The notes beneath the pieces are model-generated. The model did not search any database and was not told the DNA's origin. It was given only the letters and a program-made list of their open reading frames with translations. From Giardia intestinalis (lineage: Eukaryota): DNA of 64,000 nt. Numbering within the stretch: the stretch's first letter is position 1; each line of letters opens with the position of its first letter. The position numbers were made by a program, and so were the translations under genes. Where the stretch lies: NCBI GenBank assembly GCA_000002435.2, contig CM018792.1; one strand, given 5' to 3'. Below are positions 1 through 64,000 of this stretch, piece by piece.

Positions 1-1533
1 ATCAACAACAGATTTATCAATCATATTCTCGTCAAGGAATTGCTGAAGCCTAACCAGGAGCTCCTCTCTATACAACCCTACATTGTCATGGACCATTTCC
101 AACTCATCGACAATCTCCACCGGTTTGTCCATCAGAGAAAGTACGTAGACAAAAGATACTTGATTCGGAAGAGAAATTTCAACGTTGATGCGAGACGTGA
201 GACTAGACTTGGTTGGTCTGCGCTTAATTACAACTGAAGAGGCTGTATCTAAATTGGCAGGAACATGGAGAATAGAGCCTGACTGATCAGTGGACACAGT
301 CTCAGAAGCAAGCACATGGCTCAAAGAGTTTGTCACTGCTGTAGTGGGCACAGCAACATTAACAACACTAACGCCCATGCTCGCCGGGCACACAGGCTTA
401 GATAAAGACTGTGGAATGTGGGACTGCTGAGGACCACGTGGCGAAGAAATTGGTAGAGAGGATTGCTGTGGAAGTTTTAGAGCTGTCTGAGCCGCGTTAA
501 CAGCAGTATGGCCTGTTGACTGCATAGTTTGTTCATGTGTTCCAAGAGATACTTGTGCAGAGGGTCCATGGTCCTTTGCATCGGTGGTGAGCTTTCCTGT
601 GTCGGACATATTTGACAGAAAGGGCTTGCTTAGCAACTCGCGTGCACTCGGGCGAGCAGAGGGATCCTTATTAATACATAGCAATATAAGGTCCTTCATC
701 TCCTTGTGAACAACTTTATTTAGCCCGTTCGGTGGGATATTGCCCTCGACCTTCTTGAGCACATCAACTATATTCGCACACTCTAGGTATGGGGTATCGC
801 GCGTAATAAGTTCCAACAGCAACATACCGAATGCATAGATATCCACCTTCTCATCATAGTGTGCATTGCTGTATGTTTCAGGCGCCATAAACTCAGGTGT
901 CCCTATGCAACTGACTGCTGTAGATTGAAGGCCTAGCGAAGCGCACAGACCCAGATCCCCGACCTTAACAACACCAGTGGCCCCGTTAATAAATATATTT
1001 TGTGCCTTAATGTCGCGATGGATTATCTTTGGTTGACACGTGTGCATGTAGTTTAGGGCTTCTAAGATCTGAAGGGCCCAACTCTTAAGCACAGGGGTTG
1101 TCAGGGCTGTGGGGTTCTTCTTCAAGTACTTCTTTAGGCACCCAGACGGCATGAGCTCAGTCGTGAAGATGAGCAGATTGCTACCTTCGAACCAATGATC
1201 ATAGAGCTTAATTATATTCTCGTGGTCAACATCTTTGAGAGCCTTGATCTCCTGAAATAGCTTGCTTGATGCCATTGGCTCCAGAGTGTCGAGGACGACC
1301 TCGTTCCAAGCCACCTCTCGGCCTGCTATCAAATCAAACGCCCTATAGACAGTTTTGAACGCGCCTTTTCCCAAAACATCCCCCGAGTACTTCAAGTAAC
1401 GGTCGGACGGCCCAAGAGTATCGGAGAATGGATTGTAATAAACGCCTTCGTTACGGAGCGGAGAGGATTCTACCTCAGGATACGGCTGATTCTGGGTGCC
1501 CGCAAATACACTGAGTGGAGCAACAATCTCCAT
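1..1533 (-). CDS. WNK-family Ser/Thr protein kinase, C-terminus beyond window start
   Basis: My translation of the minus strand from the ATG at 1533-1531 stays open for 511 codons to position 1. Stops lie just upstream of that ATG. Motifs are GKGAFKTVY, EVAWNEV (no beta3 Lys), IIHRDIKAQNIFING, VKVGDLGL and IGTPEFMAPE, which match the WNK pattern. It is missing from the ORF track because the window edge truncates it. Confidence 0.85.
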   Translation of the reverse strand, partial: MEIVAPLSVFAGTQNQPYPEVESSPLRNEGVYYNPFSDTLGPSDRYLKYSGDVLGKGAFKTVYRAFDLIAGREVAWNEVVLDTLEPMASSKLFQEIKALKDVDHENIIKLYDHWFEGSNLLIFTTELMPSGCLKKYLKKNPTALTTPVLKSWALQILEALNYMHTCQPKIIHRDIKAQNIFINGATGVVKVGDLGLCASLGLQSTAVSCIGTPEFMAPETYSNAHYDEKVDIYAFGMLLLELITRDTPYLECANIVDVLKKVEGNIPPNGLNKVVHKEMKDLILLCINKDPSARPSARELLSKPFLSNMSDTGKLTTDAKDHGPSAQVSLGTHEQTMQSTGHTAVNAAQTALKLPQQSSLPISSPRGPQQSHIPQSLSKPVCPASMGVSVVNVAVPTTAVTNSLSHVLASETVSTDQSGSILHVPANLDTASSVVIKRRPTKSSLTSRINVEISLPNQVSFVYVLSLMDKPVEIVDELEMVHDNVGLYREELLVRLQQFLDENMIDKSVVD

Positions 1534-1666
1534 GATGGGGTAGTAGTAGTCTTACTAAAGAGGTAGGCTGTACGGATGTCCGCTCTTTTGTACCAACTTA
1601 ATTTTTCGCATTAAATGTTAGTATTTTTTAATTTCTATACTTCAGCCCTCTGATTTACACGTCAAC

Positions 1667-2068
1667 ATGTGCATATTCTGCTCCATTGTTGCCCGCGATG
1701 TCCCTTCTGAAGCCGTTTATGAAGACGAGCACGTTCTTGCCTTTTTGGATATTATGCCGAGCGCCCCGGGTCACTGTGTAGTCATACCGAAGTATCACGC
1801 GGCCCTTTTCCATGAGCTCCCCCCTGCCTCCGCAGCTGCTCTAGGCGCTGCTCTTGTCAAGGTGTCTGGCGCGTTAATTAAGGCCATGGAATGCTCGTGT
1901 TACAATATTGTCAACAATAACGGGCCAGAGGCAGGACAGGAGGTTCCACATGTTCATTTCCACATCATTCCTCGTAAGGCCGGCGACGGTCTTGGGTACA
2001 AGTTCTCTCCGCAGAGTGGAGGAGACCTCTCTAAGATTGCAGCTCGCATAAGAGAATGTATGGAGTGA
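1667..2068 (+). CDS. HIT-family (HINT-like) nucleotide hydrolase
   Basis: 133-aa ORF starting at an ATG. It carries the histidine-triad motif HVHFHIIPR and an N-terminal CIFC. Confidence 0.85.
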   Translation: MCIFCSIVARDVPSEAVYEDEHVLAFLDIMPSAPGHCVVIPKYHAALFHELPPASAAALGAALVKVSGALIKAMECSCYNIVNNNGPEAGQEVPHVHFHIIPRKAGDGLGYKFSPQSGGDLSKIAARIRECME

Positions 2069-2153
2069 CTCAGCTGTCGCTAATTCCTGTCTACTATGAG
2101 CTCCAGTAATAACCAGGACTGCAGACGATCACTGAGCATCTGTAGAGCTGTGA

Positions 2154-3617
2154 CTAAAAGAGGAGCATAGCTGTTTCTACCAACTTAATGTATATAGGCT
2201 CTATGAGATCAATCTGATCGTTTATCCGCTGCACCTGATTGCTGGCTAATAGGGTAAATTGGAGTTCTTCAATTTGTTTCAATTTGCTCCTCATGTTATA
2301 GAGACAAGTAAAGGCTGCGTTGGCAGCCACGGAGGAGAAATTGGGGTTAGTGCTATACAGGAAGTAGCTCGTTTCAACCTTTGGTTCTGCACTGGTGGAC
2401 AGCATGGTTATCTGCAGGTACCCCTCTGTGCATAGTGTTGTGAGGAGCGAGACGGCCTGAGACCGTGGAATCATCCCCTCGGCAGCCACAACTGACGCCT
2501 CCATCATCCCTCTTGCTCGTATGATGTTGAACATGCGACGGGCCATGGGGCCATGGCGCTCCGCAACGATGCGTAGAAGCACTGCCATCTGCATGCGCTC
2601 TATTGCTGCATCTATGTCTACAATGTATTGCCCATCACTGGTCATGTGCATCATGGCTTTAGGTTCTGAAACGTACAGCTTGAGCACTGACGCACAAAAG
2701 GAAAGCGTGAAGTTGCTTCCTGTAGCATTTAGACTGTATTGTGCATTCATCAATGCGTCGTGCAGTTGCTCCAAGTTAAAAGAGCGCGTACTGGGTCGCA
2801 CATCTGCTGGAGAAAATGGACAAAATCCTAGAGCCTGAAAGGAGTTGGAGATGAAAAGGGCTGCACGAAAAACAGTGCCCATATCTCTGTCATAGACAGT
2901 ACAGACGTAGTCTGCCAGCTCCTCTTCCTGAAAGAGCGCGATAAGCTGCTCAACGCTCACGCAGTATGACTCTCCACTATCAGATACATTATCAGACTCC
3001 AGACTGTGCAAGCCATGGGAATGCTTCCGTGGGGGCTCTGTGGACTCGGGACCTTTGACGTTGTGACTCTGATGGTGATGTGCATAGTAAACCGAGGTAA
3101 GAAGATTCTGACAGCGTTCTCTGAGTTCTGAACTGCGTTGAACGACTCCGCGAGATAAGAGAGTGGATAAGGTTTCCAACAGACGTGGAAGCCCTACGTC
3201 TACGCCCATGGTGCGAAGAACCTCCAAGATCTCTGGTGCTGTCATGGAGCCACCCAGAGTGAGGGCGGCTAGTAGCTGATCCCCCAGACCATCAAGGTCA
3301 GAAACCCGGGGCAGAACAATGGGGCAGAACATTCGCACCATTGCTTGCTCAGAAAAAACACCATAGACCATGTGCTTTCTGCTCAACTCATGTCCATTGC
3401 GAATAACCGGAAGTTCCACAAAAAAAGCGATATTGTGCCTCAAGAGGGCCATCATGGATGTCTTGATGATGTCAGGCGGCAATCTAACGGCGGTAACAAG
3501 GTCATTGAGCGTGCCGAAAGCCACCTCCATGAGATATTGCACAATAGCGACCGCTGTGGTGTCAAAGTACTCCTCGACGCAGGAGAGGACAACACTTTTG
3601 AATCCTGAAAAGTGCAT
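2154..3617 (-). CDS. RNA polymerase III subunit RPC3/RPC82-like
   Basis: The ORF-track start at 3680 is TTG, and the first ATG is at 3617. The N-terminal pattern (FG..V..I...L, HN.., winged-helix-like repeats) resembles RPC82/POLR3C. This assignment comes from memory of the family, not from a search. Confidence 0.5.
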   Translation of the reverse strand: MHFSGFKSVVLSCVEEYFDTTAVAIVQYLMEVAFGTLNDLVTAVRLPPDIIKTSMMALLRHNIAFFVELPVIRNGHELSRKHMVYGVFSEQAMVRMFCPIVLPRVSDLDGLGDQLLAALTLGGSMTAPEILEVLRTMGVDVGLPRLLETLSTLLSRGVVQRSSELRERCQNLLTSVYYAHHHQSHNVKGPESTEPPRKHSHGLHSLESDNVSDSGESYCVSVEQLIALFQEEELADYVCTVYDRDMGTVFRAALFISNSFQALGFCPFSPADVRPSTRSFNLEQLHDALMNAQYSLNATGSNFTLSFCASVLKLYVSEPKAMMHMTSDGQYIVDIDAAIERMQMAVLLRIVAERHGPMARRMFNIIRARGMMEASVVAAEGMIPRSQAVSLLTTLCTEGYLQITMLSTSAEPKVETSYFLYSTNPNFSSVAANAAFTCLYNMRSKLKQIEELQFTLLASNQVQRINDQIDLIEPIYIKLVETAMLLF

Positions 3618-3683
3618 GTGTTTAGAGCCTGGCGCAGACCTGGGACGAAAAGGCAGACAACCCTCACCGACAGAATTCAAAAA

Positions 3684-4253
3684 ATGGATATACGTACACT
3701 TAACGTTTTACTCAAAGACGTCGTCTCTTTTGTGGAGCGTGTCCTACTACACGAGCCCTCTCTTTATCGTATACCGGGTCCAGACACAGAGGCACGAGCC
3801 ATGCTTAACAAATATTTGATGGGGGAGCGGCCTAATCTGGACACTGAGCTTGTCGATCCATTCACCGCCACAACACTGTTAAAGTATGCCATTAAGAACC
3901 TTGACAAACCCCTCATCGCGAGAGAATTTTATCCTGCCCTAAAAATGATCTTGTACTTTGAGGAAAAATTGGGGCACGCTCCGGAACGGGCCCTCACCCG
4001 TGTATACGATAGCTTTCTGGACCAGGATAGAAGAGAGTTCTTCGAAGTCTTTGCCAAGCATTTACTGAAAGTAGCTGGGGAGCCAGAAAATAACATGACA
4101 CTGATAAACCTTGTAACGGTATTTGGCCCAACATGCATCTTGCCGTACCGGGAGATGCAGCTTGAGCAGATGCGTACGGGCCCAGCAATCCTCTTGTACA
4201 TTATAAACTTTGCTGCCAAGAGAGCAGGCGTGGCACAAGTCTGCACTACATGA
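3684..4253 (+). CDS. RhoGAP-domain-like protein
   Basis: ATG at 3684 preceded by 'ttcaaaaa'. 'SLYRIPG' resembles the GIYRxSG arginine-finger motif, followed by 'TLLKYAIKNLDKPLI', which resembles LK.FLR.LP.PL. Confidence 0.5.
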   Translation: MDIRTLNVLLKDVVSFVERVLLHEPSLYRIPGPDTEARAMLNKYLMGERPNLDTELVDPFTATTLLKYAIKNLDKPLIAREFYPALKMILYFEEKLGHAPERALTRVYDSFLDQDRREFFEVFAKHLLKVAGEPENNMTLINLVTVFGPTCILPYREMQLEQMRTGPAILLYIINFAAKRAGVAQVCTT

Positions 4254-4288
4254 TTAGTAGGGCTGGATCTGCGAGGAAACAGACAGAA

Positions 4289-4618
4289 TTAAAAGAATCC
4301 TTTCTTGCGTGCAACGTGAACAAGGATAGTCTTAATTACATAGCTGCCAAGCACCAATATATTAGCCACAAGCAGAGGTGTGTGCATGCGCAGAGATTGG
4401 CTCTTCTGAACGACCTTACTAGAGCCTAAGGTGTTGTGAATGTGTGTTATGTTTCTATTTGTATGACTTCGAAGATGAGATAGACGCCTTTCAGCCTCCT
4501 CTATAGACCGCTCCAGGGTGTTAATAGTAATTTCTAAGCGCCTATCCTCTCGAGCAAGCGCCAAGGCACGCGTGTAGCAGGCGTGTGCTTGGGTTGCTAT
4601 CTCTGCTAAAGTCTCCAT
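4289..4618 (-). CDS. small tail-anchored coiled-coil protein (hypothetical)
   Basis: The track start is TTG. The first ATG is at 4618, preceded by 'ttaataaaa'. A heptad-like helical region is followed by a C-terminal hydrophobic segment, LLVANILVLGSYVIKTILV. Confidence 0.5.
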   Translation of the reverse strand: METLAEIATQAHACYTRALALAREDRRLEITINTLERSIEEAERRLSHLRSHTNRNITHIHNTLGSSKVVQKSQSLRMHTPLLVANILVLGSYVIKTILVHVARKKGFF

Positions 4619-4726
4619 TTTTATTAAGATAAGTTGGGGCTGACGGACAGAGCAAGGGTCGTACCAGGTATCTAAGGGCCTGTGGATAAAGGTAGATAGA
4701 ACCAAGAAAGACAATAAGCTATTGCA

Positions 4727-5044
4727 TTATTGCATAATGCTCGATTGAAGAACTTGGAGGAGAAGAATGCACACTATTGCTACTAGCGAACAACAATTGA
4801 CAAACAACACAGTGCTGTGAGCAGCACCTGTGAGCTTGAGTCGAAGAAATATGACCTCGCCATTTTTGTCCCTCCGCACGACATCAGCTTCTGTTCTTTT
4901 CCTCAATTGGTTCAACCTTGTTGTAAACGTATCGATAAGCTCCTGCATCTCGCCTATTCGTTCGTCCAGCTGCTGTATTTCATTGTTGAGGCGAATGCCC
5001 TCCATATAAAGACTCTGTGCTTGGTCTTCGATCAACGCCAGCAT
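4727..5044 (-). CDS. small tail-anchored coiled-coil protein (hypothetical)
   Basis: ATG at 5044 preceded by 'gagaaaaaatag'. A coiled-coil N-terminal part is followed by a C-terminal hydrophobic segment, LFVNCCSLVAIVCILLLQVL. The architecture matches the neighbouring gene. Confidence 0.5.
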   Translation of the reverse strand: MLALIEDQAQSLYMEGIRLNNEIQQLDERIGEMQELIDTFTTRLNQLRKRTEADVVRRDKNGEVIFLRLKLTGAAHSTVLFVNCCSLVAIVCILLLQVLQSSIMQ

Positions 5045-5063
5045 CTATTTTTTCTCTTAAGCA

Positions 5064-7121
5064 ATGATACAATTAACTCTACGAACAGATGCTATTGAAG
5101 GACTCTGTGCTGCTATCTCCTACTTCATAGATGCAATGGCTGTATTCAAAGAGATTAATATGTGCTTCCTCTTTGAAAAGGCTCCTGCAAACCAGGCTAT
5201 TCACATTTTTGCAGCCACCACTGGCATTGACCCAAGCGGCGGCACTGCCTCTTTCCTCATTGACTCACCATTCATTGACATTGTCAACACGCCAGATCCG
5301 GCTCGAAGAGGAGATAATTCGTCAATCTTATTATCTGTCTATTCCTCTACCTTGGTTCCTCTTAAAACTCTGTTGGAGCATCACGGGGAGTACCCTCTAG
5401 TGATAGAGTTTAATGTTGTTGACGGTACCAGCTATGCCGTTTTCTTGAGGTACCTCTCGTTAATGAAGTTCAAGCAAGCGTTTGACAGTATGTATGTTTC
5501 CTCTCAGATCCATCTGAGTCTGATCAGCGTTACATATGGACTTACGCCTCTACAATATTTAGTAGCTATTACATCTATTTTTCAATCTACTTACCCAATT
5601 AGATTGCACGCACAAAAAAATGGTGGGCAGAATCCGCTGGCAAGCGCTCTTACAATTCGGCTTTTAATGAATAGTTGCTGTAGTCTAGTCTATGGATTGC
5701 CAGCATTTTATCCTAGAGTGCATTTACCCATCTTTTCCGTTGACGCATCTGACGCAAGTTCATTCCTGCGTCTTTTACGCAAATCTAGTGGCCATTCTGA
5801 TGGAAATCACCTTTCACTATCAACAAGCATTTGTAGGACAGCAGAGGCAGAGTTTGAGCAGCTTCAAACGTCCATCAAAGACAAGGTACCAGAGGTGCTT
5901 GATTTACTACATTGTCCGCATACATCTCATGCACAACAACTGGCTGGCCTTGTTTGGGGTACACTCAATACATCCCTTCTGACTCTTATGCATTGCCCCA
6001 AGCTCCTTGTCCAGCTGGGAGGTGCCACAACCAAGGCGATGCTGAATGCAGTCACCACTCAGACCAAGCCAATGCTTCAAGCGTCAGTGGATGTGGACCA
6101 GATTGCATCGTGCATTGCAGCAGCTCAGGGCCCTGAAGAATGCTACTGTGCATCCGATCTTTTCACATACTTTCAGTCTTCGCTTAAGTATGCATCTGCG
6201 TGCATGTATCTTCAAGGAGAAACAGCGCTGCGGTCGTTTCTTGATCTACAAACGCAGTACCCATCCATCTCCTATGAAGTAGTATTGAGTGCTTCTAGCC
6301 AGGAGGTCCTGGCCAGAGATCTTCAAAGCACAACTGGGGTCTTTGCATCATCTCTACCTGGAGTAGAGCTTCATGTAATGCGGCGCCTGGGACCACAAAC
6401 ATATGCAGTGGTGACAACCAAAGACCTTGTCAATCAGTTTTTTTTCGCTTTTTCTGGTGCTTTCTTCCCCTCGTCACCTCCCACACAAAAGGATAAAGCG
6501 ACGATGGACTATAAGCAAGGGTACGATAATTATACAGTTCCATCTCTGAGTATGCAATGCACGTCCAGTGGCAGCGGTGGACAGCAGATTAGACTTAATG
6601 TCAATCCGCAGCCGATTAACTATGTACACTCGCAATCTCCTGTGGTTACCAGTATAGAGCTGCAGCGGACCAAAAATACTCCACAGGTAAAAGAGACTTC
6701 ACCAACCAGCATGTTTGGTGTCAGGACTCCACCTACCCCAAAGGATGGTTCACCCATCCTTGACGACGGTTCTGTCAAACTAGTGGACCAAACACCAATC
6801 TACCTATCGCAGCAAAGCCCCAGTTCTAAGGATATTTGTCTAGATGCCTCTGGGAGTATAGTTGCCACATGCTTGAACAGTGTTGCCCAAGTATCATTAG
6901 GGAAAACTGCGGATGATGGTAATAGTATGACCCCTTTTCAATCTACCCTCCTTACCAGAGACAAGTCATTGCCCTCAACCAATCAACAAGCAGGTTCTGT
7001 TGTATCGACCCACCTATCAGATTGTCAATCCGAACATAATCTTATTTCCTATATTCTAGGGACGGACAGCGACAGTGGCATTAGTGGGGATATTGAGTTC
7101 ATAATGGATGCACTGTTGTAG
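5064..7121 (+). CDS. hypothetical protein (685 aa)
   Basis: Long ATG-initiated ORF of host composition. No family recognised. Confidence 0.6.
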   Translation: MIQLTLRTDAIEGLCAAISYFIDAMAVFKEINMCFLFEKAPANQAIHIFAATTGIDPSGGTASFLIDSPFIDIVNTPDPARRGDNSSILLSVYSSTLVPLKTLLEHHGEYPLVIEFNVVDGTSYAVFLRYLSLMKFKQAFDSMYVSSQIHLSLISVTYGLTPLQYLVAITSIFQSTYPIRLHAQKNGGQNPLASALTIRLLMNSCCSLVYGLPAFYPRVHLPIFSVDASDASSFLRLLRKSSGHSDGNHLSLSTSICRTAEAEFEQLQTSIKDKVPEVLDLLHCPHTSHAQQLAGLVWGTLNTSLLTLMHCPKLLVQLGGATTKAMLNAVTTQTKPMLQASVDVDQIASCIAAAQGPEECYCASDLFTYFQSSLKYASACMYLQGETALRSFLDLQTQYPSISYEVVLSASSQEVLARDLQSTTGVFASSLPGVELHVMRRLGPQTYAVVTTKDLVNQFFFAFSGAFFPSSPPTQKDKATMDYKQGYDNYTVPSLSMQCTSSGSGGQQIRLNVNPQPINYVHSQSPVVTSIELQRTKNTPQVKETSPTSMFGVRTPPTPKDGSPILDDGSVKLVDQTPIYLSQQSPSSKDICLDASGSIVATCLNSVAQVSLGKTADDGNSMTPFQSTLLTRDKSLPSTNQQAGSVVSTHLSDCQSEHNLISYILGTDSDSGISGDIEFIMDALL

Positions 7122-7148
7122 TAAGCTCGTGTTCGTAAACAAAAAAGG

Positions 7149-7886
7149 ATGGGGTGGGATCTGCCAATTGATGGGCTTCCTTCACCAGCTACAAGTCCTG
7201 GCCGTAAGTATTTAGAAAGTGACTACAAAATGAACAATAGCTTTCTGTGCGAACCGGAGTGTGAGGCGCCAGAACCCCATGCTGGGTACCATACTAATAC
7301 TGATTCTAGACAGGCTCCTATTGACACACCCGTAGAATTTCGCTATGTAAATGTTACAAATCCGCGGCAAACAAGCATAGAAACAGGCACATTCACGGTT
7401 AACACCCCCTCTGTCCCATGTATTACGGAATCCATAATTGATGATCAGGAGCTGGAGGGCCCCGCTGTTTGGCAGAAAAAGCAGCACGTAGGTATTCACT
7501 CAAGTTGTGGCAGCGACGATGATCTGTCTTTGAAGAAACCTGATCAACCAAAGATGATCAAGCCAGACTACACGTATCAGACCATGTCGTCTAACTTGCC
7601 TAAGATACCCACGGACGAGGAGCTGAACACGCTGATAGCTACAGAGACACACAAAACCAATATTCCTAAAAAGCGCCCTGTAAGCAATTTTGCCAAGACT
7701 GTTGAGAAAAAGGCACAATTGGCCCCTAAATCTGGCGTAGGAAGGGACGTAATAATGCGGAAACTTGGAGCCCTTCTTACAGACACTCCAAGCGACGTTC
7801 CAGTTTACTCTATGGACGACAAGACTCTAGTTGCTCTCACCGAACAAGCTCTAATGAGCTTCAGTGACTCTCTTTATAAGTGGTAA
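7149..7886 (+). CDS. hypothetical protein (245 aa)
   Basis: ATG preceded by 'aaaaaagg'. ORF of host composition. No family recognised. Confidence 0.5.
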   Translation: MGWDLPIDGLPSPATSPGRKYLESDYKMNNSFLCEPECEAPEPHAGYHTNTDSRQAPIDTPVEFRYVNVTNPRQTSIETGTFTVNTPSVPCITESIIDDQELEGPAVWQKKQHVGIHSSCGSDDDLSLKKPDQPKMIKPDYTYQTMSSNLPKIPTDEELNTLIATETHKTNIPKKRPVSNFAKTVEKKAQLAPKSGVGRDVIMRKLGALLTDTPSDVPVYSMDDKTLVALTEQALMSFSDSLYKW

Positions 7887-7984
7887 ACCATATCACCAAC
7901 GCATGCAGAGACGTCAAAGGTTTGAAGAGTCCGTAGAGTACTAGATTGCCCCAAAGACTAAAATTCAGAAATTAAAAACATTAA

Positions 7985-9307
7985 ATGGTCAAAGGACTGG
8001 CGAAGGAGCAGAAGGTGCGTCTCTACCTTGGTGGACTGAAGAATGTAGAGCAGCTAATGAAAGGGGATGTTTTGATGGGCGACGACGGGAATCCACGTAC
8101 CATCAGTGCTGTGCATTCGTCAATGTCCAAAACGTACACCATTACCTATTCGTCCTATTTGGATGTTAAGGACGACCGGAGTTTTGTCTGTGGAGATGAT
8201 GCTGTTCTTATTTTAATCCCCGATGGGAACCGAGAGGTGAATAGAATTATTAATACCGGAGCAGACAACCAATATGTGGTTGAGTTTGTTGAGCCTGTCA
8301 CGGACGCAATGAAGTCCATCTCTGGCGTCAAGCTGCAGTGGAAAGTCTTTGCACAAGCTGACGACGCGCTTTCATATGTGGATCGTAGTCTCCCGAATTT
8401 TCTCTATGAATCTAAGTTGAGCGACTTCATCAAGTTAGAGCCTAAGCTTCAGCGCATGTTCAAGCTTGTTCGTCCGCTTCTTCCAATACGTTTTGTTGAC
8501 GCAGTAACGGTGATTCAAGATGAAACCAAAACAGACGTTGATATCTTGAAGAATATGGATATTCGCCCAACAGACCTGCCATGGTTGTGTGGCCTCTATC
8601 TGATTACCGGGATATGTATTGATGAGAGGTCGTTCCGCTTCCACTTGAAGGAGCTCAATAGTAACATTGCGGGAGAGGTTAAGCGTATATTCCGCTGTTT
8701 GAATTCCTATTATGAAATACAATTTGATGAGGCTTCGGAGAATTACACCATTAGGTTCCAAGGTGCCAGTGAGACAAACGACTTTTTCAAGCGGTTTATG
8801 ATCCAGTTTGGAATGTATGACGCTCGTACGAAGCGATACGTGAAGGATTCATTGAACCCACAGGTGTATCTTGAGAGCTTCAGTAGAATACGGGGCCCTT
8901 TTCTAGCAGGGATCCTCGATGGTAGCTCTGGGTACGGATTATCGGACATAAACCATGGACTGGAGTGTTATATTAGAGGGATCTCATCACCGGCGACACG
9001 GGAGGTGGTCGCTGACCTTGCCCGTTCGTGCTCTCTTAGCGCTGTTGTTGACCAGAGTGACAATAATACGCTAATCTTAGCAGGCGGAATGCTCTTCCGT
9101 GTACCGTGTGTCTCCACAATTCCTAAGGACTTTCCAGGGCTAGTGTCCCTCACATCCTACCCCAACCCAGACGGGAGCTCTGTTCTGCTTGGCATGCCTA
9201 TGCCATTCTCCATAAAAGAGTCTGGCACGCGCGAATGCTATTTCTTGGACATCCAGGAGCCGAACAAGCGGTGCCTTCTCTCCGACTACACCGTTGTTCA
9301 TCTCTAG
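7985..9307 (+). CDS. free-standing VMA1-intein / HO-endonuclease-like protein (Hint + LAGLIDADG architecture)
   Basis: Collinear similarity to PI-SceI as I remember it. GLAKEQKVRLYLGGLKNVEQLMKGDVLMGDDGNPRTI aligns with CFAKGTNVLMADGSIECIENIEVGNKVMGKDGRPREV. WLCGLYLITG aligns with LLGLWIGDG. FLAGILDGSSGYG aligns with FLAGLIDSDGYV. DLARSCSLSAVV aligns with SLARSLGLVVSV. The C-terminal TVVHL aligns with VVVHN. Confidence 0.7.
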   Translation: MVKGLAKEQKVRLYLGGLKNVEQLMKGDVLMGDDGNPRTISAVHSSMSKTYTITYSSYLDVKDDRSFVCGDDAVLILIPDGNREVNRIINTGADNQYVVEFVEPVTDAMKSISGVKLQWKVFAQADDALSYVDRSLPNFLYESKLSDFIKLEPKLQRMFKLVRPLLPIRFVDAVTVIQDETKTDVDILKNMDIRPTDLPWLCGLYLITGICIDERSFRFHLKELNSNIAGEVKRIFRCLNSYYEIQFDEASENYTIRFQGASETNDFFKRFMIQFGMYDARTKRYVKDSLNPQVYLESFSRIRGPFLAGILDGSSGYGLSDINHGLECYIRGISSPATREVVADLARSCSLSAVVDQSDNNTLILAGGMLFRVPCVSTIPKDFPGLVSLTSYPNPDGSSVLLGMPMPFSIKESGTRECYFLDIQEPNKRCLLSDYTVVHL

Positions 9308-9332
9308 AGGTTAGAAATCCATCAGAGTAAAT

Positions 9333-10880
9333 TTACTCACTATGAGGGACGGCTGAAGCAGTGGGTGGATGGAGGCTTGCGCTTGTGGATAAAGCGCTAC
9401 CAGTCACTTCCCGGTGCTTCTTCAGAGGAATATATTTGGCAGCATCCTCAATCTCGTCCTTCGTAAGAAACGTGAGATTCTGTGGTTTCTCGGGGACATC
9501 ACAGCGATCACACTCCGTGAGGTGCTCAACAAAGTTCACGTCTTCGTCAACTGGATTCATCTTCGAGATCATGCGCTCAAGCTCCTGGTTCACGCGCTTG
9601 GCTTCTAAGTCGTCATCATACCCTTGTCTCAGAGTGTTGCGTAGGTTACTTCTATTGAGCTCATCCTCCCTTCGCTGAGCCTCATCAAGCTCCTTTAATC
9701 GGGCAGCATTGGCACGCTCGCGCTCTATCTCCTCTCTACGCTGCCGCTCGGCTTGTTCCTTCTGGTTTTTGATTTCGTCCGCCAAGTCTTTCGCCATCTG
9801 CCTATTGTGCTTTCGTGTCTCCTCTGCCAGTCGTGCATTTTCAGCGGCTATTTGATCGTGTAGCTTCCTTGCTATTTCCTTTTCACGCTCGCGCTCCTCT
9901 GTCTCCTTGGCCAATTGCTCGTCTTTAAGACGTTTTTGTTCTGCAGCAAAGTCATTTAGTTCAGCGAGTTTTCTAAGTCTCTCAGCTTCAGTTTCTTCCT
10001 GCCTTCCTACGGGCCCAATATAATCGTTTATCGCTGCCTTCTCCTCCTCGCGTCGCCTATCAGCCTCCTCCTTGCGCCTACGGATGTCAGCCTCGTGGTC
10101 ACGTTTCTGTTGGTCGGCAAAAGCACGCTGGCGTTCCAGTTCTCGCTGAGCATACTCCTGTGCCTCTCGACGTGCAGCCTCTTGTTGTTCCTTTTCGCGT
10201 TCTAACTCGCGCTGCATAGCCTCCCGTGCAGCTTGACGTGCCTTCTCACTCGCTCTAATTGCGGCCTGGGCATCATCTTGCACCCGCTTTCTCTGCAAAC
10301 GTTCAAGAGCAGCCTCGATATCAGCCAACTTTTTAGCATCATCTGCCTGTTGCTTGGCCGTCTTCTTTTCTTTGTCGCGTTCCATCTCTTCCAATAGCTT
10401 CCTCTTCGCCATATTTAGCTCATTGATGCATGTTGGACACCATGCATCCTCGCAGCGATCAACAACAATTCCAGATTTCATTGGATCATTGTGCCTGCAG
10501 TGAAGCGCCTTCTGCTCATTATAGTCTTTCATAGCAGCAAGAAGGTCCTTCTTTTCATCCAAGCTCATTGCTGCTAGTTGTGCAGTGGTGACGTAGGGTG
10601 CTGCTTTGGGCTGAATCCGAGAGCTGCCAGCAGAACCAGTGCTTGATCGAAGACAGCCTTCTTGTGGAGTCCTCTTTGCAGACGAGTTACCCACTGGAGT
10701 CATGGAGCCAGAGGGCGCCAAATCGTCCAACTTCAGATCACGCGGCTTAGCAGCTGGACTCACCACAGGTGGCTTCTCGCGGGGAGCCACAACCTTAAGC
10801 TCAGTGGAGCGGCTGATGGGATGGATGGGCTCGCTGGGAATGCTAACACCCAGGCTTCCCAGAATATCAAAGTCTGTCAT
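9333..10880 (-). CDS. charged (E/R/K/A-rich) coiled-coil protein, hypothetical
   Basis: ATG preceded by 'ataaaaaa'. There is a long ERK-rich helical region and a short Cys/His cluster (HCRH...CEDAWCPTC). Confidence 0.6.
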   Translation of the reverse strand: MTDFDILGSLGVSIPSEPIHPISRSTELKVVAPREKPPVVSPAAKPRDLKLDDLAPSGSMTPVGNSSAKRTPQEGCLRSSTGSAGSSRIQPKAAPYVTTAQLAAMSLDEKKDLLAAMKDYNEQKALHCRHNDPMKSGIVVDRCEDAWCPTCINELNMAKRKLLEEMERDKEKKTAKQQADDAKKLADIEAALERLQRKRVQDDAQAAIRASEKARQAAREAMQRELEREKEQQEAARREAQEYAQRELERQRAFADQQKRDHEADIRRRKEEADRRREEEKAAINDYIGPVGRQEETEAERLRKLAELNDFAAEQKRLKDEQLAKETEEREREKEIARKLHDQIAAENARLAEETRKHNRQMAKDLADEIKNQKEQAERQRREEIERERANAARLKELDEAQRREDELNRSNLRNTLRQGYDDDLEAKRVNQELERMISKMNPVDEDVNFVEHLTECDRCDVPEKPQNLTFLTKDEIEDAAKYIPLKKHREVTGSALSTSASLHPPTASAVPHSE

Positions 10881-10911
10881 TTTTTTATCGAGTTTTGCGG
10901 ATCATTTTTGC

Positions 10912-11634
10912 ATGACGGGCGGAACAGATCTTCCGCGACGCGACTGGCGAGAAAGCGAAGACGAGGTGCGGCTCCCTTCTTTGTCTTTTCACGTGAGCGA
11001 CGAATACTTAGGAAGCGCTAGTGTCCAAGCTTCAGAGATATCGATTATTGCATTAGTCTCGAAACCGCTAATCAACACATTTCTAGAGGACGGACGAAAA
11101 GGGCAATTGGTTGTCATTATTCCATCGCAATATACGTCTGCCACATCATTTCTTTCTCTCTTACAGAGGATGCTTGAGTCTATGGTTCTCTTGGAGGCAC
11201 TCACAGCGACTCGTGTGATACTGCGCATACTCCCGTTGTCTCTCAATGGATCGGAACTTTCATGGCTTCATCTGGCCGGCATGTTGGCCTTAGTTGATTC
11301 AGGAATTCCATTACGTTATCTCAGCACGATGGTAGGAGTTGGACTGTCATACAATAAGCACGATGCATCCCAGAAGATAGTCCTTGATCCATACGGTGGA
11401 GAAGCAGACGCAACTCTCTATGTGGAGGCAGCCATAGATTCAATAGATGTAGAATGTAAGGAAGCTCCTGCAACAAGCGTTATAGCAAACCACACAAGAA
11501 GTACAGCTCCCAAGAATATCATTAGAACAGTGGCTAATGGTCCTCTTCTTGTTTCCCACCTTGACCTGTGTATATGCAAAGCCATGAGTGCTTTAGAGCC
11601 ACTTAACAGATGTATCCTACAAGCAATAGCTTAG
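10912..11634 (+). CDS. exosome RNase PH-like subunit (RRP41/RRP46/MTR3 class)
   Basis: The track ORF starts upstream, overlapping the divergent gene. The first plausible ATG is at 10912, after 'catttttgc'. 'LAGMLALVDSGIPL' resembles the RNase PH domain-2 motif (A..AL.DAGIP), and 240 aa is the size of this family. Confidence 0.5.
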   Translation: MTGGTDLPRRDWRESEDEVRLPSLSFHVSDEYLGSASVQASEISIIALVSKPLINTFLEDGRKGQLVVIIPSQYTSATSFLSLLQRMLESMVLLEALTATRVILRILPLSLNGSELSWLHLAGMLALVDSGIPLRYLSTMVGVGLSYNKHDASQKIVLDPYGGEADATLYVEAAIDSIDVECKEAPATSVIANHTRSTAPKNIIRTVANGPLLVSHLDLCICKAMSALEPLNRCILQAIA

Positions 11635-11661
11635 CTACTCAACTAGGTATTAACCTCATCT

Positions 11662-14600
11662 TTAGATGAAGTTTCTATCGGTCATTTGTGTAAATTTGTC
11701 AATGTACCAGTGCGTCAAATTGTACTTTGCGGCAAAGGGCTGCTTTCGCAGTGCCCAGAAAACAGAGAGGCACAAAGGATTTCGCATAAATGACAGACTA
11801 TCCAAATCACTAATGGTATTAAAGGAGATTGCAGAGCGAATAGTCCTTATGAGAAAACCGGCGCAATAATGCTTGAGAATAATATGCTGAGCTGGAAGAC
11901 TCTCTGGGGGAAGAATAAAGTCTAGACGACCGTAAATATGTCGTATGTCATGCAGGAGGATATACGGTGGGACAAGTCCGTAGAGATCTTGAGACGGCGA
12001 AGCATAGATGCAGGTCAAGCCGTACTCACGCACTTCTGAATCCAGGTCCAGCTCTTTATCATCAAGAAAATACGGTAGCAGAAGAAGAAGCATGCGTATG
12101 CAGTAGCTTTGAAGACAGGTTAGATCGTAAATAGCCTCCTTAGTTTCTGGATTCATCTTCTCTGCGGTGCTAGAAAGCAAACTAAGCTTGAGTTGTTCTT
12201 GTGCTAGCTTCTTGTCCAACAGAATACCCAATATTGATCCTATTGCGTAAAGAAGATTGGTAACCAAAAATGGATCTTTAATACTTAGCTTACCAGACTT
12301 AAGCACGATAACTGGTTGAGGGTCTGTATACTCCTGAGTACCTGGAGTGTGTATGTTTGAGAGAACGTAGCCGTGTAATAAATGAATTAAAAGAATCAAT
12401 AGAAATTTCAATCGACGAAGATTGGAAAGTAAAATACTTATATGTGAATTTTGTATGAGAAGCCCAAGTGCCTCAAAAAGGCGAAAATCAATGGTTATTT
12501 GCAGACCGATGAGCCATTGAAAGGTGGTGAAATGGGTCCCGATAGAAGGGCTTGTTTCTGCATATTGCTCAGTAAACTGGATTGGAAGATCTGCAGTGAA
12601 AATCTCAAAGATGCTCCCAGTCTGCCAGTTAGGTGGCCCGGGGTGGGCAGATGATGCTGAAGGAGATGTCTCGGAAATTGAAGGGCTGTGTCTATCTTCG
12701 TAGCGTTTATATGTGCTAAGAAGAATATAGGTTGCTTCGTAGATAGAATAATTTAGAATCAGGGTATACAACAGGCTCTCTTTGCAGTCAATAATGTTGA
12801 ATATTCCATCAGCGCAACGGCCAGTGAATACAGCAAGGCTGATGAGGTAAGAAACGTCTCCATATGGTGTCCATGAAATGATGGGGTGACTATCCTCATT
12901 AGCAAAAAGGATACGATAACATAATTTGAAAGCTAACTCCCAGGAAAGACCTACTTCCCATATGTTAATATCACTGAATGAATCTGCAAAGGATTGAATC
13001 GTGAACAACATGTACAGATCAAAGAATCGCTTGTTGACACAGTCATTCAACACGGTAGCTGCTCTATCCATCAATCCGCTATTAGATAGATCTACAAATA
13101 GGCTGCGTATCTTTAAAATGGGGATTTCAGTCTTATTTATGACCGGGTTGTCTGCTGAAAGAATGCACGGAGGATCATTCATCAAGTCAAAAGTTGGTTG
13201 AGCTCGTTGTGAATGCTCCTGAAGCATAAGAGCTAGAACCTGGGGAAAGTATGTGTCCATGTCCAGATGAAAATCAACAATATACAGGAAGCTTCTGGCA
13301 AGAGATAATGTCTCAAACAATGTGCCCATGCGACACTCATGCAGAGAAGCGTTGCAGTATGAGATTATTGAATGAGATACACCGTAGCTGTGTGATACTG
13401 GTTGCTGAACATGTGTTAGGATTGCTTCTATCAAAGAGTAATCGTTGCTTTGTGTATTATAGTGTCCTCCTTCTTCGGCAATCTGGTATGGATAGGTGTT
13501 ATGGTGATGTATCCGTCTGAGGCCTCTGTATCTTCTAGTTGTATCCACTGCTTTACAATCGGCATAGTATTGTCTATACAAGAGAGTTAGCATATGCTGG
13601 GCTTCTTCGTTACTTAGATAAGTATGGGAACACTCTGCCTTGCACTGATTGCTAACTGAGCGTCCAATTGCTTCAACATATCCTAGCTTTTCATTAATAC
13701 TGTAGTATTCGTTTAGCTCTGATATCACCGAAACACTCTGTGACAAGGAGCTACTGGACTTGAAGCAGGAGAAATCGGGAATAAAATGTGTTACTTTTGA
13801 CTTTCGTCGTCGTGATGTTGAGAATTCTCCAAATGACCGGGCTTTCCTTAGTTTGGCATCTTTTGCCACTTGGCGCAGTTCGTGTTCTTCACAGACAAGG
13901 TTTAGTGGTTGAGATTTGTAATCAGAAGTAGCTTTTCGCGAAGGAGACACAAAAGATGATGGCGACGTTTTAGCTGTCATGCTTTCAAGCTTCAGTAAAG
14001 GCTGCTTATTGATACTTGGACCCTTTTTAGGAAGAGAAAACGATCGAGAGAATAACTCACGACGCTTTTGGACTAGAGAGTCAAAGTTTAGATCTAAATC
14101 GGAGGAAGAGCTTAGTTCTGACTCACTGCTAGACAGATCCTTTGGAGGAGGTAACGCTGCATCCAGCAGTCGATATTCTACATGTCTTTTTCTTGACAAT
14201 AAGCAACCTGTGGAAGAACTTTGCAAAAACCTATCTGATTGCAAGCGAGTCAGCGAAGCCTTCTCAGTCGCTACACATGTGACTGAAGATTTTGGCTGTG
14301 CTTTATTTGGCCAAACATGAGATAGTCTTTTCACATCCTTGAAAGCAGGTCCATCCAGGACGGTATCAGTGTTATCGGTTTCACTAAAGACGGGTGCAGA
14401 TAACTCTCGTATGACATGTGCTGGGGCTATTTCAGAAAATGTACTGCAGCTAAGGGATGTTGCTGATTCTTCTACGTTACAAGTAAGCCTTGCTGCATTA
14501 GGATTGATACTGGATCGATTCTTTTTATAGTGCTTCATCTCATTAGCTAGTATTCGTGGCGAAAATCCACCTATTTCTAGGAAGAGCATAGCGGCATTTT

Positions 14601-15255
14601 GTACCCTGCGAGAGTGATAGTTCTTGGATATGATGTTACAAAGAGCGCTATGCAAAATGTCAGACCGACTCCTTTGCGCATCAAGTGCAGCACACCTAAG
14701 CTCTACTGAGGGCTTAAATATCTGTGACACTTGTGACAGGGGAGATTGCATGATAAAGGCCTCATGCTCTTTGATCTTTTCCATGTTGGTCATGTGTGTA
14801 GCAAGAATAGTAGGCGCTGTTTGTTTTGAAATAGGTTGGCAGACGATAGAACTAGGAGATCGCTCATGACATTGAGCCTGCGGGCGAAGAGTTACTCCTA
14901 CGGGTGAAGCGTAAGTCTTGGGGAATACAGTCGCACGGTTAATTGGGGACGACTGTGCTGTCGGATCGATGCTATGATTTGCTTTAGATGGGCGCATTTT
15001 AATGGAGTTATACTCAGCTATGGCATCTGCTGAATATGGAACAACCGGGACACGGCCTTTTGTACTAGCTGCCAAGCGACTAGAAAAAAGATACCCGTGA
15101 GAACTGTGTTGCCTTCCATTTGATATCTCATGAGCTTTGTGTGACGAAGCTGTGGCTACAGTCGACCTGGCACAATTCAAAGGTGGCTCGTGGGCTGCAT
15201 TACGCCGGGAGAGCTTCTCTTCAACCTTTACTTTAATAAAAGGCACCGGCACCAT
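11662..15255 (-). CDS. large hypothetical protein (~1197 aa)
   Basis: The track start at 15300 is GTG, and the first ATG is at 15255. This is a single long ORF of host composition. Confidence 0.6.
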   Translation of the reverse strand: MVPVPFIKVKVEEKLSRRNAAHEPPLNCARSTVATASSHKAHEISNGRQHSSHGYLFSSRLAASTKGRVPVVPYSADAIAEYNSIKMRPSKANHSIDPTAQSSPINRATVFPKTYASPVGVTLRPQAQCHERSPSSIVCQPISKQTAPTILATHMTNMEKIKEHEAFIMQSPLSQVSQIFKPSVELRCAALDAQRSRSDILHSALCNIISKNYHSRRVQNAAMLFLEIGGFSPRILANEMKHYKKNRSSINPNAARLTCNVEESATSLSCSTFSEIAPAHVIRELSAPVFSETDNTDTVLDGPAFKDVKRLSHVWPNKAQPKSSVTCVATEKASLTRLQSDRFLQSSSTGCLLSRKRHVEYRLLDAALPPPKDLSSSESELSSSSDLDLNFDSLVQKRRELFSRSFSLPKKGPSINKQPLLKLESMTAKTSPSSFVSPSRKATSDYKSQPLNLVCEEHELRQVAKDAKLRKARSFGEFSTSRRRKSKVTHFIPDFSCFKSSSSLSQSVSVISELNEYYSINEKLGYVEAIGRSVSNQCKAECSHTYLSNEEAQHMLTLLYRQYYADCKAVDTTRRYRGLRRIHHHNTYPYQIAEEGGHYNTQSNDYSLIEAILTHVQQPVSHSYGVSHSIISYCNASLHECRMGTLFETLSLARSFLYIVDFHLDMDTYFPQVLALMLQEHSQRAQPTFDLMNDPPCILSADNPVINKTEIPILKIRSLFVDLSNSGLMDRAATVLNDCVNKRFFDLYMLFTIQSFADSFSDINIWEVGLSWELAFKLCYRILFANEDSHPIISWTPYGDVSYLISLAVFTGRCADGIFNIIDCKESLLYTLILNYSIYEATYILLSTYKRYEDRHSPSISETSPSASSAHPGPPNWQTGSIFEIFTADLPIQFTEQYAETSPSIGTHFTTFQWLIGLQITIDFRLFEALGLLIQNSHISILLSNLRRLKFLLILLIHLLHGYVLSNIHTPGTQEYTDPQPVIVLKSGKLSIKDPFLVTNLLYAIGSILGILLDKKLAQEQLKLSLLSSTAEKMNPETKEAIYDLTCLQSYCIRMLLLLLPYFLDDKELDLDSEVREYGLTCIYASPSQDLYGLVPPYILLHDIRHIYGRLDFILPPESLPAQHIILKHYCAGFLIRTIRSAISFNTISDLDSLSFMRNPLCLSVFWALRKQPFAAKYNLTHWYIDKFTQMTDRNFI

Positions 15256-15543
15256 CCACTTATAGCTGGTAAATATGAAAACCAAATATGCTCTGAACAC
15301 GAAGACTTAAAATGTAACTCATATTTACCAATCACAGTATAGCCATCTTACTCATTACAAGTTCTCCAATATCTTAATTGTTATTGTGTGCTATTAAGGT
15401 AAGCAGCTGCTTCACTCATCGTTCGAGAGTATGCCATTTACCAACCAAAGGACTGCTTCTTTATGCCCGCAAAAGTGCACACTGGAGCCACAAGCGGCGG
15501 GAACAGTAACTATGGCTGATGCCCCCATGTGATAACTTTAAAA

Positions 15544-17673
15544 ATGCAGCTACCTAAGGTTTATCGGAAGTGCAAAACATGTCTAGTAGGAAATAGTCTG
15601 CTCCATTGCGTCGCCGAATCACTCACTGTACAAGGTCTGACTCCTGAAAAACTAATCTCACTAGCCAAGCGGCTAGTAAGCAAGTGCTCTGGGGTGGGTC
15701 ACGCTTTGATTTCATACTATAGCGTGACTATAAAAGGTGTTAGCACAATAGAGTTTATATCTCCATATGTAGGATGGTCCATAGAAGACTATCTCATGCT
15801 TACACTATATGAGGGAAGGACCATTCCAGAGGAACAAGTATATAGATTTATGGCCGCCATCATTTGGATACTTAACCAGCTCGTGCACATATGCAGAACC
15901 TCACTTCTTATGTGGATCTTTCTTGGATACGCCAATCTATCACTAAATAATTTCTGCCTAGATGAGTTTGGAGCAATACGTTTCCGCTTAGATCTAGGTC
16001 ACACGCTAAAGAACATGATACTGGTCGATGAACGACTTGCGGACTGGCCACGGATCAAAGGGAGTGAGTTAGGTGTTCATCTTAAACTGCATATAATACA
16101 GTGCATCTTACGTCTAGCGTTTCCCCTTAACAATTTAGAAATAAATGGAATTGATCCGTACTCGGGCGCATTTTCTCGAGTATTTAAAGACTCGGAACGA
16201 AGCAAGGTGTTTTGCAGTCGCATGGAGCGTTTAATTTATTTATTTCAAAAAGAAGACATAACGTTAAGTCATATATTACATACAAACTTATTCAAAACAG
16301 AATTAGAAAAGTACTGGCAATCCTTGGGCATAACAGCAGATGACGATGCATCAACGCCTCTCATCGACTCTGTGCGTGCAAACGATATACAAAAAATATA
16401 CAATTTTTATGGACGGCAGGCTGGAATGATGACTTCTTCTGGTAAAACTGCACTTATGATAGCAGCTTCCAGAGGAGACACACGCGTGACCACACTCTTA
16501 GCGACACGGGAAGCTAACTACAGAGACATTTATGGAAACTATGCAACTCTGCTGGCAATCAAGAATGGATACAAAAATGTGGCGTTGCACCTTGCAGCGT
16601 ATGAGTCCATGGTTCTTCAAGAGGATGGTATCACCCCGTTAATGCTTCACGTTATCGGCAAAAATCTACAAGTCCCATTTCAAGAACTGATACAGGATGC
16701 GGGGAAGCAAATGAAAAATGGATTTTCTGCTCTTATGATTGCTTCCTTGACTAATGATCTGGACTATTCAATGGTACTCGCAAAGAAAGAGGCAGGATTG
16801 TGTAACGCAGAAGGGAAGACAGCAGGAACACTAGCTAACGAGCAAGGAAATACACAAATTTCACAATTCTTGGCTCGTTATGAAATAGTAATGGGAGTTG
16901 ATGGAGAAACACAGCTTCATCAAGCAGTATTAGCGGGTGATCTGCGCGCAGTGGAAGCTTATGTACATGCTGCACGTTCATATAATAAGGCTGGCTATAC
17001 AGCGTTAGGATTAGCAGCAAAGTTCAATCATACTGATATCATAAAAACTCTGATTCCCCACGAAGCTGGGATGCGGTGTAAAGTTAGCTTCGAGGCATGC
17101 GGCAGGACGTTTCAGGATCCAACGGCTTTGGCCATAGCAGTCTATCATAATAACGAGCAGGCAGTGAATCTTTTAAAACGGTATGAGGCAGGATTGGGAA
17201 TGAAGCCCCTCCAAACTACTGCCATGATGCTTGCAGCAGCGTGCGGATATAGCGGACTTATATCTCTTCTGCGAACTCGAGAAGAAAAGATGCAAGACAC
17301 ACACGGCAACACCGCGCTGATGTACGCCGTGAATAGCTCTTCCCTAGACGCAGTTTATAAACTAATGAAATACGAATCTCGAATACAAAATACAGAAGGA
17401 TACACTGCACTTATGTATGCTGCCTTCCACAATAAGGTACAAATTGTTGCTGCTCTTATGAAACTGGAAGAGGGGATGATCAATGTGCAAGGCGAACCGG
17501 CTATTATCTGTGCTATCAAGGCAGAAGCTAAAGAGTGTATAAGTATACTTGTTCGAGGATCAGAGGTGTCGTATTCTAAACAGTGTATTGAAATGATTAA
17601 ATCCAGTGCTACACTGACTTGCGCTATGAAGAGAGTTATGTTGAGGTATTTTAAAGAGGAGAAATTTCATTGA
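15544..17673 (+). CDS. ankyrin-repeat protein with degenerate kinase-like N-terminus ('protein 21.1'/dead-NEK style)
   Basis: The track start is GTG. The ATG at 15544 follows 'aactttaaaa'. There are many TALM.AA..G ankyrin repeats. The N-terminal ~170 aa has kinase-like spacing but lacks the catalytic motifs. Confidence 0.7.
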   Translation: MQLPKVYRKCKTCLVGNSLLHCVAESLTVQGLTPEKLISLAKRLVSKCSGVGHALISYYSVTIKGVSTIEFISPYVGWSIEDYLMLTLYEGRTIPEEQVYRFMAAIIWILNQLVHICRTSLLMWIFLGYANLSLNNFCLDEFGAIRFRLDLGHTLKNMILVDERLADWPRIKGSELGVHLKLHIIQCILRLAFPLNNLEINGIDPYSGAFSRVFKDSERSKVFCSRMERLIYLFQKEDITLSHILHTNLFKTELEKYWQSLGITADDDASTPLIDSVRANDIQKIYNFYGRQAGMMTSSGKTALMIAASRGDTRVTTLLATREANYRDIYGNYATLLAIKNGYKNVALHLAAYESMVLQEDGITPLMLHVIGKNLQVPFQELIQDAGKQMKNGFSALMIASLTNDLDYSMVLAKKEAGLCNAEGKTAGTLANEQGNTQISQFLARYEIVMGVDGETQLHQAVLAGDLRAVEAYVHAARSYNKAGYTALGLAAKFNHTDIIKTLIPHEAGMRCKVSFEACGRTFQDPTALAIAVYHNNEQAVNLLKRYEAGLGMKPLQTTAMMLAAACGYSGLISLLRTREEKMQDTHGNTALMYAVNSSSLDAVYKLMKYESRIQNTEGYTALMYAAFHNKVQIVAALMKLEEGMINVQGEPAIICAIKAEAKECISILVRGSEVSYSKQCIEMIKSSATLTCAMKRVMLRYFKEEKFH

Positions 17674-18611
17674 ATACCAAACCTTTGTGATAGTTTTCTT
17701 GCCCGTTCCATGTCCATGCTTAGTACAGTTGATAGTCCTTTCCAAATGACAGGGTCGAACTCATGTTGGTAAGCAGAATCTACTTGATCATCTGATTGCT
17801 GCGTATCCGAAAAACAAATTGTTGACCTAACATATAAAGACTCATATTCGTGCTTATTAAGGTCTATTTGTAGACCATGAATTGCGTAAAGTCGTTGCTG
17901 TTCTATCTTATCTGTGTATCTTCTTATCGTAATTAATCCTTCTGCATACAATTGCGCTATATCAAAGATAGCATGCACCGTTCGAGTAAAGTCTGTTGGG
18001 CTGAGAAATACGAAGGCCAGGGGGTAGAAGCCGCGGCGCGAGAGCTCCGTGACCCGCGCGAGGAGCCCCTGCTTCCGGCGCTCCTGGAGCTCGGCGCCGC
18101 ACATCGCGAGGGCCTCGTAGCGCCGCCGCTCGACGGCCTGCGCGCCGGAGGGCTCTGCCTCCCGGGGCCGCGGGGGAGCCCTGGGGGCTGCGGGCCCTGC
18201 GGTGCCGGCGGCGCACCCCGCGTACAGCGAGGCCGCGAGCTCGGGCGGGAAGCGGGCGGCGTACCCGGCCTGGAACGCGTCGGCGAGGAGGCGCAGGTCG
18301 ACGCGCGGCGGGTCTGCAGGGGCCCCGGCCCGGGGGAGGAGCCGCAGCTGGCCGCGGAGGAAGCCGGCGCCCTGGTCCTCGGCCGCCCGGGCCACCCGCG
18401 CCTCCAGGCTCCGGGCAGACAGGCGCACCGTGGCGGACAGCGCGGCCTCCGTCTGCAGCATCAGGCCGACGTCCCCCCGGGGCTGGGCGGCGTAGGACTC
18501 GTAGCCGTCCCGGAGCTCGGCCAGGAGCGCCGTGACCGCCGCGTGGTCCCGGGCCTGCGCGGCCGCCTGCACCCGGGCGGAGACGCTCGCGAGGCGCGCA
18601 CGGGGCTCCAT
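17667..18611 (-). CDS. cassette gene A, full-length form (314 aa): GC-rich N-terminal ~202 codons fused in frame to ~111 host-composition codons
   Basis: The ATG at 18611 lies 11 nt from the A/T island 'gaatttt'. GC3 is near 100% up to 18012, and the same frame then continues without a stop through normal-composition DNA to the TGA at 17667. The upstream part of the 780-aa track ORF is a GC artefact. Confidence 0.65.
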   Translation of the reverse strand: MEPRARLASVSARVQAAAQARDHAAVTALLAELRDGYESYAAQPRGDVGLMLQTEAALSATVRLSARSLEARVARAAEDQGAGFLRGQLRLLPRAGAPADPPRVDLRLLADAFQAGYAARFPPELAASLYAGCAAGTAGPAAPRAPPRPREAEPSGAQAVERRRYEALAMCGAELQERRKQGLLARVTELSRRGFYPLAFVFLSPTDFTRTVHAIFDIAQLYAEGLITIRRYTDKIEQQRLYAIHGLQIDLNKHEYESLYVRSTICFSDTQQSDDQVDSAYQHEFDPVIWKGLSTVLSMDMERARKLSQRFGIQ

Positions 18612-18653
18612 CGGACGGGGCGGAATTTTGCCGGCCGGCCAAAAATTCACTCG
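18612..18653. promoter_or_regulatory. 42-bp divergent A/B promoter with near-palindromic A/T islands
   Basis: GAATTTTGCCGGCCGGCCAAAAATTC (18623-18648) sits between the two divergent ATGs. It is one of only about five A/T-rich spots in the whole block. Confidence 0.55.
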
Positions 18654-19793
18654 ATGGACTGCATCGGCCGCGGCGTCCTCCTCCCCCCGGGCGGGGCGTG
18701 CTCGTGCGGGGCGCTTCTGGCGGAGCTGCAGCGGGTCTGCCCCCTCCTCGCCGCCTCCCCGGGGGTCTGCGCCGCGCCCCGGGCCCTTGCGTGCTGCCAC
18801 CAGCCCCCGTGCCTCGAGATCGCGCCGGCGCCGGCCACCCCGCGCAGCGCCGTCCGGGTCCCTGGGTCCGCGTGCACGGCTCCACCGCCCGCCGCAGGGC
18901 CCCCGGAGGCCGCCCCGGCCGAGAGCGTCCAGGTGACCCTCAGCGCCCAGCGCGAGTCGTTCGTGATGCAGACGATGCGGCAGGCGCACTACGGCGGCGG
19001 AGAGGCCCCCGCGAGGGCGGAGAGCGCCCGCCTGCCCGCCCCGCAGGCCTCGGACCCGAGGGAGGCCCGGCGGAGCCACGCGTCCCGCCCGCGGACGGCC
19101 GGCCCCCGCCTCCCCGCCTGCCCCGAGGAGCCCCCCGGCAGGGTCCAGTTCCGGGGCGCCCCCGAGGCCCCGCCCCTGCGCTGCGAGCCGGCCCCGCCCT
19201 CCGAGTTCAGCGACTTCGGGTGCGAGCTGCTCGCGGCGGGCCAGCCCGAGGACCGGCGGGTCTGCGGCGCCCCGTGGGTGGACGCGCAGGACCTGCTGAG
19301 CGACGGCTCCGAGCACAGCGAGTTCTACCGCCTCGTCGAGAGGGAGCTCGCGCGGCTTCCGGAGCCCGCGGCCCCGGCCCTCCCGGAGAGCGAGCCCTCG
19401 CTGGACGCGCTGCCCGTGCACGCCTCGCCCCGGGGCCCGCAGATCATCGAGCCCACGCCGGCCGCCCTGCAGGAGCCAGAGGAGCCCGCGCCCCCGCAGC
19501 CCCCCACGCCGGGCCGCTCCGACAGCGTCTCGGCAGACATCACGGAGTCGCTCCTCGTGGAGGGCCGGCCCCTGCCCGACCGCCCCCCGGGCCCGGAGCC
19601 GTCCGAGGGCAGCGCCGGGTACAGCGGAGAGGCCTTCGACAGCTCCGGCTCGCCCCGGGGCCTGACCGACGAGGCCGCGGGGTCTGCGGGCCTGGACGAG
19701 GAGGACCTGCTGGGGTCCGTCGGCGGGGACCTGCGGGCGCTGCTCATGGACAGCGGGTCCGGGTCGCTGTCTGCGGGGGCCTGGCCGGAGTGA
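18654..19793 (+). CDS. cassette gene B: acidic, Pro/Ala-rich, probably disordered protein (379 aa)
   Basis: ATG preceded by 'ccaaaaattcactcg'. GC3 is near 100% in this frame. The TGA stop is embedded in AGTGAAC (19789-19795). The N-terminal ~100 codons are uncertain, because the substitution cluster there is mostly nonsynonymous. Confidence 0.55.
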   Translation: MDCIGRGVLLPPGGACSCGALLAELQRVCPLLAASPGVCAAPRALACCHQPPCLEIAPAPATPRSAVRVPGSACTAPPPAAGPPEAAPAESVQVTLSAQRESFVMQTMRQAHYGGGEAPARAESARLPAPQASDPREARRSHASRPRTAGPRLPACPEEPPGRVQFRGAPEAPPLRCEPAPPSEFSDFGCELLAAGQPEDRRVCGAPWVDAQDLLSDGSEHSEFYRLVERELARLPEPAAPALPESEPSLDALPVHASPRGPQIIEPTPAALQEPEEPAPPQPPTPGRSDSVSADITESLLVEGRPLPDRPPGPEPSEGSAGYSGEAFDSSGSPRGLTDEAAGSAGLDEEDLLGSVGGDLRALLMDSGSGSLSAGAWPE

Positions 19794-19795
19794 AC
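19789..19795 (+). terminator. AGTGAAC poly(A)-signal-like motif overlapping the gene B stop
   Basis: It matches the Giardia-type AGTRAAY consensus and is an isolated A/T-containing motif in GC-rich DNA. Confidence 0.5.
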
Positions 19796-19816
19796 TCGGG
19801 AGAGCCTTTTTATTGA

Positions 19817-22327
19817 ATGGATTCTGCGCCACTCGCCGTCGCGATCCGGGAGCACGTCCCGGGCCCGAGGCCCCCGCCGCGGCCGTCCGGGGGGCGGTCC
19901 CTCTTCGCGCAGGCCGTGGCCGCCGGGGCCGGACAGACCGGGAGGCCCTTCGCCCTCGGGCAGCCCCCGCCGCGCGCCCCGGCCCCAGCGCCGCCCCGGG
20001 GCCCCCCACCGCCCCCCGCCGCAGAGGACCCGGGCGGGCCCCTCCTCGGGTACGGGGGCGCCGCAGACCCGGAGGCCGTCCCGTTCTGCAGCGCGGCGGA
20101 CATCGGGCTCCTCTGCCGGTCGACGAACCCCGCCCAGCGCGAGTACGGGCTCCGGATGCTCGCGAACGCCGTCGCGCTCCGGCGCGTCCGGGACGGCGGC
20201 GCCCCCGACCCCGTCCTCGAGGCCCTGCTCTGCCTCCCCGCCGACCCGCACGCGTGCCCCTCGTCTGCCGGCCACCTCCTCCTCCTGGGCCTGCGGGACG
20301 CCCTGGAGTCCGGGAGCCCCGGCCTCCTCGACGCCGCCCTCTCCGGCCTCGCCACGGTCTTCGTCGCCGACGAGGGCTTCCTCAGCGAGACCGTCCACGT
20401 CGGGGCCGCGCTGCTCGGGCTGACGTCCAGCTCGGTCGCCTTCCCCCTCGGCTCCCTGCTGCGGCGGCTCGTCGAGCACGGGCTCCCGGGGCTCCTGGGC
20501 CAGGCCCTCGACGCCGCCGCGCGCGCAGACGAGCGGCGCCGGGAGCGGCTCGCCCACAGCGCGTACCTGCTGGCCGAGCGCGTGCTCATCGGCTGCTGCC
20601 CCGCAGACGAGCCCCCGGAGACCGCCGCCGGCCTGCGGGCCCTCGCGGAGCGGCTCCTCGCGGCGCTCCTGGGCGAGCTCGCCGGGCTGGCGGAGACGGG
20701 GGCCTTCCTGACGACCGCCTCCCGCGTCGCCCTCCGGACGCTCTGCTACGACCACGTCCTCGACGGCCACGCGCTCGGCCGGGACGCCGTCGCCCTCCTC
20801 GTCGAGTCCCTCGAGGCGTTCGTCGGGGCGCTCCCCGGCCAGGACGAGGCGGTCCGCACAGAGCTCCTCTCGGCCGCCACGCTCCACTACCTCCTCGTCG
20901 CCCGGGTCCTGCGGGGGAGCCCCGAGCTCTGCGCCCTGCACGCGGCCGTCTCTGCGACGTGCGCCGCCGCCCTGGAGCGCCACGCCCCGGCCGCCCCCGC
21001 GGAGCTCAGCGCGCTCCTCGTCCTGCTCCGGATCCTCCGGGCCCGGGCCGCCGTCCCCCGCGCGCGCCTGGGGCTCTCGGAGGCATGCTTCCGGCGGCTG
21101 GTCGACTGGCGGGCCCCGCCCGAGGCCGGGGGCTTCGCGCTGCCCCAGGGGCCCTCCGCGGCGTTCGCCCCGTTCTACGCCCTCGCGGCCGTCCAGTGGC
21201 GCGGCCCGGGCGAGTGGGGCGCGGCGGAGGCCTGGGTCGGCTGCGTGATGGACGTCCTCGCCAGCGGGCCCCCGGTCGCGCGCTGGGCGCCCCCGGCCGT
21301 CGACGCCCACCGGCGGGCAGGCGTGCTCCCGTGCGCGGTGACCGACGCAGGGGTCGCCCTCGCGCTCCTCGTCGCGGCCCTGGCGGCCGTCTGGGGCCCC
21401 GGGCTCCCGTTTGCCGCCGGCCTCGCCGAGCGGGTCGGGGAGCGCCTGGCAGGGCTCCCGGCCGAGTTCCGGTTCGTCGTCGCGTTCCCGCTCGCCCGGC
21501 TCCTCCCCCCGCTGCCCGCTATCGAGTGCGGGCTCTACCCGAACGCGGCGCTCCTCGGGGCGCTCCGGGCCGTCACGGGCCACCCGGGCTACGACCCCGC
21601 GGCAGAGGCGCTTGCGCACGTCGACGCCCGCTGCCCGTGCCCCGCGCTCGCGGCCCTCCACGCGGCGTGCGTGCTCGCCTCGGACGGGATGCGGCGCGAC
21701 GGGGCGTGGCGGCTCGCGGTCCTCCGGCTCGCGCTGCAGCGCCTGGCCGGGCTGGAGACCGCAGGGGCCGCCCGGGGCCGCGTCCTCGCGTACGGGCTCC
21801 TCTGCGTCCTCGACACGCTGACGGGCGTCTGTCGCCTCCCCCCGGACGCCGCGGCCCTCCTCGCGGAGACGCTCGCCGGGGTCCTCCGCCTCGCCCGCGC
21901 AGGCCCCGCCCCCGCCGCCGAGCTCCTCTACGCAGCGCCCGCCGGGGGGCTCCGGACGCTCGACGCCGCCGCCGGCGCGTTTGTCGAGGGCCTCCACGGG
22001 GGCGCGGCGGTGCTCCCCGAGGCCCCGCTCGTCTACCTCGCGCTCCTCCACCCGCAGCTCGTCCCGGACCCCCGCCGCCGGGCAGAGCTCTGGTCCGGGC
22101 TCGCGCTCCTGCGGCTCGACTTCGCGGCGCTCGACGGGGGCCTCCTCGCGGGGCTCTGCGAAGACGACCCCGCGCCCGTCCTCGCGTGCCTCGCGTGCTA
22201 CGAGCGCCGCGCAGAGACCGCCCTGTCGCGCCGCGTCCTCGCCCGGTACGCAGAGGCCCACCGGGGGCAGAGGCCCGACCGGGTCGTCGTCGCGGCCGTC
22301 GAGGAGGCCCTCCGACCAGCGGGCTAG
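19817..22327 (+). CDS. cassette gene C: 836-aa Ala/Leu-rich alpha-helical-repeat (ARM/HEAT-like) protein
   Basis: ATG preceded by 'cctttttattga'. GC3 is near 100%. Six of the 7 between-copy substitutions are third-position synonymous changes in this frame. The overlapping 925-aa (+) and 978-aa (-) ORFs are Arg/Pro/Gly low-complexity artefacts. Confidence 0.8.
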   Translation: MDSAPLAVAIREHVPGPRPPPRPSGGRSLFAQAVAAGAGQTGRPFALGQPPPRAPAPAPPRGPPPPPAAEDPGGPLLGYGGAADPEAVPFCSAADIGLLCRSTNPAQREYGLRMLANAVALRRVRDGGAPDPVLEALLCLPADPHACPSSAGHLLLLGLRDALESGSPGLLDAALSGLATVFVADEGFLSETVHVGAALLGLTSSSVAFPLGSLLRRLVEHGLPGLLGQALDAAARADERRRERLAHSAYLLAERVLIGCCPADEPPETAAGLRALAERLLAALLGELAGLAETGAFLTTASRVALRTLCYDHVLDGHALGRDAVALLVESLEAFVGALPGQDEAVRTELLSAATLHYLLVARVLRGSPELCALHAAVSATCAAALERHAPAAPAELSALLVLLRILRARAAVPRARLGLSEACFRRLVDWRAPPEAGGFALPQGPSAAFAPFYALAAVQWRGPGEWGAAEAWVGCVMDVLASGPPVARWAPPAVDAHRRAGVLPCAVTDAGVALALLVAALAAVWGPGLPFAAGLAERVGERLAGLPAEFRFVVAFPLARLLPPLPAIECGLYPNAALLGALRAVTGHPGYDPAAEALAHVDARCPCPALAALHAACVLASDGMRRDGAWRLAVLRLALQRLAGLETAGAARGRVLAYGLLCVLDTLTGVCRLPPDAAALLAETLAGVLRLARAGPAPAAELLYAAPAGGLRTLDAAAGAFVEGLHGGAAVLPEAPLVYLALLHPQLVPDPRRRAELWSGLALLRLDFAALDGGLLAGLCEDDPAPVLACLACYERRAETALSRRVLARYAEAHRGQRPDRVVVAAVEEALRPAG

Positions 22328-22328
22328 C

Positions 22329-22335
22329 GTTCACT
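22329..22335 (-). terminator. AGTGAAC poly(A)-signal-like motif overlapping the kinase stop
   Basis: The minus strand reads TGAGTGAAC. Only 7 bp separate the convergent stops of C and D. Confidence 0.5.
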
Positions 22336-23264
22336 CAATCAGGGGCACCTGACCCCAGGGCGGCCCGCAGGCCCGCGACCTCCCCCCGGAGCCGGGCGAC
22401 CTCGTCCTCCAGGGCCTTGAAGCGCAGGGCCGTCGCGACCGCAGGCGCCCCGCCCTCTGCGTCGAGGAGCTCCACGAGGGCCGCGGCGGTGAGGCGGCGC
22501 TCCGGCTCCAGGACGAGGAGGTGGGCGAGGACGCCCCGGACGACGGGGTCCCCGACCGCGCCCAGGTCCGGCCGCCAGCCCGCGACGTAGACCTCCGCGG
22601 GGGCCCGCCCGGAGAGGAACGGGGGCCTGCCGCCCGCCGCGAGCTCGTAGGCGACCATCCCGAGGCTCCACATGTCCGCGGCCGGCGTGTGGCTCCCGCC
22701 CCGCAGGACCTCCGGCGCGGCGTAGACGGGGACGGCCATGGAGGCGAGCCCCCCGGGGCCCTCCCTGCAGAGCCCGAAGTCGGAGATGGCGAACTCCGCC
22801 CCGGCCTCGTCGAGGAGGACGTTCGCGGGCCGCAGGTCGCAGTGCGTGAGGGCGGGGAGCGGGGCGCCCGCGGCGTCGGTCTTCCCGGGCCGGTGGAGGT
22901 AGGCGAGCCCCGCGCCCACCTGGCGGAGGACGGCGACGACCATCTCGCGCGGGGCGAGCTGCCTTCTGCGGCGGAGGCTCCGGATGGCCCCGTCGAGGGA
23001 GCCTGCGTAGCGCCGCATCTCGACGTAGATGTAGCCCTCGTGCCGGACGACGCGCCCGTACTCGACGACGTTCGGGTGGCGGAGGCGCGGGAGGGTCCGG
23101 AGCTCGAGCTCGAGCGAGGCCTGCGCGTCGGGGGGCAGCCCGTCGGTCGGGATCTCCTTGACCGCCCTGTCGGGGGCGCTCTTCAGGCCGTAGACGGTCC
23201 CGTGGGCCCCGCTCCCGAGCTCTGCGCCCAGGTCTTCGAGGAGGGCGTCGATGGCCTCGGACAT
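22335..23264 (-). CDS. cassette gene D: NEK-like Ser/Thr protein kinase with short coiled-coil tail (309 aa)
   Basis: ATG preceded by 'attaaaaag'. Motifs are LGSGAHGTVY, AVKEI, HPNVVEY, HCDLRPANVLL, SDFGL, AAPEV and DMWSLG. The TGA stop overlaps AGTGAAC. Confidence 0.9.
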   Translation of the reverse strand: MSEAIDALLEDLGAELGSGAHGTVYGLKSAPDRAVKEIPTDGLPPDAQASLELELRTLPRLRHPNVVEYGRVVRHEGYIYVEMRRYAGSLDGAIRSLRRRRQLAPREMVVAVLRQVGAGLAYLHRPGKTDAAGAPLPALTHCDLRPANVLLDEAGAEFAISDFGLCREGPGGLASMAVPVYAAPEVLRGGSHTPAADMWSLGMVAYELAAGGRPPFLSGRAPAEVYVAGWRPDLGAVGDPVVRGVLAHLLVLEPERRLTAAALVELLDAEGGAPAVATALRFKALEDEVARLRGEVAGLRAALGSGAPD

Positions 23265-23268
23265 CTTT

Positions 23269-23595
23269 TTAATCCGCGACTGGGCGATTGGGTGGGCTCA
23301 ATCGCTTGGGCTCAGATCGGGGCCTGTATAGATTCACCGAACAGATATGACAATTAGCGCACTTACTACCTAAGTTACGTCTTCCTGCAGCAGAAAAATC
23401 CAATGAGACCACCGCGCTCTTAGTAATATTAGAATTTGCGCATTTTGTCTTATCGTTATTAGAGTCAAAGATTTTTATCCTGGCACAATTATTGGATCTG
23501 TCCTTGTAGTTAGTAGTGGAAAATCCCACTCCACATGATGTTTGTGCCCATATAAACTGGATAATTAAGGCAACAAACACAAATCTGCCAAGCAT
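23269..23595 (-). CDS. small ORF with signal-peptide-like N-terminus, reading into the right end of copy 1 (doubtful)
   Basis: ATG at 23595 and a hydrophobic N-terminus, MLGRFVFVALIIQFIWA. The first 93 codons are host-composition DNA, and the last 15 codons plus the stop lie inside the repeat. Confidence 0.25.
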   Translation of the reverse strand: MLGRFVFVALIIQFIWAQTSCGVGFSTTNYKDRSNNCARIKIFDSNNDKTKCANSNITKSAVVSLDFSAAGRRNLGSKCANCHICSVNLYRPRSEPKRLSPPNRPVAD

Positions 23596-24034
23596 TAAGG
23601 GATAAGCTGCTGCACAAAGGCCTTAGCTTAAAAGGAATGAAGTTGCTCTCCGTAAATCTCTGACTGAGAGTCTCTCTACCGCGGTCGATCATATCGCTCA
23701 TTTTCGAAGGTCTGCTTTCCCTATAAATATGTTAATGATACCGTGAAAATTTAGTTTGTTGCAAAATTTGCTTTGAGAGATATGCTGGTCAGGTTCCTTA
23801 TTCCTTAATTAATCTGTAGCTCAATATCGTATGAATTGCGGGTTAGTAATAAAGCTGATCAAGTGGTAAAATGCATGCATAATCAAGGGAAGCTGTTACG
23901 ATAGAATCCTGAAAAAAGTGTTATTACACCGTAAGCACCCGATGAAACCAACCAAAGTAGAGAACAACTTGGCTATTTGCTAAATAAAATAGAGGGAGTT
24001 CTAAATACATTTAGGTCAGTAACGGATGGAGCTG

Positions 24035-24508
24035 CTACTCAGAAAAGGGTAGTGATCCCGGGCGCAAAGCTGACAACATAGCTAAAAGTAAAAACGAGGG
24101 AAACGTTATTGAAACTGTCGCCGCATACGTTATGATAATGAAGACGCCACCCCCACGTATCATGGCCATGTACTCCAGTCCGGCTATGTCGACCATGAAA
24201 ATCAAGCTTCCTGTGGAGACAACGCAAAAGGTGCTTCCATTATAAAGGTAGAACCTTTTCTGTGCTTCAGGACCCTGTTGAAAACATCGAAGCAGAGCAA
24301 GGATAGATTCTTCAGAGGTCTCCCTTGGTGGCTTGATGACTGATATTCTCACATTTGTTGCGTGGTCTGCATCTGGACCTTCACTCTTTACAAGCTGCTT
24401 AGAGGTGTAAACTGGAACCTCCGTCACTATACAGAGCGATGTGAGGAATATACAATGATCCAGAAAGCTCTGGACAAACTTATTATAAACATGACTGACA
24501 GATGCCAT
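24035..24508 (-). CDS. hypothetical protein (157 aa)
   Basis: ATG preceded by 'taatgaaaa'. The C-terminus is hydrophobic. No family recognised. Confidence 0.45.
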   Translation of the reverse strand: MASVSHVYNKFVQSFLDHCIFLTSLCIVTEVPVYTSKQLVKSEGPDADHATNVRISVIKPPRETSEESILALLRCFQQGPEAQKRFYLYNGSTFCVVSTGSLIFMVDIAGLEYMAMIRGGGVFIIITYAATVSITFPSFLLLAMLSALRPGSLPFSE

Positions 24509-24547
24509 TTTTCATTAGCCAAAAACAACAACTAATTCACAGAACCA

Positions 24548-26578
24548 TTAGCGTCTATCACGAGCCTGGCCGGAGATCTTACCAGAAAGGAGATGCTTCT
24601 GACGTGTTACGGCCGGTTTCTTATAGTCGAAGCGGCCCTTGCCCGTGTAGTGCCTATCCTGGTAGTCAATCTTCCGCATTTGTTCAACAGATACTCCGTC
24701 TCTACGTGCCTGCTCCTCCATGCGCTCTTGGAGAGTTCGCCATTTATCCTTCATCGGTCTGTTGGGGTTCGGGAATACAGTCCTTGCCACGCTACTATTG
24801 AACTTCTGACCAGTCTTTTTCATGACAAACCTATCCAGTTTTGCACCAGCTGCTGTTCCATGGATCTGAGCTAAGCGCGGCATGGAAGAGCCCAGAAGAT
24901 CCATTCCCTTGAGAGTTGCTTTTTTAATGCGGCGATTATCAGTCAGCTCGCGGTACAAAGCAAGCTTTTCGAATAACCCTTTGTCATCAAACGCGCTTTC
25001 TGCTGCGACCAGTCGCTCTTCTTCTTCCTCAAGTAGCCGGAGCTTTTCATCTATATCCTCGTCAACGGTGATAAAGTCCAGAATGTTTTTACCCTTGTAG
25101 AAATATGGAATAGCGTCATATTTCCAGTCGTCATTGCTGAGAAGCCAATTCTTTCGTTCATCAGGCTTGTAAACGCGTGCGCCTCCATTCTCCAATTCAA
25201 GAACGCGCTCGCTAATAAACCCATCTTCTATTGTGTGGGCCCGCACAGGCATATGGGCCTCTTGGAGAGCCTTAACTGATTCGGGAATATAAGTGCCTCT
25301 CTGCTTACTATCACGCTGGACGGGATTAGCAACGTACTGCCTATCAGCTAGCAGCTCCTGTTTCCTGGCTGTGAACAGCTGAGCTTCTCTAATCCGGAGA
25401 AGCTGCTCACACGCGATAGCCATGGCACGCTCAACGCCTTGCATGTTGACTGTGGAGGCTGGGATAAAGAGTGGATCACCTGATGCTGCTTGTGCAAGAA
25501 TCCTCTGACGCAACTCGTCTTCTTCCTTTACCCGACCCTGGATATTCAGTGAAAGCTCTCCACCACGTGCCAAACAGTCATCGATTTCTGCCTTACTGGG
25601 ATACAAGACGTCGTATAGCTTCAAAGCTTCTAGGAAGGAGACAGCGGGGGACATGGACTGGAGCAGTTGGATGTCGTCAGCAGAAAGCTGATCAGGTGTC
25701 CATGTATCTGCCTTTGAGAGCACAATTACTGTTGGCTTGTTTTGAAAGAAGAGCTTCATCGACTGAAACAGATGAACTTGTTTTTGCAGGTAGTCTCCTC
25801 CACAAGAGATATCGATAAGGAAGAGGATGGCAGCGTTTAGGTATGCCAATGCTGCGACAGCTTGGAGCTCTATGTTGTTACGCTCTTCCAGGGGGTGGTC
25901 CAGCAGACCTGGGGTATCGATTAGCTGATAGCTGAGCCCCTTATAGTCGGAGTGTCCAACAAAAAGGGACTGGGTCGTGAAATCCCAAGACTCCACCTCC
26001 ACATTGGCACGGGTTAAAGCATTGAGAAAGCTAGATTTTCCAACAGAAGGGTATCCCGTGAGAAGTAGAGTGCGTGTCGACGGATCGATGGACGGCAACC
26101 TACTCATGTGCTGGCGGACCTGTTCCAGATATGCGAGATACTCGTTCTGCTTCCTTAGAAGGGAGATCATTCTTCCAAGGGCTGCACGCTTCAGAGTCTT
26201 GCACTGAAAAAGTGAATCTGCGTGCTTAAGAAGCTTTACGTAGTGCTGCCCTACCTTGTCAGTGAGATTCTTACACTGGTGAAGCTGTCCAAGGGCAATC
26301 TTGAAATGGTCCTTATCATACATAATGTTGAACCAGTAACGGTAAAATGGGTGGATCTCATCTATCTTTGGAAACTCGTCTACGATAGCACTTATCTTTT
26401 GCCCAATAGTGTTCTGGGTAAACTTTACCTTGAGCATATAAAAGGCACGGATGCGGCATATCTTCATGGTTTTTCGAATGACAGTTGGAGTCTTCCTCTG
26501 CGTCTTTGAAAGGACAATGTCAACCAGGTCTTTGCCGCTGGGTATAGACCCGATGGTCCGAAAGTCATAGATGGGCAT
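24548..26578 (-). CDS. NOG1: nucleolar GTP-binding protein NOG1
   Basis: NOG1 N-terminal pattern (YDF..I..IP....L.D..LS.TQRKTPT), the G motifs GYPSVGKSSF and DTPGLLD, and the basic C-terminal NOGCT-like tail. Confidence 0.9.
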   Translation of the reverse strand: MPIYDFRTIGSIPSGKDLVDIVLSKTQRKTPTVIRKTMKICRIRAFYMLKVKFTQNTIGQKISAIVDEFPKIDEIHPFYRYWFNIMYDKDHFKIALGQLHQCKNLTDKVGQHYVKLLKHADSLFQCKTLKRAALGRMISLLRKQNEYLAYLEQVRQHMSRLPSIDPSTRTLLLTGYPSVGKSSFLNALTRANVEVESWDFTTQSLFVGHSDYKGLSYQLIDTPGLLDHPLEERNNIELQAVAALAYLNAAILFLIDISCGGDYLQKQVHLFQSMKLFFQNKPTVIVLSKADTWTPDQLSADDIQLLQSMSPAVSFLEALKLYDVLYPSKAEIDDCLARGGELSLNIQGRVKEEDELRQRILAQAASGDPLFIPASTVNMQGVERAMAIACEQLLRIREAQLFTARKQELLADRQYVANPVQRDSKQRGTYIPESVKALQEAHMPVRAHTIEDGFISERVLELENGGARVYKPDERKNWLLSNDDWKYDAIPYFYKGKNILDFITVDEDIDEKLRLLEEEEERLVAAESAFDDKGLFEKLALYRELTDNRRIKKATLKGMDLLGSSMPRLAQIHGTAAGAKLDRFVMKKTGQKFNSSVARTVFPNPNRPMKDKWRTLQERMEEQARRDGVSVEQMRKIDYQDRHYTGKGRFDYKKPAVTRQKHLLSGKISGQARDRR

Positions 26579-26657
26579 TTGAATTATTTCTCTGGTTTGT
26601 TAAGCATTTTTTATCAAAACATTGAAAGTATCGGTTGAAAAACACTTTGCGATTCAT

Positions 26658-28061
26658 ATGCTCCCCAAGACAGATGTTACAGGTACAAAAACGAAGCCCT
26701 TGAGACCTATGGACCCGGGGCTTCGATACATCCAAGTATCAGCTTTGCCCCTGAGCACACCGATTATTCATTGTGCGCGGCCATTTTCCGCTGATACTAA
26801 CAGACATCGCATGTCTCCTCTAGCCTTTCATTCCTACCGACATAGTACGCCTCCATCCTCGCGGCAAGTACTCAACATTTCTGCTCCAACGGCGTCTACA
26901 AAACCCGATTTACCATACTTTATAGATCCATGCATAGACCAATATGCCAATTTAGATTTGACAGAGCCGTCAAGCCCGCGCCCTTCAAGGACTCCGACTA
27001 CAAGTGAGGAGCCGATAAGATACAATACATATATCCCACACCCTCGGTTCAGAGGCCCTAATAAGCTAACTCATAACATCAGTGAACCCCGTGACCCTGT
27101 TTTAGGAGAGTCTGTACTTTTTAACGAGATTAGTTTGGAGCGAGCACGGATAAATCCGGTAGTCATAACTGGCACCTTTCCATTCAATGAAGATTTGACA
27201 GTTTCTCAGTCCCTGCCAACACGAATTCTATCTGCTTCCACCTCCACTGCAGCAGCCCCAAGTCCATATAAAAATTTAGCCACCGCGCGCTCTATACCCA
27301 TCATTACATTCCCAAAGAAGGAGAATAAGAGCGCCCACCTTGGTGCCTTTCTAGATGTGCCTTTGCTGACAGTAGAGGCAAGCATTTCTAAAGCTCCAAA
27401 CCCCAAGAGTTATATAGAGCAGGAGATGCTTGGCCTTAAACTAAGCCATACTCCAGATATTCTCCACAAGGAACCTATTAATGAAGTGATTCAACGACGA
27501 CGTACCCAACTGAAAAAGACCGTCATTGAGACAGTTAGTGACATGAGTCTACACAATGCAAAGTCGCCTCATCTTGATCATCTATCTATCAACAGCGTCA
27601 GCAGCCCACAAGAGCAATCCATAATCAAGGAGCAACGAGGGGGGATTCCATCACGCATCACAAACGACACTAGGAGGTATAGAAACGGGTATAGCAGTCA
27701 ACTATCGCACCGCTCGTTCGCAACAGCTACAGATATATATAGTTCTGAGAGTCTTGCACCAGAAATATCGGTGGATTCGCCACTAACTAAAAACCACATC
27801 GATACAGAGGATGATATTAAAATATTCACCACTCGTGCTTCTCCGATTAATGATGAGCTTTCCGGATGTGTAATTGACCAGAAGCAAGTGTCGAGTTCTT
27901 ATGAACCAAGTAGCGACACACGGCCAAAAACATCTCCAAACATCTGCTGTTTATCTGTCAAGCCATTAACTCAAACAAGTAACATTGATAAATCGCAACG
28001 AGAATTGTCTAGTATGCTAGAATTATTAGATAATCGCATGTATCCGCAAAAAAGGCAGTGA
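26658..28061 (+). CDS. Ser/Pro/Thr-rich hypothetical protein
   Basis: The track start is TTG, and the first ATG is at 26658. Long ORF of host composition. Confidence 0.5.
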   Translation: MLPKTDVTGTKTKPLRPMDPGLRYIQVSALPLSTPIIHCARPFSADTNRHRMSPLAFHSYRHSTPPSSRQVLNISAPTASTKPDLPYFIDPCIDQYANLDLTEPSSPRPSRTPTTSEEPIRYNTYIPHPRFRGPNKLTHNISEPRDPVLGESVLFNEISLERARINPVVITGTFPFNEDLTVSQSLPTRILSASTSTAAAPSPYKNLATARSIPIITFPKKENKSAHLGAFLDVPLLTVEASISKAPNPKSYIEQEMLGLKLSHTPDILHKEPINEVIQRRRTQLKKTVIETVSDMSLHNAKSPHLDHLSINSVSSPQEQSIIKEQRGGIPSRITNDTRRYRNGYSSQLSHRSFATATDIYSSESLAPEISVDSPLTKNHIDTEDDIKIFTTRASPINDELSGCVIDQKQVSSSYEPSSDTRPKTSPNICCLSVKPLTQTSNIDKSQRELSSMLELLDNRMYPQKRQ

Positions 28062-28072
28062 GCTTGTCTTCG

Positions 28073-31000
28073 CTAGGGATACTGCTCTGTTGGTGTAAGA
28101 ATATACTGTTGGAGTATTTGAATTATGCGGTTTTTGCAAGTAGGATCCACACTCTTATGACAATTGATCGCCCAGTCTAATGCAGTTAGACCGTTTTTAT
28201 CCACGAGGCTGTGTTCCCTTGGAGCAAGGAGACTAACACACATACCGTACCCATAATAAGCTGCGTACATTAATGCCGTTACGCGGGAGCCGACCAGCCC
28301 TGCAGTCTCTACACACATACCGCCTTCTAATTCAATGAGGGCCTCGACAATCATTGGATGGTTGGCTCTTGTTGCAAGCATCAGGGCAGTATGATGCTCC
28401 TGATTCCGCATTCGTGCCTCTGCTCCCTTTAGCATGTTGACTGCATCTACCTTGTTGTTCACCGCAGCCAACATAAGTGCTGTAGCTCCTTGAGTATTTG
28501 TTATTTTCTTTTCGATGTCTAGTAGGATTCTTATCGTATCTGCATGACCCCTCTCAGCTGCATACATTAGAGCAGTGCACCCACTCATGTCTCGCAATCC
28601 GCCTTGTACATGTCTAAAGCAATATACCCGAACTATATCATTGCGCATTGCAGCTTCCATTAGTTCAGTTTTTCTGCCACCAATCCGGACTAATTCTTCT
28701 GACGAGTATCCTTCGTATGGAATAAGCATGTCTGCAATAGCATAGTTCTGTGCAGAAATGGCAATATCAATTGCTCTTCGCCCATCTGCACGACTCAGTC
28801 CAGCTTCACACTGGATCAGAAGACGCGCAAACTCTGGCTCATTATGCTCAGCTGCAAGCATTAAAGCCGTGACTCCATTCTCCATTGCTTCTCCAGCTAA
28901 GCTTAGGTTAGCATAAAATTTCTCTCGGTCACCGTTCACAACCGATGTCATGAGATCTGTAGGCACATTAGATGCATACACCATCGACTTGGTTAGCTTC
29001 TCCGACAAGATAGATTCCAATTTGCTCGGAGAAGTGGATACTATTGGCATAGTTGGAAGAGAGCTTATCTGATGATCAAAAGAATTTCTACCAACAGGTT
29101 GATAACTACGTGGTATCTGAACAGACTTGACTCCTCTCTCTCTACCACTCCCGCTTGATTGCTTGGCTGAATAGTGTCCACGCTGTACTAGTGGACTAGG
29201 GGATCCATCAAGAGAAGGGCTACGCCAAGCTGATGCAACTGTGTGGCTTCTATGTACGTCGCCTTGATTGCCGTCGAGGTTTTCAACTGGTAGAGATATC
29301 AGATCAGACATGTTCAGAGATTCTTGCGTAAGCTGCGCAGATCTAGTGACATGTGAACGCGCAAAGGGGTTTATAACTGGTGGTCTGTGAGTTGAATTAA
29401 TAGTAGACTGGAAGGTTCTATAAGCACGACATGTATTTAGTTCTTTTTCCACCAGCTGATGCTTTAGTTCCAGTTGGGTATAAGCAGCACGTATGGATTC
29501 GTATTTATGTAGTAGTACTTTATATTTATTGGCAATATTTTCTTGCTCTATTCTATAACTGCGTTCCACGGATCCATATGAAATCAGGGATCGCTTGATA
29601 CTCTGCATCTGAGACTCTAGAGCTCTATTCTTCTTTTGTAACAGACTCACTTCTGCATTTGCCGTCTTCATCGTGCGCTCTTCTGATAGAGTACTTTCTA
29701 GTGCGGCAATTCTCTCCTGGTAACCAGCAAGCTCTCCCATCATTCTTTTGTTGCTTTCTTCTGCGTTTGCTAGCTTTTGCATTAGTACATTTTGCTCCAT
29801 CTCCATGGCTACGTACTTTGGCTCGGATTCCATGGCTTTTTTGAGATTTTGTGCTAACAAGGCATTGGAAGACTTCAGCTTGCTTAGCTCATATTCCATA
29901 ACGCGGACACTTGTCTCTAATACACCATCAGCGGCCGCGTCACGTGTGGAATGTTCTAAATTAGATAATTGTTCCTTCAATGCGGCATTTCTCTGCGACG
30001 ATTCTGCTAGGCGAGTAGTAAGCTCTTCTATTGTGGCCTTAGATATATTGAGATTTTCCATCAAGTTATCTTCTATGCAATCATGCACCTGTACCCCAGT
30101 ATTGACATAGGTGATAGAGGTTAATGCATCATCTAGGTTATATTGTGTTGTGACATCTCTTCCTGGTGTGTCTGCCTTTTTCTCTAACATAGAAATCTTA
30201 TTCTGCTTTTCTCGCAGCCGTTCCTCTAACATAGCAATTTGTACGTCCTTTTCAACGCCTGTGTCATCGCCTACGTATTTTGTGCGTTCCATAATAGTTA
30301 GTAGGTCTTCAACATTGTTAATACTCAGCTCTTCATCTCCCATGGAAATTACATTGTTAGACACACTCTCATCAGTACCCTCTGTGATGGCAGCTATCTT
30401 GGCCCGAAGGGCTACTCTAAGAACGTAAATTTCCCTTTTCTGATCTTCGATTGTGGACAGTGAGAGCTGCAGCTTTTCACGCATTTCGGCCTTGATTCGT
30501 TGGAAGTCCGACAGGTGCTGTTGCATCGTTTCTATAAGATTCTTCTCCTCAGTCTGCTTACTCTTTAGCTCACTGTTTTGGAGCTGTAGTTTGTCAACTA
30601 AATCTGACGTGGACGTGCTTGCTATTATCTTTACCAAAGAAGGAGCTCTATCAGGCTTAGGCAAGGGGGCAGACGTCTGGACTTGTAACTTAACGGATGT
30701 ATCTGTGATTGGAGGAGATATTGTGTCCAATTGTGGGGTCAAATTGTCAGAAAAAATATCAAAAGAGTCTACAGAAGAGTGAGTGTCTGATGCCTCTGGA
30801 TTAGGTGATTCATTAGTCACCGTAAAGATATGTCCGTTACTATTTTTCTTAATGTATTCTGGCAGTGCTTCACCAAAATGTCGAACAACAAGCTCTTCAA
30901 ATTCAGCTAAGTTTTGTCGCTTGACAAAAAGGGAAGCTTTGTTTAAGGATTGCCAACTGTATGTAAATTTGCTCATAAGTATCCTTACGGCTTTAAAATG

Positions 31001-31423
31001 ACCTCGTGTTAGAGCTAACTCAAGGGCTGTCTTTCCATCTGCACCACGTACGTCCTCCATGTATTCATTTTCAAGTAAAAAGCGAAGGCAGCGGGGCGCA
31101 TTATAGGTAATCGATAGAGTTGTAAGGCTTTGGCCTTTAGAAGATAGTTTCTGTTCTAAAGGATACAGGTGAACGAAAATATCTATGTAGTCATTTTTCA
31201 AGGAGGCAACCAAGGCCGTCATGCCGTCATTAGAGATAAGTCCTACCTCGTCTGGAAGAAGTAACTCTAGAATTTCTGAGTGTCCCGCCCTGGCCGCATA
31301 CATCAGTGCCGTTCTACCCCATCTATCAACTGTCTTCCTGAACTTGTTCCGATTAAGTCGTATAAATTCTGTGTCGCCTGAGTATGCTGCTTCGAACCAC
31401 GCAAGTTTGTCCATGGGCTCCAA
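28073..31423 (-). CDS. ankyrin-repeat / long coiled-coil protein (1116 aa)
   Basis: Ankyrin repeats at both ends (TALMYAA..GH) with a central heptad-rich region. Confidence 0.8.
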   Translation of the reverse strand: MEPMDKLAWFEAAYSGDTEFIRLNRNKFRKTVDRWGRTALMYAARAGHSEILELLLPDEVGLISNDGMTALVASLKNDYIDIFVHLYPLEQKLSSKGQSLTTLSITYNAPRCLRFLLENEYMEDVRGADGKTALELALTRGHFKAVRILMSKFTYSWQSLNKASLFVKRQNLAEFEELVVRHFGEALPEYIKKNSNGHIFTVTNESPNPEASDTHSSVDSFDIFSDNLTPQLDTISPPITDTSVKLQVQTSAPLPKPDRAPSLVKIIASTSTSDLVDKLQLQNSELKSKQTEEKNLIETMQQHLSDFQRIKAEMREKLQLSLSTIEDQKREIYVLRVALRAKIAAITEGTDESVSNNVISMGDEELSINNVEDLLTIMERTKYVGDDTGVEKDVQIAMLEERLREKQNKISMLEKKADTPGRDVTTQYNLDDALTSITYVNTGVQVHDCIEDNLMENLNISKATIEELTTRLAESSQRNAALKEQLSNLEHSTRDAAADGVLETSVRVMEYELSKLKSSNALLAQNLKKAMESEPKYVAMEMEQNVLMQKLANAEESNKRMMGELAGYQERIAALESTLSEERTMKTANAEVSLLQKKNRALESQMQSIKRSLISYGSVERSYRIEQENIANKYKVLLHKYESIRAAYTQLELKHQLVEKELNTCRAYRTFQSTINSTHRPPVINPFARSHVTRSAQLTQESLNMSDLISLPVENLDGNQGDVHRSHTVASAWRSPSLDGSPSPLVQRGHYSAKQSSGSGRERGVKSVQIPRSYQPVGRNSFDHQISSLPTMPIVSTSPSKLESILSEKLTKSMVYASNVPTDLMTSVVNGDREKFYANLSLAGEAMENGVTALMLAAEHNEPEFARLLIQCEAGLSRADGRRAIDIAISAQNYAIADMLIPYEGYSSEELVRIGGRKTELMEAAMRNDIVRVYCFRHVQGGLRDMSGCTALMYAAERGHADTIRILLDIEKKITNTQGATALMLAAVNNKVDAVNMLKGAEARMRNQEHHTALMLATRANHPMIVEALIELEGGMCVETAGLVGSRVTALMYAAYYGYGMCVSLLAPREHSLVDKNGLTALDWAINCHKSVDPTCKNRIIQILQQYILTPTEQYP

Positions 31424-31470
31424 GAGGACGATAAGGTTATCAAGCCAATGTGTAGAATTTATTCCTCATC

Positions 31471-34400
31471 TCATTTGTCTCCTTTGGACGGAAGAAGAAG
31501 GTCCAGATAGTCGTCTCTCGTCATACGTCGCACATTAGTCTTGCTAGGCTGGTTATCATAGGCATCCACATGCACCAGATTTCCGAATTCATCACGTCTC
31601 TGTCCTCGAAGGACCAACTCTTGGACAATCTCCTTGCTTCTTGCTTTTTCCAATATCTTCTCGTCAATGCTGCCTTCTGTGACAAGCCGATAGATAACGA
31701 CTGACTTCTTCTGACCTAAACGATGAACCCGGTCCATTGCCTGGGCATCTTGTGTGGGGTTCCAATCATTTTCATAGAAGATAACAGTGCTTGCCCTTGT
31801 CAAGTTAAGACCTAAAGATGCTGCCCTTGTGCTCAGTAGGAAAACAAAGATGGTGTCATCCGTCATAAAGCGCTCTACAATCTGCCCTCGCTTATTTACC
31901 GCATCACCTCCGTCCAAGCGCACGTAGTTGTAGCGCCTGAAAACTAGGTAGTCCTCTAGAAGATCAAGCATTTTGGTCATCTGACAATAGATCAAAACAG
32001 GCTCACGCGTCTTGTACAGGTTGTGCAGAAGTTTATCGAGGGCTGTCAGTTTTCCTGAGTCCTTTATTAGACGGAGAACAGACTTAGAATAAACGGGGCA
32101 GTTTAGCAAAGAGTTGCTTACGTACTTTTGATCATATAGCTTAAGAGGAAGGTAGGACTGAGGTGTAATTAGAGATCCCATAAACGTGCTTTCTCGATAA
32201 AGCTCCTCGCCTCGCAGGAGAGCCTGTACGTCGTGAGTATGCATCGGTTTAAAGATAGTCGGGATATGGACCTGAGGTTGCAGCCCAAAGACCTTAGGTG
32301 CTATAGCATCATAGACCAACAAATGATTGAGATGTTGGCTTTCTAGAAAATCGTTTGCCGCCTTTATCAGCCAATGCTGCTTGAACTGATGCAGCGCCAG
32401 GAGATCCCTCTGAGTATACCTTACATGATATTCTTTAGAAAGTGTATTAGTGAAAACACAGCTAGTCTTTTCGATGGCAAAGTGCTCAGCTGAGGTGTCT
32501 GATTGGCCGTTTTCAAGGGCATCAGAAACCAAGAGATGAGACATTGGAGAAACTATTAAAAGACTGGAAGGATTAACCAAGATGGATGGCAGCGTTGATG
32601 AGAAAGTACTAGAAAGAATCGATCTATCAAAAGACATGAGCTGGCTTCCAATTAGACTATACAGATGTAACACTATAGAAAACCTTGTTTCATACTTCGT
32701 GTCGAAGGGGAAATGTGCTATCATCGGGAATAGAGCTGGCCATGCTGCATTGTGTGCAATAAGCAAAGGACAATATGCTAAGAACCCCAAATCCTGAACC
32801 GAAAGGGCTAAAAATCTCGAAATTGTCCGCAAAACAGGTACATCAGTATTCCAAATGTTAAAGTATTTTGCTATGGTACACTCTAGGATCTTTTGAGCGA
32901 GGTCACTACAGAATCCAAGGAGAACAGGTGAGGGAAGGGAAAGTTCTATGTCACTACATGCGTTCGATGGGTTGATGCGACGTCCAATATAATTGGCGCG
33001 TGCTATATCTGGTATTCCTATCTTGACAAAGATATCTGTAAACGCCTCTACATCGCTCTGCGCAGTACGCTTGAAAATTAAATCTCTACGCGCATTAAGC
33101 AGCTTACTATTTCCTAAAGAATCGTCTGCTCCTGTAGCTACTAGTGAAGACTGGGAATCAACTGTGGATATCTGGTCTCCATCAAGTTGGAACACTCCAG
33201 GAAGATCACTCAACCCAGAAATAAGTGGCATACTAGAAGTCGTAGGAAGCACAGCATCTTGGGCAGCAGGTCCATTGTGAATAGAAGATAGTGATGACAC
33301 CCCGGCCAGACCAGAGGTCTGACTGGATGTAGATACACGACGCAAGTTTTTCTGCTGCTTCTGGCCAGCTGCCACCAAGCCTGTTGCTGAGGTCACAGTT
33401 GATAGTCTGTCATCGTCATCATCAGGGTCTCCCTCCATGTCAGCCTTCATAACCTCTAAGTACTTTGTTCCTTGGCACCATCTAGACTGTGAGATGAAGA
33501 AATAAAGCATAAACGGACCCACGGAACTAGTGTGTTCAAAGAGATCTGGATGGCAGCATATTTTTCTCAATTGCATGACAATATTTCTAATGTCTGCGTC
33601 ATCTTTAGAGCTGCGCATGGTATCTAGGGAAAACTGCTGCTGAACAGTCTTGTACAACCGTGCCTGATGATAGCTCATTGAGCACTTGATAATTATTTCT
33701 TTCTTTGATCCCAGATCCTTCTCTACATCTCCTTTTACACGGCGTAAAACAAAGGGTGCAAGGATTCCCTGAAGGCGGCGAAGTTGGTCTGCATTTAACT
33801 TGACTGCACCAAGCCTACTAGCTGCAGACTCAATATCTTTACTAAACCACTCTGCAAAGTCATCCTTCCGCTCGAAAAGCTCTGGCATGACAAAGTGCAA
33901 TAAAGCCCAGAGCTCTTCGAGTGAGTTCTGAATAGGCGTACCACTCAGCAACACCTTGCAGCGCGACTTGTACTTCATGATAGTCCTCCAACGTTGCGTT
34001 CCACTGGACTTAATAAGCTGGGCTTCGTCCAGCACTATTGTCTTCCACGGTATCGCTGCAAGGGTCTTTATGTCAGACACTGCTATCTGATATGAAGTTA
34101 TAACAACATGTAAGATTGAGTCGGATTTCCCCAGGACACTTTCGTTCTTTTCCATGGCAGTATCTATGTTGTGGCCAAAGTTCAGAGTCGTGGCCCATCC
34201 ACGTTTGATGAGCATCCTTTCCCGCTGGGTTCCCCAATACGGCCACAAAAGTAAACTAGGCACAAACTTCTTAAGCTCCTTTATCCAGTTTATCAGAAGA
34301 GAGTTGGGTGCTATGATTAGGAACGGGCCATGATAATGATACTTTTCGACCAGATGTTGAAAAAATGCAATTGTTTGGACAGATTTTCCCAGCCCCATTT

Positions 34401-37050
34401 CATCTGATAGAATGGAATTTAGTTCCAGTTCAAACCGATTGACAAGCCATGAGAAACCGATAATTTGGTATTTCTTAAGCTTGCCAATAAACTTCGTCGG
34501 CTGCTTCTTTAAGTCAATATTGAGCCCGCTTATGTTTAGAGTCCTTGGATTATCCTTTGCCTTTGAAAGCGCCTCTTCTTCGTCAGTGTACTCGTTCTCA
34601 AGGTCTTCTCGTAGAATCTTTAGTTTAAACAAATCGGTGCTATCCAGGTTTGCCTTTTCCGCTCCTGTGTTCACCAGAGTCACCCCTGTTTTAGATTTTA
34701 TATTATCAAATGTGTATTGTTCGGTCTGCCTTATCAAAAAGTCAAGCCTCTCTCTTTGATGCTTCTCCTGTAGTTGCTCTGCTCTTTTAGACTCTAGCTT
34801 AACTCGAATTTTAGAGTCTCTGTTGTAAGCGTCGCGTCCCTCTCTCAGTAGCCTCTTATACGTTGATATTTGGTCTTTTACTACGCGACGGATTCTGGCT
34901 AACTCTGCGCCAGGCGCGAATGCTTGTTTGTTACTACGAAGACGCTTCATCATGTGCTTTGTGGCATAGGAAATCAACCTGTTCTGGATTGTTGTTGCTG
35001 TTATCACATGTGGTGGTAGAAAAGCCTTGTTTCGCTGTAATCGTTCTTCAAATGAATAATTTGTATAGTCGAAGAGGGTTACCGCACTATCGATATATTC
35101 GTCTGTATGATTGTATAGCGTCTTAAACTCAGTGGTGCTACCAATTGCTAGTTGACTGAGCGAATTGATCGTGAGTATCCCCCCGTCGGTAGTACCTGGA
35201 TTTAGACCTAAGGCACTCCCTTGATGGAGGGCGTCTGTCAGAGCCCAGGCTGCGGAGTGACTATTGCCTATATCCTTAAGATCGGAGGACTGGTCATGGC
35301 TGCGAGATCTCTTTTGAACGTCTGGTACCGTTCGTCGCTTTGTCCGTGATGATTTCAGGGATGTGTCATGGTGGCGAAGGGTAGAAACACGAAGCGGCTT
35401 AAGAGGAATCGAGCGTTGAAGAAAGGTACTGTTACTAAGTGCTTCCTTGGTACAATAAGATGATAGTTGTGGGTCGTAGTGAAACTCCTTCCCTGTATTA
35501 CTTATCAGAGACGACGGTGTTTCAGTAAGCAATGGATACAGACAAGCATGTGGGGTGATACTGTGTAATCCATAGTCTTCATACCAAGAAAGGCTACCAC
35601 GACAGAACTGCACCCAAGAGGGATATGGAAGGGCACTTATATTTTGTGAATAGCGCTCTTTGGCATCTATGTAAAGAAGTCGTTGGGAAAATCCACCATA
35701 GTTCTTAAGATTAGTGCCCAGCTTCTTGCACAAAGTAAGAGTAAGAAGCAAGGATTCTTCATTGGTCATGACCTCAAGTGTACTAAGAACAGATGAATCA
35801 AGTGCAGTAAGACCAACAGCTACATTGGTCTGTAAAATTTGTGACTGAATGGATGTGTCACTGAGAAGAAAAAGCAGCGCGTTGTACGATGTGAATACTT
35901 GGCTAAAGTTCTCAAGCAAAGGCAAATGAAGGAATTGCATAGATGTGAGCATGTCTTGATCTTCATGTTCAATGGCAGGTGATTGGAAAAAAGAAATAGA
36001 GTGCAAAGTATAAAGATTGCTGAAGTCAGAGACCCTCTCAAATAAGAGCTGGGCTAACCCAATATATGAGGTAAAGAAGAGAGAAAGGAAGCAAAGATAG
36101 ATATTTGCCGAAAACTGGGAAGACTGGAAGGTCGACGGAACTAACAGAAGATATGCTTGGGGCCGGTCAGTAAGGACCTGCAGAGACCAGAATTCATTGG
36201 CTGATAATGTTGCTGCAGTGCTAGTTCTAAAACAAGGAGGAGTGCTGCTATCAAGACCAAAGGAACGTGTCAGCATGGAGCTTGCATGCTTGATACATTG
36301 AAACAACAATCTGTGGATGTCAACAAAAATTGTGCTGGTATCACGAGGAACTTTAGAGACTAAATTTGAGGGCAGTGACAGAATATCTGCTATACTTACC
36401 TCTGTATATGGTTCTGCACGGTTTGAGGAAAGGTAGAATATACTCCAATCAATACAGCATGGTCTTTGTAGCAAGTTATCAAACGAATATGTTGGGGTAG
36501 GAAGTACTGGAGCGGTACCCACGGGAGCGTCCATGACGTCCAAGGATGTATGTACACATGTCAGTAGAAACTTCTCTGTGTCGTCGTTAATTGGAGGAAA
36601 AGGATCTTCCATGGGAGCAAGTGCGCGTTCTCCTTGTAGATATTCGCATATTTCAAAGGTACACGAGGAGATAACATCTGCAGAAAGATTCTCGCAATCA
36701 TATGGTCTCGAGAGAGGAGGCATCGAAAGACGGCCGTAGTGATCAAGAGCTTCCAACTGTATGCGAGATAGGAGCTCTCTCTGCTGGATAGCAATCGAGT
36801 GGTAAAGCTCAGTCCAAGTATCTCGATCATAAAAGAGTTGCTGAATGTCCTTAGCTTCCTGCGGTTTCTCTGGAGCAGGGCATGCGGACGTTTCGTTGGA
36901 AGGCGCGTGTGATGCAGCATACGCCAAAGAAGGCCCAACCCGCTGCGGGAGAACATACATTTGATAAAGGTGCTGTGCAAGCTCTCTAGGGGACAGTGCA
37001 GATGTACCACAAGACTGCGGGGCCACCGAGCTCCTGGAAAGTGGGTCCAT
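31471..37050 (-). CDS. INO80: INO80-type SNF2 chromatin-remodelling ATPase
   Basis: SNF2 motifs are ILSDEMGLGKSVQTI, DEAQLIKSSGTQRW and LLSGTPIQNSLEELWALLHFVMPELF. FAEWFSKDIESAA is a signature of INO80. There is a long insertion between the ATPase lobes, and the C-lobe motifs are LSTRAASLGLNLT and DWNPT.DAQAMDRVHRLGQ. Confidence 0.85.
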   Translation of the reverse strand: MDPLSRSSVAPQSCGTSALSPRELAQHLYQMYVLPQRVGPSLAYAASHAPSNETSACPAPEKPQEAKDIQQLFYDRDTWTELYHSIAIQQRELLSRIQLEALDHYGRLSMPPLSRPYDCENLSADVISSCTFEICEYLQGERALAPMEDPFPPINDDTEKFLLTCVHTSLDVMDAPVGTAPVLPTPTYSFDNLLQRPCCIDWSIFYLSSNRAEPYTEVSIADILSLPSNLVSKVPRDTSTIFVDIHRLLFQCIKHASSMLTRSFGLDSSTPPCFRTSTAATLSANEFWSLQVLTDRPQAYLLLVPSTFQSSQFSANIYLCFLSLFFTSYIGLAQLLFERVSDFSNLYTLHSISFFQSPAIEHEDQDMLTSMQFLHLPLLENFSQVFTSYNALLFLLSDTSIQSQILQTNVAVGLTALDSSVLSTLEVMTNEESLLLTLTLCKKLGTNLKNYGGFSQRLLYIDAKERYSQNISALPYPSWVQFCRGSLSWYEDYGLHSITPHACLYPLLTETPSSLISNTGKEFHYDPQLSSYCTKEALSNSTFLQRSIPLKPLRVSTLRHHDTSLKSSRTKRRTVPDVQKRSRSHDQSSDLKDIGNSHSAAWALTDALHQGSALGLNPGTTDGGILTINSLSQLAIGSTTEFKTLYNHTDEYIDSAVTLFDYTNYSFEERLQRNKAFLPPHVITATTIQNRLISYATKHMMKRLRSNKQAFAPGAELARIRRVVKDQISTYKRLLREGRDAYNRDSKIRVKLESKRAEQLQEKHQRERLDFLIRQTEQYTFDNIKSKTGVTLVNTGAEKANLDSTDLFKLKILREDLENEYTDEEEALSKAKDNPRTLNISGLNIDLKKQPTKFIGKLKKYQIIGFSWLVNRFELELNSILSDEMGLGKSVQTIAFFQHLVEKYHYHGPFLIIAPNSLLINWIKELKKFVPSLLLWPYWGTQRERMLIKRGWATTLNFGHNIDTAMEKNESVLGKSDSILHVVITSYQIAVSDIKTLAAIPWKTIVLDEAQLIKSSGTQRWRTIMKYKSRCKVLLSGTPIQNSLEELWALLHFVMPELFERKDDFAEWFSKDIESAASRLGAVKLNADQLRRLQGILAPFVLRRVKGDVEKDLGSKKEIIIKCSMSYHQARLYKTVQQQFSLDTMRSSKDDADIRNIVMQLRKICCHPDLFEHTSSVGPFMLYFFISQSRWCQGTKYLEVMKADMEGDPDDDDDRLSTVTSATGLVAAGQKQQKNLRRVSTSSQTSGLAGVSSLSSIHNGPAAQDAVLPTTSSMPLISGLSDLPGVFQLDGDQISTVDSQSSLVATGADDSLGNSKLLNARRDLIFKRTAQSDVEAFTDIFVKIGIPDIARANYIGRRINPSNACSDIELSLPSPVLLGFCSDLAQKILECTIAKYFNIWNTDVPVLRTISRFLALSVQDLGFLAYCPLLIAHNAAWPALFPMIAHFPFDTKYETRFSIVLHLYSLIGSQLMSFDRSILSSTFSSTLPSILVNPSSLLIVSPMSHLLVSDALENGQSDTSAEHFAIEKTSCVFTNTLSKEYHVRYTQRDLLALHQFKQHWLIKAANDFLESQHLNHLLVYDAIAPKVFGLQPQVHIPTIFKPMHTHDVQALLRGEELYRESTFMGSLITPQSYLPLKLYDQKYVSNSLLNCPVYSKSVLRLIKDSGKLTALDKLLHNLYKTREPVLIYCQMTKMLDLLEDYLVFRRYNYVRLDGGDAVNKRGQIVERFMTDDTIFVFLLSTRAASLGLNLTRASTVIFYENDWNPTQDAQAMDRVHRLGQKKSVVIYRLVTEGSIDEKILEKARSKEIVQELVLRGQRRDEFGNLVHVDAYDNQPSKTNVRRMTRDDYLDLLLPSKGDK

Positions 37051-37144
37051 ACAAGGGGGAAGATCCGTTAACGATCAGCTTTTCCAGATAAAAATCAAAA
37101 TAGAATGTACTCCAGTGATAGCTCCCTCTAAGCACTAAAACCCG

Positions 37145-38536
37145 TTATTGGGAGGCCTGAACACGGGAAGCCAGGAGGATCCTCTTCTCCCGCTTTTCAA
37201 CCACTACTATTTCTCCACTATCGGTGCGTCCTACCTCACGAGTATAATCTTCGGTGATGGCGTTAGGGTTTTCGTGAGGAGCACATACATCTATCATTAG
37301 TGCTGTAAATGCGCTCTTGCTCCATCGCTGTTGGATATCGAGCAGTTCAAATGCCCTGTTAAGCGGATTGCTACTCAAATGGGAACGCTCTATGTACATA
37401 AACTGAGACTCAACTGAAAGATTGCGCTCTGGTGCCATCCAGCAGGCTGATGTGTCAACGCTCCTTAGGTCCCGTAAACTCCTTGGGGCCAGAAGATCCA
37501 CATAAGCTATAATGGGCAATGAAAATATCTCGCTGACCTTTTGCGCTAGCTGCTCTCCCAGCATTGCCTCTTCCATGTAAGCCAAAAGGAAGTCGTGAGG
37601 AAGAGATATCTCACCCACCTTGGAAACAATAGCTTTAAGTGTGAATTCAATTACGTGAATACCTGCTTTGGTCATGTGTATCCCGGACTGAGTGATAAAG
37701 GAGAGTACAATGCTTGCAAGTATCTGCCTGGAACTCAAGCGTATTGCAGTTTGAGGGCTTAAATGTAGACTCGTTGGGTCAGAGACAAACCCAGCCAATT
37801 TCTCCAGTGACAGTATACACCCATCGATGGCATTAGAAAGAGATATTATTGCGTGGGCAGCTACTCCCCAGGAGACCCCTGGAAGAACGCGCTGTATGAT
37901 GTCTACCAGAGCAGCTAGTGGTATTGATGGAGTGCACCAGGATAAAGTGCTTTGATCTGCTCCAAGACCACTCGGATCGCCTCCTAGAAATATGGCCAGT
38001 ATCTCGGCAACTTTACCGGTATGGAAGCGGGCAAGAGGATACTCCCCATTGGCAGCAAATAGGCAACGCTCTGAATTAGCGTCTAGATCACACGGAAGCA
38101 TAGCAAGGGATGCCAAGTAGGTACAGACATCTCTCTTTGTGCCAATATAATTAGATTCTGAAAGAAGCCTAGATAGATAGATGGGCGCAACAATGTTGCT
38201 TCCCAACTTTTGGGCGACGCAGCGCCTCAGAATACTGTTCACAATTGGTGGGCACGGGTCTAATTCAACAACTGACCCAAATACACACAGAACACCGTAT
38301 GTCTGTGATGATTCCGAGGCTTCACTGGGGGATGTTATAAGGAATCGTGTATTACTGCTGTCACGAGCAAGAAGCTTGTATATATGTGTGTCTGTGATGT
38401 AGTATGCCTGTGAGCCCTCAGACATTGCGACAACTTGACCGTTGCATTCATTTTCTAAATCAGATGGGAGCTGCATAACAATGTACTCTGTTGAGGTATA
38501 CTCCAGAGTGCTTGGAGCATGGATGAGACAGGTCAT
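37145..38536 (-). CDS. DCC1 (Ctf18-RFC sister-chromatid-cohesion subunit)-like protein
   Basis: The track start is GTG, and the first ATG is at 38536. The N-terminal pattern (..QLP..L......G......A.YIT...IYKL....SSN..LI) and the C-terminal 'QRWSKSAFTALMIDVC' resemble DSCC1 as I remember it. Confidence 0.45.
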   Translation of the reverse strand: MTCLIHAPSTLEYTSTEYIVMQLPSDLENECNGQVVAMSEGSQAYYITDTHIYKLLARDSSNTRFLITSPSEASESSQTYGVLCVFGSVVELDPCPPIVNSILRRCVAQKLGSNIVAPIYLSRLLSESNYIGTKRDVCTYLASLAMLPCDLDANSERCLFAANGEYPLARFHTGKVAEILAIFLGGDPSGLGADQSTLSWCTPSIPLAALVDIIQRVLPGVSWGVAAHAIISLSNAIDGCILSLEKLAGFVSDPTSLHLSPQTAIRLSSRQILASIVLSFITQSGIHMTKAGIHVIEFTLKAIVSKVGEISLPHDFLLAYMEEAMLGEQLAQKVSEIFSLPIIAYVDLLAPRSLRDLRSVDTSACWMAPERNLSVESQFMYIERSHLSSNPLNRAFELLDIQQRWSKSAFTALMIDVCAPHENPNAITEDYTREVGRTDSGEIVVVEKREKRILLASRVQASQ

Positions 38537-39575
38537 ACACCCAGTACCAATCAGACTACTGCAGGACACTAGTGGTATAGATGGTAGGCCGACCGGCTAG
38601 AGAACGATGCCCTGGAAATTATTAGCAAGGGCACGTGCTTGATGGTTAACATTTCAAATGCTTTTAGATGGTCACTAAGGACTGGGCGTACCATAGACTA
38701 CATCAGCCCACGACCAAAGTAGTTCCTAAGGTAATGTTGCGTAACATTATGGCAAAGACGTTGGCAAGTGTAACACAATTTACTCTAATTGAAAGCAGAG
38801 CTCGCTATCGTGTTGCGTATCGTTACATGGCTATAGCAATTTTCTGTGGCAAGCGAAGTGCAGCAGGGATAGAGCCTACAACCTGATCCACAACACCTTT
38901 CTACATAGAGAAAACAATCGGTTAGCATGACCGCAAGCGGGTCACTGCCCTTCATTATGATTCTCTGCCAGGTGATACTGCTCATATTCAAAAACGAGAA
39001 CCCCTGACAGTAGCTCTAAAAGATCAATAAGCATTTGTTCTTTGTCCGGTCCCTCCTATCTATCTCTGCTTGTGTACTGCTCTAATCTCCACTTATCCTT
39101 TCACTATTCTGGCAGTAACGATACTAATAAGGATGATTTTCGCTTTTCTCAATAATTACTTTCAATCTAAGCTCCAGAAACAATGACGCTGGCTCAAAGG
39201 ATTTAGTGGAATGTTGTGAATGCGAAATAGAAAGGATATAGCTACTCCTATGCACGGACCTTGGGAGGAGACGTTACCATAACACAATGCTGGCGGTCCT
39301 GACAAGCGAGCAAATGAAAATTAATGCCAATACGTATCTGGTGCCGCTGCCTCCTAGACTAAGTGATAAAAAGAATAAGACGAATGCTCATATGTTTGAG
39401 CTGTCATAACATAGTCACAAATGGGTTTACAAAATGTCGACCCTCGCCTTCCCTATAACGGATGTGATACTGTGGTGAGCACAGAAGTATATCCGTGCCG
39501 CTGTTCGAGTCACCGTCATACATTTTTACTGTCACCACACTTTAACCTTTGAAGCTTTGTCTGCGTCTCAAAAAA

Positions 39576-41075
39576 ATGTCTATGCTTTCCTCTCTACTTG
39601 TTGGCCTATGGGCGCTCCAGTGCCCACAGGGCATGACAAGCCACGCTGACCGGTGTGTACCACAGTCGTGTATCAACAATAAGACAGTTTGTGGGGCCCA
39701 TGGGGTCTGTGACAAACACGGCATCTGTAGGTACAAAGACAGGCAAGCCGTTCCACGTGTCGTGAAGGAGCCCCAAGAGTGCATGGACGGCGAGCTCCTC
39801 TGCAATGGCCGCGGGCAGTGCGTGCAGCAGCCCGGTGGAAGCTATCAATGCAAGTGTGAGAACGGCTTTTCCCCCTTCGGCTCATCATCGCATTGTGTTC
39901 CAGATATATGCATAACCGGCGACAAATTATGTAGTGGCAGAGGAGAGTGTGTGGACGACCGCGAAGCCGATGAGCAGCGATGCAGCTGTGTAGAGCTAGT
40001 GACTGGGAACCAGTGCGAATCGTGCGACCAGGACGGCGTTGACGTAGATGGGAAATGCGTTTATAGAGAATGCGTGGTGACGTATCCGGATGGAACCATA
40101 GGTGAATGCAATGGGATCGGCGTCTGTGGAAAGCTCGATGGCCGCTATCAATGTATCTGCAGTCAGCTGGACTCATATACAATCGATCGCTTCACGTGCC
40201 TGGCCTATGCTTGCTTAGCAAGTGATCTGACAAAAGGAGTGTGTTATCGTCATGGCTTCTGTAAGGGGGGAAAGTGTATTTGCGACGAGGGGCACAGTGG
40301 ACACCTTTGCGAGATCACCAGTGTGGGCTGCGACGAAGGAGAGACGCAGGTCGGAGAGCGATGCTACCCGACAGGCTGCATCAGTGAAATAGGTGAGACA
40401 TCTCCTGTCTTATGTAACGCTGCTGGACACTGCAATTACAAAACAGGCGTCTGCGAATGTTCTATAGCGTACGTTGGCAGTCTCTGCACGGAGTGCGCAG
40501 ATACGGCAATACTGTTCAACGGAGCTTGTGTCGACAAAGCATGCGTCACAGATGAGCCAGATGGGAGCATCAGCGTCTGTAACGGTCATGGAAAGTGCAT
40601 AGAAGGCCTCGAGGACTCCGTGAAATGTCTTTGCGATCAGGATTATCGCACGATTGGCACACTGCTCTGTTATCCTTCTTCTTGCGTCAGGTTCAACGTT
40701 CTCTGCAACAATCGTGGAACCTGTATAGATAAGGAATGTGTCTGCGATGATGATTTCTATGGTGACTATTGTGAGTTTTCTAAGTCATGCCCCGCTGGCC
40801 ATCAGCTTGTCCTCGGCTACTGTGTGCCAAATGTCTGCGTGACTACTTATTCGGATGGCTCCAAGACCGTCTGCGGAGGCTACGGACACTGTGTCGAGAA
40901 GGAAGGCGGCCACACCTGCGAGTGCATTAAGGACGGCCGCTTCATCAACGGCGCTTGCGTCAGTGACGCCTGTATCACTAACAAGATGTACGACGTAGTA
41001 TGCTCGAATAATGGTCAGTGCAAGGGAGGGGTGTGTTTTTGCAAATACGACAACCCGTCGCCAACCTGCTCGTAG
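39576..41075 (+). CDS. secreted cysteine-rich EGF-like repeat protein (high-cysteine non-variant type; no C-terminal TM)
   Basis: The track start is TTG. The ATG at 39576 follows 'tctcaaaaaa'. The signal peptide is MSMLSSLLVGLWALQC, followed by many repeats of the form C..NG.C....C.C. Confidence 0.8.
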   Translation: MSMLSSLLVGLWALQCPQGMTSHADRCVPQSCINNKTVCGAHGVCDKHGICRYKDRQAVPRVVKEPQECMDGELLCNGRGQCVQQPGGSYQCKCENGFSPFGSSSHCVPDICITGDKLCSGRGECVDDREADEQRCSCVELVTGNQCESCDQDGVDVDGKCVYRECVVTYPDGTIGECNGIGVCGKLDGRYQCICSQLDSYTIDRFTCLAYACLASDLTKGVCYRHGFCKGGKCICDEGHSGHLCEITSVGCDEGETQVGERCYPTGCISEIGETSPVLCNAAGHCNYKTGVCECSIAYVGSLCTECADTAILFNGACVDKACVTDEPDGSISVCNGHGKCIEGLEDSVKCLCDQDYRTIGTLLCYPSSCVRFNVLCNNRGTCIDKECVCDDDFYGDYCEFSKSCPAGHQLVLGYCVPNVCVTTYSDGSKTVCGGYGHCVEKEGGHTCECIKDGRFINGACVSDACITNKMYDVVCSNNGQCKGGVCFCKYDNPSPTCS

Positions 41076-41297
41076 CTTGCGTTGTTCTCATCTTTGGAAT
41101 TATTCTTTCTTACAGCGAATCCTTACCACTTTGTAACAAGCGCAATCCAAATTAATGTAAATTTGATAGGAAGAAAATAATTGACCGTTGACTAGCTTGT
41201 TAAGACGCCGCAGTTTTGCTATGGGGTGCGTGGTGGACTTAGTTATGAAGGGCAGTGCATCGTACAAGAGCCCGGTGAGACAGTTAGTTAAAAAATA

Positions 41298-42500
41298 ATG
41301 AACATCACCAACACAACGAAGACGTCTATATACCGCAGAACCGGCTTGAAAAAGCCTAAGGTTCTCTGCATCTACACCGGAGGTACCATAGGAATGAAGA
41401 AGGACAGCAGTGGTTCGTATACTCCTGTTCCAGGGTATCTACGGGAAGTGACAGATAGAACTCCGAACTTTAAGGACCCAGAAATGCCCCTCTTTGAGAT
41501 ACTCGAATACTCCACGCTAATTGACTCCTCCAACGTGAAGCCTCAAGATTGGCTCAACATTTGTCAGGACATCGAGGCCAACTACGCTGCTTATGACGGC
41601 TTCGTTGTAATTCACGGAACGGACACCTTGTCGTTCACTGCCTCGGCACTGTCATTCTTCCTACGGAATCTCAGCAAGCACGTTGTGCTGACTGGTGCAC
41701 AAATACCCCTTTCGGAGCTCTACAACGATGGGCTATTCAATCTTATAGGGGCTATATACATGGCCGGGTGGTACGAAATTCCTGAGGTTACGCTCTTCTT
41801 TGCAGGCAAGCTCTACCGTGGCAACCGCACGCAAAAGTACTCGTCGTGGGAGCTGACGGCCTTCGACTCTGCGTGCTTCCCTTGTCTGGCCCAGTGGGGC
41901 GCGACCATATCTGTACACGATGAATTCGTCATGTATCACAAGGAGTTCCTCGACCTTAAGGAGAACAGCAAAAGCAAGCACATAGGTTCGCTCGAGCAGA
42001 CAGAGTCGCTGGAGCTCATGGCAGACGATAAGCCCATGGACATCATGACCCACCCAAATGAGGCCCTGATTATCCCAACTAAGGTGTGCAACGACGTGGT
42101 GATGATTTACCTCTATCCAGGGATCAGCGGGCAAGACATCCTCGCGGCTGCAGCAAGCAAGCGTGGCGTTATTCTTCTTGCATACGGTGCGGGCAACGGG
42201 CCGACAGACGACAAGCACTTTGTATCTGCGATCAAGCTCCTTAAGTCTAAGAACGTTGTGGTCATTGGGGTCACGCAGACACACTGGGGCTTGGTGGATC
42301 TCGGGATGTACTCGGCGGGCTTGGGTCGTGCAGGCGCCATCTCGGGCTTCACTATGACACCATCAGCAGCATACACGAAGCTCGTGTACCTGCTCTCCAT
42401 CGGCTGTAGCTCGCTAGAAGAGATTGAAACGGCTATGTGTACAGACATCCGCGGGGAAATCGAGACCTTCCAGGCATCGACCGCGAGAAGTAACTACTAG
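41298..42500 (+). CDS. L-asparaginase (type I / cytosolic class)
   Basis: Catalytic motifs TGGTIGM and IHGTDTLSFTA. ATG preceded by 'ttaaaaaata'. Confidence 0.85.
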   Translation: MNITNTTKTSIYRRTGLKKPKVLCIYTGGTIGMKKDSSGSYTPVPGYLREVTDRTPNFKDPEMPLFEILEYSTLIDSSNVKPQDWLNICQDIEANYAAYDGFVVIHGTDTLSFTASALSFFLRNLSKHVVLTGAQIPLSELYNDGLFNLIGAIYMAGWYEIPEVTLFFAGKLYRGNRTQKYSSWELTAFDSACFPCLAQWGATISVHDEFVMYHKEFLDLKENSKSKHIGSLEQTESLELMADDKPMDIMTHPNEALIIPTKVCNDVVMIYLYPGISGQDILAAAASKRGVILLAYGAGNGPTDDKHFVSAIKLLKSKNVVVIGVTQTHWGLVDLGMYSAGLGRAGAISGFTMTPSAAYTKLVYLLSIGCSSLEEIETAMCTDIRGEIETFQASTARSNY

Positions 42501-42656
42501 TCTCTTTCCGCAGACATATCTAGACGTTTGTAAATCTAATAGGCCAGTGTTCAGCAAAGCATATGGCCTGCCGATTGGTGCGCTGGAAATGTTTATAAAA
42601 AGGATTCAATTTAGAATCTGAATTGTCCCTGCAAAAAACGGGTCCTCCGAAGCGTG

Positions 42657-42977
42657 ATGGGTATTGTATATGAGCATACGATCCGCCTCAACAAGGCAGT
42701 TCGGGGGAAGCCGAGTAAGAAGGCTGCGCCTATCGCCATCCGCGCCATCCGCGCACAGGTTGAGAAGCTTGCAAAGGTAGAGGACGTTCGCCTTGACCCT
42801 TCTGTCAACGTCTTTGTTTGGTCGCGAGGCATTCGCCACGTTCCTCGTAGGATCCGTCTCGAGGTGAGGCTGGAGGGAGACGACGAGCATAAGTTCGCCT
42901 ACGTCATCAACAAGGACGTGGAGAACTTTAAGCACCTCACTACAGAGAAGAAGGGCAGCGAAGACGGCAGCGAGTAA
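42657..42977 (+). CDS. RPL31: 60S ribosomal protein L31 (eL31)
   Basis: The track start is GTG, with the ATG at 42657. The eL31 pattern is present: YTI.L.K...G...KK.AP.AI..IR....K......VRLD..VN..VW..GIR.VP.RIR. Confidence 0.9.
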   Translation: MGIVYEHTIRLNKAVRGKPSKKAAPIAIRAIRAQVEKLAKVEDVRLDPSVNVFVWSRGIRHVPRRIRLEVRLEGDDEHKFAYVINKDVENFKHLTTEKKGSEDGSE

Positions 42978-42995
42978 ACTTGTGCACGCTCGCAT

Positions 42996-45900
42996 TTACA
43001 TATGCTTTTTTGCCGTAAGTGGGTCGTCCTCGGCAGGCGCCGTCTCGACTGGTATCAACACAGGCTCGATCATGGGCTCGGTCAGGGGGCCACTTACATC
43101 CGGTGAGACGTGCTCAAAGTCGGGGCAGGTGCCTGGTACGATGGTAGGAGACGCTTGACGCCTCTCTCCGTACATCAAATCGGATATAGAGAGCTTCCCA
43201 GGGGTGCGGGTCACCGTTCTCGGATTTGGATCCATCTTGGGGGCATTCAGAACTGATATTTGGAGCGATTGCCCACAGTTCAACGAGCCAGCGGACTTTG
43301 GAATGACTGCACTGAGAAAGCTGGGATCATTGGGTTCTTGGATCTGCGTTGTGCTCTGTCGAAATAGTTTGGAAACCTGTCTCCTTGCTCGCGGGCTTCC
43401 CCCAGACGCATCTGTATTTAGCTCCAGATCAGTGTAGACGGCATCCACAGCTGCCTTTAGAAGCGGAATAGAGACAACACTCTCCATAGCTTTGTCGCTA
43501 TTGACTGTTGCTAGCTGCCTTTCTATTCGCTTTGTATAGGTCTCTAAGCATGCGATATGCTTCTGCCGAATGTTCTTAAGGGCCACAGCGGCAGCCTCCT
43601 GTGTCTGTGAGTCCGTGCTTCCAATCAAGGTCAGCAATCCATAAATACCGCCGTTCTGTCTGAAGAGAATAGCACACTTCTTGTTCTTAGAAAGCTCTGC
43701 AATACAAACAGCAGCTGCCCTGTTGGTGATAATGTAGGGATTATCTGTGGCCTGCGGATCTTTATCAACAGGTGCATTTACGTCAAGGACACTAGATGCT
43801 TCCTTGAAGTTGACATAAGACCCATACTGGTTGGGGCATTCAATAACTGGCCCGCCGACGACAGTGGTTTCAGCTTGAGAGATGGGGTCGAAAATAGAAG
43901 TGCCGTCTGTTGCTGTTATGAAGCGTACAATGGAAGGTATTGTCCCGAGAGTTGCAATTTCGTTCTTGTTAGGTTCTATCTTGGAGAGAGATGCTAGTGC
44001 CAGAGCACACTTTTCACGCACCAGCTGGAAAGCGTGAAAAGCATAAGGATGGTCTACCTTCGCGTCAGACACAGAGTACTGCCGTGTTAAGTCACAGATA
44101 ACAGGTAACACACCATACTCTGTCAATATCTTCGCATTCTCCTCGTCTCGGCAAAGTTCTGCAACTATTCCTGTCAACCAACCCTTACATTCTAATGTCA
44201 GGTACTTACGATATGTATTGTCTGTAATTGAGTCTGTTGAATTCTCGAGGACTGTTGGGCACTTAAGAAGTAAGCTTAGCTGCTCTAGAGACCCATTGAT
44301 TTGCCGACCAACCACCTGAGCACGACTTTTATCATAGAGCAAAGGCACTAACGCACGAGCTACAGCTGTCACTACAAGAAGATTTGGATGCTTGATAAGG
44401 GACCAGAGCTTTTTCAAGCCATCTTGAGCCGTTATCTGTTTGCACGTTTCTGGGTCTCCCTCGGCGCCAGTTCCTAGCGCAAAGCATGTTGCAGTTATAA
44501 CTTCTGGATCAGCGACATTGATGTGCATAAGTAACGCATTGAAAAGCTGTTTGCTGGCCCTAAATGCAGCGCGACCCTCCTTGGATGATAGAAGAGGGAC
44601 GAGAGCACGGGTTGCGCTGAGAACCAAGAGTCTCTTTTGCTTTGCAAGGGAAACTTGTATTTGGTCCTTTTCATCAGCACTAGCTGTCACAATCAGATTT
44701 GCCGATGGATTTTCGCTGACGCCTAGAACATCTAGGCTCACTTCTATGTGTGCTGCTAGGTTAGTAATGGACTTGTAGCGCACTAAAGCTAGGATGTTTT
44801 CATCGTTGCGTGCATTAAAACTAAGATACCCGTTATGAACACCATAGACCATTGAATCATCATAGCTGCCAAAATATGGTCCACTACGACAGACCAGCAC
44901 AATCGTTTTGCACGCAGATAAAAGGGTATCAACATCTTGGGATAATAAAAGTGAACTGAGCACGGCAAGACCACCAGCTTTTCGTACAGCCGAGTCTACA
45001 CCGGGATCTTGGGCGCAATTCGCTAAAATGGCAACAGAGCGCTGCCTCACACGTGCACTTTGTGTTTTTTGCAGAAGGGAGCACACCTTAGGGATACCGC
45101 CAAAGTGATGTATGTCTTGACGGCCTGCTTTAGATTGAGAAAGGGTCCTGAGAGTAGTGGTTACTGTTTCAAAGAGAAAATCTGGAGGGTTGCCTTCCTT
45201 AACAGCGTCTCCAGTCAATTGTGACATATCGTCAGTGATGGGAAACGTAAGGGGCATCTCCGAAATGATCTGAACCAAGACGCTGATGCCATTTTCCAGT
45301 CTGAAGGCCTCTCTACACTTTGCAGACCCCATTAGTGAATCTAGCACGGATGCTGTTGCATATAGGATAGAGCCTGCCTCAGGAGATGGTTTTGCTTGGT
45401 AGTCTTTCATCGCTTGACGCAGCAATCCAATAATTATAGGGACGGCCCCTATTTTCCGTGCAGTGCGTCGACACTCGGCGTTTAGAAGACAGCCAGCTAT
45501 CATTCGAAGGGCTCTCGCCTTTATTCCAGCAACAAAGGGTATCTGGGACGAAAACTGTGCTCGAACGACAGACAAGCCAATCTTCAAACCGTCATTATCA
45601 ATGATCATCTTCCGTGAGTCATGTGTGAGGTCGGCTAAGGAAGCTAGAATGAAGAGACTTTCATAAGCCAACTTTGGATCGCTCCTGATAAGAGTGTCTT
45701 GGGTCGCCCCGTCCTCCGCTGGCTTAATAGGATACAGAGATACTGTCGAGACAACGCGGAGCAGTGAAGAAATGCCTCCAGCGGTCAGGAAGAGCTGGCG
45801 AGTCTTGAGAACCGTAAAATCAGTCGACTTAAGCGTGGCAACGGCCAAGATTGCTTGCAATCCACTATTATCGTTTATTGCCTGAACCATCCGGACAAAG

Positions 45901-46223
45901 AGATTGCTTGAACTGGGAGCCACAGAGGGGGTTCCATGCCGCCCATCGTCGATTTGTGCCTTTGGACAACCCTCGCAGTCTTGGTCATCCAGGGATACAG
46001 AGTTCATTGAGATATCATCATCGTCTGATATCTCTGGGAATGCCTCTGTAGTAATAATCTCATCACGACCCTTTTGAGATCTGTGCTGCGAATATGCCAG
46101 CGAAGACTTAGACAGGCCCACACCACGGGACGCATTCAGCATACCAATGTTTTGGCTTCTTGCTCGGAAAATTCCGCCCAACGGAGTAGAGCCATAGAAA
46201 TCCGTTGCCTCCTTTGTGGCCAT
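42996..46223 (-). CDS. armadillo/HEAT-type helical-repeat protein (~1075 aa)
   Basis: The track start is GTG. The ATG at 46223 follows 'agttttaaaa'. It contains repeated ~40-aa helical units with an ARM-like character. Confidence 0.6.
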   Translation of the reverse strand: MATKEATDFYGSTPLGGIFRARSQNIGMLNASRGVGLSKSSLAYSQHRSQKGRDEIITTEAFPEISDDDDISMNSVSLDDQDCEGCPKAQIDDGRHGTPSVAPSSSNLFVRMVQAINDNSGLQAILAVATLKSTDFTVLKTRQLFLTAGGISSLLRVVSTVSLYPIKPAEDGATQDTLIRSDPKLAYESLFILASLADLTHDSRKMIIDNDGLKIGLSVVRAQFSSQIPFVAGIKARALRMIAGCLLNAECRRTARKIGAVPIIIGLLRQAMKDYQAKPSPEAGSILYATASVLDSLMGSAKCREAFRLENGISVLVQIISEMPLTFPITDDMSQLTGDAVKEGNPPDFLFETVTTTLRTLSQSKAGRQDIHHFGGIPKVCSLLQKTQSARVRQRSVAILANCAQDPGVDSAVRKAGGLAVLSSLLLSQDVDTLLSACKTIVLVCRSGPYFGSYDDSMVYGVHNGYLSFNARNDENILALVRYKSITNLAAHIEVSLDVLGVSENPSANLIVTASADEKDQIQVSLAKQKRLLVLSATRALVPLLSSKEGRAAFRASKQLFNALLMHINVADPEVITATCFALGTGAEGDPETCKQITAQDGLKKLWSLIKHPNLLVVTAVARALVPLLYDKSRAQVVGRQINGSLEQLSLLLKCPTVLENSTDSITDNTYRKYLTLECKGWLTGIVAELCRDEENAKILTEYGVLPVICDLTRQYSVSDAKVDHPYAFHAFQLVREKCALALASLSKIEPNKNEIATLGTIPSIVRFITATDGTSIFDPISQAETTVVGGPVIECPNQYGSYVNFKEASSVLDVNAPVDKDPQATDNPYIITNRAAAVCIAELSKNKKCAILFRQNGGIYGLLTLIGSTDSQTQEAAAVALKNIRQKHIACLETYTKRIERQLATVNSDKAMESVVSIPLLKAAVDAVYTDLELNTDASGGSPRARRQVSKLFRQSTTQIQEPNDPSFLSAVIPKSAGSLNCGQSLQISVLNAPKMDPNPRTVTRTPGKLSISDLMYGERRQASPTIVPGTCPDFEHVSPDVSGPLTEPMIEPVLIPVETAPAEDDPLTAKKHM

Positions 46224-46312
46224 TTTTAAAACTTGGGGCAGAATCTGGGGAGGAATCCCAAAGGGAGGTCTCACAACTCACCGGTTTACTCTGGGTAGTC
46301 TGACAGAAAACC

Positions 46313-46738
46313 TTACGCTAGCCCCATCTTAGAGGCGACGTCCATGGCCTGCACGTCCGGGGCCAGTCTGATAAACGCCTTCTTAAGTCCGAGGGGAGTA
46401 ATGAGGGTGTTCACGCGGGCAACCTTGGTCTCAAAAACGGTCTCGAAGGCCTTCCTGATCTCGGGCTTTGATGCCCTCCTGTCCACGATAAATACTATGG
46501 TGTTGTTCTTCTCGATCTGGGTTGTATTCTCATCTGTCTTAATCGGGTAGCGAAGAAGGTCACACGGATCATCCCAAGACCCCTTCTTGATCGGGTTGCG
46601 GGGATAAAGAGGTGCCTTCTTGTGAACCAGGGTCTTGGGGCGGAAGAAGTGAACATTGGTCCTTATCTTCTTCGCCTCGACCCGCGTGCCGTGCAAGATC
46701 GCCTTTTGGGCCTTCAGTGCCTGCGCCTTCTCGGACAT
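46313..46738 (-). CDS. RPL23A: 60S ribosomal protein L23a (uL23)
   Basis: KKIRTNVHFFRPKTL...YPR, IKTDENT..IE.NNT.VF.VD..A.K..I and ..V.TL..P.G.KKA...L. Confidence 0.9.
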   Translation of the reverse strand: MSEKAQALKAQKAILHGTRVEAKKIRTNVHFFRPKTLVHKKAPLYPRNPIKKGSWDDPCDLLRYPIKTDENTTQIEKNNTIVFIVDRRASKPEIRKAFETVFETKVARVNTLITPLGLKKAFIRLAPDVQAMDVASKMGLA

Positions 46739-46796
46739 GTCTCGCCGGCACGAGATATTAGACGGCGAAATTTCAATTTAAAATAGAATCGCCAAG

Positions 46797-47099
46797 ATGC
46801 AGGGAAGCATGCCATCCTCCTCCGAAGACGTCACAACCTTGTGCTACCGTGTCACAGGTAAGGTCCAGGGGGTCTTCTTTAGAAAGTATACCAAGAAGGA
46901 GGCCGACGCGCTCTCCCTTGTGGGATACGTCACGAACAATGAAGACGGAAGTGTCTCTGGCGTAGTGCAAGGCCCTAAAGAGCAGGTAGACGCATTTGTT
47001 AAGTATTTACATAAAGGAAGCCCGAAATCCGTCGTCAAGAAGGTGAGCATACACGCTTCTTCCCGTGTAGATGCAGATGGGTTTGAGATACGGCGCTGA
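46797..47099 (+). CDS. acylphosphatase
   Basis: V.GKVQGVFFRKYT...A..L.L.GYV.N..DGSV.G..QG signature in a 100-aa protein. Confidence 0.85.
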   Translation: MQGSMPSSSEDVTTLCYRVTGKVQGVFFRKYTKKEADALSLVGYVTNNEDGSVSGVVQGPKEQVDAFVKYLHKGSPKSVVKKVSIHASSRVDADGFEIRR

Positions 47100-47133
47100 T
47101 CTGGTGTGGAGACCTCCTAACACAACATGCGTG

Positions 47134-47808
47134 TCAAAGGATGGTCAGGACAAAGAGGAGAACAGGCTGCATAATCGCCCAAAGAAGCACGAACCAATTC
47201 TGAATCGAGATCTGGCGTCTACTGAGATATAGCTCCGACTGAGTAGCCTTTATACAGCCAATTCCGTAAAGAGCCAGGTGAACCCCGAGGGCAACGCCCA
47301 ACCAGACTAGAGCTATATAGTACAGCACCCGATTGAATATTGAGATAAATGACGCTATCACTGAAACGAATACTTTGTAGCAGGAAAGTGCTATTAGCTC
47401 CAGTTTGGGCACCTTAAGGCTTACACTAGAGGAAATGCCGATTACCACGAGTGCTTCCAAGCCAACAATTATAGCTGCAAGTATAACATTCCGTGTAAAT
47501 AGAGCAGGCCTGAAGCCTCCAGTGGAGAGAATCTCTGTGAATGCCATTATGACACCGTATGCGGCATGTCCCACCAGTGGCATGTAAAGGTCCAACGGTA
47601 GGTTTGTCGATCGCTCATTGAACCGCACGTAGGGAAACATCAAAAGGCCAAGACGCTTAAGGAAGGTGGAGGTCGTTATATTGAAGTATGGTCGCAGGCT
47701 CCGCCCCAACACACCCTGCTGTTCTTGTGCAAACTTAATAGCAGGCGCAGCTTGAGGAAGCGTAGCGCCTCCCAGCTTAGCCAACTGTGCCGGGTTGAAC
47801 AAGTTCAT
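47134..47808 (-). CDS. Yip1/YIF1-family Golgi membrane protein
   Basis: 224 aa. The N-terminal region 'LRPYFNITTSTFLKRLGLLMFPY' is followed by about 5 hydrophobic spans, as in YIF1. Confidence 0.6.
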   Translation of the reverse strand: MNLFNPAQLAKLGGATLPQAAPAIKFAQEQQGVLGRSLRPYFNITTSTFLKRLGLLMFPYVRFNERSTNLPLDLYMPLVGHAAYGVIMAFTEILSTGGFRPALFTRNVILAAIIVGLEALVVIGISSSVSLKVPKLELIALSCYKVFVSVIASFISIFNRVLYYIALVWLGVALGVHLALYGIGCIKATQSELYLSRRQISIQNWFVLLWAIMQPVLLFVLTIL

Positions 47809-48007
47809 GATCCTGTTGAGTTTTTAATGAATCATCCTACATCCAAACCTCCACCTATTTGCATACGACGATTACTGGAAGGCTTGCTGGTTTTTAAAAA
47901 CATGGATTGTTCTTAAGGTGCTCTCCCTGCGTCTTTCCCTGACTCTTGCCAGCTCAGCTAGCAAAATTGGACAAGAAAATTAATTAAATTCTGCCCGATC
48001 CCGATCT

Positions 48008-50341
48008 ATGCAGTCAAACTTCTCTGTCTGCGTGCGCGTCCGGCCTCTTATTGAGCGGGAAATTCGAGCGAGAGAGGAGGAAGTCATTCAGATTAGCGAC
48101 GAGTCCAAAGTTATCACCATACTGGAGCCCATGATCAGTTCAACAGTGGACACCGCAGCCTACGCTAGGCATAGTTTTACTTTCAACCAGGTCTTTGGGC
48201 CAAACGTTTCCCAAGCTCAAGTATATAATCAGCAATGCAAGCAGATAATAGATTCTGTTTTCCGTGGCTTCAATGCGACAATCTTGGCTTACGGACAAAC
48301 AGGGACAGGAAAATCCTTTACCATTTCTGGAACGCCTACAGAGCCGGGTATCATACCCAGAGCAATAGAGGATATCTTCGCTAAAATACACGAGGCAAAA
48401 GACACACAGTTTCTTCTGAGAGCTTCATTTCTGCAACTGTACAAGGAGCAGCTCCAAGACTTGCTGGACACTCGCACAAAGAACTTGCGTATTAGGGAGC
48501 AGCAGACCCAAGACGGCGTTCTGATTTATGTAGATAACCTATCGGAGTTTATTGTGCGAAATCCCCAAGAATTGTTTCAGCTTCTAGAGCATGGAGGAAA
48601 AAACCGCAAAATAGGACCCACACACATGAACGTAGAGTCGTCGCGTTCACACTCCGTTTTCTCTCTCACAATAGAGCAACGTAGCACCACGTGTGATGGA
48701 GGAATCATCTTATCTAAGTTAAATATTGTGGACTTGGCTGGAAGCGAGCGCATTTCAATGACTAAGGTTAATGGAGAGAGGCTTGAGGAGACAAAGAAGA
48801 TCAACTCCAGTCTTACGGCTCTGGGGAACGTTATTGCCGCGTTAATAGATCTAGAAAAAGGCAAGAGAAGTCACATTCCATACAGAGACTCCAAGCTCAC
48901 CAAACTTCTCCAGGATTCCTTAGGTGGAAACTGTAAGACAATCTTTATAGCAAATGTCACGCCATCCAGTTCTTCTTATCAGGAAACACTCAACACACTA
49001 AAATTTGCAGACAGAGCACGGAAAATCCAGAACAAGGCACACATCAACGAGAAATTCGATTCTAAAGTCATGATAAAGCGTTACGAGAAAGAGATATTAC
49101 GTTTGCGGCAGGAACTCAAGATGCTACAGAGCTTGGAGGGAAGTCAGTTGGACGGCAATGGTCAGCTGTGCCACCAATCTACGAACATTGTTTCTACAGA
49201 TAAGTACACGGCTGATCGCACGGCCATTTACAGCGAAATAGAGTCCAAGTCAAGAGAGGTGCTTGAGGAGAAGAGCTTGATAAAGAAGCTGCAAGATCGA
49301 ATCATATTATTGGAAAGCTATTTACAGGACAACACAGGTCAGACAAGAGCAGTGTCAGATGATGCCAACGACTGGGTTGCCAAGCTGAATCAGATAGAGC
49401 TAGAGCGAAACGAGCTTCTTAATGAGAAGCGGCACATTGAGCAGTACAGAGAGATGTTGCTGAAACAGAAAGATATCATTATATCTCTGACAGGAAAGCT
49501 CGATGAAAGAGACAAACATCTTAGTGAGCTGAATGAGCAACTAGAGGAGGCCGACGATGAGCAGCAGAACATCGAGGATGAGATAGTGTATCTTCGGCGA
49601 GCAGTACGGTTCTTGGCGGGAAAGCTGAAGCTTGGTGTCATCGTCGATGGCGAGGGCAACCTTTCTGACGAGTTCTGCAGGGAAAATAAGATCAAACCCG
49701 TGAAGTTTATGCGAGAGCAGCACGTCTTCATGGACTTTACCAGCATTGGGCCCGGACCTAATGTGGGTTTAGCATCTGAATTCCTTGCTGAAATGAAGGA
49801 GCACAGCGATACCAGTACAGGATCTACCTGTGATGGACAGACATTAGAACAGGAACGAGTCGCAGGGCTCCAAGAGATTCTATTAGAAAAGCAGTTGGAG
49901 GAAGAGGAACTCCGCAACAAAATTCTGGGGCTGAATGCAGAGATAGCGGCCGCAGAAAAAACGCTTTCAGAAGGCATTGAGCAGATCATGGCCACAGAGC
50001 TTGCCGACGGGTCTGCGTCTCGGGAGTGGGGGAGTAACTTTGCAAGTACTGACTACCTGAAAGAACGAGAGCGCTATGTTCAAATCTTGAAAGAAGCCAG
50101 CCACGAAAGGAGCCTGGTTCTCAAGATCTTTACAACCAAATTAAAGCCCATGCTGGAGTATGTTGGAACACTAATCAAAAGTCCGGATTACAAAAAGAGT
50201 GTCTATAAGCAGATGCTTTCCTTTGAGAATTTTGTCCTAGGAACGTCTGAGGCACTGGTAAATTCTACAGTAGCCCAAAAGACTAATAATCTCACCGCAA
50301 TCCCCAACGCATCCGAAATTGCCCCTGAAATCCAATTGTAG
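48008..50341 (+). CDS. kinesin-family motor protein (N-terminal motor, coiled-coil stalk)
   Basis: Motifs are GQTGTGKSFT, SSRSHSVF, LNIVDLAGSER and HIPYRDSKLT. Confidence 0.9.
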   Translation: MQSNFSVCVRVRPLIEREIRAREEEVIQISDESKVITILEPMISSTVDTAAYARHSFTFNQVFGPNVSQAQVYNQQCKQIIDSVFRGFNATILAYGQTGTGKSFTISGTPTEPGIIPRAIEDIFAKIHEAKDTQFLLRASFLQLYKEQLQDLLDTRTKNLRIREQQTQDGVLIYVDNLSEFIVRNPQELFQLLEHGGKNRKIGPTHMNVESSRSHSVFSLTIEQRSTTCDGGIILSKLNIVDLAGSERISMTKVNGERLEETKKINSSLTALGNVIAALIDLEKGKRSHIPYRDSKLTKLLQDSLGGNCKTIFIANVTPSSSSYQETLNTLKFADRARKIQNKAHINEKFDSKVMIKRYEKEILRLRQELKMLQSLEGSQLDGNGQLCHQSTNIVSTDKYTADRTAIYSEIESKSREVLEEKSLIKKLQDRIILLESYLQDNTGQTRAVSDDANDWVAKLNQIELERNELLNEKRHIEQYREMLLKQKDIIISLTGKLDERDKHLSELNEQLEEADDEQQNIEDEIVYLRRAVRFLAGKLKLGVIVDGEGNLSDEFCRENKIKPVKFMREQHVFMDFTSIGPGPNVGLASEFLAEMKEHSDTSTGSTCDGQTLEQERVAGLQEILLEKQLEEEELRNKILGLNAEIAAAEKTLSEGIEQIMATELADGSASREWGSNFASTDYLKERERYVQILKEASHERSLVLKIFTTKLKPMLEYVGTLIKSPDYKKSVYKQMLSFENFVLGTSEALVNSTVAQKTNNLTAIPNASEIAPEIQL

Positions 50342-50429
50342 CTCTGCTTTCTTGTGGGCTGCTTCTAGTATAATTTCAAAAAATTATATTTGCTCCGCTT
50401 CGTAAAAAACTTCAAAATCAGGGCAAGGT

Positions 50430-51146
50430 ATGAATGTTACACCTCCGCGAGCTTTTGAGAAGAAGATGGAGCAGCAAGCGCCCATGAAGCTTGTTCCAAA
50501 AATTAAGCCGGGGACCATAACGGCTCCGAAGCCGCGTCCAGGAAAGCGAACCAGCCCGTTTGAGATTCGCGACATGCCTCCAACAGAGTTTCGTCTCTAC
50601 TATAACCGCGGAGACATCCCCGCGTCCATCCAGCACGGATCATATAATAACCGCCTCCTTTGGAAGACTGAACTTCATAATTTAGATTATCATCACTACC
50701 TTCCGCTCTTCTTCGAGGGCCTCCGTGAGCTTCAGTACCCATACAACATCGTTGCGGAGCAAGGGACGCGAGACCTTTTGATGGCAGGGGGCCAGAGGAT
50801 AGTTCCAGTCATCCCCCAGCTGATCCTCCCCATCAAGCAGGCTCTTGACACGCGCAATGAGTTTATTATCTGCCGCGTTCTCCGATGCCTGCAGCTTCTT
50901 GTAAGTTCGGACGATCTGGTTGGCCCCGCGCTAGTGCCTTACTTCCGCCAGATTCTCCCTGTGTTCAATCTGTTCTACACGAGAAACATAAACATCGGTG
51001 ACTCTATTTACTATGGTCAAAAGGAGAATAACAATATCGGCGACCTTATTATGGAAACTCTGGAACTGTTTGAGAGGAAGGGTGGCTCGGATGCACTCAT
51101 CAACATACGGTACATGGTCCCTCAGTACCAGTCCTGCATCTTGTAA
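50430..51146 (+). CDS. PACRG: PACRG (parkin co-regulated gene) axonemal protein
   Basis: FRLYYNRGDIP..IQH, LDYHHYLPLFFEGLRE..YPY and VIPQLILPIKQALDTRN match the PACRG family pattern. Confidence 0.85.
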   Translation: MNVTPPRAFEKKMEQQAPMKLVPKIKPGTITAPKPRPGKRTSPFEIRDMPPTEFRLYYNRGDIPASIQHGSYNNRLLWKTELHNLDYHHYLPLFFEGLRELQYPYNIVAEQGTRDLLMAGGQRIVPVIPQLILPIKQALDTRNEFIICRVLRCLQLLVSSDDLVGPALVPYFRQILPVFNLFYTRNINIGDSIYYGQKENNNIGDLIMETLELFERKGGSDALINIRYMVPQYQSCIL

Positions 51147-51165
51147 ACAATTATTTCCGCCTCTT

Positions 51166-51534
51166 TTATGTGTCCTCTTGTGACCGATAGTTCTCGAGGA
51201 GCTCCAGAGTCAGTGCATGGTCTTCATCAGATTCAAACAGCAGGTCTAGGGGGTGAAGCGTGTCATAGAAGTAAAGGCGTATAATGAGGCCTAATGCCTT
51301 GAAGTTTGCAAGCGCTCCCATGCTCATCACGAAGTCCTTTTGGTACATGGGATCAATGTTTGCTTGGTTAATGAAGTAAAGCATGTTATTGCTATGCGCA
51401 ATGAAGCCTACAAACTGCTTGCAGTCATTGATTTCCATGCTGCTGCTGCACGGCACAAGGGTTACCCTGTTCTTTGTGTGCCACAGACACAGCTCTGGGA
51501 TACGCTCAAGGTCAACGAGGCACGGAATCAGCAT
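51166..51534 (-). CDS. hypothetical protein (122 aa)
   Basis: ATG-initiated ORF packed tightly between neighbouring genes. No family recognised. Confidence 0.4.
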   Translation of the reverse strand: MLIPCLVDLERIPELCLWHTKNRVTLVPCSSSMEINDCKQFVGFIAHSNNMLYFINQANIDPMYQKDFVMSMGALANFKALGLIIRLYFYDTLHPLDLLFESDEDHALTLELLENYRSQEDT

Positions 51535-51554
51535 CTACGGTCGAAGAACAAGCT

Positions 51555-53183
51555 CTATAGGGGAAAGAGGACAGGGTTTTTATTTTGCATATCCATCCTG
51601 CTACTAGAAACCCCTTGGTAGAACTCAGGCGTTGCTAAAGAGCCCTGTTGGAGCTCGTGCAGACCAGCATCACTCTCTTCAACCAGTACTATTGATTTAC
51701 CTCGGCGCCCGGCTTCCTTCTGGATAGAGCAATCAGGGACGTCAAGAGGTTCATCCACCACACTGGTCACAACAGTGGACAATGCGAAAGTCGAACTGAT
51801 AGGGGCTGGTTCTTGCCGAAGGTCGTGTCTTCTATGTATAGATCCGCTAACGTCTGTGGCCGCATCAGCAGAGTAATTAGAATCGGATCGCGAATAGTGA
51901 GTGATCGGTGATAGAAGGGCCGCTAGCTCTGTACGCTTGATATATTCTGTAGCCACAGGGTTGAGCATCGCTGAATGCGGCGGAGGAGTAAATATGTGCT
52001 CAGAAGACGACGCAGGCTGCCAATCTTCAATGGACGGTTGAGCTATGAGGGAGTAAAATTGGGCAGTAGGAAGCACGCCCTCTGGAAGACCCTTGTAGGA
52101 AAAAAGATTGCAGATAGTATCCTCAACAGCAGATAGCGTGTTCCAGCCAGCAGGCAGAAGAAATGTAGTTATTTTAAAGGAAGTAAGAGAGAAAAGGAAT
52201 GCCATAAACCCGCGTAGGTCATCTAAAAGATCAGCTTCAGAAACAGGGTGCGCAAGCTTTCCTCCAAAACTCAAGAGAATGGAGTATATCACAAGGATGG
52301 TTACTGGTGAATACAAGCGGCATGGCACGTCGGAGAGCCGAGAGGCAAGGTCTTTAAAGTTAGAAAGGGAGTCACTTGTCTTGCTAGCCAACAGGAAAAG
52401 GGCTTCCGATATATTTGCCTGCTGGTCATGTAACGTACTTGTCTGCGTGGCTTGTGTAGCCTGAGATAGACGAGTTGCTGAATCTACAGACTTTGCTGGC
52501 TGATCTCTCTGCAGGGACATTACAGTCGATGGATAGAACGAGGACAGATAATATAGGGGAATAAGTGCTGCGCAGGGCGGTGCAATACTATCCATGCTCT
52601 GTGGAAGTAGGGGGATGCCACTGGTGTTAATGAGAAGATGGAATAGTGGCCAAGTTCTGCCATGGGCGACGGCTGATGGCAATCGATCAACGCGCATGGC
52701 ACCAGAATAAGTTTTTGTGGCTTGGTCGTTCATCAGTTTAAGTAGAAGGTTCTGTATATTGATCGATTGGTTATTGCAGCGCCCCTGGAAGAGGCTAGCA
52801 ATAACCTGCTCAGCGGCATATGCTTCTGTGCAAGATGCCGCATACATAGAGCAGTTTATCGCTGTGAGAAGTATGCAAGAAGTTGACTCCTCTTCTAGAG
52901 CCTGAATGGTGCTTGAATGGAGTTGTGCCTCTTGGGGACTAAGAAAAGACACAAAGCGGATAGTAACGCAGTGATTGCCAATAGTTGTCGTAGCACAGTT
53001 CAAAAACTGATCTTGGTAGATGAATGTATCCGTGAGAGACGAGTCGATGCTGGTGAACAAGGCCGTGCAGAGGTCGCGTGCGAGTCTCCACGCATCGTTA
53101 AAGAGGAAGAAGGTAAGAATGTGCTCGCTTTCCTGGTCCGAGACCCAGCTTGACGTGGCCAGCTGGGGAATACTGTCTGTCAT
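51555..53183 (-). CDS. hypothetical protein (542 aa)
   Basis: Long ATG-initiated ORF of host composition. Confidence 0.55.
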   Translation of the reverse strand: MTDSIPQLATSSWVSDQESEHILTFFLFNDAWRLARDLCTALFTSIDSSLTDTFIYQDQFLNCATTTIGNHCVTIRFVSFLSPQEAQLHSSTIQALEEESTSCILLTAINCSMYAASCTEAYAAEQVIASLFQGRCNNQSINIQNLLLKLMNDQATKTYSGAMRVDRLPSAVAHGRTWPLFHLLINTSGIPLLPQSMDSIAPPCAALIPLYYLSSFYPSTVMSLQRDQPAKSVDSATRLSQATQATQTSTLHDQQANISEALFLLASKTSDSLSNFKDLASRLSDVPCRLYSPVTILVIYSILLSFGGKLAHPVSEADLLDDLRGFMAFLFSLTSFKITTFLLPAGWNTLSAVEDTICNLFSYKGLPEGVLPTAQFYSLIAQPSIEDWQPASSSEHIFTPPPHSAMLNPVATEYIKRTELAALLSPITHYSRSDSNYSADAATDVSGSIHRRHDLRQEPAPISSTFALSTVVTSVVDEPLDVPDCSIQKEAGRRGKSIVLVEESDAGLHELQQGSLATPEFYQGVSSSRMDMQNKNPVLFPL

Positions 53184-53260
53184 GTGCTGTACGAGTTTGC
53201 CTTTGCATTAAAGAAATGATTTTGAATTGACTTTAGAAGGACAAATTTGAGGTGGGCTGA

Positions 53261-53698
53261 ATGTCTCGCAAAGTAACCTACGCGCCGGAGAATCTTCCAG
53301 CGAAGAACAACAACAGCGAGGCCTTCGCTGTGTGCCACATCTACGCGGGCAAGAACGACACATTCATCCATGTGACCGACCTCTCGGGCCGCGAGACCAT
53401 TGGCCGTGTGTCAGGTGGAATGAAGGTGAAGCGCCACTGTGATGAGCCATCGGCATACGCTGCAATGCAGGCCACCCAGGATCTTATCGAGATCATTACC
53501 GACCGCGGTATAACCGCCGTGCACATCAAGATCCGCGCCGACGGCGGCACGGGCAAGCGCGTCTATGGCCAGGGCGGCAGTGCTGCCATCCGCGCCCTTG
53601 TGCGCGGTGGGATCAAGATAGGGCGTATAGAAGACTCCACCCCGATACCTACAGATCGCACGCGCCACAAGGGTGGTCGCCGCGGTCGCCGTCTGTAA
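53261..53698 (+). CDS. RPS14: 40S ribosomal protein S14 (uS11)
   Basis: The uS11 pattern is present: [19 protein letters not shown]...V.GGMKVK...DE.S.YAAM.A, ending in GRRGRRL. Confidence 0.9.
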
Positions 53699-53759
53699 GC
53701 CAGTAAATCGGTACCGAACTCCCTCTATGTTTACATAACACGGCGCTTGTTCGTTTTGG

Positions 53760-55400
53760 TCACTCCTCCCATCCATCCAGGTTATAGTTGTCCTCTTCAT
53801 CAGAAGCGGCCTTTTTAGGAGTGCTAAGGCGCTGCATGTCTAGATCTGCAGTTAGTTGACCGCCTTTTTCTGAAGAAACCTTGTCTTGAGGGACAGAATC
53901 ACCGCGGGCTTGGTCCTGCGGATCTCTGTCAGATTCTCCATTCATCTCGGCAGCCAGATCAAAATGATCATCCTGCTCGCTCATGTTTGCCAATGACTGC
54001 GCTTCTTGTCCACTCAGATCCAATTCAGCGTTATGAGTGCGATCAGCAACCGCTGCGTCATCGACGTGAGTCTCTGCCTCGTCAAAATAGTCATCATTGT
54101 CAGGCAGACCCTCCTGCTGGGGCTCTGCAATCGTGTCATCGGCTACAATGGTCGTCTGCCTGTAGGTGTCAGTAGGGACAAATGTCCGTGTACCTGCAGC
54201 CACGGTGTACTCGTCTGCTATATATTTCTTGAGAATGGATTCTCCATCTAGCGTAAGAATAGTCTTGTTCGCCATCTGTGCGGAATACAGTGCCTCGCCA
54301 CTCTTGTCTGTAGCCATAATATCCTGTCCGGTTTCGTCGAGACTGAATGGTGAGTCATTAGGAGCTTTCTTTAGCTTCACCATCTCGTGCTTATGCTTCA
54401 GAACAATCTCATGCATGATGTTGGTTTGTCTATTGGTCAACTTATCCTTATCCAGCTGATAGGATTCATTCAGTGCCTTTCTGCCGAATTTTATCTTATT
54501 CTCAAGTATTTCTGTTTCAACCACTTGGCGAGATTGCATCTTCTTACGTAGTCGCACGATATTCTGATGGGCCTCTAGGCTTCTCTTCTCATCTTCAAGC
54601 TGTTGCTGGGCATCTGCTTCTCCCCTCTTCTTCGTAGCATCCTTATATCTTCCTGCACGTAAAAGTTGTGCCTGCGTATACCGCATATCAAGCAGCTTCG
54701 AGGAGTATTTAGGGTGAACCTCAGCGTGCTTCTTCTCTAAAGAAGCTGTGTATTCATCTAGTTCTGCCTTTTGCTTATTTGCAAGAGTCTCACGCATGTT
54801 CTTGACCTCTGCTTCGAAGTTTATCCTCCGTGTCTTATAGGCCTCTTCAAGTTCCAGCCTTTCCTCCTCAAACTGTGCTTCTACAACGCTGACTTCTAGC
54901 TCTTGCTTCCTCTTAAGGCGACCTATTCGCAGCTTCTTGTCCTCAGCAAAAACGGACACCAACTTAAGGCGAATGTTGTCGGCCCGGATATACTCCTCTG
55001 CAGCCTCTAAGTCAGCCCGTGCCTGACGCATACGCCGTATCTTATCGTGAAGTGCAAATATCTGATCATCCATTTCGTCCACATATGGAGCGGCTTCTTC
55101 AACGGCAAAGGATTCATCGTCATATTTAGCAGTTATTTCACTTATATTCGTTATGCCACCTGGTCCGTCGGTGGTATTGCCGTACGATTTGTTCTGTAAA
55201 TCATCCGATTGCTGCGATCTAGGTGCCCCGTTTTCCTGGGGTGTGCGTAGCCGCATCAATTCACAGGAGGAGCCTGGTGACTGGATTGTATACTTGTTAG
55301 CATCACTTTCAATTTGGTCTTTGGTTGTATCGAAGCCCGGGGTAACAAGGCGCGCCAGTTCAACATCGTTAGCGGCATTCTGGTACATCTTGGGAGGCAT
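53760..55400 (-). CDS. coiled-coil protein, hypothetical (~546 aa)
   Basis: The track start is TTG. The ATG at 55400 follows 'ttctaaaaat'. The central region is long and heptad-rich. Confidence 0.55.
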   Translation of the reverse strand: MPPKMYQNAANDVELARLVTPGFDTTKDQIESDANKYTIQSPGSSCELMRLRTPQENGAPRSQQSDDLQNKSYGNTTDGPGGITNISEITAKYDDESFAVEEAAPYVDEMDDQIFALHDKIRRMRQARADLEAAEEYIRADNIRLKLVSVFAEDKKLRIGRLKRKQELEVSVVEAQFEEERLELEEAYKTRRINFEAEVKNMRETLANKQKAELDEYTASLEKKHAEVHPKYSSKLLDMRYTQAQLLRAGRYKDATKKRGEADAQQQLEDEKRSLEAHQNIVRLRKKMQSRQVVETEILENKIKFGRKALNESYQLDKDKLTNRQTNIMHEIVLKHKHEMVKLKKAPNDSPFSLDETGQDIMATDKSGEALYSAQMANKTILTLDGESILKKYIADEYTVAAGTRTFVPTDTYRQTTIVADDTIAEPQQEGLPDNDDYFDEAETHVDDAAVADRTHNAELDLSGQEAQSLANMSEQDDHFDLAAEMNGESDRDPQDQARGDSVPQDKVSSEKGGQLTADLDMQRLSTPKKAASDEEDNYNLDGWEE

Positions 55401-56287
55401 ATTTTTAGAATTCCGTGGAAGTTTAATTTTTCCGCTATCGCATGAAAGACGCTGGCTTTGACGTCCGGTCGACAGAAGCCACGCATTCTCCTGATGAGGA
55501 CTTCCCAAAAATGGAAAGCGGCTTTGTGAGCCTTGACCCAGAAGAGGAGAAGCTTTTGGCAGAAATTAGGACAGATCTCGAAGGTATGAAGAAGAAAGAA
55601 GCAGCTATGGAGGCGCTTCTTCAAGAGCTTGCAGCGTCTAACAAGATAACTTATGCGGCCATAGCCGCTCACTCGGGTGTTTCTGTCCCAGCTGCTCCTT
55701 AGTGTTTTGGTACTGATGGCATTGCTCAGGTTAGGTATACGGGCATCTGCGGGCCAGTGAAAATGACTGCCATCTTCGAGATCAATCTGTGCGGAAGGTG
55801 TCGTGTAAACAGATGCATACCAGTAAAGCACATTCTTTTCGCTTCCTTAGTGCGTGAGTTTGTTGGTGAGAAGGTACGGATTCTGATGTTTCTAAGTCAG
55901 GGACACTGCTATGAGATATAGGTCTTTATCTAGATAGATGAGTGTTTTCTTGAAATCCCAGGACACTCCTGCCAGCCCTAATTGAACATATTTCAGTATT
56001 TATGCTATCAAGCGTTTTTGCCACAGTATGCTCAGAGTCTTGGTCTATCTATTAACACCCATTTACAAAGGCGCTATGTTATGAGAAATTTAAATTAGGT
56101 ATATAAGAATAGATTAAATGTATAGATAGTTAAGTACAATTGAACACAAAATTTAATTAACTTCAAGAGCTATGACAAACACACCATGAGACTCACTTAG
56201 AAGCAACCAAAAAGAAACAAAGAGGAGCATGAGCTAACTATAAGGCTTTCTATAGATGGTTCAAACGTGTAATTCTCGGTATTTAAA

Positions 56288-56911
56288 CTAAAGAGTAAGC
56301 TTAAGAAATACGAAGGCCAGGGGGTAGAAGCCGCGGCGCGAGAGCTCCGTGACCCGCGCGAGGAGCCCCTGCTTCCGGCGCTCCTGGAGCTCGGCGCCGC
56401 ACATCGCGAGGGCCTCGTAGCGCCGCCGCTCGACGGCCTGCGCGCCGGAGGGCTCTGCCTCCCGGGGCCGCGGGGGAGCCCTGGGGGCTGCGGGCCCTGC
56501 GGTGCCGGCGGCGCACCCCGCGTACAGCGAGGCCGCGAGCTCGGGCGGGAAGCGGGCGGCGTACCCGGCCTGGAACGCGTCGGCGAGGAGGCGCAGGTCG
56601 ACGCGCGGCGGGTCTGCAGGGGCCCCGGCCCGGGGGAGGAGCCGCAGCTGGCCGCGGAGGAAGCCGGCGCCCTGGTCCTCGGCCGCCCGGGCCACCCGCG
56701 CCTCCAGGCTCCGGGCAGACAGGCGCACCGTGGCGGACAGCGCGGCCTCCGTCTGCAGCATCAGGCCGACGTCCCCCCGGGGCTGGGCGGCGTAGGACTC
56801 GTAGCCGTCCCGGAGCTCGGCCAGGAGCGCCGTGACCGCCGCGTGGTCCCGGGCCTGCGCGGCCGCCTGCACCCGGGCGGAGACGCTCGCGAGGCGCGCA
56901 CGGGGCTCCAT
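56288..56911 (-). CDS. cassette gene A, C-terminally truncated form (207 aa)
   Basis: Codons 1-202 are identical to copy 1. At the repeat edge the frame runs into the local flank and ends ...FVFLKLTL then TAG. Confidence 0.5.
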   Translation of the reverse strand: MEPRARLASVSARVQAAAQARDHAAVTALLAELRDGYESYAAQPRGDVGLMLQTEAALSATVRLSARSLEARVARAAEDQGAGFLRGQLRLLPRAGAPADPPRVDLRLLADAFQAGYAARFPPELAASLYAGCAAGTAGPAAPRAPPRPREAEPSGAQAVERRRYEALAMCGAELQERRKQGLLARVTELSRRGFYPLAFVFLKLTL

Positions 56912-56953
56912 CGGACGGGGCGGAATTTTGCCGGCCGGCCAAAAATTCACTCG

Positions 56954-58093
56954 ATGGACTGCATCGGCCGCGGCGTCCTCCTCCCCCCGGGCGGGGCGTG
57001 CTCGTGCGGGGCGCTTCTGGCGGAGCTGCAGCGGGTCTGCCCCCTCCTCGCCGCCTCCCCGGAGGTCTGCGCCGCGCCCCGGGCCCTTGTCTGCTGCCGC
57101 CAGCCCCCGTGCCTCGAGATCGCGCCGGCGCCGGCCACCCCGAGCAGCGCCGTCCGGGTCCCTGGGTCCGCGTGCACGGCTCCACCGCCCGCCGCAGGGC
57201 CCCCGGAGGCCGCCCCGGCCGAGAGCGTCCAGGTGACCCTCAGCGCCCAGCGCGAGTCGTTCGTGATGCAGACGATGCGGCAGGCGCACTACGGCGGCGG
57301 AGAGGCCCCCGCGAGGGCGGAGAGCGCCCGCCTGCCCGCCCCGCAGGCCTCGGACCCGAGGGAGGCCCGGCGGAGCCACGCGTCCCGCCCGCGGACGGCC
57401 GGCCCCCGCCTCCCCGCCTGCCCCGAGGAGCCCCCCGGCAGGGTCCAGTTCCGGGGCGCCCCCGAGGCCCCGCCCCTGCGCTGCGAGCCGGCCCCGCCCT
57501 CCGAGTTCAGCGACTTCGGGTGCGAGCTGCTCGCGGCGGGCCAGCCCGAGGACCGGCGGGTCTGCGGCGCCCCGTGGGTGGACGCGCAGGACCTGCTGAG
57601 CGACGGCTCCGAGCACAGCGAGTTCTACCGCCTCGTCGAGAGGGAGCTTGCGCGGCTTCCGGAGCCCGCGGCCCCGGCCCTCCCGGAGAGCGAGCCCTCG
57701 CTGGACGCGCTGCCCGTGCACGCCTCGCCCCGGGGCCCGCAGATCATCGAGCCCACGCCGGCCGCCCTGCAGGAGCCAGAGGAGCCCGCGCCCCCGCAGC
57801 CCCCCACGCCGGGCCGCTCCGACAGCGTCTCGGCAGACATCACGGAGTCGCTCCTCGTGGAGGGCCGGCCCCTGCCCGACCGCCCCCCGGGCCCGGAGCC
57901 GTCCGAGGGCAGCCCCGGGTACAGCGGAGAGGCCTTCGACAGCTCCGGCTCGCCCCGGGGCCTGACCGACGAGGCCGCGGGGTCTGCGGGCCTGGACGAG
58001 GAGGACCTGCTGGGGTCCGTCGGCGGGGACCTGCGGGCGCTGCTCATGGACAGCGGGTCCGGGTCGCTGTCTGCGGGGGCCTGGCCGGAGTGA
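56954..58093 (+). CDS. cassette gene B, copy 2
   Basis: It has the same signals as copy 1 and differs by 5 amino-acid changes and 1 synonymous change. Confidence 0.55.
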   Translation: MDCIGRGVLLPPGGACSCGALLAELQRVCPLLAASPEVCAAPRALVCCRQPPCLEIAPAPATPSSAVRVPGSACTAPPPAAGPPEAAPAESVQVTLSAQRESFVMQTMRQAHYGGGEAPARAESARLPAPQASDPREARRSHASRPRTAGPRLPACPEEPPGRVQFRGAPEAPPLRCEPAPPSEFSDFGCELLAAGQPEDRRVCGAPWVDAQDLLSDGSEHSEFYRLVERELARLPEPAAPALPESEPSLDALPVHASPRGPQIIEPTPAALQEPEEPAPPQPPTPGRSDSVSADITESLLVEGRPLPDRPPGPEPSEGSPGYSGEAFDSSGSPRGLTDEAAGSAGLDEEDLLGSVGGDLRALLMDSGSGSLSAGAWPE

Positions 58094-58116
58094 ACTCGGG
58101 AGAGCCTTTTTATTGA

Positions 58117-60627
58117 ATGGATTCTGCGCCACTCGCCGTCGCGATCCGGGAGCACGTCCCGGGCCCGAGGCCCCCGCCGCGGCCGTCCGGGGGGCGGTCC
58201 CTCTTCGCGCAGGCCGTGGCCGCCGGGGCCGGGCAGACCGGAAGGCCCTTCGCCCTCGGGCAGCCCCCGCCGCGCGCCCCGGCCCCAGCGCCGCCCCGGG
58301 GCCCCCCACCGCCCCCCGCCGCAGAGGACCCGGGCGGGCCCCTCCTCGGGTACGGGGGCGCCGCAGACCCGGAGGCCGTCCCGTTCTGCAGCGCGGCGGA
58401 CATCGGGCTCCTCTGCCGGTCGACGAACCCCGCTCAGCGCGAGTACGGGCTCCGGATGCTCGCGAACGCCGTCGCGCTCCGGCGCGTCCGGGACGGCGGC
58501 GCCCCCGATCCCGTCCTCGAGGCCCTGCTCTGCCTCCCCGCCGACCCGCACGCGTGCCCCTCGTCTGCCGGCCACCTCCTCCTCCTGGGCCTGCGAGACG
58601 CCCTGGAGTCCGGGAGCCCCGGCCTCCTCGACGCCGCCCTCTCCGGCCTCGCCACGGTCTTCGTCGCCGACGAGGGCTTCCTCAGCGAGACCGTCCACGT
58701 CGGGGCCGCGCTGCTCGGGCTGACGTCCAGCTCGGTCGCCTTCCCCCTCGGCTCCCTGCTGCGGCGGCTCGTCGAGCACGGGCTCCCGGGGCTCCTGGGC
58801 CAGGCCCTCGACGCCGCCGCGCGCGCAGACGAGCGGCGCCGGGAGCGGCTCGCCCACAGCGCGTACCTGCTGGCCGAGCGCGTGCTCATCGGCTGCTGCC
58901 CCGCAGACGAGCCCCCGGAGACCGCCGCCGGCCTGCGGGCCCTCGCGGAGCGGCTCCTCGCGGCGCTCCTGGGCGAGCTCGCCGGGCTGGCGGAGACGGG
59001 GGCCTTCCTGACGACCGCCTCCCGCGTCGCCCTCCGGACGCTCTGCTACGACCACGTCCTCGACGGCCACGCGCTCGGCCGGGACGCCGTCGCCCTCCTC
59101 GTCGAGTCCCTCGAGGCGTTCGTCGGGGCGCTCCCCGGCCAGGACGAGGCGGTCCGCACAGAGCTCCTCTCGGCCGCCACGCTCCACTACCTCCTCGTCG
59201 CCCGGGTCCTGCGGGGGAGCCCCGAGCTCTGCGCCCTGCACGCGGCCGTCTCTGCGACGTGCGCCGCCGCCCTGGAGCGCCACGCCCCGGCCGCCCCCGC
59301 GGAGCTCAGCGCGCTCCTCGTCCTGCTCCGGATCCTCCGGGCCCGGGCCGCCGTCCCCCGCGCGCGCCTGGGGCTCTCGGAGGCATGCTTCCGGCGGCTG
59401 GTCGACTGGCGGGCCCCGCCCGAGGCCGGGGGCTTCGCGCTGCCTCGGGGGCCCTCCGCGGCGTTCGCCCCGTTCTACGCCCTCGCGGCCGTCCAGTGGC
59501 GCGGCCCGGGCGAGTGGGGCGCGGCGGAGGCCTGGGTCGGCTGCGTGATGGACGTCCTCGCCAGCGGGCCCCCGGTCGCGCGCTGGGCGCCCCCGGCCGT
59601 CGACGCCCACCGGCGGGCAGGCGTGCTCCCGTGCGCGGTGACCGACGCAGGGGTCGCCCTCGCGCTCCTCGTCGCGGCCCTGGCGGCCGTCTGGGGCCCC
59701 GGGCTCCCGTTTGCCGCCGGCCTCGCCGAGCGGGTCGGGGAGCGCCTGGCAGGGCTCCCGGCCGAGTTCCGGTTCGTCGTCGCGTTCCCGCTCGCCCGGC
59801 TCCTCCCCCCGCTGCCCGCTATCGAGTGCGGGCTCTACCCGAACGCGGCGCTCCTCGGGGCGCTCCGGGCCGTCACGGGCCACCCGGGCTACGACCCCGC
59901 GGCAGAGGCGCTTGCGCACGTCGACGCCCGCTGCCCGTGCCCCGCGCTCGCGGCCCTCCACGCGGCGTGCGTGCTCGCCTCGGACGGGATGCGGCGCGAC
60001 GGGGCGTGGCGGCTCGCGGTCCTCCGGCTCGCGCTGCAGCGCCTGGCCGGGCTGGAGACCGCAGGGGCCGCCCGGGGCCGCGTCCTCGCGTACGGGCTCC
60101 TCTGCGTCCTCGACACGCTGACGGGCGTCTGTCGCCTCCCCCCGGACGCCGCGGCCCTCCTCGCGGAGACGCTCGCCGGGGTCCTCCGCCTCGCCCGCGC
60201 AGGCCCCGCCCCCGCCGCCGAGCTCCTCTACGCAGCGCCCGCCGGGGGGCTCCGGACGCTCGACGCCGCCGCCGGCGCGTTTGTCGAGGGCCTCCACGGG
60301 GGCGCGGCGGTGCTCCCCGAGGCCCCGCTCGTCTACCTCGCGCTCCTCCACCCGCAGCTCGTCCCGGACCCCCGCCGCCGGGCAGAGCTCTGGTCCGGGC
60401 TCGCGCTCCTGCGGCTCGACTTCGCGGCGCTCGACGGGGGCCTCCTCGCGGGGCTCTGCGAAGACGACCCCGCGCCCGTCCTCGCGTGCCTCGCGTGCTA
60501 CGAGCGCCGCGCAGAGACCGCCCTGTCGCGCCGCGTCCTCGCCCGGTACGCAGAGGCCCACCGGGGGCAGAGGCCCGACCGGGTCGTCGTCGCGGCCGTC
60601 GAGGAGGCCCTCCGACCAGCGGGCTAG
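58117..60627 (+). CDS. cassette gene C, copy 2 (836 aa)
   Basis: The ORF is intact, with one replacement (Q->R) and 6 synonymous differences relative to copy 1. Confidence 0.8.
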   Translation: MDSAPLAVAIREHVPGPRPPPRPSGGRSLFAQAVAAGAGQTGRPFALGQPPPRAPAPAPPRGPPPPPAAEDPGGPLLGYGGAADPEAVPFCSAADIGLLCRSTNPAQREYGLRMLANAVALRRVRDGGAPDPVLEALLCLPADPHACPSSAGHLLLLGLRDALESGSPGLLDAALSGLATVFVADEGFLSETVHVGAALLGLTSSSVAFPLGSLLRRLVEHGLPGLLGQALDAAARADERRRERLAHSAYLLAERVLIGCCPADEPPETAAGLRALAERLLAALLGELAGLAETGAFLTTASRVALRTLCYDHVLDGHALGRDAVALLVESLEAFVGALPGQDEAVRTELLSAATLHYLLVARVLRGSPELCALHAAVSATCAAALERHAPAAPAELSALLVLLRILRARAAVPRARLGLSEACFRRLVDWRAPPEAGGFALPRGPSAAFAPFYALAAVQWRGPGEWGAAEAWVGCVMDVLASGPPVARWAPPAVDAHRRAGVLPCAVTDAGVALALLVAALAAVWGPGLPFAAGLAERVGERLAGLPAEFRFVVAFPLARLLPPLPAIECGLYPNAALLGALRAVTGHPGYDPAAEALAHVDARCPCPALAALHAACVLASDGMRRDGAWRLAVLRLALQRLAGLETAGAARGRVLAYGLLCVLDTLTGVCRLPPDAAALLAETLAGVLRLARAGPAPAAELLYAAPAGGLRTLDAAAGAFVEGLHGGAAVLPEAPLVYLALLHPQLVPDPRRRAELWSGLALLRLDFAALDGGLLAGLCEDDPAPVLACLACYERRAETALSRRVLARYAEAHRGQRPDRVVVAAVEEALRPAG

Positions 60628-60634
60628 CGTTCAC

Positions 60635-61564
60635 TCAATCAGGGGCACCTGACCCCAGGGCGGCCCGCAGGCCCGCGACCTCCCCCCGGAGCCGGGCGAC
60701 CTCGTCCTCCAGGGCCTTGAAGCGCAGGGCCGTCGCGACCGCAGGCGCCCCGCCCTCTGCGTCGAGGAGCTCCACGAGGGCCGCGGCGGTGAGGCGGCGC
60801 TCCGGCTCCAGGACGAGGAGGTGGGCGAGGACGCCCCGGACGACGGGGTCCCCGACCGCGCCCAGGTCCGGCCGCCAGCCCGCGACGTAGACCTCCGCGG
60901 GGGCCCGCCCGGAGAGGAACGGGGGCCTGCCGCCCGCCGCGAGCTCGTAGGCGACCATCCCGAGGCTCCACATGTCCGCGGCCGGCGTGTGGCTCCCGCC
61001 CCGCAGGACCTCCGGCGCGGCGTAGACGGGGACGGCCATGGAGGCGAGCCCCCCGGGGCCCTCCCTGCAGAGCCCGAAGTCGGAGATGGCGAACTCCGCC
61101 CCGGCCTCGTCGAGGAGGACGTTCGCGGGCCGCAGGTCGCAGTGCGTGAGGGCGGGGAGCGGGGCGCCCGCGGCGTCGGTCTTCCCGGGCCGGTGGAGGT
61201 AGGCGAGCCCCGCGCCCACCTGGCGGAGGACGGCGACGACCATCTCGCGCAGGGCGAGCTGCCTTCTGCGGCGGAGGCTCCGGATGGCCCCGTCGAGGGA
61301 GCCTGCGTAGCGCCGCATCTCGACGTAGATGTAGCCCTCGTGCCGGACGACGCGCCCGTACTCGACGACGTTCGGGTGGCGGAGGCGCGGGAGGGTCCGG
61401 AGCTCGAGCTCGAGCGAGGCCTGCGCGTCGGGGGGCAGCCCGTCGGTCGGGATCTCCTTGACCGCCCTGTCGGGGGCGCTCTTCAGGCCGTAGACGGTCC
61501 CGTGGGCCCCGCTCCCGAGCTCTGCGCCCAGGTCTTCGAGGAGGGCGTCGATGGCCTCGGACAT
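60635..61564 (-). CDS. cassette gene D, NEK-like kinase, copy 2
   Basis: The ATG at 61564 follows 'attaaaaag'. There is one replacement (P->L). The 15-codon upstream extension in the track ORF (start 61609) is created by the 8-bp insertion and lacks an initiator. Confidence 0.9.
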   Translation of the reverse strand: MSEAIDALLEDLGAELGSGAHGTVYGLKSAPDRAVKEIPTDGLPPDAQASLELELRTLPRLRHPNVVEYGRVVRHEGYIYVEMRRYAGSLDGAIRSLRRRRQLALREMVVAVLRQVGAGLAYLHRPGKTDAAGAPLPALTHCDLRPANVLLDEAGAEFAISDFGLCREGPGGLASMAVPVYAAPEVLRGGSHTPAADMWSLGMVAYELAAGGRPPFLSGRAPAEVYVAGWRPDLGAVGDPVVRGVLAHLLVLEPERRLTAAALVELLDAEGGAPAVATALRFKALEDEVARLRGEVAGLRAALGSGAPD

Positions 61565-62019
61565 CTTTTTAATCCGCGACTGGGCGATTGGGTGATTGGG
61601 CGGGCTCAATCGCTTGGGCTCAGACTGAGATACCGCCTAGCTGAGCGCCGCTCAATGAGGGTGATCGGGCGGAATTGAACGAAAAGGAAAGGACCCGACC
61701 ATCGTTCCAGAGATGGCTTGACCGAGTTCGCCTGTCGACTAGGATCAGATCAGGCAGCTAGTACTGGACTACTCACTATCAATATGTATTCTATCACTGG
61801 AGTTATGGAACAGCTAAGTGAAGTCTATATTCTTAAGATGAATCTTAATTGTCAATAATTGATGTTTACAAATCTGGAGTCTCTGCATCTTAGGTCAATC
61901 CTAAATAGGTAAATATGAGCATGTCCAGATAAAGTTTACTGTCAACCCACATAGTAAGATAAGTTAAAGCAGATTACGACCTCCGAGGTTGAAAGAGGGA
62001 ATGCTTGTTGATGACCTCA

Positions 62020-63588
62020 TTATGGATGCAGTGACGTATTTTCACTTTTCCGTGAGCGGTCCTTCTTTTTCCCACAGCAAAATATGTAGGACACCAAAGC
62101 AATCACTGCAACCAGAATCGGAATAAGTACAAATACAACTATGATACCATTGCTCCTGAGGAAGCTAGATGTCTGAGGGGGGTCAACATCCAAAGCATGC
62201 TCATTCCCTCGCTGAAGAATGTCAGTCCAGACGTTGTCTTCAAGTGTGGGTGCTCTATTGGCATACAATTGATTCGCGTCTTTTCCTTTTAAGGGGAAAT
62301 ACTTTGGTATTTCTGAGTACAGTTCCTGTTCGGTGCACAGTGAGTTCTTCCCGATTGGAGCGTAGAAGTGGCCTTTGCTGCCCCAGTCATCGCCCCAGGA
62401 GTTGCGAACGATCCAGACGTCAATTCCGTTCCGTTTTCCGTACCCTACTATCGTTACTTGATGATCTATAGTCGTATTTTTGCAAGGAACATCAAGAATG
62501 CCTGACTTGTAAGTATGTAGAATCGCTTCAGTTTCTTCTTTTCCATTAGAAATAGTGTTCACAGTAATGACAATGGGGATTCCGCGTGCAAGGAGAGACT
62601 TTGCAACCTTAACGGCGTTCTTAAAGCTATTCTTCTCGAGATATTTGTCATAAACACGAATAAGAGCTGTCTGACAATTAGCCGCAGGTACTATGTTACC
62701 AGGAAGAAACGCTTTTTTAACCTTCATTGATGTGCTGTTCTCTATGCTAGAAGGATTAGCGGATAAATTAACGGCGGTTAAGGGAAAGTTGGTCAACGAC
62801 TCAAGCGTATCTAACCCTTGTTGGTTAGCATAGTCACGAGAAACTCTTAGATAATTACCACCTTCGCAATAATGATTGGCTGGATATGACCTGTTCATGA
62901 TGTACTGCTCTGAAGCCTTGAAGTGAGGGTCCTTGAAGGCATCGTCAATGGTGGAGTCTGACTGAAAGTAATTTCTGGTCAGTCGGACCGATATTTCATA
63001 GAACGCAGCAGAAGCCATTGCCCAGCAGCAGCCACAAGAACCCTGATCTCTAGCTAGATCGATCAAGCCGAGTTCTCGCAAGTCGACAGATGGGGGGAGA
63101 GAAGACAGTGTAGTCAGGGGATTCTTGCGAGAGAAGGCAAATGTCTTGCAATCATAGTTACTCCTCTGAGAGTTCGCAGAAGTAGAGCGACTAAGTTTGA
63201 GCAAGAGCCGCTTGACCGAGAAGGAGAACCGGCGCCAGGGGGTGCTTAGATCAATCATGTCAGCAGGATCAATCGGCACGTACCCATTCTGGCTGATATC
63301 GCGGTTAAGAGTGGGGTTGAGGCCGTATTTAACTGACCCCTCTGTGCGCTCGAGAATGTTGCGGAGGTGACTGAGGTTCTGCGCGTGGCCAGCCCCAAGA
63401 AGAGCCAGATTCTTGCGAAAGTGCTCCAGCGCCGTCTCATACTCCTCAGCGGACCTGTAGAAGTGGGCAAAGTGTGCGTTAAACTCGTCAAAGAGGGTAG
63501 CATCCCCGCGTAGACTATCGATATTTTCGACGCGAGCAAAGGAAACTCCTAGCCAAAAGATTGTTGTGGCACAAAGCATCGACACCAT
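62020..63588 (-). CDS. papain-family (C1) cysteine protease with I29-like prodomain and C-terminal membrane anchor
   Basis: The signal peptide is MVSMLCATTIFWLGVSFA. The prodomain is F..F...Y.S.EEY......F..N. The active-site residues lie in QGSCGCCWAMA (Cys), DHQVTIVGYG (His) and VRNSWGDDWG (Asn). The C-terminal hydrophobic span is IIVVFVLIPILVAVIALVSYIF, followed by CCGKKKDRSRK. Confidence 0.85.
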   Translation of the reverse strand: MVSMLCATTIFWLGVSFARVENIDSLRGDATLFDEFNAHFAHFYRSAEEYETALEHFRKNLALLGAGHAQNLSHLRNILERTEGSVKYGLNPTLNRDISQNGYVPIDPADMIDLSTPWRRFSFSVKRLLLKLSRSTSANSQRSNYDCKTFAFSRKNPLTTLSSLPPSVDLRELGLIDLARDQGSCGCCWAMASAAFYEISVRLTRNYFQSDSTIDDAFKDPHFKASEQYIMNRSYPANHYCEGGNYLRVSRDYANQQGLDTLESLTNFPLTAVNLSANPSSIENSTSMKVKKAFLPGNIVPAANCQTALIRVYDKYLEKNSFKNAVKVAKSLLARGIPIVITVNTISNGKEETEAILHTYKSGILDVPCKNTTIDHQVTIVGYGKRNGIDVWIVRNSWGDDWGSKGHFYAPIGKNSLCTEQELYSEIPKYFPLKGKDANQLYANRAPTLEDNVWTDILQRGNEHALDVDPPQTSSFLRSNGIIVVFVLIPILVAVIALVSYIFCCGKKKDRSRKSENTSLHP

Positions 63589-64000
63589 AGCACGCTATCT
63601 TTAAAAGTTGTGCAAATTTTACACTTGCTTATAATTGTAAATATAAGCATTTCTTTAATTGTACTGTAAAAGAAGATTTATCGGAAACAGAGCACAGTGG
63701 GGTCAAGGAGACGCACAATCAGAGTGGTCATATTTCCTGCAATATTCCATTTTTCCAAGAAAAATCTTGACCAAAACAATGAAGACTGACGTGTAGATAG
63801 ATCGATTGGAGATTGGGGCCGTTGCAAATCATCACGTGAGCAGAAGCGTGAAGAAGACGTTCCGCTTTCGACAAGTGCAGATTAAAAAAGTCAGGCAGAT
63901 AGGACCTTTTTGCTGCTTACGTGCTCAGGCTCATGGCTATCAGTTTTCTATGTTACACATCTATCGATGGGCGTATAAAGAGGCTACAATTGGTTTCAAA

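Follow-up and report, generated by a model that had tools for sequence, protein, structure and literature searches.

The stretch of DNA analysed here (hereafter, the window; 64,000 nt of the genome of the diplomonad Giardia intestinalis) contains an ORF that starts with ATG, encodes 440 aa, ends with TAG and corresponds to gene GL50803_4149 of G. intestinalis WB (Table 1). Its product, identical to XP_001706123.1 / A8BML4, is labelled in databases either ‘Homing endonuclease’ or ‘Hom-end-associated Hint domain-containing protein’. The earlier note had claimed that no host extein flanks this ORF, and the flanking sequences bear this out. Upstream, the spacer ends in ...AAATTAAAAACATTAA-ATG, short A/T-rich initiators directly 5′ of the ATG being typical of Giardia promoters. 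An in-frame TAA (positions 7982-7984) abuts the ATG, the preceding ORF (7149-7886) uses another reading frame, and there is no N-extein coding sequence. Downstream, the TAG (9305-9307) comes right after the residue aligned to the last Asn of inteins and occupies the +1 extein position. The orthologues of the gene are built alike, with no exteins on either side. The AGTAAAT motif beyond the stop, which we take to be a match to the Giardia polyadenylation signal consensus AGTRAAY, just precedes the stop codon of a convergent gene (9333-10880, minus strand). A search of the whole window against Rfam returned no family reaching the threshold. The GC-rich blocks of the window were separately considered as Giardia rDNA, an assignment that was rejected given the empty Rfam result and a 5′ SSU probe that found no match.

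Table 1. Features of GL50803_4149 and its immediate surroundings, in coordinates of the window
Feature	Residues (aa)	Position	Strand	Basis
Intergenic spacer, A/T-rich, 98 nt		7887..7984	+	Sequence reading
Free-standing intein-derived gene GL50803_4149, complete	1-440	7985..9307	+	ORF, Pfam, Foldseek, hhalign
N-terminal Hint half, blocks A and B	4-88	7994..8248	+	HMMER, hhalign
Part collinear with the DNA-recognition region and endonuclease-domain linker of PI-SceI	89-194	8249..8566	+	Alignment
First LAGLIDADG-type motif, WLCGLYLITG	200-209	8582..8611	+	Alignment
Most conserved part of the family	297-405	8873..9199	+	Alignment, per-block conservation
Second LAGLIDADG-type motif, FLAGILDGSSG	306-316	8900..8932	+	Alignment
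C-terminal Hint half, blocks F and G	406-440	9200..9304	+	Alignment to inteins
AGTAAAT, 19 nt past the stop of GL50803_4149		9326..9332	+	Sequence reading

Homology to PI-SceI and related inteins

The GL50803_4149 protein was aligned by HMMER and hhalign to 60+ inteins and to PI-SceI (VDE, the VMA1 intein of S. cerevisiae; PDB 1vde, 1dfa, 1lws), the reference sequence of which was checked and is identical to that in PDB 1dfa/1vde. PI-SceI is the best PDB match by both sequence and fold, and the parts of the two proteins (440 vs 454 aa, ~17-19% identity) follow one another in the same order, namely, N-terminal Hint half, DNA-recognition region, LAGLIDADG domain with two motifs, and C-terminal Hint half. 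Comparison of the diplomonad family with a PI-SceI-anchored intein alignment by hhalign yielded a probability of 100% and an E-value of 2.8e-43 over 393 columns, with aa 5-439 of GL50803_4149 placed on residues 2-453 of PI-SceI. Together with the full-length structural matches described below, this upholds the claim of the earlier note that the ORF is collinear with PI-SceI from the Hint block to the C-terminal splicing block. Among Pfam models, the proposed Hint affinity was recovered and the LAGLIDADG affinity was not: PF05203 (Hom_end_hint) matched aa 15-439 (profile positions 12-228 of 228; E-value 4.2e-9) with 37.2 bits, above its gathering cut-off of 32.1 bits, and is present in the precomputed annotation of 6/6 relatives, whereas the LAGLIDADG models PF05204 and PF14528 had no match on the protein. 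A scan of the protein against NCBIfam returned nothing.

The AlphaFold2 model of the protein has a pLDDT of 69.8 and is poor at aa 300-400 (pLDDT 32-60). In line with the proposed kinship, this model superposes, among PDB structures, best on PI-SceI: the best 11 Foldseek matches in PDB are PI-SceI chains, with E-values from 1e-19 to 5e-16 and TM of ~0.6 along the full length of the predicted structure, and I-DmoI and I-SceI are weaker matches. Both LAGLIDADG helices are predicted to lie in the one chain, within an α-β-β-α-β-β-α core modelled with low confidence in the second subdomain.

The more specific claim of an affiliation with VMA1 inteins and HO, with this class of inteins known from yeasts, did not survive the wider comparison. 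Among 1.84 billion proteins, an exhaustive search of representative sequences with the family profile retrieved 1353 with E<=1e-3; those full-length matches that were inspected turned out to be inteins inside host NTPases, starting at profile positions 3-5 and ending at 438, and a word-indexed protein search with the same profile added only one weak intein-bearing helicase. The highest-scoring full-length relatives are environmental inteins inserted in Walker-A P-loops or in the DxPGH motif of eIF2-γ-like GTPases, which score 50-76 bits with the family profile, compared to 31 bits for PI-SceI. Block A and G consensus sequences (C-F-x-x-x-T-x-V-L-M-x-D-G and L-L-x-D-F-T-V-x-H-N) are common to these inteins and GL50803_4149, but the inteins are embedded in hosts, keep all splicing and nuclease residues, and are less than ~20% identical to the Giardia protein. 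Inteins of giant viruses match the predicted structure of GL50803_4149 as well as PI-SceI does (E-values from 1e-21 to 1e-17), the taxonomic context of the intein relatives being taken solely from the viral structure library. Because P-loop/GTPase and giant-virus inteins match better than or equally to PI-SceI, the PF05203 class is not confined to yeasts and extends to giant viruses, environmental sequences and Anaeramoeba. P-loop/DxPGH inteins have been found in each of these three settings, and among the dozens of inteins harboured by the metamonad Anaeramoeba some home to P-loops (PMC10710043). Diplomonads go unmentioned in two surveys of eukaryotic inteins (PMC5784728, PMC10710043), and our literature search for inteins or homing endonucleases of Giardia and other diplomonads, Hom_end_hint and GL50803_4149 yielded an entry in a proteome table and no analysis of the gene.

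In a neighbour-joining (NJ) tree with inteins, the diplomonad family is monophyletic, and over 15 other inteins lie closer to it than PI-SceI does. The branch leading to the family is long, and the tree singles out no specific sister group or donor. The sequence P0079 came out as the sister group in the NJ analysis and was not accepted as such, being itself degenerate. As judged from the comparisons with PI-SceI, the diplomonad family is not the closest relative of the yeast VDE, a kinship by which HO and WHO of budding yeasts are characterized.

Free-standing ORFs that, like GL50803_4149, are co-extensive with an intein and have lost the splice-junction residues also occur in giant viruses and environmental sequences (Klosneuvirus KNV1 A0A1V0SK08, 401 aa; P0045, P0075 and P0118), and the N-terminus of P0075 (...TK-GFAIDTKV) can be set beside that of the Giardia protein (MVK-GLAKEQKV). 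Unlike GL50803_4149, these ORFs keep canonical LAGLIDADG motifs (e.g., LLGLWLGDG, LAGLIDTDG) and are, therefore, probably still nucleases.

Replacement of splicing and nuclease residues

PI-SceI is embedded in Vma1, splices itself out and cuts DNA, whereas GL50803_4149 has no exteins and lacks the counterparts of C1, H79, D218, D326 and N454. In 18 bona fide inteins, C1, H79, D218, K301, D326, K403, H453 and N454 are kept almost without exception; according to the residue table, this set is missing in 7/7 diplomonad proteins. The individual replacements described in the earlier note all reappear in the profile-based alignment. Thus, instead of the intein Cys1, GL50803_4149 has Gly4, preceded by the added M-V-K; this Gly is shared by the four Giardia-type sequences, and Spironucleus and Hexamita have a Ser that is preceded by Met-x-x only and combined with the loss of the block-B His. 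The N/TxxH motif of block B is absent, with N76/H79 of PI-SceI corresponding to G70/A73, and the His position is occupied by Ala or Thr in 7/7 diplomonad proteins, compared to His in 18/18 inteins. At the C-terminus, ...CLLSDYTVVHL aligns to the intein consensus ...RFLLxDFTVxHN such that H453-N454 of PI-SceI match H439-L440, with Leu440 in place of the terminal Asn and the stop codon in place of a +1 nucleophile. The C-terminal ends of the diplomonad proteins read HL, NV, NV, GM and SV, in each case directly followed by a stop codon.

These residues bear directly on the possibility that GL50803_4149 is a working intein, the host exteins of which have been missed through mRNA trans-splicing of the flanks or a wrong gene model. 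Giardia trans-splices a few mRNAs, and the ends of the ORF coincide exactly with those of an intein, as such a scenario would have it. However, stop codons abut both the ATG and the last intein-aligned residue, none of the splicing residues (nucleophile, block-B His, terminal Asn, +1 residue) is present, and the stand-alone architecture is repeated in four other species with different neighbouring genes, making this explanation exceedingly improbable.

The endonuclease domain has been affected in a similar manner, with both acidic residues of the LAGLIDADG motifs replaced as had been proposed. Thr208 (GLYLITG) takes the place of the catalytic Asp218 of PI-SceI, a position that holds Ala in three other diplomonads and Asp in nearly all bona fide inteins of the same alignment. 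Ser314 (LDGSSG), invariant in the family, takes the place of the catalytic Asp326. The two metal-binding Asp positions are, in 7/7 orthologues, T/A at D218 and invariantly S at D326. In three distant orthologues, motif 2 has an Asp two residues past its usual catalytic position (..DGSSDYG), which makes a residual single active site in these species a remote possibility. The invariant Lys287 and Lys381 lie beside the counterparts of K301 and K403, the lysines of the active sites, residue equivalences in loops being good to ~1-2 residues (e.g., K301 vs S289/K287 and K403 vs P380/K381).

Conservation is distributed unevenly along the rest of the protein. The part collinear with the DNA-recognition region of PI-SceI is marked by the family-invariant motifs PDGNR (just upstream), LPNFLYE and LVRPLLPIRF. 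At aa 297-405, 35-70% of the positions are invariant from Giardia to Hexamita; this segment comprises the second LAGLIDADG helix with the strands that follow it, the ADLARSCSL helix, and the near-invariant, diplomonad-specific segment AGGMLFRVPCVSTIPKDFPGLVSLTSYPNPDGSSVLLGMP, which exceeds the equivalent loop of PI-SceI by ~10 residues and the region of which is a candidate new functional surface. The β-saddle of the first LAGLIDADG subdomain (aa 241-280) is the least conserved, with 0-5% of the positions invariant. In active LAGLIDADG enzymes, the β-saddle is the part that contacts DNA. The pI of the diplomonad proteins is 5.2-5.8, compared to 8-9.8 in most active relatives, which are basic, and such acidity does not favour a general affinity for DNA.

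Could GL50803_4149 nevertheless be an active free-standing LAGLIDADG homing endonuclease, a selfish gene that spreads by cleaving a target site and inserting its own copy there? The fold of the PI-SceI class, the match to PF05203, the invariant lysines next to the active-site positions, and the existence of free-standing intein-like ORFs with intact LAGLIDADG motifs (P0045, P0075, P0118 and the Klosneuvirus ‘Homing endonuclease’) are all in accord with this possibility. The replacement of both metal-binding aspartates in 7/7 orthologues and the acidic pI speak against it, as do the single copy of the gene, the synteny between G. intestinalis and G. muris, the congruence with the species tree and the very strong purifying selection described below, the latter being unlike homing endonuclease genes, which typically pass through rounds of invasion and decay. 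We consider an active homing endonuclease very improbable.

Inheritance, selection and expression in diplomonads

Orthologues of GL50803_4149, each in a single copy, are present in G. muris, Spironucleus and Hexamita; none was found outside diplomonads. The seven diplomonad sequences found represent six distinct lineages, including three named species besides G. intestinalis, and the identities to the GL50803_4149 protein are, in descending order, 93%, 84%, 67%, 56%, 46% and 44%. Protein searches retrieved one cluster per species, and the window contains no paralogue. The NJ tree of the diplomonad proteins separates Giardia from Spironucleus and Hexamita, congruent with the species tree, and two genes downstream of GL50803_4149 are kept in synteny in G. 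muris. The hexamitid copies follow the variant genetic code, with 22 and 5 in-frame TAA/TAG codons for glutamine.

A recent horizontal transfer, with a giant virus or some other organism as the donor, or contamination of the assembly has to be weighed against this distribution. The closest inteins by structure are those of giant viruses and the closest by sequence are environmental entries from Logan, ENA or JGI, as would be expected from a fresh arrival. By contrast, several Giardia assemblages and G. muris have the gene in a syntenic position, the local GC content (~47%) equals that of the surrounding genes, the hexamitid copies use TAA/TAG as sense codons, and the divergence of the orthologues mirrors the species tree. 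A recent origin of either kind is, accordingly, highly improbable; an ancient transfer into the diplomonad ancestor, on the other hand, is compatible with the explanation that we favour and does not compete with it.

Evidence of selection comes from comparison of WB with another Giardia assemblage, which yielded pN of 0.037 and pS of 0.705 (pN/pS ~0.05), with synonymous sites near saturation. For the same pair of assemblages, amino-acid identity is 93% for GL50803_4149 compared to 85%, 68% and 70% for three neighbouring genes. Purifying selection on the gene is strong. The idea that GL50803_4149 is a decaying relic, an intein or homing endonuclease pseudogene with a frame left open by chance, draws on the disappearance of all catalytic residues and on the failure of the Pfam LAGLIDADG models to detect the endonuclease domain. 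However, such a relic would hardly be expected to retain intact frames of 426-440 aa in 7/7 diplomonad sequences, a pN/pS ratio of this order, or stretches of 40+ residues that are near-invariant between Giardia and Hexamita; furthermore, the protein is listed among those detected in a trophozoite proteome (PMC5070761). The conservation data effectively refute this reading, to which we assign hardly any weight. Given the single copy, synteny, congruence with the species tree and selection, GL50803_4149 is neither decaying nor mobile.

Probable domestication of an inert intein and its possible roles

The best explanation of these findings, to which we assign a probability of roughly 0.8, is that GL50803_4149 is an anciently domesticated, catalytically inert derivative of a full-length PI-SceI-class intein. 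The earlier note had envisaged an intein-derived gene recruited for a non-splicing and probably non-nuclease role, and the orthologues, synteny, selection, variant code and proteome data all favour this view. Under this scenario, an intein coding sequence would have become an independent gene in the diplomonad ancestor, with the ends of the gene matching those of the intein, an N-terminal extension of just a Met and two further residues, and no C-terminal extension; alternatively, the source could have been a free-standing intein-derived homing endonuclease gene of the kind found in giant viruses. Every residue required for splicing (Cys1, the His of block B, the terminal Asn and the nucleophile at +1) was then lost, along with both metal-binding aspartates of the LAGLIDADG motifs. 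Lacking these splicing residues and both aspartates, the protein would be expected to perform neither splicing nor DNA cutting by the mechanism of its family. Subsequently, the gene has been inherited vertically in a single copy, under strong purifying selection and with the protein expressed.

The obvious point of comparison is HO. HO and WHO of budding yeasts are, similarly, stand-alone intein-derived genes, separately expressed, with neither exteins nor protein splicing, and HO is likewise a domesticated cell gene. HO and WHO are active endonucleases that possess a C-terminal zinc-finger domain and lack motif G (Coughlan et al. 2020, PMC7282813). GL50803_4149, unlike these proteins, has no zinc finger and ends exactly at the intein end; its motif-G backbone (LLSDYTVVH) is retained, and its catalytic aspartates are gone. 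The diplomonad protein differs from HO also in its independent origin, in a different eukaryotic supergroup, and in the much deeper clade across which it is conserved.

Most likely, GL50803_4149 acts as a non-catalytic binding module. The mode of binding is much less certain than the conclusion that the protein is an inert intein derivative. Group I intron maturases and nuclear-encoded organellar LAGLIDADG splicing factors are nuclease-dead LAGLIDADG proteins. By analogy with such maturases, in which the scaffold outlives the catalytic acids and nucleic acid is bound rather than cut, the retained DNA-recognition region and LAGLIDADG scaffold could mediate specific binding of DNA or RNA, a plausible reading that we hold at somewhat below even odds. 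The analogy is one of mechanism: maturases lack a Hint domain, their substrates are group I introns of organelles, and we know of no such group I intron or organelle genome in diplomonads. Protein binding through the ultra-conserved surface at aa 297-405 is a tentative, slightly less favoured possibility, and the remaining share of probability goes to some other new activity. A bolder and, in our estimate, rather doubtful proposal is that a new site was built on the dead LAGLIDADG/Hint scaffold, at aa 297-405 including the lineage-specific insertion GLVSLTSYPNPDGSSVLLGMP, and provides the protein with an activity or partner that is new, restricted to this lineage and possibly essential. If so, the protein could serve these binucleate parasites as, for instance, a chromatin or RNA factor with sequence specificity, and would represent the first whole intein exapted for a cellular role that involves neither nuclease activity nor splicing, predating the split between Giardia and hexamitids.

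To our knowledge, the documented domestication of intein-derived genes has so far been essentially limited to HO in a few yeast genera, where the nuclease is kept. The present case is that of a complete intein kept stand-alone across an entire deep protist lineage with both ancestral activities apparently gone, which implies that the Hint and LAGLIDADG scaffold can be reused for another purpose and offers a natural ‘dead intein’ under selection for study. These findings fit the massive intein content of the metamonad Anaeramoeba and the traffic of inteins mediated by giant viruses. For the biology of Giardia, they draw attention to a well-conserved, expressed gene under a database name, ‘homing endonuclease’, that is probably misleading, as it reflects the ancestry of the protein rather than its likely activity.

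A stand-alone gene with the fold of an intein

The gene at 7985-9307 (+) is an ORF of 440 aa that starts with ATG and ends with TAG at 9305-9307. Its product is identical in sequence to XP_001706123.1/UniProt A8BML4 of G. intestinalis WB, so that the diplomonad host named in the earlier note is correct. The locus is GL50803_4149, to judge from the orthologue DHA2_4149, which has the same number, and from a 440-aa Hom_end_hint entry in PMC5070761. The WB protein carries the database name 'Homing endonuclease', and those of assemblages A2, B, and E are called 'hypothetical' or 'Hom-end-associated Hint domain-containing protein'. The ATG is preceded by a 98-nt A/T-rich spacer and, upstream of it, an ORF in a different frame (7149-7886). 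Three residues, M-V-K, lie ahead of the position equivalent to Cys1 of PI-SceI, the VMA1 intein of Saccharomyces cerevisiae, and none past that of the terminal Asn. The ORF has the same extent as an intein and, as had been claimed, has no host extein on either side: the codon directly 5′ of the ATG is an in-frame TAA, and the +1 position is a stop codon. AGTAAAT, which fits the Giardia poly(A) signal consensus, lies 19 nt 3′ of this stop, just ahead of the end of a convergent gene.

The likeness to inteins is real, as judged by four independent tests. The Hint profile search proposed earlier yielded a match of aa 15-439 to positions 12-228 of the 228 in Pfam PF05203 (Hom_end_hint), with 37.2 bits (E 4.2e-9) against a curated threshold of 32.1 bits, which places the protein in this family by the curated criterion. 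In an exhaustive search of 1.84 billion representative proteins, a profile of the seven diplomonad orthologues retrieved 1353 at E<=1e-3; the full-length matches are inteins within eIF2-gamma-like GTPases, a ResIII helicase, an AAA ATPase, and other P-loop NTPases, and those embedded inteins start with Cys at profile position 3-5 and end with His-Asn at 438-439, followed by Cys/Ser/Thr. In hhalign, the family aligned with a PI-SceI-anchored intein alignment (probability 100%, E 2.8e-43) over 393 columns, aa 5-439 against PI-SceI 2-453, bearing out the collinearity recognized from the sequence; the PI-SceI sequence used is identical to PDB 1dfa/1vde. Finally, the suggested structural comparison also led to PI-SceI, whose chains are the best eleven PDB matches to the AlphaFold2 model (pLDDT 69.8) at full length (E 1e-19 to 5e-16, TM ~0.6), followed by Prp8 and mini-inteins for the Hint part and, weakly, I-DmoI and I-SceI for the LAGLIDADG part; where the family is most conserved, the model is of mediocre quality. 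Thus, the protein has retained both the fold and the arrangement of domains seen in PI-SceI-class inteins.

Residues for splicing and DNA cleavage

The diplomonad family was aligned with PI-SceI plus 17 further bona fide inteins, in which C1, H79, D218, K301, D326, K403, H453, and N454 are almost always retained. The alignment therefore confirms all residue statements of the earlier note, namely, Gly in place of Cys1 after an added MVK, no block-B TxxH, a terminal HL without +1 nucleophile, and Thr and Ser in place of the LAGLIDADG acids.

Positions of the splicing and nuclease motifs of PI-SceI and their counterparts in the diplomonad family (numbering of the 440-aa protein)
PI-SceI position	Role	Diplomonad family
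C1	splicing nucleophile	Gly4, but Ser in both hexamitids
N76	block B	Gly70
H79	block B	Ala73; Ala or Thr across the whole family
D218	nuclease motif 1	Thr208 (Thr or Ala), within WLCGLYLITG
D326	nuclease motif 2	Ser314, invariant, within FLAGILDGSSG
H453-N454	C-terminal splicing	His439-Leu440; elsewhere NV, NV, GM, SV
+1	extein nucleophile	stop codon

The equivalence of the two lysines is less clear: the K301 column holds S/R/G/K/K in diplomonads, with an invariant Lys two residues upstream, and the K403 column holds Pro380, adjoining the invariant Lys381. In the alignment of the seven orthologues, the column of aa 316, two residues past the canonical catalytic site of the second LAGLIDADG motif, contains Asp in the orthologues P0004, Spironucleus, and Hexamita (..DGSSDYG..) and Gly in G. 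intestinalis and G. muris; the Asp of these three distant orthologues may be an acidic residue that has been displaced, or simply noise.

The protein is not a functional intein, as none of the five defining features tested is present, nor is it an active LAGLIDADG endonuclease, whose catalytic residues and mobility it lacks. Judging from the sequences, the diplomonad family is without the chemistry needed to splice or to cleave DNA in a metal-dependent manner, in line with the proposed non-splicing, probably non-nuclease protein. Proteins of the HO/WHO type cut DNA and have a zinc finger but no motif G (PMC7282813). The diplomonad protein does not belong among them: it has no zinc finger, retains the backbone of motif G, and is devoid of the aspartates. 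Conceptually, HO and the diplomonad protein are both domesticated intein derivatives, but the latter has gone further and lost the nuclease, so that the view of an analog of HO, only more degenerate, holds.

Residence and conservation in diplomonads

The evidence points to a cell gene rather than a relic or a mobile element. Full-length orthologues are found in another G. duodenalis lineage (93% identity), a Giardia-like sequence (84%), G. muris (67%), another diplomonad (56%), Spironucleus salmonicida (46%), and Hexamita inflata (44%), with a single cluster per species in the family searches, no paralogues within the 64-kb window, and a neighbor-joining (NJ) tree that separates Giardia from Hexamitinae, the accepted grouping. 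Two downstream genes, for a convergent coiled-coil protein (515-556 aa) and a 244-aa protein, are common to the window, G. muris, and another assemblage (tblastn identities of 42-47% and 28%). The Spironucleus gene (L004 6001-7299) contains 22 in-frame TAA/TAG codons and the Hexamita gene (L005 6001-7281) 5; both end with TGA, and the database proteins are obtained only with the hexamitid code (genetic code 6), implying residence long enough for adoption of the host code. Comparison of WB with the other assemblage gives a pN of 0.037 and a pS of 0.705 (near saturation); amino-acid identity is 93% versus 85%, 68%, and 70% for the three neighboring genes. GL50803_4149 has been detected in a trophozoite proteome, as a 'hypothetical protein' with a Hom_end_hint domain (PMC5070761).

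Short fragments from public read-set assemblies (P0007-P0013, P0017, P0048, P0049, and P0063; 50-145 aa) match the family with E values between 1e-9 and 1e-52, which suggests that more diplomonad species carry the gene; the two inspected, P0007 and P0008, look hexamitid-like.

The convergent gene in the window (9333-10880, -), whose stop lies 25 nt from that of the intein-like gene, encodes a Lys/Glu/Arg-rich, apparently coiled-coil protein of 515 aa that had no match in a Pfam scan. Elsewhere in the window, a ~5.3-kb dispersed direct repeat with 78% G+C (~46% in the surrounding region) is present in two ~99.7% identical copies exactly 38,300 bp apart (18004-23294 and 56304-61594). An rDNA identity was rejected, with Rfam empty across the whole window and an SSU 5′ probe without match. 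The repeat contains long overlapping ORFs on both strands, none with a match in a Pfam scan; one of these, of 836 aa and Ala/Leu/Pro-rich (19817-22327, +), recurs identically on 4.4-kb contigs of two public read-set assemblies.

Within the family, aa 297-405 are 35-70% invariant from Giardia through Hexamita and include the lineage-specific segment AGGMLFRVPCVSTIPKDFPGLVSLTSYPNPDGSSVLLGMP, ~10 residues longer than the matching PI-SceI loop. Conservation is maximal in the second LAGLIDADG helix, the adjoining strands, and this insertion, and minimal in the beta-saddle of the first LAGLIDADG subdomain. We infer that the protein works through binding. A LAGLIDADG scaffold that comes with a DNA-recognition region would naturally be expected to bind nucleic acids, for which LAGLIDADG maturases devoid of nuclease activity provide a precedent. 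This expectation is tempered, however, by the acidic pI of the diplomonad proteins (5.2-5.8, compared with 8-9.8 in most active relatives) and by the first-subdomain beta-saddle being least conserved. A protein-binding or otherwise new site on the conserved surface is about equally likely.

Origin of the gene

PI-SceI is the best-characterized relative but not the nearest. The description as VMA1-intein/HO-like stands for the PI-SceI-class architecture and fold but not for kinship, given that PI-SceI scores 31 bits with the family profile and environmental inteins 50-76 bits. Most of these interrupt a Walker-A P-loop immediately behind its Gly-Lys (..sGK|C...HN|S/T..), and some interrupt the D|CPGH motif in eIF2-gamma-like GTPases. 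In the viral structure library, the best matches come from metagenomic giant viruses akin to Marseillevirus and Pithovirus, namely, their intein-bearing GTPase, RecD and A18 helicases, deoxynucleoside kinase, and packaging ATPase. A free-standing 401-aa 'homing endonuclease' of Klosneuvirus (BFVD A0A1V0SK08) is a further match. The free-standing intein-like environmental ORFs P0045, P0075, and P0118 have lost the splice-junction residues and kept canonical LAGLIDADG motifs; together with P0026 and A0A1V0SK08, they form a set of intein-co-extensive proteins of 346-422 aa without splice-junction residues, most with canonical LAGLIDADG motifs. Such ORFs, a little-described class of endonuclease genes derived from inteins, may represent the type of donor from which the diplomonad gene came. 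In the metamonad Anaeramoeba, there are dozens of inteins, one cluster of which homes into P-loops of unrelated proteins, and viruses have been implicated in their spread (PMC10710043). In the NJ analysis, the family sits on a long branch, with no sister group resolved among the inteins. Taken together, the profile scores, giant-virus matches, free-standing ORFs, and Anaeramoeba inteins make it plausible that the ancestor of diplomonads acquired, and then domesticated, a P-loop-class intein or a derivative of one that was already free-standing. Giardia-type proteins start with MVK|G, MPR|G, or MIR|G (window 7985-7996), with Lys/Arg at -1 to the Cys1-equivalent position; speculatively, this basic residue might be a trace of an ancestral ..GK|C extein junction, or a coincidence.

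The gene as such is not a new find, because the domain match is already in public annotation. Diplomonads are unmentioned in the eukaryotic intein surveys examined, and a literature search outside subscription journals found no paper analyzing this gene. What is new is its reading as a lineage-wide, selected, doubly inactivated intein.

What the first reader, a model, noticed from the sequence alone, without database searches (positions are those of the whole stretch)
17667..18611. Gene A changes composition in mid-ORF exactly at the repeat boundary, and is full-length in copy 1 but truncated in copy 2
From the ATG at 18611 the minus-strand frame has near-100% GC3 for about 200 codons. The codons then switch abruptly: '...ggc ttc tac ccc ctg gcc ttc gta ttt ctc agc cca aca gac ttt act...'.

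The same frame stays open for about 111 further codons of ~40% GC DNA, ending 7 nt inside the 3' end of the convergent ankyrin gene. An open run of that length in such sequence is unlikely by chance, roughly 0.1% by my estimate assuming ~6% stop codons. The tail is therefore, or was recently, coding.

In copy 2 the shared sequence ends at the same point, and the ORF terminates after 5 unrelated codons.

Two explanations fit.
- Only the duplicated portion of an ancestral gene became GC-rich, which would be the conversion model.
- A GC-rich element landed in frame on the 3' part of a host gene.
Basis: seen in the sequence. Interest (0 to 1): 0.75.

Follow-up and report, generated by a model that had tools for sequence, protein, structure and literature searches.

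The report
Half-duplicated Giardia gene turned GC-rich
One old Giardia gene (probably the Nse4 DNA-repair subunit) has its front two-thirds inside a 5.3-kb duplicated segment, and that part alone has been driven to about 80% GC, apparently by repeated copy-correction between the two copies. This gives an unusually sharp natural example of duplication reshaping both DNA and protein composition.

Summary
The window is Giardia intestinalis WB.

- **The repeat.** A 5.3-kb block at 18004-23316 is repeated at 56304-61624. The copies are 99.6% identical and 78% GC, against 46% elsewhere. The block is not rDNA and not a mobile element.
- **Its genes.** It holds four Giardia-style genes: the gene A head, gene B, gene C and a NEK kinase.
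- **Gene A.** It is one open frame (17667-18611, minus strand). GC3 is 0.96 in the 203-codon head and 0.29 in the 111-codon tail. The switch falls at the repeat edge.
- **One old gene.** Orthologues in assemblages A2, E and B, in G. muris and in Dysnectes all carry head and tail in one protein. G. muris has uniform composition (GC3 0.61 and 0.63) and the same convergent ankyrin neighbour. The in-frame fusion model is therefore refuted.
- **Concerted evolution.** The truncated copy 2 sits at the same junction and the same syntenic locus in A, B and E. The duplication therefore predates their split, yet copies within a genome are 98-99.6% identical while lineages are 72-82% identical.
- **Natural experiment.** In assemblage E, copy 2 lost the head. 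The copy-1 head fell to GC3 0.71 there, while genes B and C stayed at 0.95.

The best explanation is GC-biased gene conversion between paralogous copies. This is a known kind of process, seen here in an extreme and clean form.

The parts
17667..18611 (-). Gene A, full-length copy (314 aa plus stop). It is a probable Nse4-type kleisin. Head = 18004-18611, inside the repeat, GC3 0.96. Tail = 17667-18003, unique DNA, GC3 0.29.
   Evidence: ORF and composition. Orthologues with head and tail in one protein. Sub-threshold Nse4_C hits. PDB profile search, top hits Nse4/EID3.
18004..23316 (.). Copy 1 of the 5.3-kb GC-rich segmental duplication (78.5% GC). This is the ancestral locus, because gene A is complete here and its ankyrin neighbour is syntenic with G. 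muris.
56304..61624 (.). Copy 2 of the duplication (78.3% GC), 38.3 kb downstream in direct orientation. It is inserted between GL50803_0016367 and a cathepsin-like gene.
56288..56911 (-). Truncated gene A in copy 2 (207 aa plus stop). The head is identical to copy 1, followed by KLTL-stop in the flank. It lacks the conserved C-terminal domain and is probably a by-product kept open by conversion.
   Evidence: P0003; DHA2_152232 partial. It is destroyed in assemblage E.
18612..18653 (.). A 42-nt divergent A/B intergenic region with the AT-rich initiator motifs (aaaatt / aaaaatt) typical of Giardia promoters. It is duplicated at 56912-56953.
   Evidence: Read directly from the sequence. That AT-rich initiators mark Giardia promoters is from general knowledge.
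18654..19793 (+). Gene B copy 1 (379 aa, low-complexity, GC3 0.96) = GL50803_00d23876. Copy 2 at 56954-58093 = GL50803_0023876.
19817..22327 (+). Gene C copy 1 (836 aa, GC3 0.96) = GL50803_00d60704. Copy 2 at 58117-60627 = GL50803_0060704.
22335..23264 (-). Gene D copy 1, a NEK-type protein kinase (309 aa, GC3 0.96). Copy 2 is at 60635-61564. A third copy lies elsewhere on the chromosome (KAE8303967). Its homology and its high GC both end at window position 22329.
15529..17673 (+). Convergent ankyrin-repeat gene overlapping the gene A stop by 7 nt. Its orthologue is also convergent with, and overlaps, the gene A orthologue in G. muris.

Best explanation
Gene A is a single, ancient, functional gene of the fornicate lineage, probably the Nse4 kleisin of SMC5/6.

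Before Giardia duodenalis assemblages A, B and E diverged, a 5.3-kb segment was copied to a site 38 kb away. The segment held the first 203 codons of gene A, genes B and C, and a NEK kinase gene. The kinase was also copied to a third site. Since then the copies have repeatedly corrected each other by gene conversion.

Heteroduplex repair, or another step coupled to recombination, favours G/C over A/T. The converting tract has therefore been pushed to about 79% GC and GC3 of about 0.96. The head protein now has 51% Gly+Ala+Arg+Pro. The unique tail of the same gene stayed at the genomic composition. The compositional switch therefore sits exactly at the duplication breakpoint.

The truncated copy-2 ORF is a passenger. 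Conversion from the selected copy, together with the scarcity of stop codons in GC-rich DNA, keeps it open.

**Shown:**
- gene A is one ancestral gene;
- the duplication is old and has the same junction in all three assemblages;
- the copies evolve in concert;
- high GC coincides with repeat membership at four independent edges;
- GC decays where the partner copy was lost.

**Inferred:** that the cause is biased repair during inter-copy conversion.
For: 1. **One gene.** Orthologues from DH (A2), P15 (E) and assemblage B carry head and tail in one ORF with the same switch at FVFL|. G. muris GMRT_10367 and a Dysnectes brevis protein align across the junction. The G. muris head and tail have GC3 of 0.61 and 0.63, and the convergent ankyrin neighbour is conserved.
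2. **One fold across the junction.** The AlphaFold model of residues 161-314 has pLDDT 82-91 over model residues 10-105, which span the junction at model residue 43/44.
3. **Old duplication, young-looking copies.** The copy-2 junction lies in the syntenic locus, next to the orthologue of GL50803_0016367, in assemblage B (L007) and in E (L008). Copies are 99.6% identical within A and 98.1% within B, where the identity ends exactly at the junction. Between A and B they are only 72-82% identical.
4. **GC tracks repeat membership.** Sharp edges occur at 18004, 23316, 56304 and 61624. The third kinase copy drops from 78% to about 40% GC where its homology ends, at 22329.
5. **Natural experiment in assemblage E.** The two P15 copies are 100% identical only up to 3 nt before the gene A ATG (L002:1-144 matches L008:4-147). 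In copy 2 the head is replaced by about 180 nt of 42% GC sequence plus a decayed remnant of the junction. The copy-1 head in P15 has GC3 0.62-0.80, whereas genes B and C of assemblage E remain at 0.95. Third positions show 46 E-specific S-to-W changes against 2 A-specific ones in the head, and 2 against 2 in the tail.
6. **Protein-level effect.** GARP is 0.51 in the head against 0.18 in the tail in G. duodenalis, and 0.27 against 0.20 in G. muris.
7. **Rate pattern.** dS inside the block is 2-4 times lower than in the tail and dN is raised, as expected when third positions are pinned to G/C.
Against: - No conversion event or repair bias was observed directly. All of the evidence is comparative.
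- Polarised differences between the two WB copies do not by themselves show a W-to-S excess. There are about 9 S-to-W against 2 W-to-S changes, roughly equal per site in 79% GC DNA.
- The assemblage E inference rests on two draft P15 contig ends and one Logan contig.
- The assemblage B copies compared (L003, L004) come from different samples.
- It is unclear why 2-3 copies would reach a far higher GC than single-copy DNA, which also undergoes allelic homogenisation in this tetraploid.
- Recombination-associated mutation bias, rather than biased repair, would give the same pattern.
Confidence: 0.78

Rival explanations
1. In-frame fusion. A GC-rich foreign or mobile element carrying the head inserted into a host gene, and by chance its frame continued into the host gene's 3' part.
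For: The sharp compositional edge in mid-ORF and the 33-point GC difference look like an insertion. One insertion in three would be in frame.
Against: - The head is orthologous to the N-terminal two-thirds of the G. muris and Dysnectes proteins. Invariant residues lie on both sides of the junction: M170, G172, Q176, R179, L183, L184, Y196, P197, F200 | P205, F216, D217....
- G. muris has no compositional step.
- The block has no inverted repeats, target-site duplication, transposase or reverse transcriptase.
- All four genes carry Giardia-type AT-rich initiators, and genes B and D carry AGTGAAC signals at their stops.
Confidence: 0.02
2. A GC island came first. A GC-rich island, formed for example by a local recombination or mutation hotspot or by selection for GC, pre-existed with an edge inside gene A. 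The duplication then happened to copy exactly that island. Repeat membership would not be the cause of the high GC.
For: Franzen et al. 2009 describe higher-GC islands around VSP genes in WB (PMC2723961). Breakpoints could be biased towards compositional edges.
Against: - It requires four breakpoints, plus the separate breakpoint of the third kinase copy at 22329, all to coincide with island edges.
- It does not explain why the copy-1 head loses GC in assemblage E precisely from the point where the two E copies stop being identical, while the adjacent genes B and C remain at GC3 0.95.
- It does not explain 99.6% identity between copies that are older than the A/B split.
Confidence: 0.08
3. Recombination-associated mutagenesis. 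The history is the same (an old duplication with concerted evolution), but GC enrichment comes from error-prone, GC-biased synthesis during frequent ectopic repair rather than from biased mismatch repair of heteroduplex DNA.
For: All the comparative evidence for the main model fits this equally well. The differences between the copies show no clear W-to-S excess.
Against: Young differences between the copies are mostly C-to-T and G-to-A transitions, that is AT-ward mutations. This argues against a GC-ward mutational input and for a fixation bias. With only 15 sites the argument is weak.
Confidence: 0.12
4. Assembly artefact, or a misread rDNA unit. The GC-rich block would be a misplaced Giardia rDNA unit (about 75% GC), or a collapsed or duplicated assembly error, and gene A would be a spurious ORF in stop-poor DNA.
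For: Giardia rDNA units have a similar size and GC content (general knowledge; PMC10123126). GC-rich DNA gives long spurious ORFs in all six frames.
Against: - There is no Rfam hit, even at E<=1.
- Gene D has a clear protein kinase domain.
- Genes A-D have orthologues in other assemblages with dN/dS below 1.
- Both junctions recur in independent assemblies of several isolates.
- The WB 2020 annotation lists both copies and marks the duplicates with 'd' locus tags (PMC7000408).
Confidence: 0.01

Closest known systems
Fxy (Mid1) gene spanning the pseudoautosomal boundary in Mus musculus, as summarised in PMC2631073
   Same: One gene lies partly in a region of very frequent recombination. Only that part shows a massive W-to-S shift, including many amino-acid replacements, while the rest of the gene is unchanged. 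The edge of the effect is the edge of the recombining region.
   Different: In the mouse the driver is allelic meiotic crossover and conversion in the PAR. Here the recombining partners are paralogous copies 38 kb apart, in an organism with no known meiosis. The shift here is larger (GC3 0.29 against 0.96) and older, being shared by assemblages A and B. Here the 5' part is affected rather than the 3' part.
GC-biased gene conversion in multicopy rDNA, including the proposal that it explains the exceptionally GC-rich Giardia rRNA genes (PMC10123126, citing Escobar et al. 2011)
   Same: Repeated sequences in the same genome are homogenised by conversion and reach about 75-80% GC against a background of 46-49%.
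   Different: rDNA is a high-copy tandem array near the telomeres and is non-coding. This block has 2-3 dispersed copies, lies inside a chromosome and encodes proteins. It therefore has a mid-gene edge and a visible effect on protein composition.
GC enrichment of gene-converting paralogues in mammals, such as histone and Hsp70 families (recalled from the literature, not checked here)
   Same: Paralogues under concerted evolution have higher GC3 than non-converting relatives.
   Different: Those cases are statistical trends across gene families. This is a single tract with base-pair-sharp edges and a within-species control, the loss of one partner in assemblage E.
Annotated duplications of the Giardia WB 2020 assembly, marked by 'd' locus tags and covering 6.9% of the genome (PMC7000408)
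   Same: Genes B and C of this block are already recorded there as duplicate pairs: GL50803_0023876/00d23876 and GL50803_0060704/00d60704.
   Different: A term search of that paper found no mention of GC content, gene conversion or the half-duplicated gene A. No exact match to the 314-aa product was found in the protein collection.

Membership tests
Concerted evolution of a segmental duplication by gene conversion | The duplication is older than a speciation or lineage split, shown by the same junction at the same syntenic locus in the diverged lineages. | tested here: met
   The copy-2 junction TTCGT(A/G)TTTCT| lies next to the GL50803_0016367 orthologue in A (window), B (L007, L004) and, in decayed form, E (L008)..
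Concerted evolution of a segmental duplication by gene conversion | Paralogues within a genome are far more similar to each other than orthologues are between lineages. | tested here: met
   Copies are 99.57% identical within A, 98.1% within B and 100% over the 144 nt available in E. A and B are 72-82% identical, and A and E are 85-89% identical.
GC-biased gene conversion (gBGC) | The compositional shift is confined to the converting tract. | tested here: met
   The block is 78% GC against 46% outside. Edges fall at 18004, 23316, 56304 and 61624 and, for the third kinase copy, at 22329. Within gene A, GC3 is 0.96 against 0.29.
GC-biased gene conversion (gBGC) | GC decays towards the genomic level when conversion stops. 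| tested here: met
   Assemblage E lost the head from copy 2. Its copy-1 head has GC3 0.71, with 46 E-specific S-to-W third-position changes against 2 in A. Genes B and C, still duplicated in E, have GC3 0.95.
GC-biased gene conversion (gBGC) | Fixation is biased W-to-S while the mutational input is AT-biased (polymorphism compared with divergence). | tested here: inconclusive
   Only 15 differences separate the copies. Polarised, they give about 9 S-to-W, 2 W-to-S and 2 S-to-S changes. No population sample was analysed.
GC-biased gene conversion (gBGC) | Direct evidence of biased heteroduplex repair or of biased transmission. | not testable with these tools
   This needs experiments or pedigree-type or mutation-accumulation data.
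Nse4/EID kleisin of SMC5/6 (Pfam PF08743 Nse4_C) | A match to the Nse4_C model at or above the gathering score (26 bits). | tested here: not met
   All 7 family members tested match Nse4_C as the best or only Pfam hit, but at 15-23 bits (E from 1e-4 to 2e-2)..
Nse4/EID kleisin of SMC5/6 (Pfam PF08743 Nse4_C) | Sequence or fold similarity to solved Nse4 structures, specifically the C-terminal winged helix. | tested here: inconclusive
   In the profile search against PDB, the top 4 hits are yeast Nse4 (three) and human EID3, collinear with the query, at E 0.04-0.3. In Foldseek, 7tve_G ranks 1 at E 0.057. 7qcd_F, 7tve_G and 8t8f_G rank 2, 5 and 6 at E 0.3-0.9, alongside ScpA and other winged-helix proteins. 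None of these is significant.
Nse4/EID kleisin of SMC5/6 (Pfam PF08743 Nse4_C) | Bridges the Smc5 and Smc6 heads and binds Nse1/Nse3. | not testable with these tools
   Biochemical property.
Transposable or mobile element | Terminal repeats, a target-site duplication, and a transposase, integrase or reverse transcriptase. | tested here: not met
   No inverted repeats were found. The flanks show no duplicated target. The only Pfam domain in the block is a protein kinase.
Giardia rDNA unit | SSU, 5.8S and LSU rRNA genes. | tested here: not met
   No Rfam match at the gathering thresholds, nor at E<=1.

The most novel reading that the evidence does not exclude
In Giardia, which has no known meiosis, conversion between as few as 2-3 dispersed paralogous copies may carry a GC bias strong enough to hold third codon positions at about 96% G/C. 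It would also override protein-level selection: half of the residues in the head of an essential-looking kleisin are now Gly, Ala, Arg or Pro.

If this is general, repeat membership would be the main determinant of base composition in this genome. It would explain the 75% GC rDNA and the GC-rich VSP islands. Compositional edges could then be read as a map of where, and since when, non-allelic recombination acts. That would give a direct handle on the long-running question of recombination in this putative asexual.
Probability: 0.4. Interest if true: 0.8.

Novelty: new member of a known kind. Interest (0 to 1): 0.6.

Why it matters
- **A within-gene control.** The same reading frame, promoter and expression level are shared by a duplicated head and a unique tail. 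Selection on expression or codon usage therefore cannot explain a jump in GC3 from 0.29 to 0.96. This isolates a recombination-linked process as the cause.
- **A built-in reversal experiment.** Assemblage E lost the partner of the head only, and only the head decayed.
- **Relevance to Giardia biology.** Frequent, biased, non-allelic conversion bears on three things: the debate about sex and recombination, the origin of its extremely GC-rich rDNA, and why short-read and draft assemblies break at such blocks.
- **Non-adaptive protein change.** The process rewrites protein composition and inflates dN/dS (0.5-0.7 in the block against 0.1-0.15 in the tail). Scans for positive selection in Giardia should mask such tracts.
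- **A new annotation lead.** A 'hypothetical protein' conserved across Fornicata emerges as a candidate Nse4 kleisin.

Tried and rejected
- **rDNA.** My first guess from the size and GC content was a Giardia rDNA unit. Rfam at the gathering thresholds and at E<=1 found nothing.
- **Virus or phage origin.** Megablast against the phage collection found nothing. Pfam hits on the flanking genes (NOG1, INO80-like, kinesin, ankyrin) showed a eukaryote.
- **Mobile element.** There are no inverted repeats, no target-site duplication and no transposition genes.
- **Host gene split by an insertion.** I asked whether ORF 23269-23595 on the far side of the block is the N-terminus of a split host gene. By my own coordinate arithmetic, joining 23317 to 18003 does not keep the frame. 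The outgroup orthologues make the idea unnecessary.
- **Exact-sequence look-up of the 314-aa product.** It is not on record.
- **Assemblage B copy-2 flank against the window.** BLAST of L004 gave no significant hit. Synteny was established through the flanking gene instead.
- **Homology between the P15 copy-2 filler and the head.** A global alignment gave no convincing similarity.
- **PDB sequence search with the 4-sequence profile.** It gave no Nse4 hit. The 7-sequence profile gave only weak ones.
- **Literature.** Searches for a published description of this block, its gene ids, or Giardia Nse4 found nothing. Supplementary files of PMC12669663 are not held.
- **Logan contig L010.** It carries a mix of copy-1 and copy-2 variants. 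I did not count this as a conversion tract, because contig building can mix near-identical repeats.
Full report
**What the window is.** The flanking ORFs encode NOG1, an INO80-type SNF2 ATPase, a kinesin, and armadillo and many ankyrin proteins. All are intronless and closely packed. Homologues of the gene in question are named Giardia duodenalis DH and P15 proteins. Exact look-ups place genes of the block on the 2.76-Mb chromosome of the G. intestinalis WB 2020 assembly. The background is 46% GC.

- Two blocks of 78% GC stand out. They are direct repeats, 18004-23316 and 56304-61624, and are 99.57% identical. They differ by 15 substitutions and one 8-nt indel.
- On the minus strand an ORF runs from the ATG at 18611 to the stop at 17667. 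GC3 is 0.96 for the first 203 codons and 0.29 for the last 111.
- The repeat edge, between 18003 and 18004, splits the Leu203 codon.
- The AT-rich tail stays open in only 43 of 200,000 shuffles.
- The tail ends 7 nt inside the convergent ankyrin gene.
- In copy 2 the same head, with no difference over 608 nt, runs into the flank and stops after four codons.

**What the block is not.**
- It is not rDNA. Rfam finds nothing even at E<=1.
- It is not viral.
- It has no hallmarks of a mobile element.

**What the block contains.** It holds four genes, each with the short AT-rich sequence just upstream of the ATG that is typical of Giardia. Genes B and D also have an AGTGAAC motif at the stop.
- The gene A head.
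- Gene B: 379 aa, low-complexity, GL50803_00d23876 and GL50803_0023876.
- Gene C: 836 aa, GL50803_00d60704 and GL50803_0060704.
- Gene D: a NEK kinase of 309 aa.

The 'd' locus tags show that the annotators of the 2020 assembly recognised the duplication. A term search of their paper found no mention of GC content or gene conversion (PMC7000408).

**Head and tail are one old gene.**
- Orthologues in assemblage A2 (DH), E (P15) and a third lineage carry head and tail in one ORF, with the same switch after FVFL. The third lineage is assemblage B, because its flanking gene clusters with the GS proteins.
- A profile search of 1.8 billion representative proteins found G. muris GMRT_10367, two unnamed relatives and a Dysnectes brevis protein. 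All align across the junction, with invariant residues on both sides.
- In G. muris the gene has GC3 of 0.61 in the head and 0.63 in the tail. It is followed by the orthologous, convergent and overlapping ankyrin gene.
- An AlphaFold model of residues 161-314 is confident (pLDDT 82-91) over a helix and winged-helix unit that spans the junction.

The in-frame fusion model is therefore refuted.

**Probable identity of gene A.**
- Every family member tested gives Pfam Nse4_C as its best or only hit, though always below the curated cut-off.
- A 7-sequence profile finds yeast Nse4 and human EID3 as the top four PDB sequences, collinear with the query.
- Foldseek places Nse4 chains among its top hits, without significance.

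I treat gene A as a probable Nse4 kleisin of SMC5/6. Membership is not proven.

**The duplication is old but the copies look young.**
- In assemblage B, contig L007 starts with the last 27 nt of the head and runs through the same junction into the orthologue of GL50803_0016367 and its neighbours. This is the copy-2 locus.
- In assemblage E, P15 contig ACVC01000141 (L008) covers the same locus and keeps a recognisable, decayed junction.
- The duplication, with this exact breakpoint, therefore predates the A/B/E split.
- Even so, the copies are 99.6% identical in A. In B they are 98.1% identical, and that identity ends exactly at the junction.
- A and B differ by 18-28% over the same DNA.

This is concerted evolution by gene conversion.

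**High GC follows repeat membership.**
- All four block edges are sharp.
- A third copy of the kinase gene, lying next to a GWT1 gene, is 74-86% GC. It drops to about 40% where its homology to the block ends, at window position 22329.
- Assemblage E is the most telling case. There the two copies are identical only up to 3 nt before the gene A start codon. In copy 2 the head has been replaced by about 180 nt of 42% GC sequence.
- In that lineage alone the copy-1 head has dropped to GC3 0.62-0.80. Genes B and C of an assemblage E contig, which overlaps the P15 contig at 99% identity, remain at GC3 0.95.
- With assemblage B as outgroup, third positions of the head show 46 E-specific S-to-W changes against 2 A-specific ones. 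The tail shows 2 against 2.

**Consequences for the protein.**

| Measure | Head or block | Tail |
|---|---|---|
| Gly+Ala+Arg+Pro, G. duodenalis | 0.51 | 0.18 |
| Gly+Ala+Arg+Pro, G. muris | 0.27 | 0.20 |
| dS, A vs E | 0.11-0.21 (genes B, C) | 0.54 |
| dS, A vs B | 0.24-0.38 (genes B, C and the gene A head) | 1.06 |
| dN/dS | 0.5-0.7 (A vs B: genes B, C and the head; A vs E: genes B, C) | 0.10-0.15 |

In the A-versus-E comparison the gene A head does not follow the block, because in E it is no longer duplicated: dS is 0.50 and dN/dS 0.18.

Motifs shared with G. muris and Dysnectes survive in the head, so copy 1 is still under selection.

Of the 13 polarisable differences between the copies, 11 are derived in copy 2. 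Six of the 15 differences between the copies are nonsynonymous. This fits copy 2 being the less constrained passenger.

**Interpretation.** The best explanation is GC-biased gene conversion between paralogous copies. It acts on the duplicated two-thirds of an ancestral gene.

The closest analogue is the mouse Fxy gene, whose 3' part moved into the pseudoautosomal region and alone underwent a burst of W-to-S change (PMC2631073). Within Giardia, the closest parallel is the proposal that gBGC accounts for the GC-rich rDNA (PMC10123126).

What remains inferred is the mechanism itself. It could be biased repair or GC-biased recombination-associated mutation. It is also unexplained why so few copies suffice. 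The 15 differences between the copies are too few to decide.

**Novelty.** I found no description of this locus, of GC enrichment of Giardia segmental duplications, or of a Giardia Nse4 in the searchable literature. A 2025 study reports that genes in AI-AII conversion events are modestly GC-enriched, with a median of 0.54 (PMC12669663).

The phenomenon belongs to a known kind, gBGC with concerted evolution. This instance is unusually extreme and clean, and it comes with a built-in control and a reversal.

**Unresolved.** Logan contig L012 joins the copy-1 right flank to gene D and then to the GWT1 flank of the third copy. This may be a chimeric path through an exact repeat, or a real rearrangement.

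Noticed in passing
window 17667-18611 (-); L009 10001-11062 (G. muris): Gene A and its relatives in G. muris (GMRT_10367) and Dysnectes brevis are annotated only as hypothetical proteins. All give sub-threshold Nse4_C hits, and their best weak PDB matches are yeast Nse4 and human EID3. They are candidates for the SMC5/6 kleisin of Fornicata.
   Followed up: partly
window 22329-23316; L012 1711-2699, L013, L014: A third copy of the NEK kinase gene D (KAE8303967, 308 aa, one extra C near the stop) lies next to a GWT1 gene elsewhere on the chromosome. Its homology to the block and its 78% GC both end 6 nt past the stop codon.
   Followed up: partly
L012 (Logan SRR10368394) 1-3900: This contig links the copy-1 right flank (NOG1 and the 157-aa gene) through gene D directly to GWT1, skipping genes C, B and A. 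It is either a chimeric path through a 1-kb exact repeat or a recombination product between kinase copies.
   Followed up: no
window 18763-22951 vs 57063-61251: Of 13 differences between the copies that could be polarised with assemblages E and B, 11 are derived in copy 2. Most are C-to-T or G-to-A. Six of the 15 differences change an amino acid (four in gene B). This suggests that copy 2 is less constrained, or that conversion runs mainly from copy 1 to copy 2.
   Followed up: partly
window 23277-23316 and 61585-61624: Upstream of gene D the copies differ by an 8-nt indel in a short GATTGGGY tandem motif. This is the only length difference between the two blocks.
   Followed up: no
window 23269-23595 (-): A 108-aa ORF with a hydrophobic, signal-like N-terminus starts in unique DNA and ends 47 nt inside the right end of copy 1. 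It has no Pfam hit and may be spurious.
   Followed up: no
block edges at 18004, 23316 and 56304; L001, L002, L005, L007, L008: Draft assemblies (DH, P15) and Logan contigs of several isolates end at or just inside the block edges. Such GC-rich repeats are therefore a systematic cause of gaps and of truncated gene models. For example, the DH and P15 gene A models lack the first 50-60 codons.
   Followed up: partly
window 7985-9307 (+): The 440-aa ORF's orthologues in P15 and DH carry a precomputed Hom_end_hint (Hint/intein-type) Pfam hit.
   Followed up: no
window 9500-10500: This stretch shows a strong negative AT skew (-0.33 to -0.41) and negative GC skew (-0.20 to -0.24), within the ORF at 9333-10880.
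   Followed up: no

What the first reader, a model, noticed from the sequence alone, without database searches (positions are those of the whole stretch)
18004..23316. Extreme-GC four-gene block embedded in a normal-composition diplomonad chromosome (copy 1 of 2)
Composition flips within about 10 bp at each edge.
- Flanking 60-nt lines I counted are 35% and 48% GC.
- Lines inside the block are 73%, 78% and 80% GC.

The block is present twice in the window in direct orientation, at an offset of exactly 38300 bp. It carries four tightly packed genes: A on the minus strand, B and C on the plus strand, and D on the minus strand. Spacers between them are 42, 23 and 7 bp.

The genes look host-adapted rather than foreign in three ways.
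- The initiators are A/T-rich and sit directly upstream of each ATG.
- AGTGAAC motifs overlap the stops of B and D.
- The kinase is of the NEK-like type that is expanded in Giardia.

There is no transposase, reverse transcriptase, integrase, capsid gene, TIR or LTR.

Candidate explanations (inference):
1. A multicopy segment driven to high GC by GC-biased gene conversion among copies. Giardia rDNA is similarly GC-rich.
2. An old horizontally acquired or viral island that has adopted host expression signals.
3. A novel non-canonical mobile cassette.

I know of no described element of this kind.
Basis: partly seen in the sequence, partly recalled or inferred. Interest (0 to 1): 0.9.

Follow-up and report, generated by a model that had tools for sequence, protein, structure and literature searches.

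The report
Hyper-GC native gene block, Giardia
A 5.3-kb, ~79% GC block present twice in this Giardia intestinalis WB chromosome is made of the parasite's own, already annotated genes, whose extreme composition arose after the split from Giardia muris, most likely through GC-biased gene conversion among repeated copies; it is not foreign DNA, rDNA or a transposon.

Summary
Window 18004-23316 is ~79% GC in 41-50% GC flanks and recurs at 56304-61624 (99.57% identical, flanks unrelated).

The window is the Giardia intestinalis WB C6 reference. The genes are already annotated: B = GL50803_23876, C = GL50803_60704, D = a 'Kinase, NEK', each with a 'd' duplicate.

The block is composite:
- an A-B-C module (18004-22328);
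- a 1-kb kinase module (22329-23316), which has a third, solo copy next to GWT1. That position is conserved in assemblages A2 and E and in a distant lineage.

The genes are native:
- C has a G. muris orthologue of ordinary composition (53% GC, GC3 0.55).
- It has orthologues at 64-79% GC in four other G. duodenalis-complex lineages.
- No viral, metagenomic or prokaryotic relatives, transposase, TIR or LTR were found, and Rfam finds no rRNA.

The GC shift affects all codon positions. GARP residues in C rise from 25% to 49%. Synonymous sites are pinned to G/C (fourfold divergence 0.11 against 0.28 in neighbours), yet GC-neutral G<->C changes are 3.5-fold higher.

Kinase copies are homogenised in assemblage A and mosaic in B.

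Best reading: native, segmentally duplicated genes driven to extreme GC by a GC-favouring fixation bias, most likely gBGC. The gBGC step is inferred, not shown.

The parts
18004..23316 (.). Copy 1 of the hyper-GC block (~79% GC), made of the A-B-C module plus the D module
   Evidence: Composition profile; blastn of copy 1 against copy 2, 99.57% identity; direct-repeat family at spacing 38300.
56304..61624 (.). Copy 2 of the block, 8 bp longer because of one extra CCCAATC-type unit in the kinase promoter
17898..18611 (-). Gene A, copy 1. There is no stop inside the block, so the ORF runs 106 bp into the flank. The copy 2 equivalent is 56288-56911 (207 aa). An orthologue with its own stop exists in L008 (171 aa).
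   Evidence: WB versus L008: 107 of 162 residues identical, dN/dS 0.74. No Pfam family. Weakest gene model of the four.
18654..19793 (+). Gene B = GL50803_00d23876 (379 aa; copy 2 at 56954-58093 = GL50803_0023876). Probably a largely unstructured protein (my reading of its composition; disorder was not computed), with conserved short motifs.
   Evidence: Exact-sequence look-up; orthologues upstream of C in L005-L008; alignment A3; no Pfam family; no prokaryotic relative.
19817..22327 (+). Gene C = GL50803_00d60704 (836 aa; copy 2 at 58117-60627 = GL50803_0060704). An armadillo/HEAT-type alpha-solenoid protein and orthologue of G. muris GMRT_14638.
22335..23264 (-). Gene D, 'Kinase, NEK' (309 aa; copy 2 at 60635-61564). 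All catalytic motifs are present. Probably the Nek-GL1 trio 101307 / 86934 of the kinome paper.
   Evidence: Pfam Pkinase 4e-32; motifs GSGAHG, AVK, HCDLRPAN, DFG, APE; names; PMC3218828 and PMC3792122. The identification with the trio rests on length (930 nt) and a 3:1:1 copy ratio.
22329..23316 (-). D module: a 1-kb repeat unit of its own (copy 2 at 60629-61624), with a third solo copy at the GWT1 locus elsewhere on the chromosome
   Evidence: blastn of L009, L010 and L015 against the window begins at 22329 and ends at 23316 or 23331. GWT1 synteny in DH, P15 and L017.
18612..18653 (.). Divergent A/B promoter spacer with two A/T-rich initiators (AATTTT at 18624, AAAAATT at 18641)
19789..19816 (+). 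AGTGAAC polyadenylation-type motif overlapping the B stop, followed by the C initiator TTTTTATT (19807)
22329..22335 (-). AGTGAAC motif overlapping the D stop, inside the 7-bp C/D spacer
23265..23316 (-). D promoter: ATTAAAAAG initiator plus tandem CCCAATC(A/G) 8-mers. Copy 2 has one more unit (61565-61624).
   Evidence: The motif is conserved upstream of D in DH and P15.
17996..18006 (+). TTGGGCTGAGA across the left junction of copy 1, a 10/11 direct repeat of the block's right terminus TTGGGCTCAGA (23306-23316; 61614-61624)
   Evidence: These are the only three matches with at most one mismatch in the 64-kb window.

Best explanation
**What it is (shown).** The block is ordinary Giardia chromosomal DNA. 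It consists of two native gene modules:
- A-B-C, where C is an old Giardia armadillo-repeat protein with a G. muris orthologue and more distant homologues from unidentified sequencing runs;
- D, an apparently active Nek-type kinase.

These have been copied by segmental duplication. WB carries two A-B-C-D copies 38.3 kb apart, plus a solo D at its conserved home next to GWT1.

**Why it is so GC-rich (inferred).** The ~79% GC (GC3 0.96) is a derived state that arose after the split from G. muris. It is maintained by a strong force that favours fixation of G/C over A/T. I think this force is most likely GC-biased gene conversion, arising from frequent recombinational exchange among the dispersed copies and among the four genome copies of this tetraploid cell (two diploid nuclei).

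Heteroduplex can form only inside the shared repeat unit. The bias would therefore stop at the unit's edges, which explains the abrupt composition flips.

Selection keeps the few A/T-rich signals the genes need (initiators, AGTGAAC) and the protein folds. Everything else, including about a quarter of the residues of C, has drifted to G/C-rich codons (Gly, Ala, Arg, Pro).

**How the 5.3-kb duplication arose (inferred).** It probably arose from copy 1 by a microhomology-mediated event between the two TTGGGCTSAGA repeats.
For: **Native origin (shown)**
- Flanking and block proteins are exact matches to G. intestinalis WB entries.
- C has a G. muris orthologue (E = 4e-107) at 52.9% GC, GC3 0.55, in a 56.8% GC region.
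- B-C order is kept in four other lineages, and A-B-C order in L008.
- D lies next to GWT1/U3 in DH, P15 and L017.

**Not foreign or mobile**
- No rRNA by Rfam.
- No viral, metagenome or prokaryote relatives.
- No homologues beyond four diplomonad-type proteins in 1.84 billion representatives.
- No TIR or LTR.

**A pervasive compositional force**
- GC1/GC2/GC3 of C are 0.85/0.58/0.96.
- GARP residues of C are 0.25 in G. muris, 0.36 in L007 and 0.49 in WB.
- In-block non-coding DNA is 55.6% GC despite its A/T-rich initiators.

**Evidence that low synonymous divergence reflects pinning to G/C**
- It is not what low mutation or recent transfer would give.
- Fourfold-site divergence between WB and assemblage E is 0.11 in block genes against 0.28 in neighbours.
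- G<->C changes are 63/894 against 8/404 (Fisher p = 1e-4).
- dN/dS is about 0.5 against 0.05-0.25 in neighbours.
- Young variants lean strong-to-weak, 9 to 3. The GC* they imply is 0.56, against 0.79 observed.

**Conversion among copies**
- WB D copies differ by dS of 0.008 or less.
- Assemblage B kinases combine 3 N-terminal heads with 2 C-terminal tails on mosaic cores. P0100 and P0102 have identical cores with different tails.
- Contig L001 is a mosaic of copy 1 and copy 2 alleles.

**Edges**
- GC falls within about 25 bp at the ends of the repeat unit in WB, DH, P15 and L017.

**Literature**
- Giardia genes in gene-conversion tracts are GC-enriched (PMC12669663).
- gBGC has been proposed for Giardia rDNA (PMC10123126).
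- Gene GC in Giardia spans 39.1-81.1% with SD 5.2, so the block genes sit at the extreme top (PMC8393687).

**Duplication mechanism**
- The 10/11 direct repeat lies exactly at the junctions of copy 1.
Against: - No direct measurement of a conversion bias exists for Giardia. I could not obtain allele-frequency spectra, which are the standard way to separate gBGC from mutation bias.
- Copy number is unknown in P15, L017, L007 and L008, where the genes are also GC islands. If they are single-copy there, exchange between loci cannot be the whole cause. Allelic conversion or a local hotspot would then be needed.
- VSP genes are far more repeated and recombinogenic but, on my general knowledge of Giardia, reach only about 55-65% GC. 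The only figures seen here are 0.65-0.74 at the end of one P15 VSP gene.
- The island matches the coding or transcription unit as well as the repeat unit, so a transcription-linked process is not excluded.
- The elevated G<->C rate also fits a raised local mutation rate.
- The excess of strong-to-weak young variants is not significant (p = 0.15).
- L007 and L017 show much lower GC (0.59-0.66), and I could not resolve whether that is decay or a less advanced state.
Confidence: 0.6

Rival explanations
1. Local mutation bias or hypermutation. The region is a mutational hotspot (for example error-prone repair synthesis at frequent breaks) whose spectrum is skewed to G/C, with no fixation bias.
For: - GC-neutral G<->C changes at fourfold sites are 3.5-fold higher than in neighbours.
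- All codon positions and non-coding bases are shifted.
- dN/dS is raised.
Against: - Total fourfold-site divergence is 2.6-fold lower than in neighbours. A pure hotspot should raise it.
- Young variants between copies and isolates run mostly strong-to-weak (9 to 3), implying a mutational equilibrium near 56% GC, not 79%. The sample is small.
Confidence: 0.15
2. Selection on the sequence itself, either translational or mRNA-level selection for G/C-ending codons or selection for a GC-rich DNA or RNA property (structure, chromatin, expression control).
For: - In Giardia, optimal codons end in G or C, and CAI correlates with GC3 (r = 0.90; PMC8393687).
- The island coincides with coding units.
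- Synonymous sites are strongly constrained.
Against: - GC1 and GC2 and the amino-acid composition are shifted massively (GARP 0.25 to 0.49). Codon selection does not predict that.
- Spacer DNA is also enriched.
- The probable SAGE signal of the kinase is the lowest 'max' value (37.8) among the rows of that table I read (PMC3218828).
- The G. muris orthologue does without the GC shift.
Confidence: 0.12
3. A non-canonical mobile cassette that copies itself (or is copied through a circular intermediate) to new sites near variable surface-antigen genes.
For: - WB has two A-B-C-D copies and three D copies with sharp ends and unrelated flanks.
- Assemblage E lacks the block next to NOG1 and has a VSP gene there.
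- D's solo locus abuts VSP- or HCMP-type genes.
- A 10/11 direct repeat lies at the junctions of copy 1.
Against: - No transposase, RT or integrase, and no TIR or LTR.
- The repeat occurs only at copy 1 and overlaps sequence that belongs to the D unit at the third locus. It reads as donor-site microhomology, not a target-site duplication.
- 6.9% of the WB genome consists of such duplications (PMC7000408).
- The genes have fixed, syntenic orthologues.
Confidence: 0.05
4. An old horizontally acquired or viral island from a high-GC donor that later adopted host signals.
For: - Extreme compositional contrast.
- A and B have no detectable homologues outside the G. duodenalis complex.
Against: - C has a normal-GC G. 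muris orthologue and two more distant homologues of non-GC-rich amino-acid composition.
- D is a Giardia NEK at a conserved syntenic site.
- GC differs by lineage (0.64 to 0.80) for the same genes.
- No viral, metagenome or prokaryote relatives.
Confidence: 0.02
5. Assembly chimera or contamination.
For: None beyond the compositional contrast. Short-read contigs break at the block edges.
Against: - Independent assemblies contain the same sequence (L001 and L002).
- The right junction of copy 1 is present in the DH assembly (ESU35269 reads from the flank into D) and in L009. The right junction of copy 2 is present in L010.
- Orthologues exist in five other lineages.
- Host promoter and poly(A) motifs are present.
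Confidence: 0.01

Closest known systems
GC-biased gene conversion islands in genes that enter a recombination hotspot. The classic case is mouse Fxy, which straddles the pseudoautosomal boundary. Others are the GC-rich 'hidden' genes of birds and the sand-rat ParaHox 'dark DNA' region. All recalled from my own knowledge and not checked in papers here.
   Same: - A sharply bounded, derived rise in GC at all codon positions.
- Amino-acid replacement towards Gly, Ala, Arg and Pro, and raised dN/dS.
- The genes drop out of short-read or 454 assemblies. C is absent from the DH, GS, P15 and BAH15c1 proteomes, though orthologues exist in run assemblies.
   Different: - The host is a tetraploid protist with no known meiosis.
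- The islands are single genes or 4-5 kb units in a 46% GC, gene-dense genome.
- Total synonymous divergence is lowered, not raised.
- The recombination partner is probably a dispersed paralogue or another genome copy, not a meiotic hotspot.
gBGC in multigene families and rDNA under concerted evolution: mammalian histones and Hsp70 (from my own knowledge), and rDNA (Escobar et al. 2011, as cited in PMC10123126).
   Same: - Multicopy units are homogenised by conversion and are GC-richer than their surroundings.
- Giardia's own rDNA is the in-genome precedent. PMC10123126 calls it uniquely GC-rich; the ~75% figure is from my own knowledge.
   Different: - There are only 2-3 copies, they are protein-coding, and they are dispersed over tens to hundreds of kb.
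- They reach a GC as high as or higher than the rDNA.
- They have no similarity to rRNA.
Ordinary Giardia segmental duplications, the 'd' genes of the Xu et al. 2020 WB assembly (PMC7000408).
   Same: - Direct duplication of a multi-gene segment, with members of the NEK family involved.
- Located at a synteny break next to variable surface-protein genes.
   Different: The composition. Typical duplicated segments are not reported as 79% GC.

Membership tests
gBGC-driven GC island | GC is derived (raised) relative to an outgroup orthologue | tested here: met
   C is 0.529 GC (GC3 0.55) in G. muris and 0.798 (GC3 0.96) in WB.
gBGC-driven GC island | The shift affects all codon positions, the amino-acid composition and non-coding bases | tested here: met
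   GC1/GC2/GC3 are 0.85/0.58/0.96. GARP rises from 0.25 to 0.49. In-block non-coding DNA is 0.556 GC, against 0.468 in a crude intergenic sample outside the block.
gBGC-driven GC island | Association with recombination or gene conversion | tested here: met
   The evidence is indirect. D copies are near-identical in WB. Assemblage B shows mosaic head, core and tail combinations. Contig L001 is a mosaic of copy 1 and copy 2. Island edges coincide with repeat-unit edges.
gBGC-driven GC island | A fixation bias: weak-to-strong alleles segregate at higher frequency than strong-to-weak, or the mutational input is AT-biased while the composition is GC-rich | tested here: inconclusive
   Young variants run strong-to-weak 9 and weak-to-strong 3 (p = 0.15), implying GC* of 0.56 against 0.79 observed. 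No population frequency data were available.
Transposable element or mobile cassette | Encodes a transposase, RT or integrase, or has TIRs or LTRs | tested here: not met
   Pfam finds only Pkinase. No terminal repeats.
Transposable element or mobile cassette | Target-site duplication at each insertion | tested here: not met
   A 10/11 direct repeat is seen only at copy 1 and is part of the D unit itself. Copy 2 has none.
Horizontally acquired or viral island | Closest homologues lie outside the host lineage, and the genes are absent from relatives | tested here: not met
   C has a G. muris orthologue, and its only other homologues are two proteins from unidentified runs. D is syntenic across assemblages. 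Viral, metagenome and prokaryote scans were negative.
rDNA unit (the other very GC-rich element of Giardia) | Contains SSU, 5.8S and LSU rRNA | tested here: not met
   Rfam at gathering threshold gives 0 hits over the whole window.
Protein kinase, Nek family (gene D) | Kinase domain with intact catalytic motifs | tested here: met
   Pkinase 4.4e-32. GSGAHG, AVK, HCDLRPAN, DFG and APE are all present.
Protein kinase, Nek family (gene D) | Groups with Nek kinases in a phylogeny | not tested
   The 'Kinase, NEK' label is from the source annotation. The Nek-GL1 assignment is by inference from PMC3218828.
RPAP1 (gene C) | RPAP1_N and RPAP1_C domains above the Pfam threshold | tested here: not met
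   RPAP1_C scores only 13.7-17.2 bits (cut-off 27), at the same position in WB C, three of its four G. duodenalis-complex orthologues and P0098, but not in L007's or G. muris's. There is no RPAP1_N. It remains a weak lead.
Armadillo/HEAT alpha-solenoid (gene C) | All-helical repeat fold matching solved ARM or HEAT proteins | tested here: met

The most novel reading that the evidence does not exclude
Giardia, long debated as an ancient asexual, may harbour a small class of 'dark' hyper-GC protein-coding genes. In this reading they are made by intense, sharply localised GC-biased gene conversion that is strong enough to rewrite a quarter of a protein's residues. These loci would then be natural reporters of where and how often recombinational exchange occurs between paralogues, homologues and the two nuclei. 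They would also be systematically missing from short-read Giardia assemblies and comparative gene lists.
Probability: 0.4. Interest if true: 0.7.

Novelty: new member of a known kind. Interest (0 to 1): 0.5.

Why it matters
1. **A window on recombination in Giardia.** This is a clean, extreme example of composition evolving away from function. A conserved Giardia protein went from 53% to 80% GC while staying under constraint. If gBGC is the cause, it is sequence-level evidence for frequent recombinational exchange in an organism whose sexuality is disputed, and the block gives a locus where that can be measured.

2. **A practical warning for comparative genomics.** These genes are nearly invisible to 454 and Illumina assemblies.
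   - Protein C is missing from the annotated DH, GS, P15 and BAH15c1 proteomes.
   - It was found with an exact sequence in only 2 sequencing runs, while a flanking protein is listed in 98 blocks of the collection.
   - The report that regions 'missing from GS' are GC-richer (PMC2723961) may therefore partly reflect sequencing dropout rather than real gene loss.

3. **It closes off more exotic readings.** Foreign DNA, virus, novel transposon and rDNA are all removed for a striking feature of the reference genome.

Tried and rejected
- **rDNA unit.** This was my first guess from the size and GC. Rfam gives no hit in the whole window.
- **RPAP1 identity for C.** A sub-threshold RPAP1_C match recurs (13.7-17.2 bits against a cut-off of 27). 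A wider profile found no RPAP1-named relatives and no PDB relative. Fold searches give only generic armadillo/HEAT hits.
- **First AF2 model of C.** It was too poor to use (pLDDT 47.7). The afdb50 fold library was unavailable.
- **Copy 1 truncates a VSP gene.** The flanking 108-aa ORF has a signal-peptide-like start, but it shows no similarity to the P15 VSP at the syntenic site.
- **Direction of L007's lower GC.** The 221:7 strong-to-weak excess on its branch cannot be rooted. With G. muris as an amino-acid outgroup the split is 10 ancestral, 12 derived and 52 uninformative, and the topology is unresolved.
- **Special strand asymmetry at third positions.** C3/(C3+G3) is 0.52-0.61, within the range of normal genes.
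- **Recent exchange between assemblages as the cause of low dS.** Rejected, because G<->C divergence is higher, not lower, than in neighbours.
- **Literature.** No paper names GL50803_60704 or 23876 in its text. The SRA run accessions were not found in any paper, so the lineages behind L005, L007, L008 and L017 are unnamed. Supplements of PMC12669663 are not held.
- **Context in other lineages.** Contig look-ups were exhausted before I could fetch the 6.1-6.4 kb assemblage B contigs or the 7.8-kb L007-lineage contig that probably carry C-D linkage and flanks.

Full report
**1.

A 1-kb composition profile shows GC of 0.78-0.81 from 18001 to 23000 and again from about 56300 to 61600. The rest of the window is 0.41-0.53.

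blastn of the two regions gives one alignment of 5321 columns at 99.57% identity (15 substitutions and one 8-bp indel). Nothing aligns outside it. The left edges are exactly 38300 bp apart, and copy 2 ends at 61624.

- The left flip takes about 30 bp.
- The right flip takes 60-90 bp, across the kinase promoter.

At 80% GC, long ORFs appear in every frame.

The only four A/T runs of 6 nt or more in the 5.3 kb sit directly upstream of the four ATGs. AGTGAAC overlaps the stops of B and D.

One correction: ORF A has no stop inside the block. It reads out through the left edge and ends differently in the two copies.

**2. Where the window comes from**

Exact-sequence look-ups place the window in the Giardia intestinalis WB C6 reference, on a 2.76-Mb chromosome. 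The flanking genes include NOG1, INO80, kinesin-16 and cathepsin L.

The block genes are already annotated:

| Gene | Copy 2 | Copy 1 |
|---|---|---|
| B | GL50803_0023876 | GL50803_00d23876 |
| C | GL50803_0060704 | GL50803_00d60704 |
| D | 'Kinase, NEK' | 'Kinase, NEK' |

In that assembly the letter 'd' marks duplicated genes, and 6.9% of the genome is duplicated (PMC7000408).

I found no paper that names B or C in its text, and none that discusses their composition.

**3. It is not rDNA, foreign DNA or a transposon**

My first guess was an rDNA unit, since Giardia's rDNA is also very GC-rich. Rfam finds nothing in the whole window.

- Pfam detects only a protein-kinase domain, in D.
- There are no terminal inverted or long terminal repeats.
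- A profile of C, scored against 1.84 billion representative proteins, finds only four proteins. These are the L008 orthologue, G. muris GMRT_14638 (E = 4e-107), and two more distant proteins from unidentified sequencing runs whose amino-acid composition is not GC-rich.
- Scans of viral contigs, JGI metagenomes and 185,579 prokaryotic genomes found no relative of C (viral, metagenome) or of B (prokaryotes).

**4. The block is composite**

The kinase module (window 22329-23316) begins inside the 7-bp C/D spacer and ends 52 bp upstream of D's ATG. It also occurs alone at a third locus. In the DH (A2) NCBI assembly it forms a 1-kb island of 0.76-0.78 GC in about 0.45 GC flanks, next to the GWT1 and U3-associated genes.

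The same position next to GWT1 is conserved in P15 (assemblage E) and in a more distant lineage, L017. That locus therefore looks like D's ancestral home.

Conversely, in lineage L008 the A-B-C module is bounded by normal-GC DNA on both sides, with nothing GC-rich after C.

Next to NOG1, the P15 contig is syntenic with the window only down to 23615 and then carries a VSP gene instead of the block. At the GWT1 locus, a VSP gene (ending ...CRGKA*) in P15 and a cysteine-rich membrane-protein-like gene in DH lie just upstream of D.

The modules therefore sit at synteny breaks beside variable surface-antigen genes.

**5. The high GC is derived and specific to these genes**

| Sequence | Lineage | GC | GC3 |
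|---|---|---|---|
| C | G. muris (local region 0.568) | 0.529 | 0.55 |
| C | L007 | 0.658 | 0.73 |
| C | WB, L005, L006 (assemblage B), L008 | 0.79-0.80 | 0.93-0.97 |
| D | L017 | 0.59 | 0.75 |
| D's neighbours | L017 | - | 0.29-0.38 |
| D | WB | 0.765 | 0.96 |
| D's neighbours | WB | - | 0.43-0.48 |

The excess over the local background is thus shared by all sampled lineages of the G. duodenalis complex and is absent in G. muris.

The shift is not confined to synonymous sites. GC1/GC2/GC3 of C are 0.85/0.58/0.96. Gly+Ala+Arg+Pro residues rise from 0.25 (G. muris) to 0.36 (L007) to 0.49 (WB), while Phe/Tyr/Met/Ile/Asn/Lys fall from 0.16 to 0.05. Flanking genes have about 0.2 and 0.25.

Across 5968 Giardia genes, GC ranges from 39.1% to 81.1% (mean 49.0, SD 5.2; PMC8393687). 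The block genes therefore sit at the very top of the distribution.

**6. The genes are constrained but evolve oddly**

- Between the two WB copies, 6 of 7 differences in C are synonymous. In B, 5 of 7 are non-synonymous.
- Across lineages, dN/dS is about 0.3-0.6 for B, C and D and 0.74 for A, against 0.04-0.25 for GWT1 and U3.
- dS is 4-6 times lower than in neighbours (WB against E: 0.11 against 0.49-0.72).

The low dS does not reflect low mutation or recent exchange between assemblages:

| Fourfold sites, WB against E | Block genes | Neighbours |
|---|---|---|
| Total divergence | 0.11 | 0.28 |
| G<->C changes (neutral to GC pressure) | 63/894 | 8/404 |

The G<->C difference is 3.5-fold, with Fisher p = 1e-4. 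Synonymous sites are therefore pinned to G/C while exchange among G and C is rapid.

Young variants between copies and isolates, polarised with outgroups, run strong-to-weak 9, weak-to-strong 3 and strong-to-strong 2. The mutational equilibrium they imply is near 56% GC, far below the observed 79%. The sample is small, however (p = 0.15).

**7. Evidence for exchange among copies**

- The three WB D copies differ by dS of 0.008 or less.
- In assemblage B, kinase variants combine three different N-terminal heads with two different C-terminal tails on mosaic cores. I take the heads and tails to be locus-specific flanks. P0100 (GS isolate, one tail) and P0102 (the other tail) have identical cores.
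- An independent assembly contig (L001) carries copy 2 alleles at 18763-20134 and copy 1 alleles at 20209-21147.
- In assemblage B, the C and D orthologues are listed with the same longest-contig lengths (6397 and 6132 bp). This suggests that C-D linkage also exists there, but I could not fetch those contigs.

**8. Mechanism**

The steps that are shown:
- native genes;
- segmental duplication;
- derived GC;
- pervasive compositional change;
- synonymous sites pinned to G/C;
- homogenised or mosaic copies.

The inferred step is the cause. I favour GC-biased gene conversion, acting during exchange among dispersed copies and among the four genome copies, and confined to the homologous unit. That confinement would explain why GC falls within about 25 bp at the unit's ends.

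Supporting context:
- Giardia genes lying in gene-conversion tracts are GC-enriched (PMC12669663).
- gBGC has been suggested for Giardia's GC-rich subtelomeric rDNA (PMC10123126).

Weak points:
- Copy number is unknown in several lineages that also show the island.
- VSP families recombine a great deal yet are, on general knowledge, less GC-rich.
- The raised G<->C rate also fits locally raised mutation.
- A transcription-linked process is not excluded, because in Giardia the repeat unit, the coding unit and the transcription unit nearly coincide.
- Third-position C/G partition is within the normal range, so there is no special strand asymmetry.

**9. How the 5.3-kb duplicate arose**

TTGGGCTSAGA occurs only three times in the window: at both right termini and exactly across copy 1's left junction.

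The DH third locus shares 15 more bases with copy 1's right flank than copy 2 does. A plausible order is therefore:
1. D at the GWT1 locus.
2. D beside A-B-C at the copy 1 site.
3. Duplication of 18004-23316 to the copy 2 site, by a microhomology-mediated event.

This order is inferred.

**10. What the genes do**

- **D.** It keeps all the catalytic motifs. It is very probably the 'almost identical' active Nek-GL1 pair 101307 / 86934_mod, which has a WB:GS:P15 ratio of 3:1:1 and SAGE tags in trophozoites and encysting cells (PMC3218828). A transcribed, then-unannotated 930-nt 'gene repeat' similar to them was reported by TSS-seq/RNA-seq (PMC3792122), and D's CDS is exactly 930 nt. The match rests on length and copy number, not on sequence.
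- **A and B.** They have no detectable family, and A is the weakest gene model.

**11. Verdict**

The finding is real and striking, but it is neither foreign DNA nor a new kind of element.

It is a new, extreme member of a known kind: multicopy or recombination-prone genes driven to high GC, as with Fxy in the mouse pseudoautosomal region, the 'hidden' GC-rich genes of birds, and rDNA. Here it occurs in an organism where it has not, to my knowledge, been described for protein-coding genes.

The block also illustrates a blind spot. C is absent from the annotated proteomes of DH, GS, P15 and BAH15c1, although orthologues turn up in run-level assemblies. This fits the earlier remark that regions 'missing from GS' are GC-richer (PMC2723961).

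Noticed in passing
window 17996-18006, 23306-23316, 61614-61624: TTGGGCTSAGA (at most 1 mismatch) occurs only at these three places in 64 kb. One copy lies exactly across copy 1's left junction and one at each right terminus. Copy 1's segment is therefore bounded by a 10/11 direct repeat, a microhomology signature.
   Followed up: partly
window 23278-23300 and 61578-61608 (minus strand): The kinase promoter carries tandem CCCAATC(A/G) 8-mers just upstream of the ATTAAAAAG initiator. The motif is conserved in DH and P15. The only indel between the two window copies is one such unit. It may be a regulatory element.
   Followed up: partly
L009 1-2699 and L010 1-2584 (Logan contigs of SRR10368394 and SRR10368402): These contigs join copy 1's right flank (L009) or copy 2's right flank (L010) to the kinase and then run on into the GWT1 side of the third locus. 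They are either assembler paths through the 1-kb repeat or real recombinants between kinase copies.
   Followed up: no
L001 (DRR745022), corresponding to window 18004-22371: This independent contig is a mosaic. It carries copy 2 alleles at 18763-20134 and copy 1 alleles at 20209-21147. That indicates either a conversion tract or a collapsed assembly of the two copies.
   Followed up: no
window 23269-23595 (minus strand): A 108-aa ORF with a signal-peptide-like N-terminus and several cysteines reads into the kinase promoter. In DH it is annotated as fused to the kinase (ESU35269, 421 aa). It has no significant similarity to the VSP found at the syntenic place in P15.
   Followed up: yes
window 7985-9307 (+): A 440-aa ORF whose product carries a Pfam Hom_end_hint (PF05203, homing-endonuclease-associated Hint) hit in the precomputed annotation of the same gene in other runs. 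That is unexpected for a Giardia chromosomal gene.
   Followed up: no
L007 (ERR3333382) and L017 (SRR17450158): An unidentified Giardia lineage (or two lineages) with a generally lower GC (GWT1 GC3 0.29). Its C and D orthologues are only 0.66 and 0.59 GC, yet they are still islands. Whether this is decay or a less advanced state could not be resolved.
   Followed up: partly
window 18004-23316 versus 24000-56000: CpG observed/expected is 1.05 inside the block and 0.78 in the normal-GC interval between the copies.
   Followed up: no
L020 8492-9910 (G. muris CM016928.1): In G. muris the gene directly upstream of the C orthologue is an ankyrin-plus-kinase NEK, 31-34% identical to D over about 210 residues. 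A NEK-C neighbourhood may therefore be old, although orientation and architecture differ. No A or B homologue was detected nearby.
   Followed up: partly
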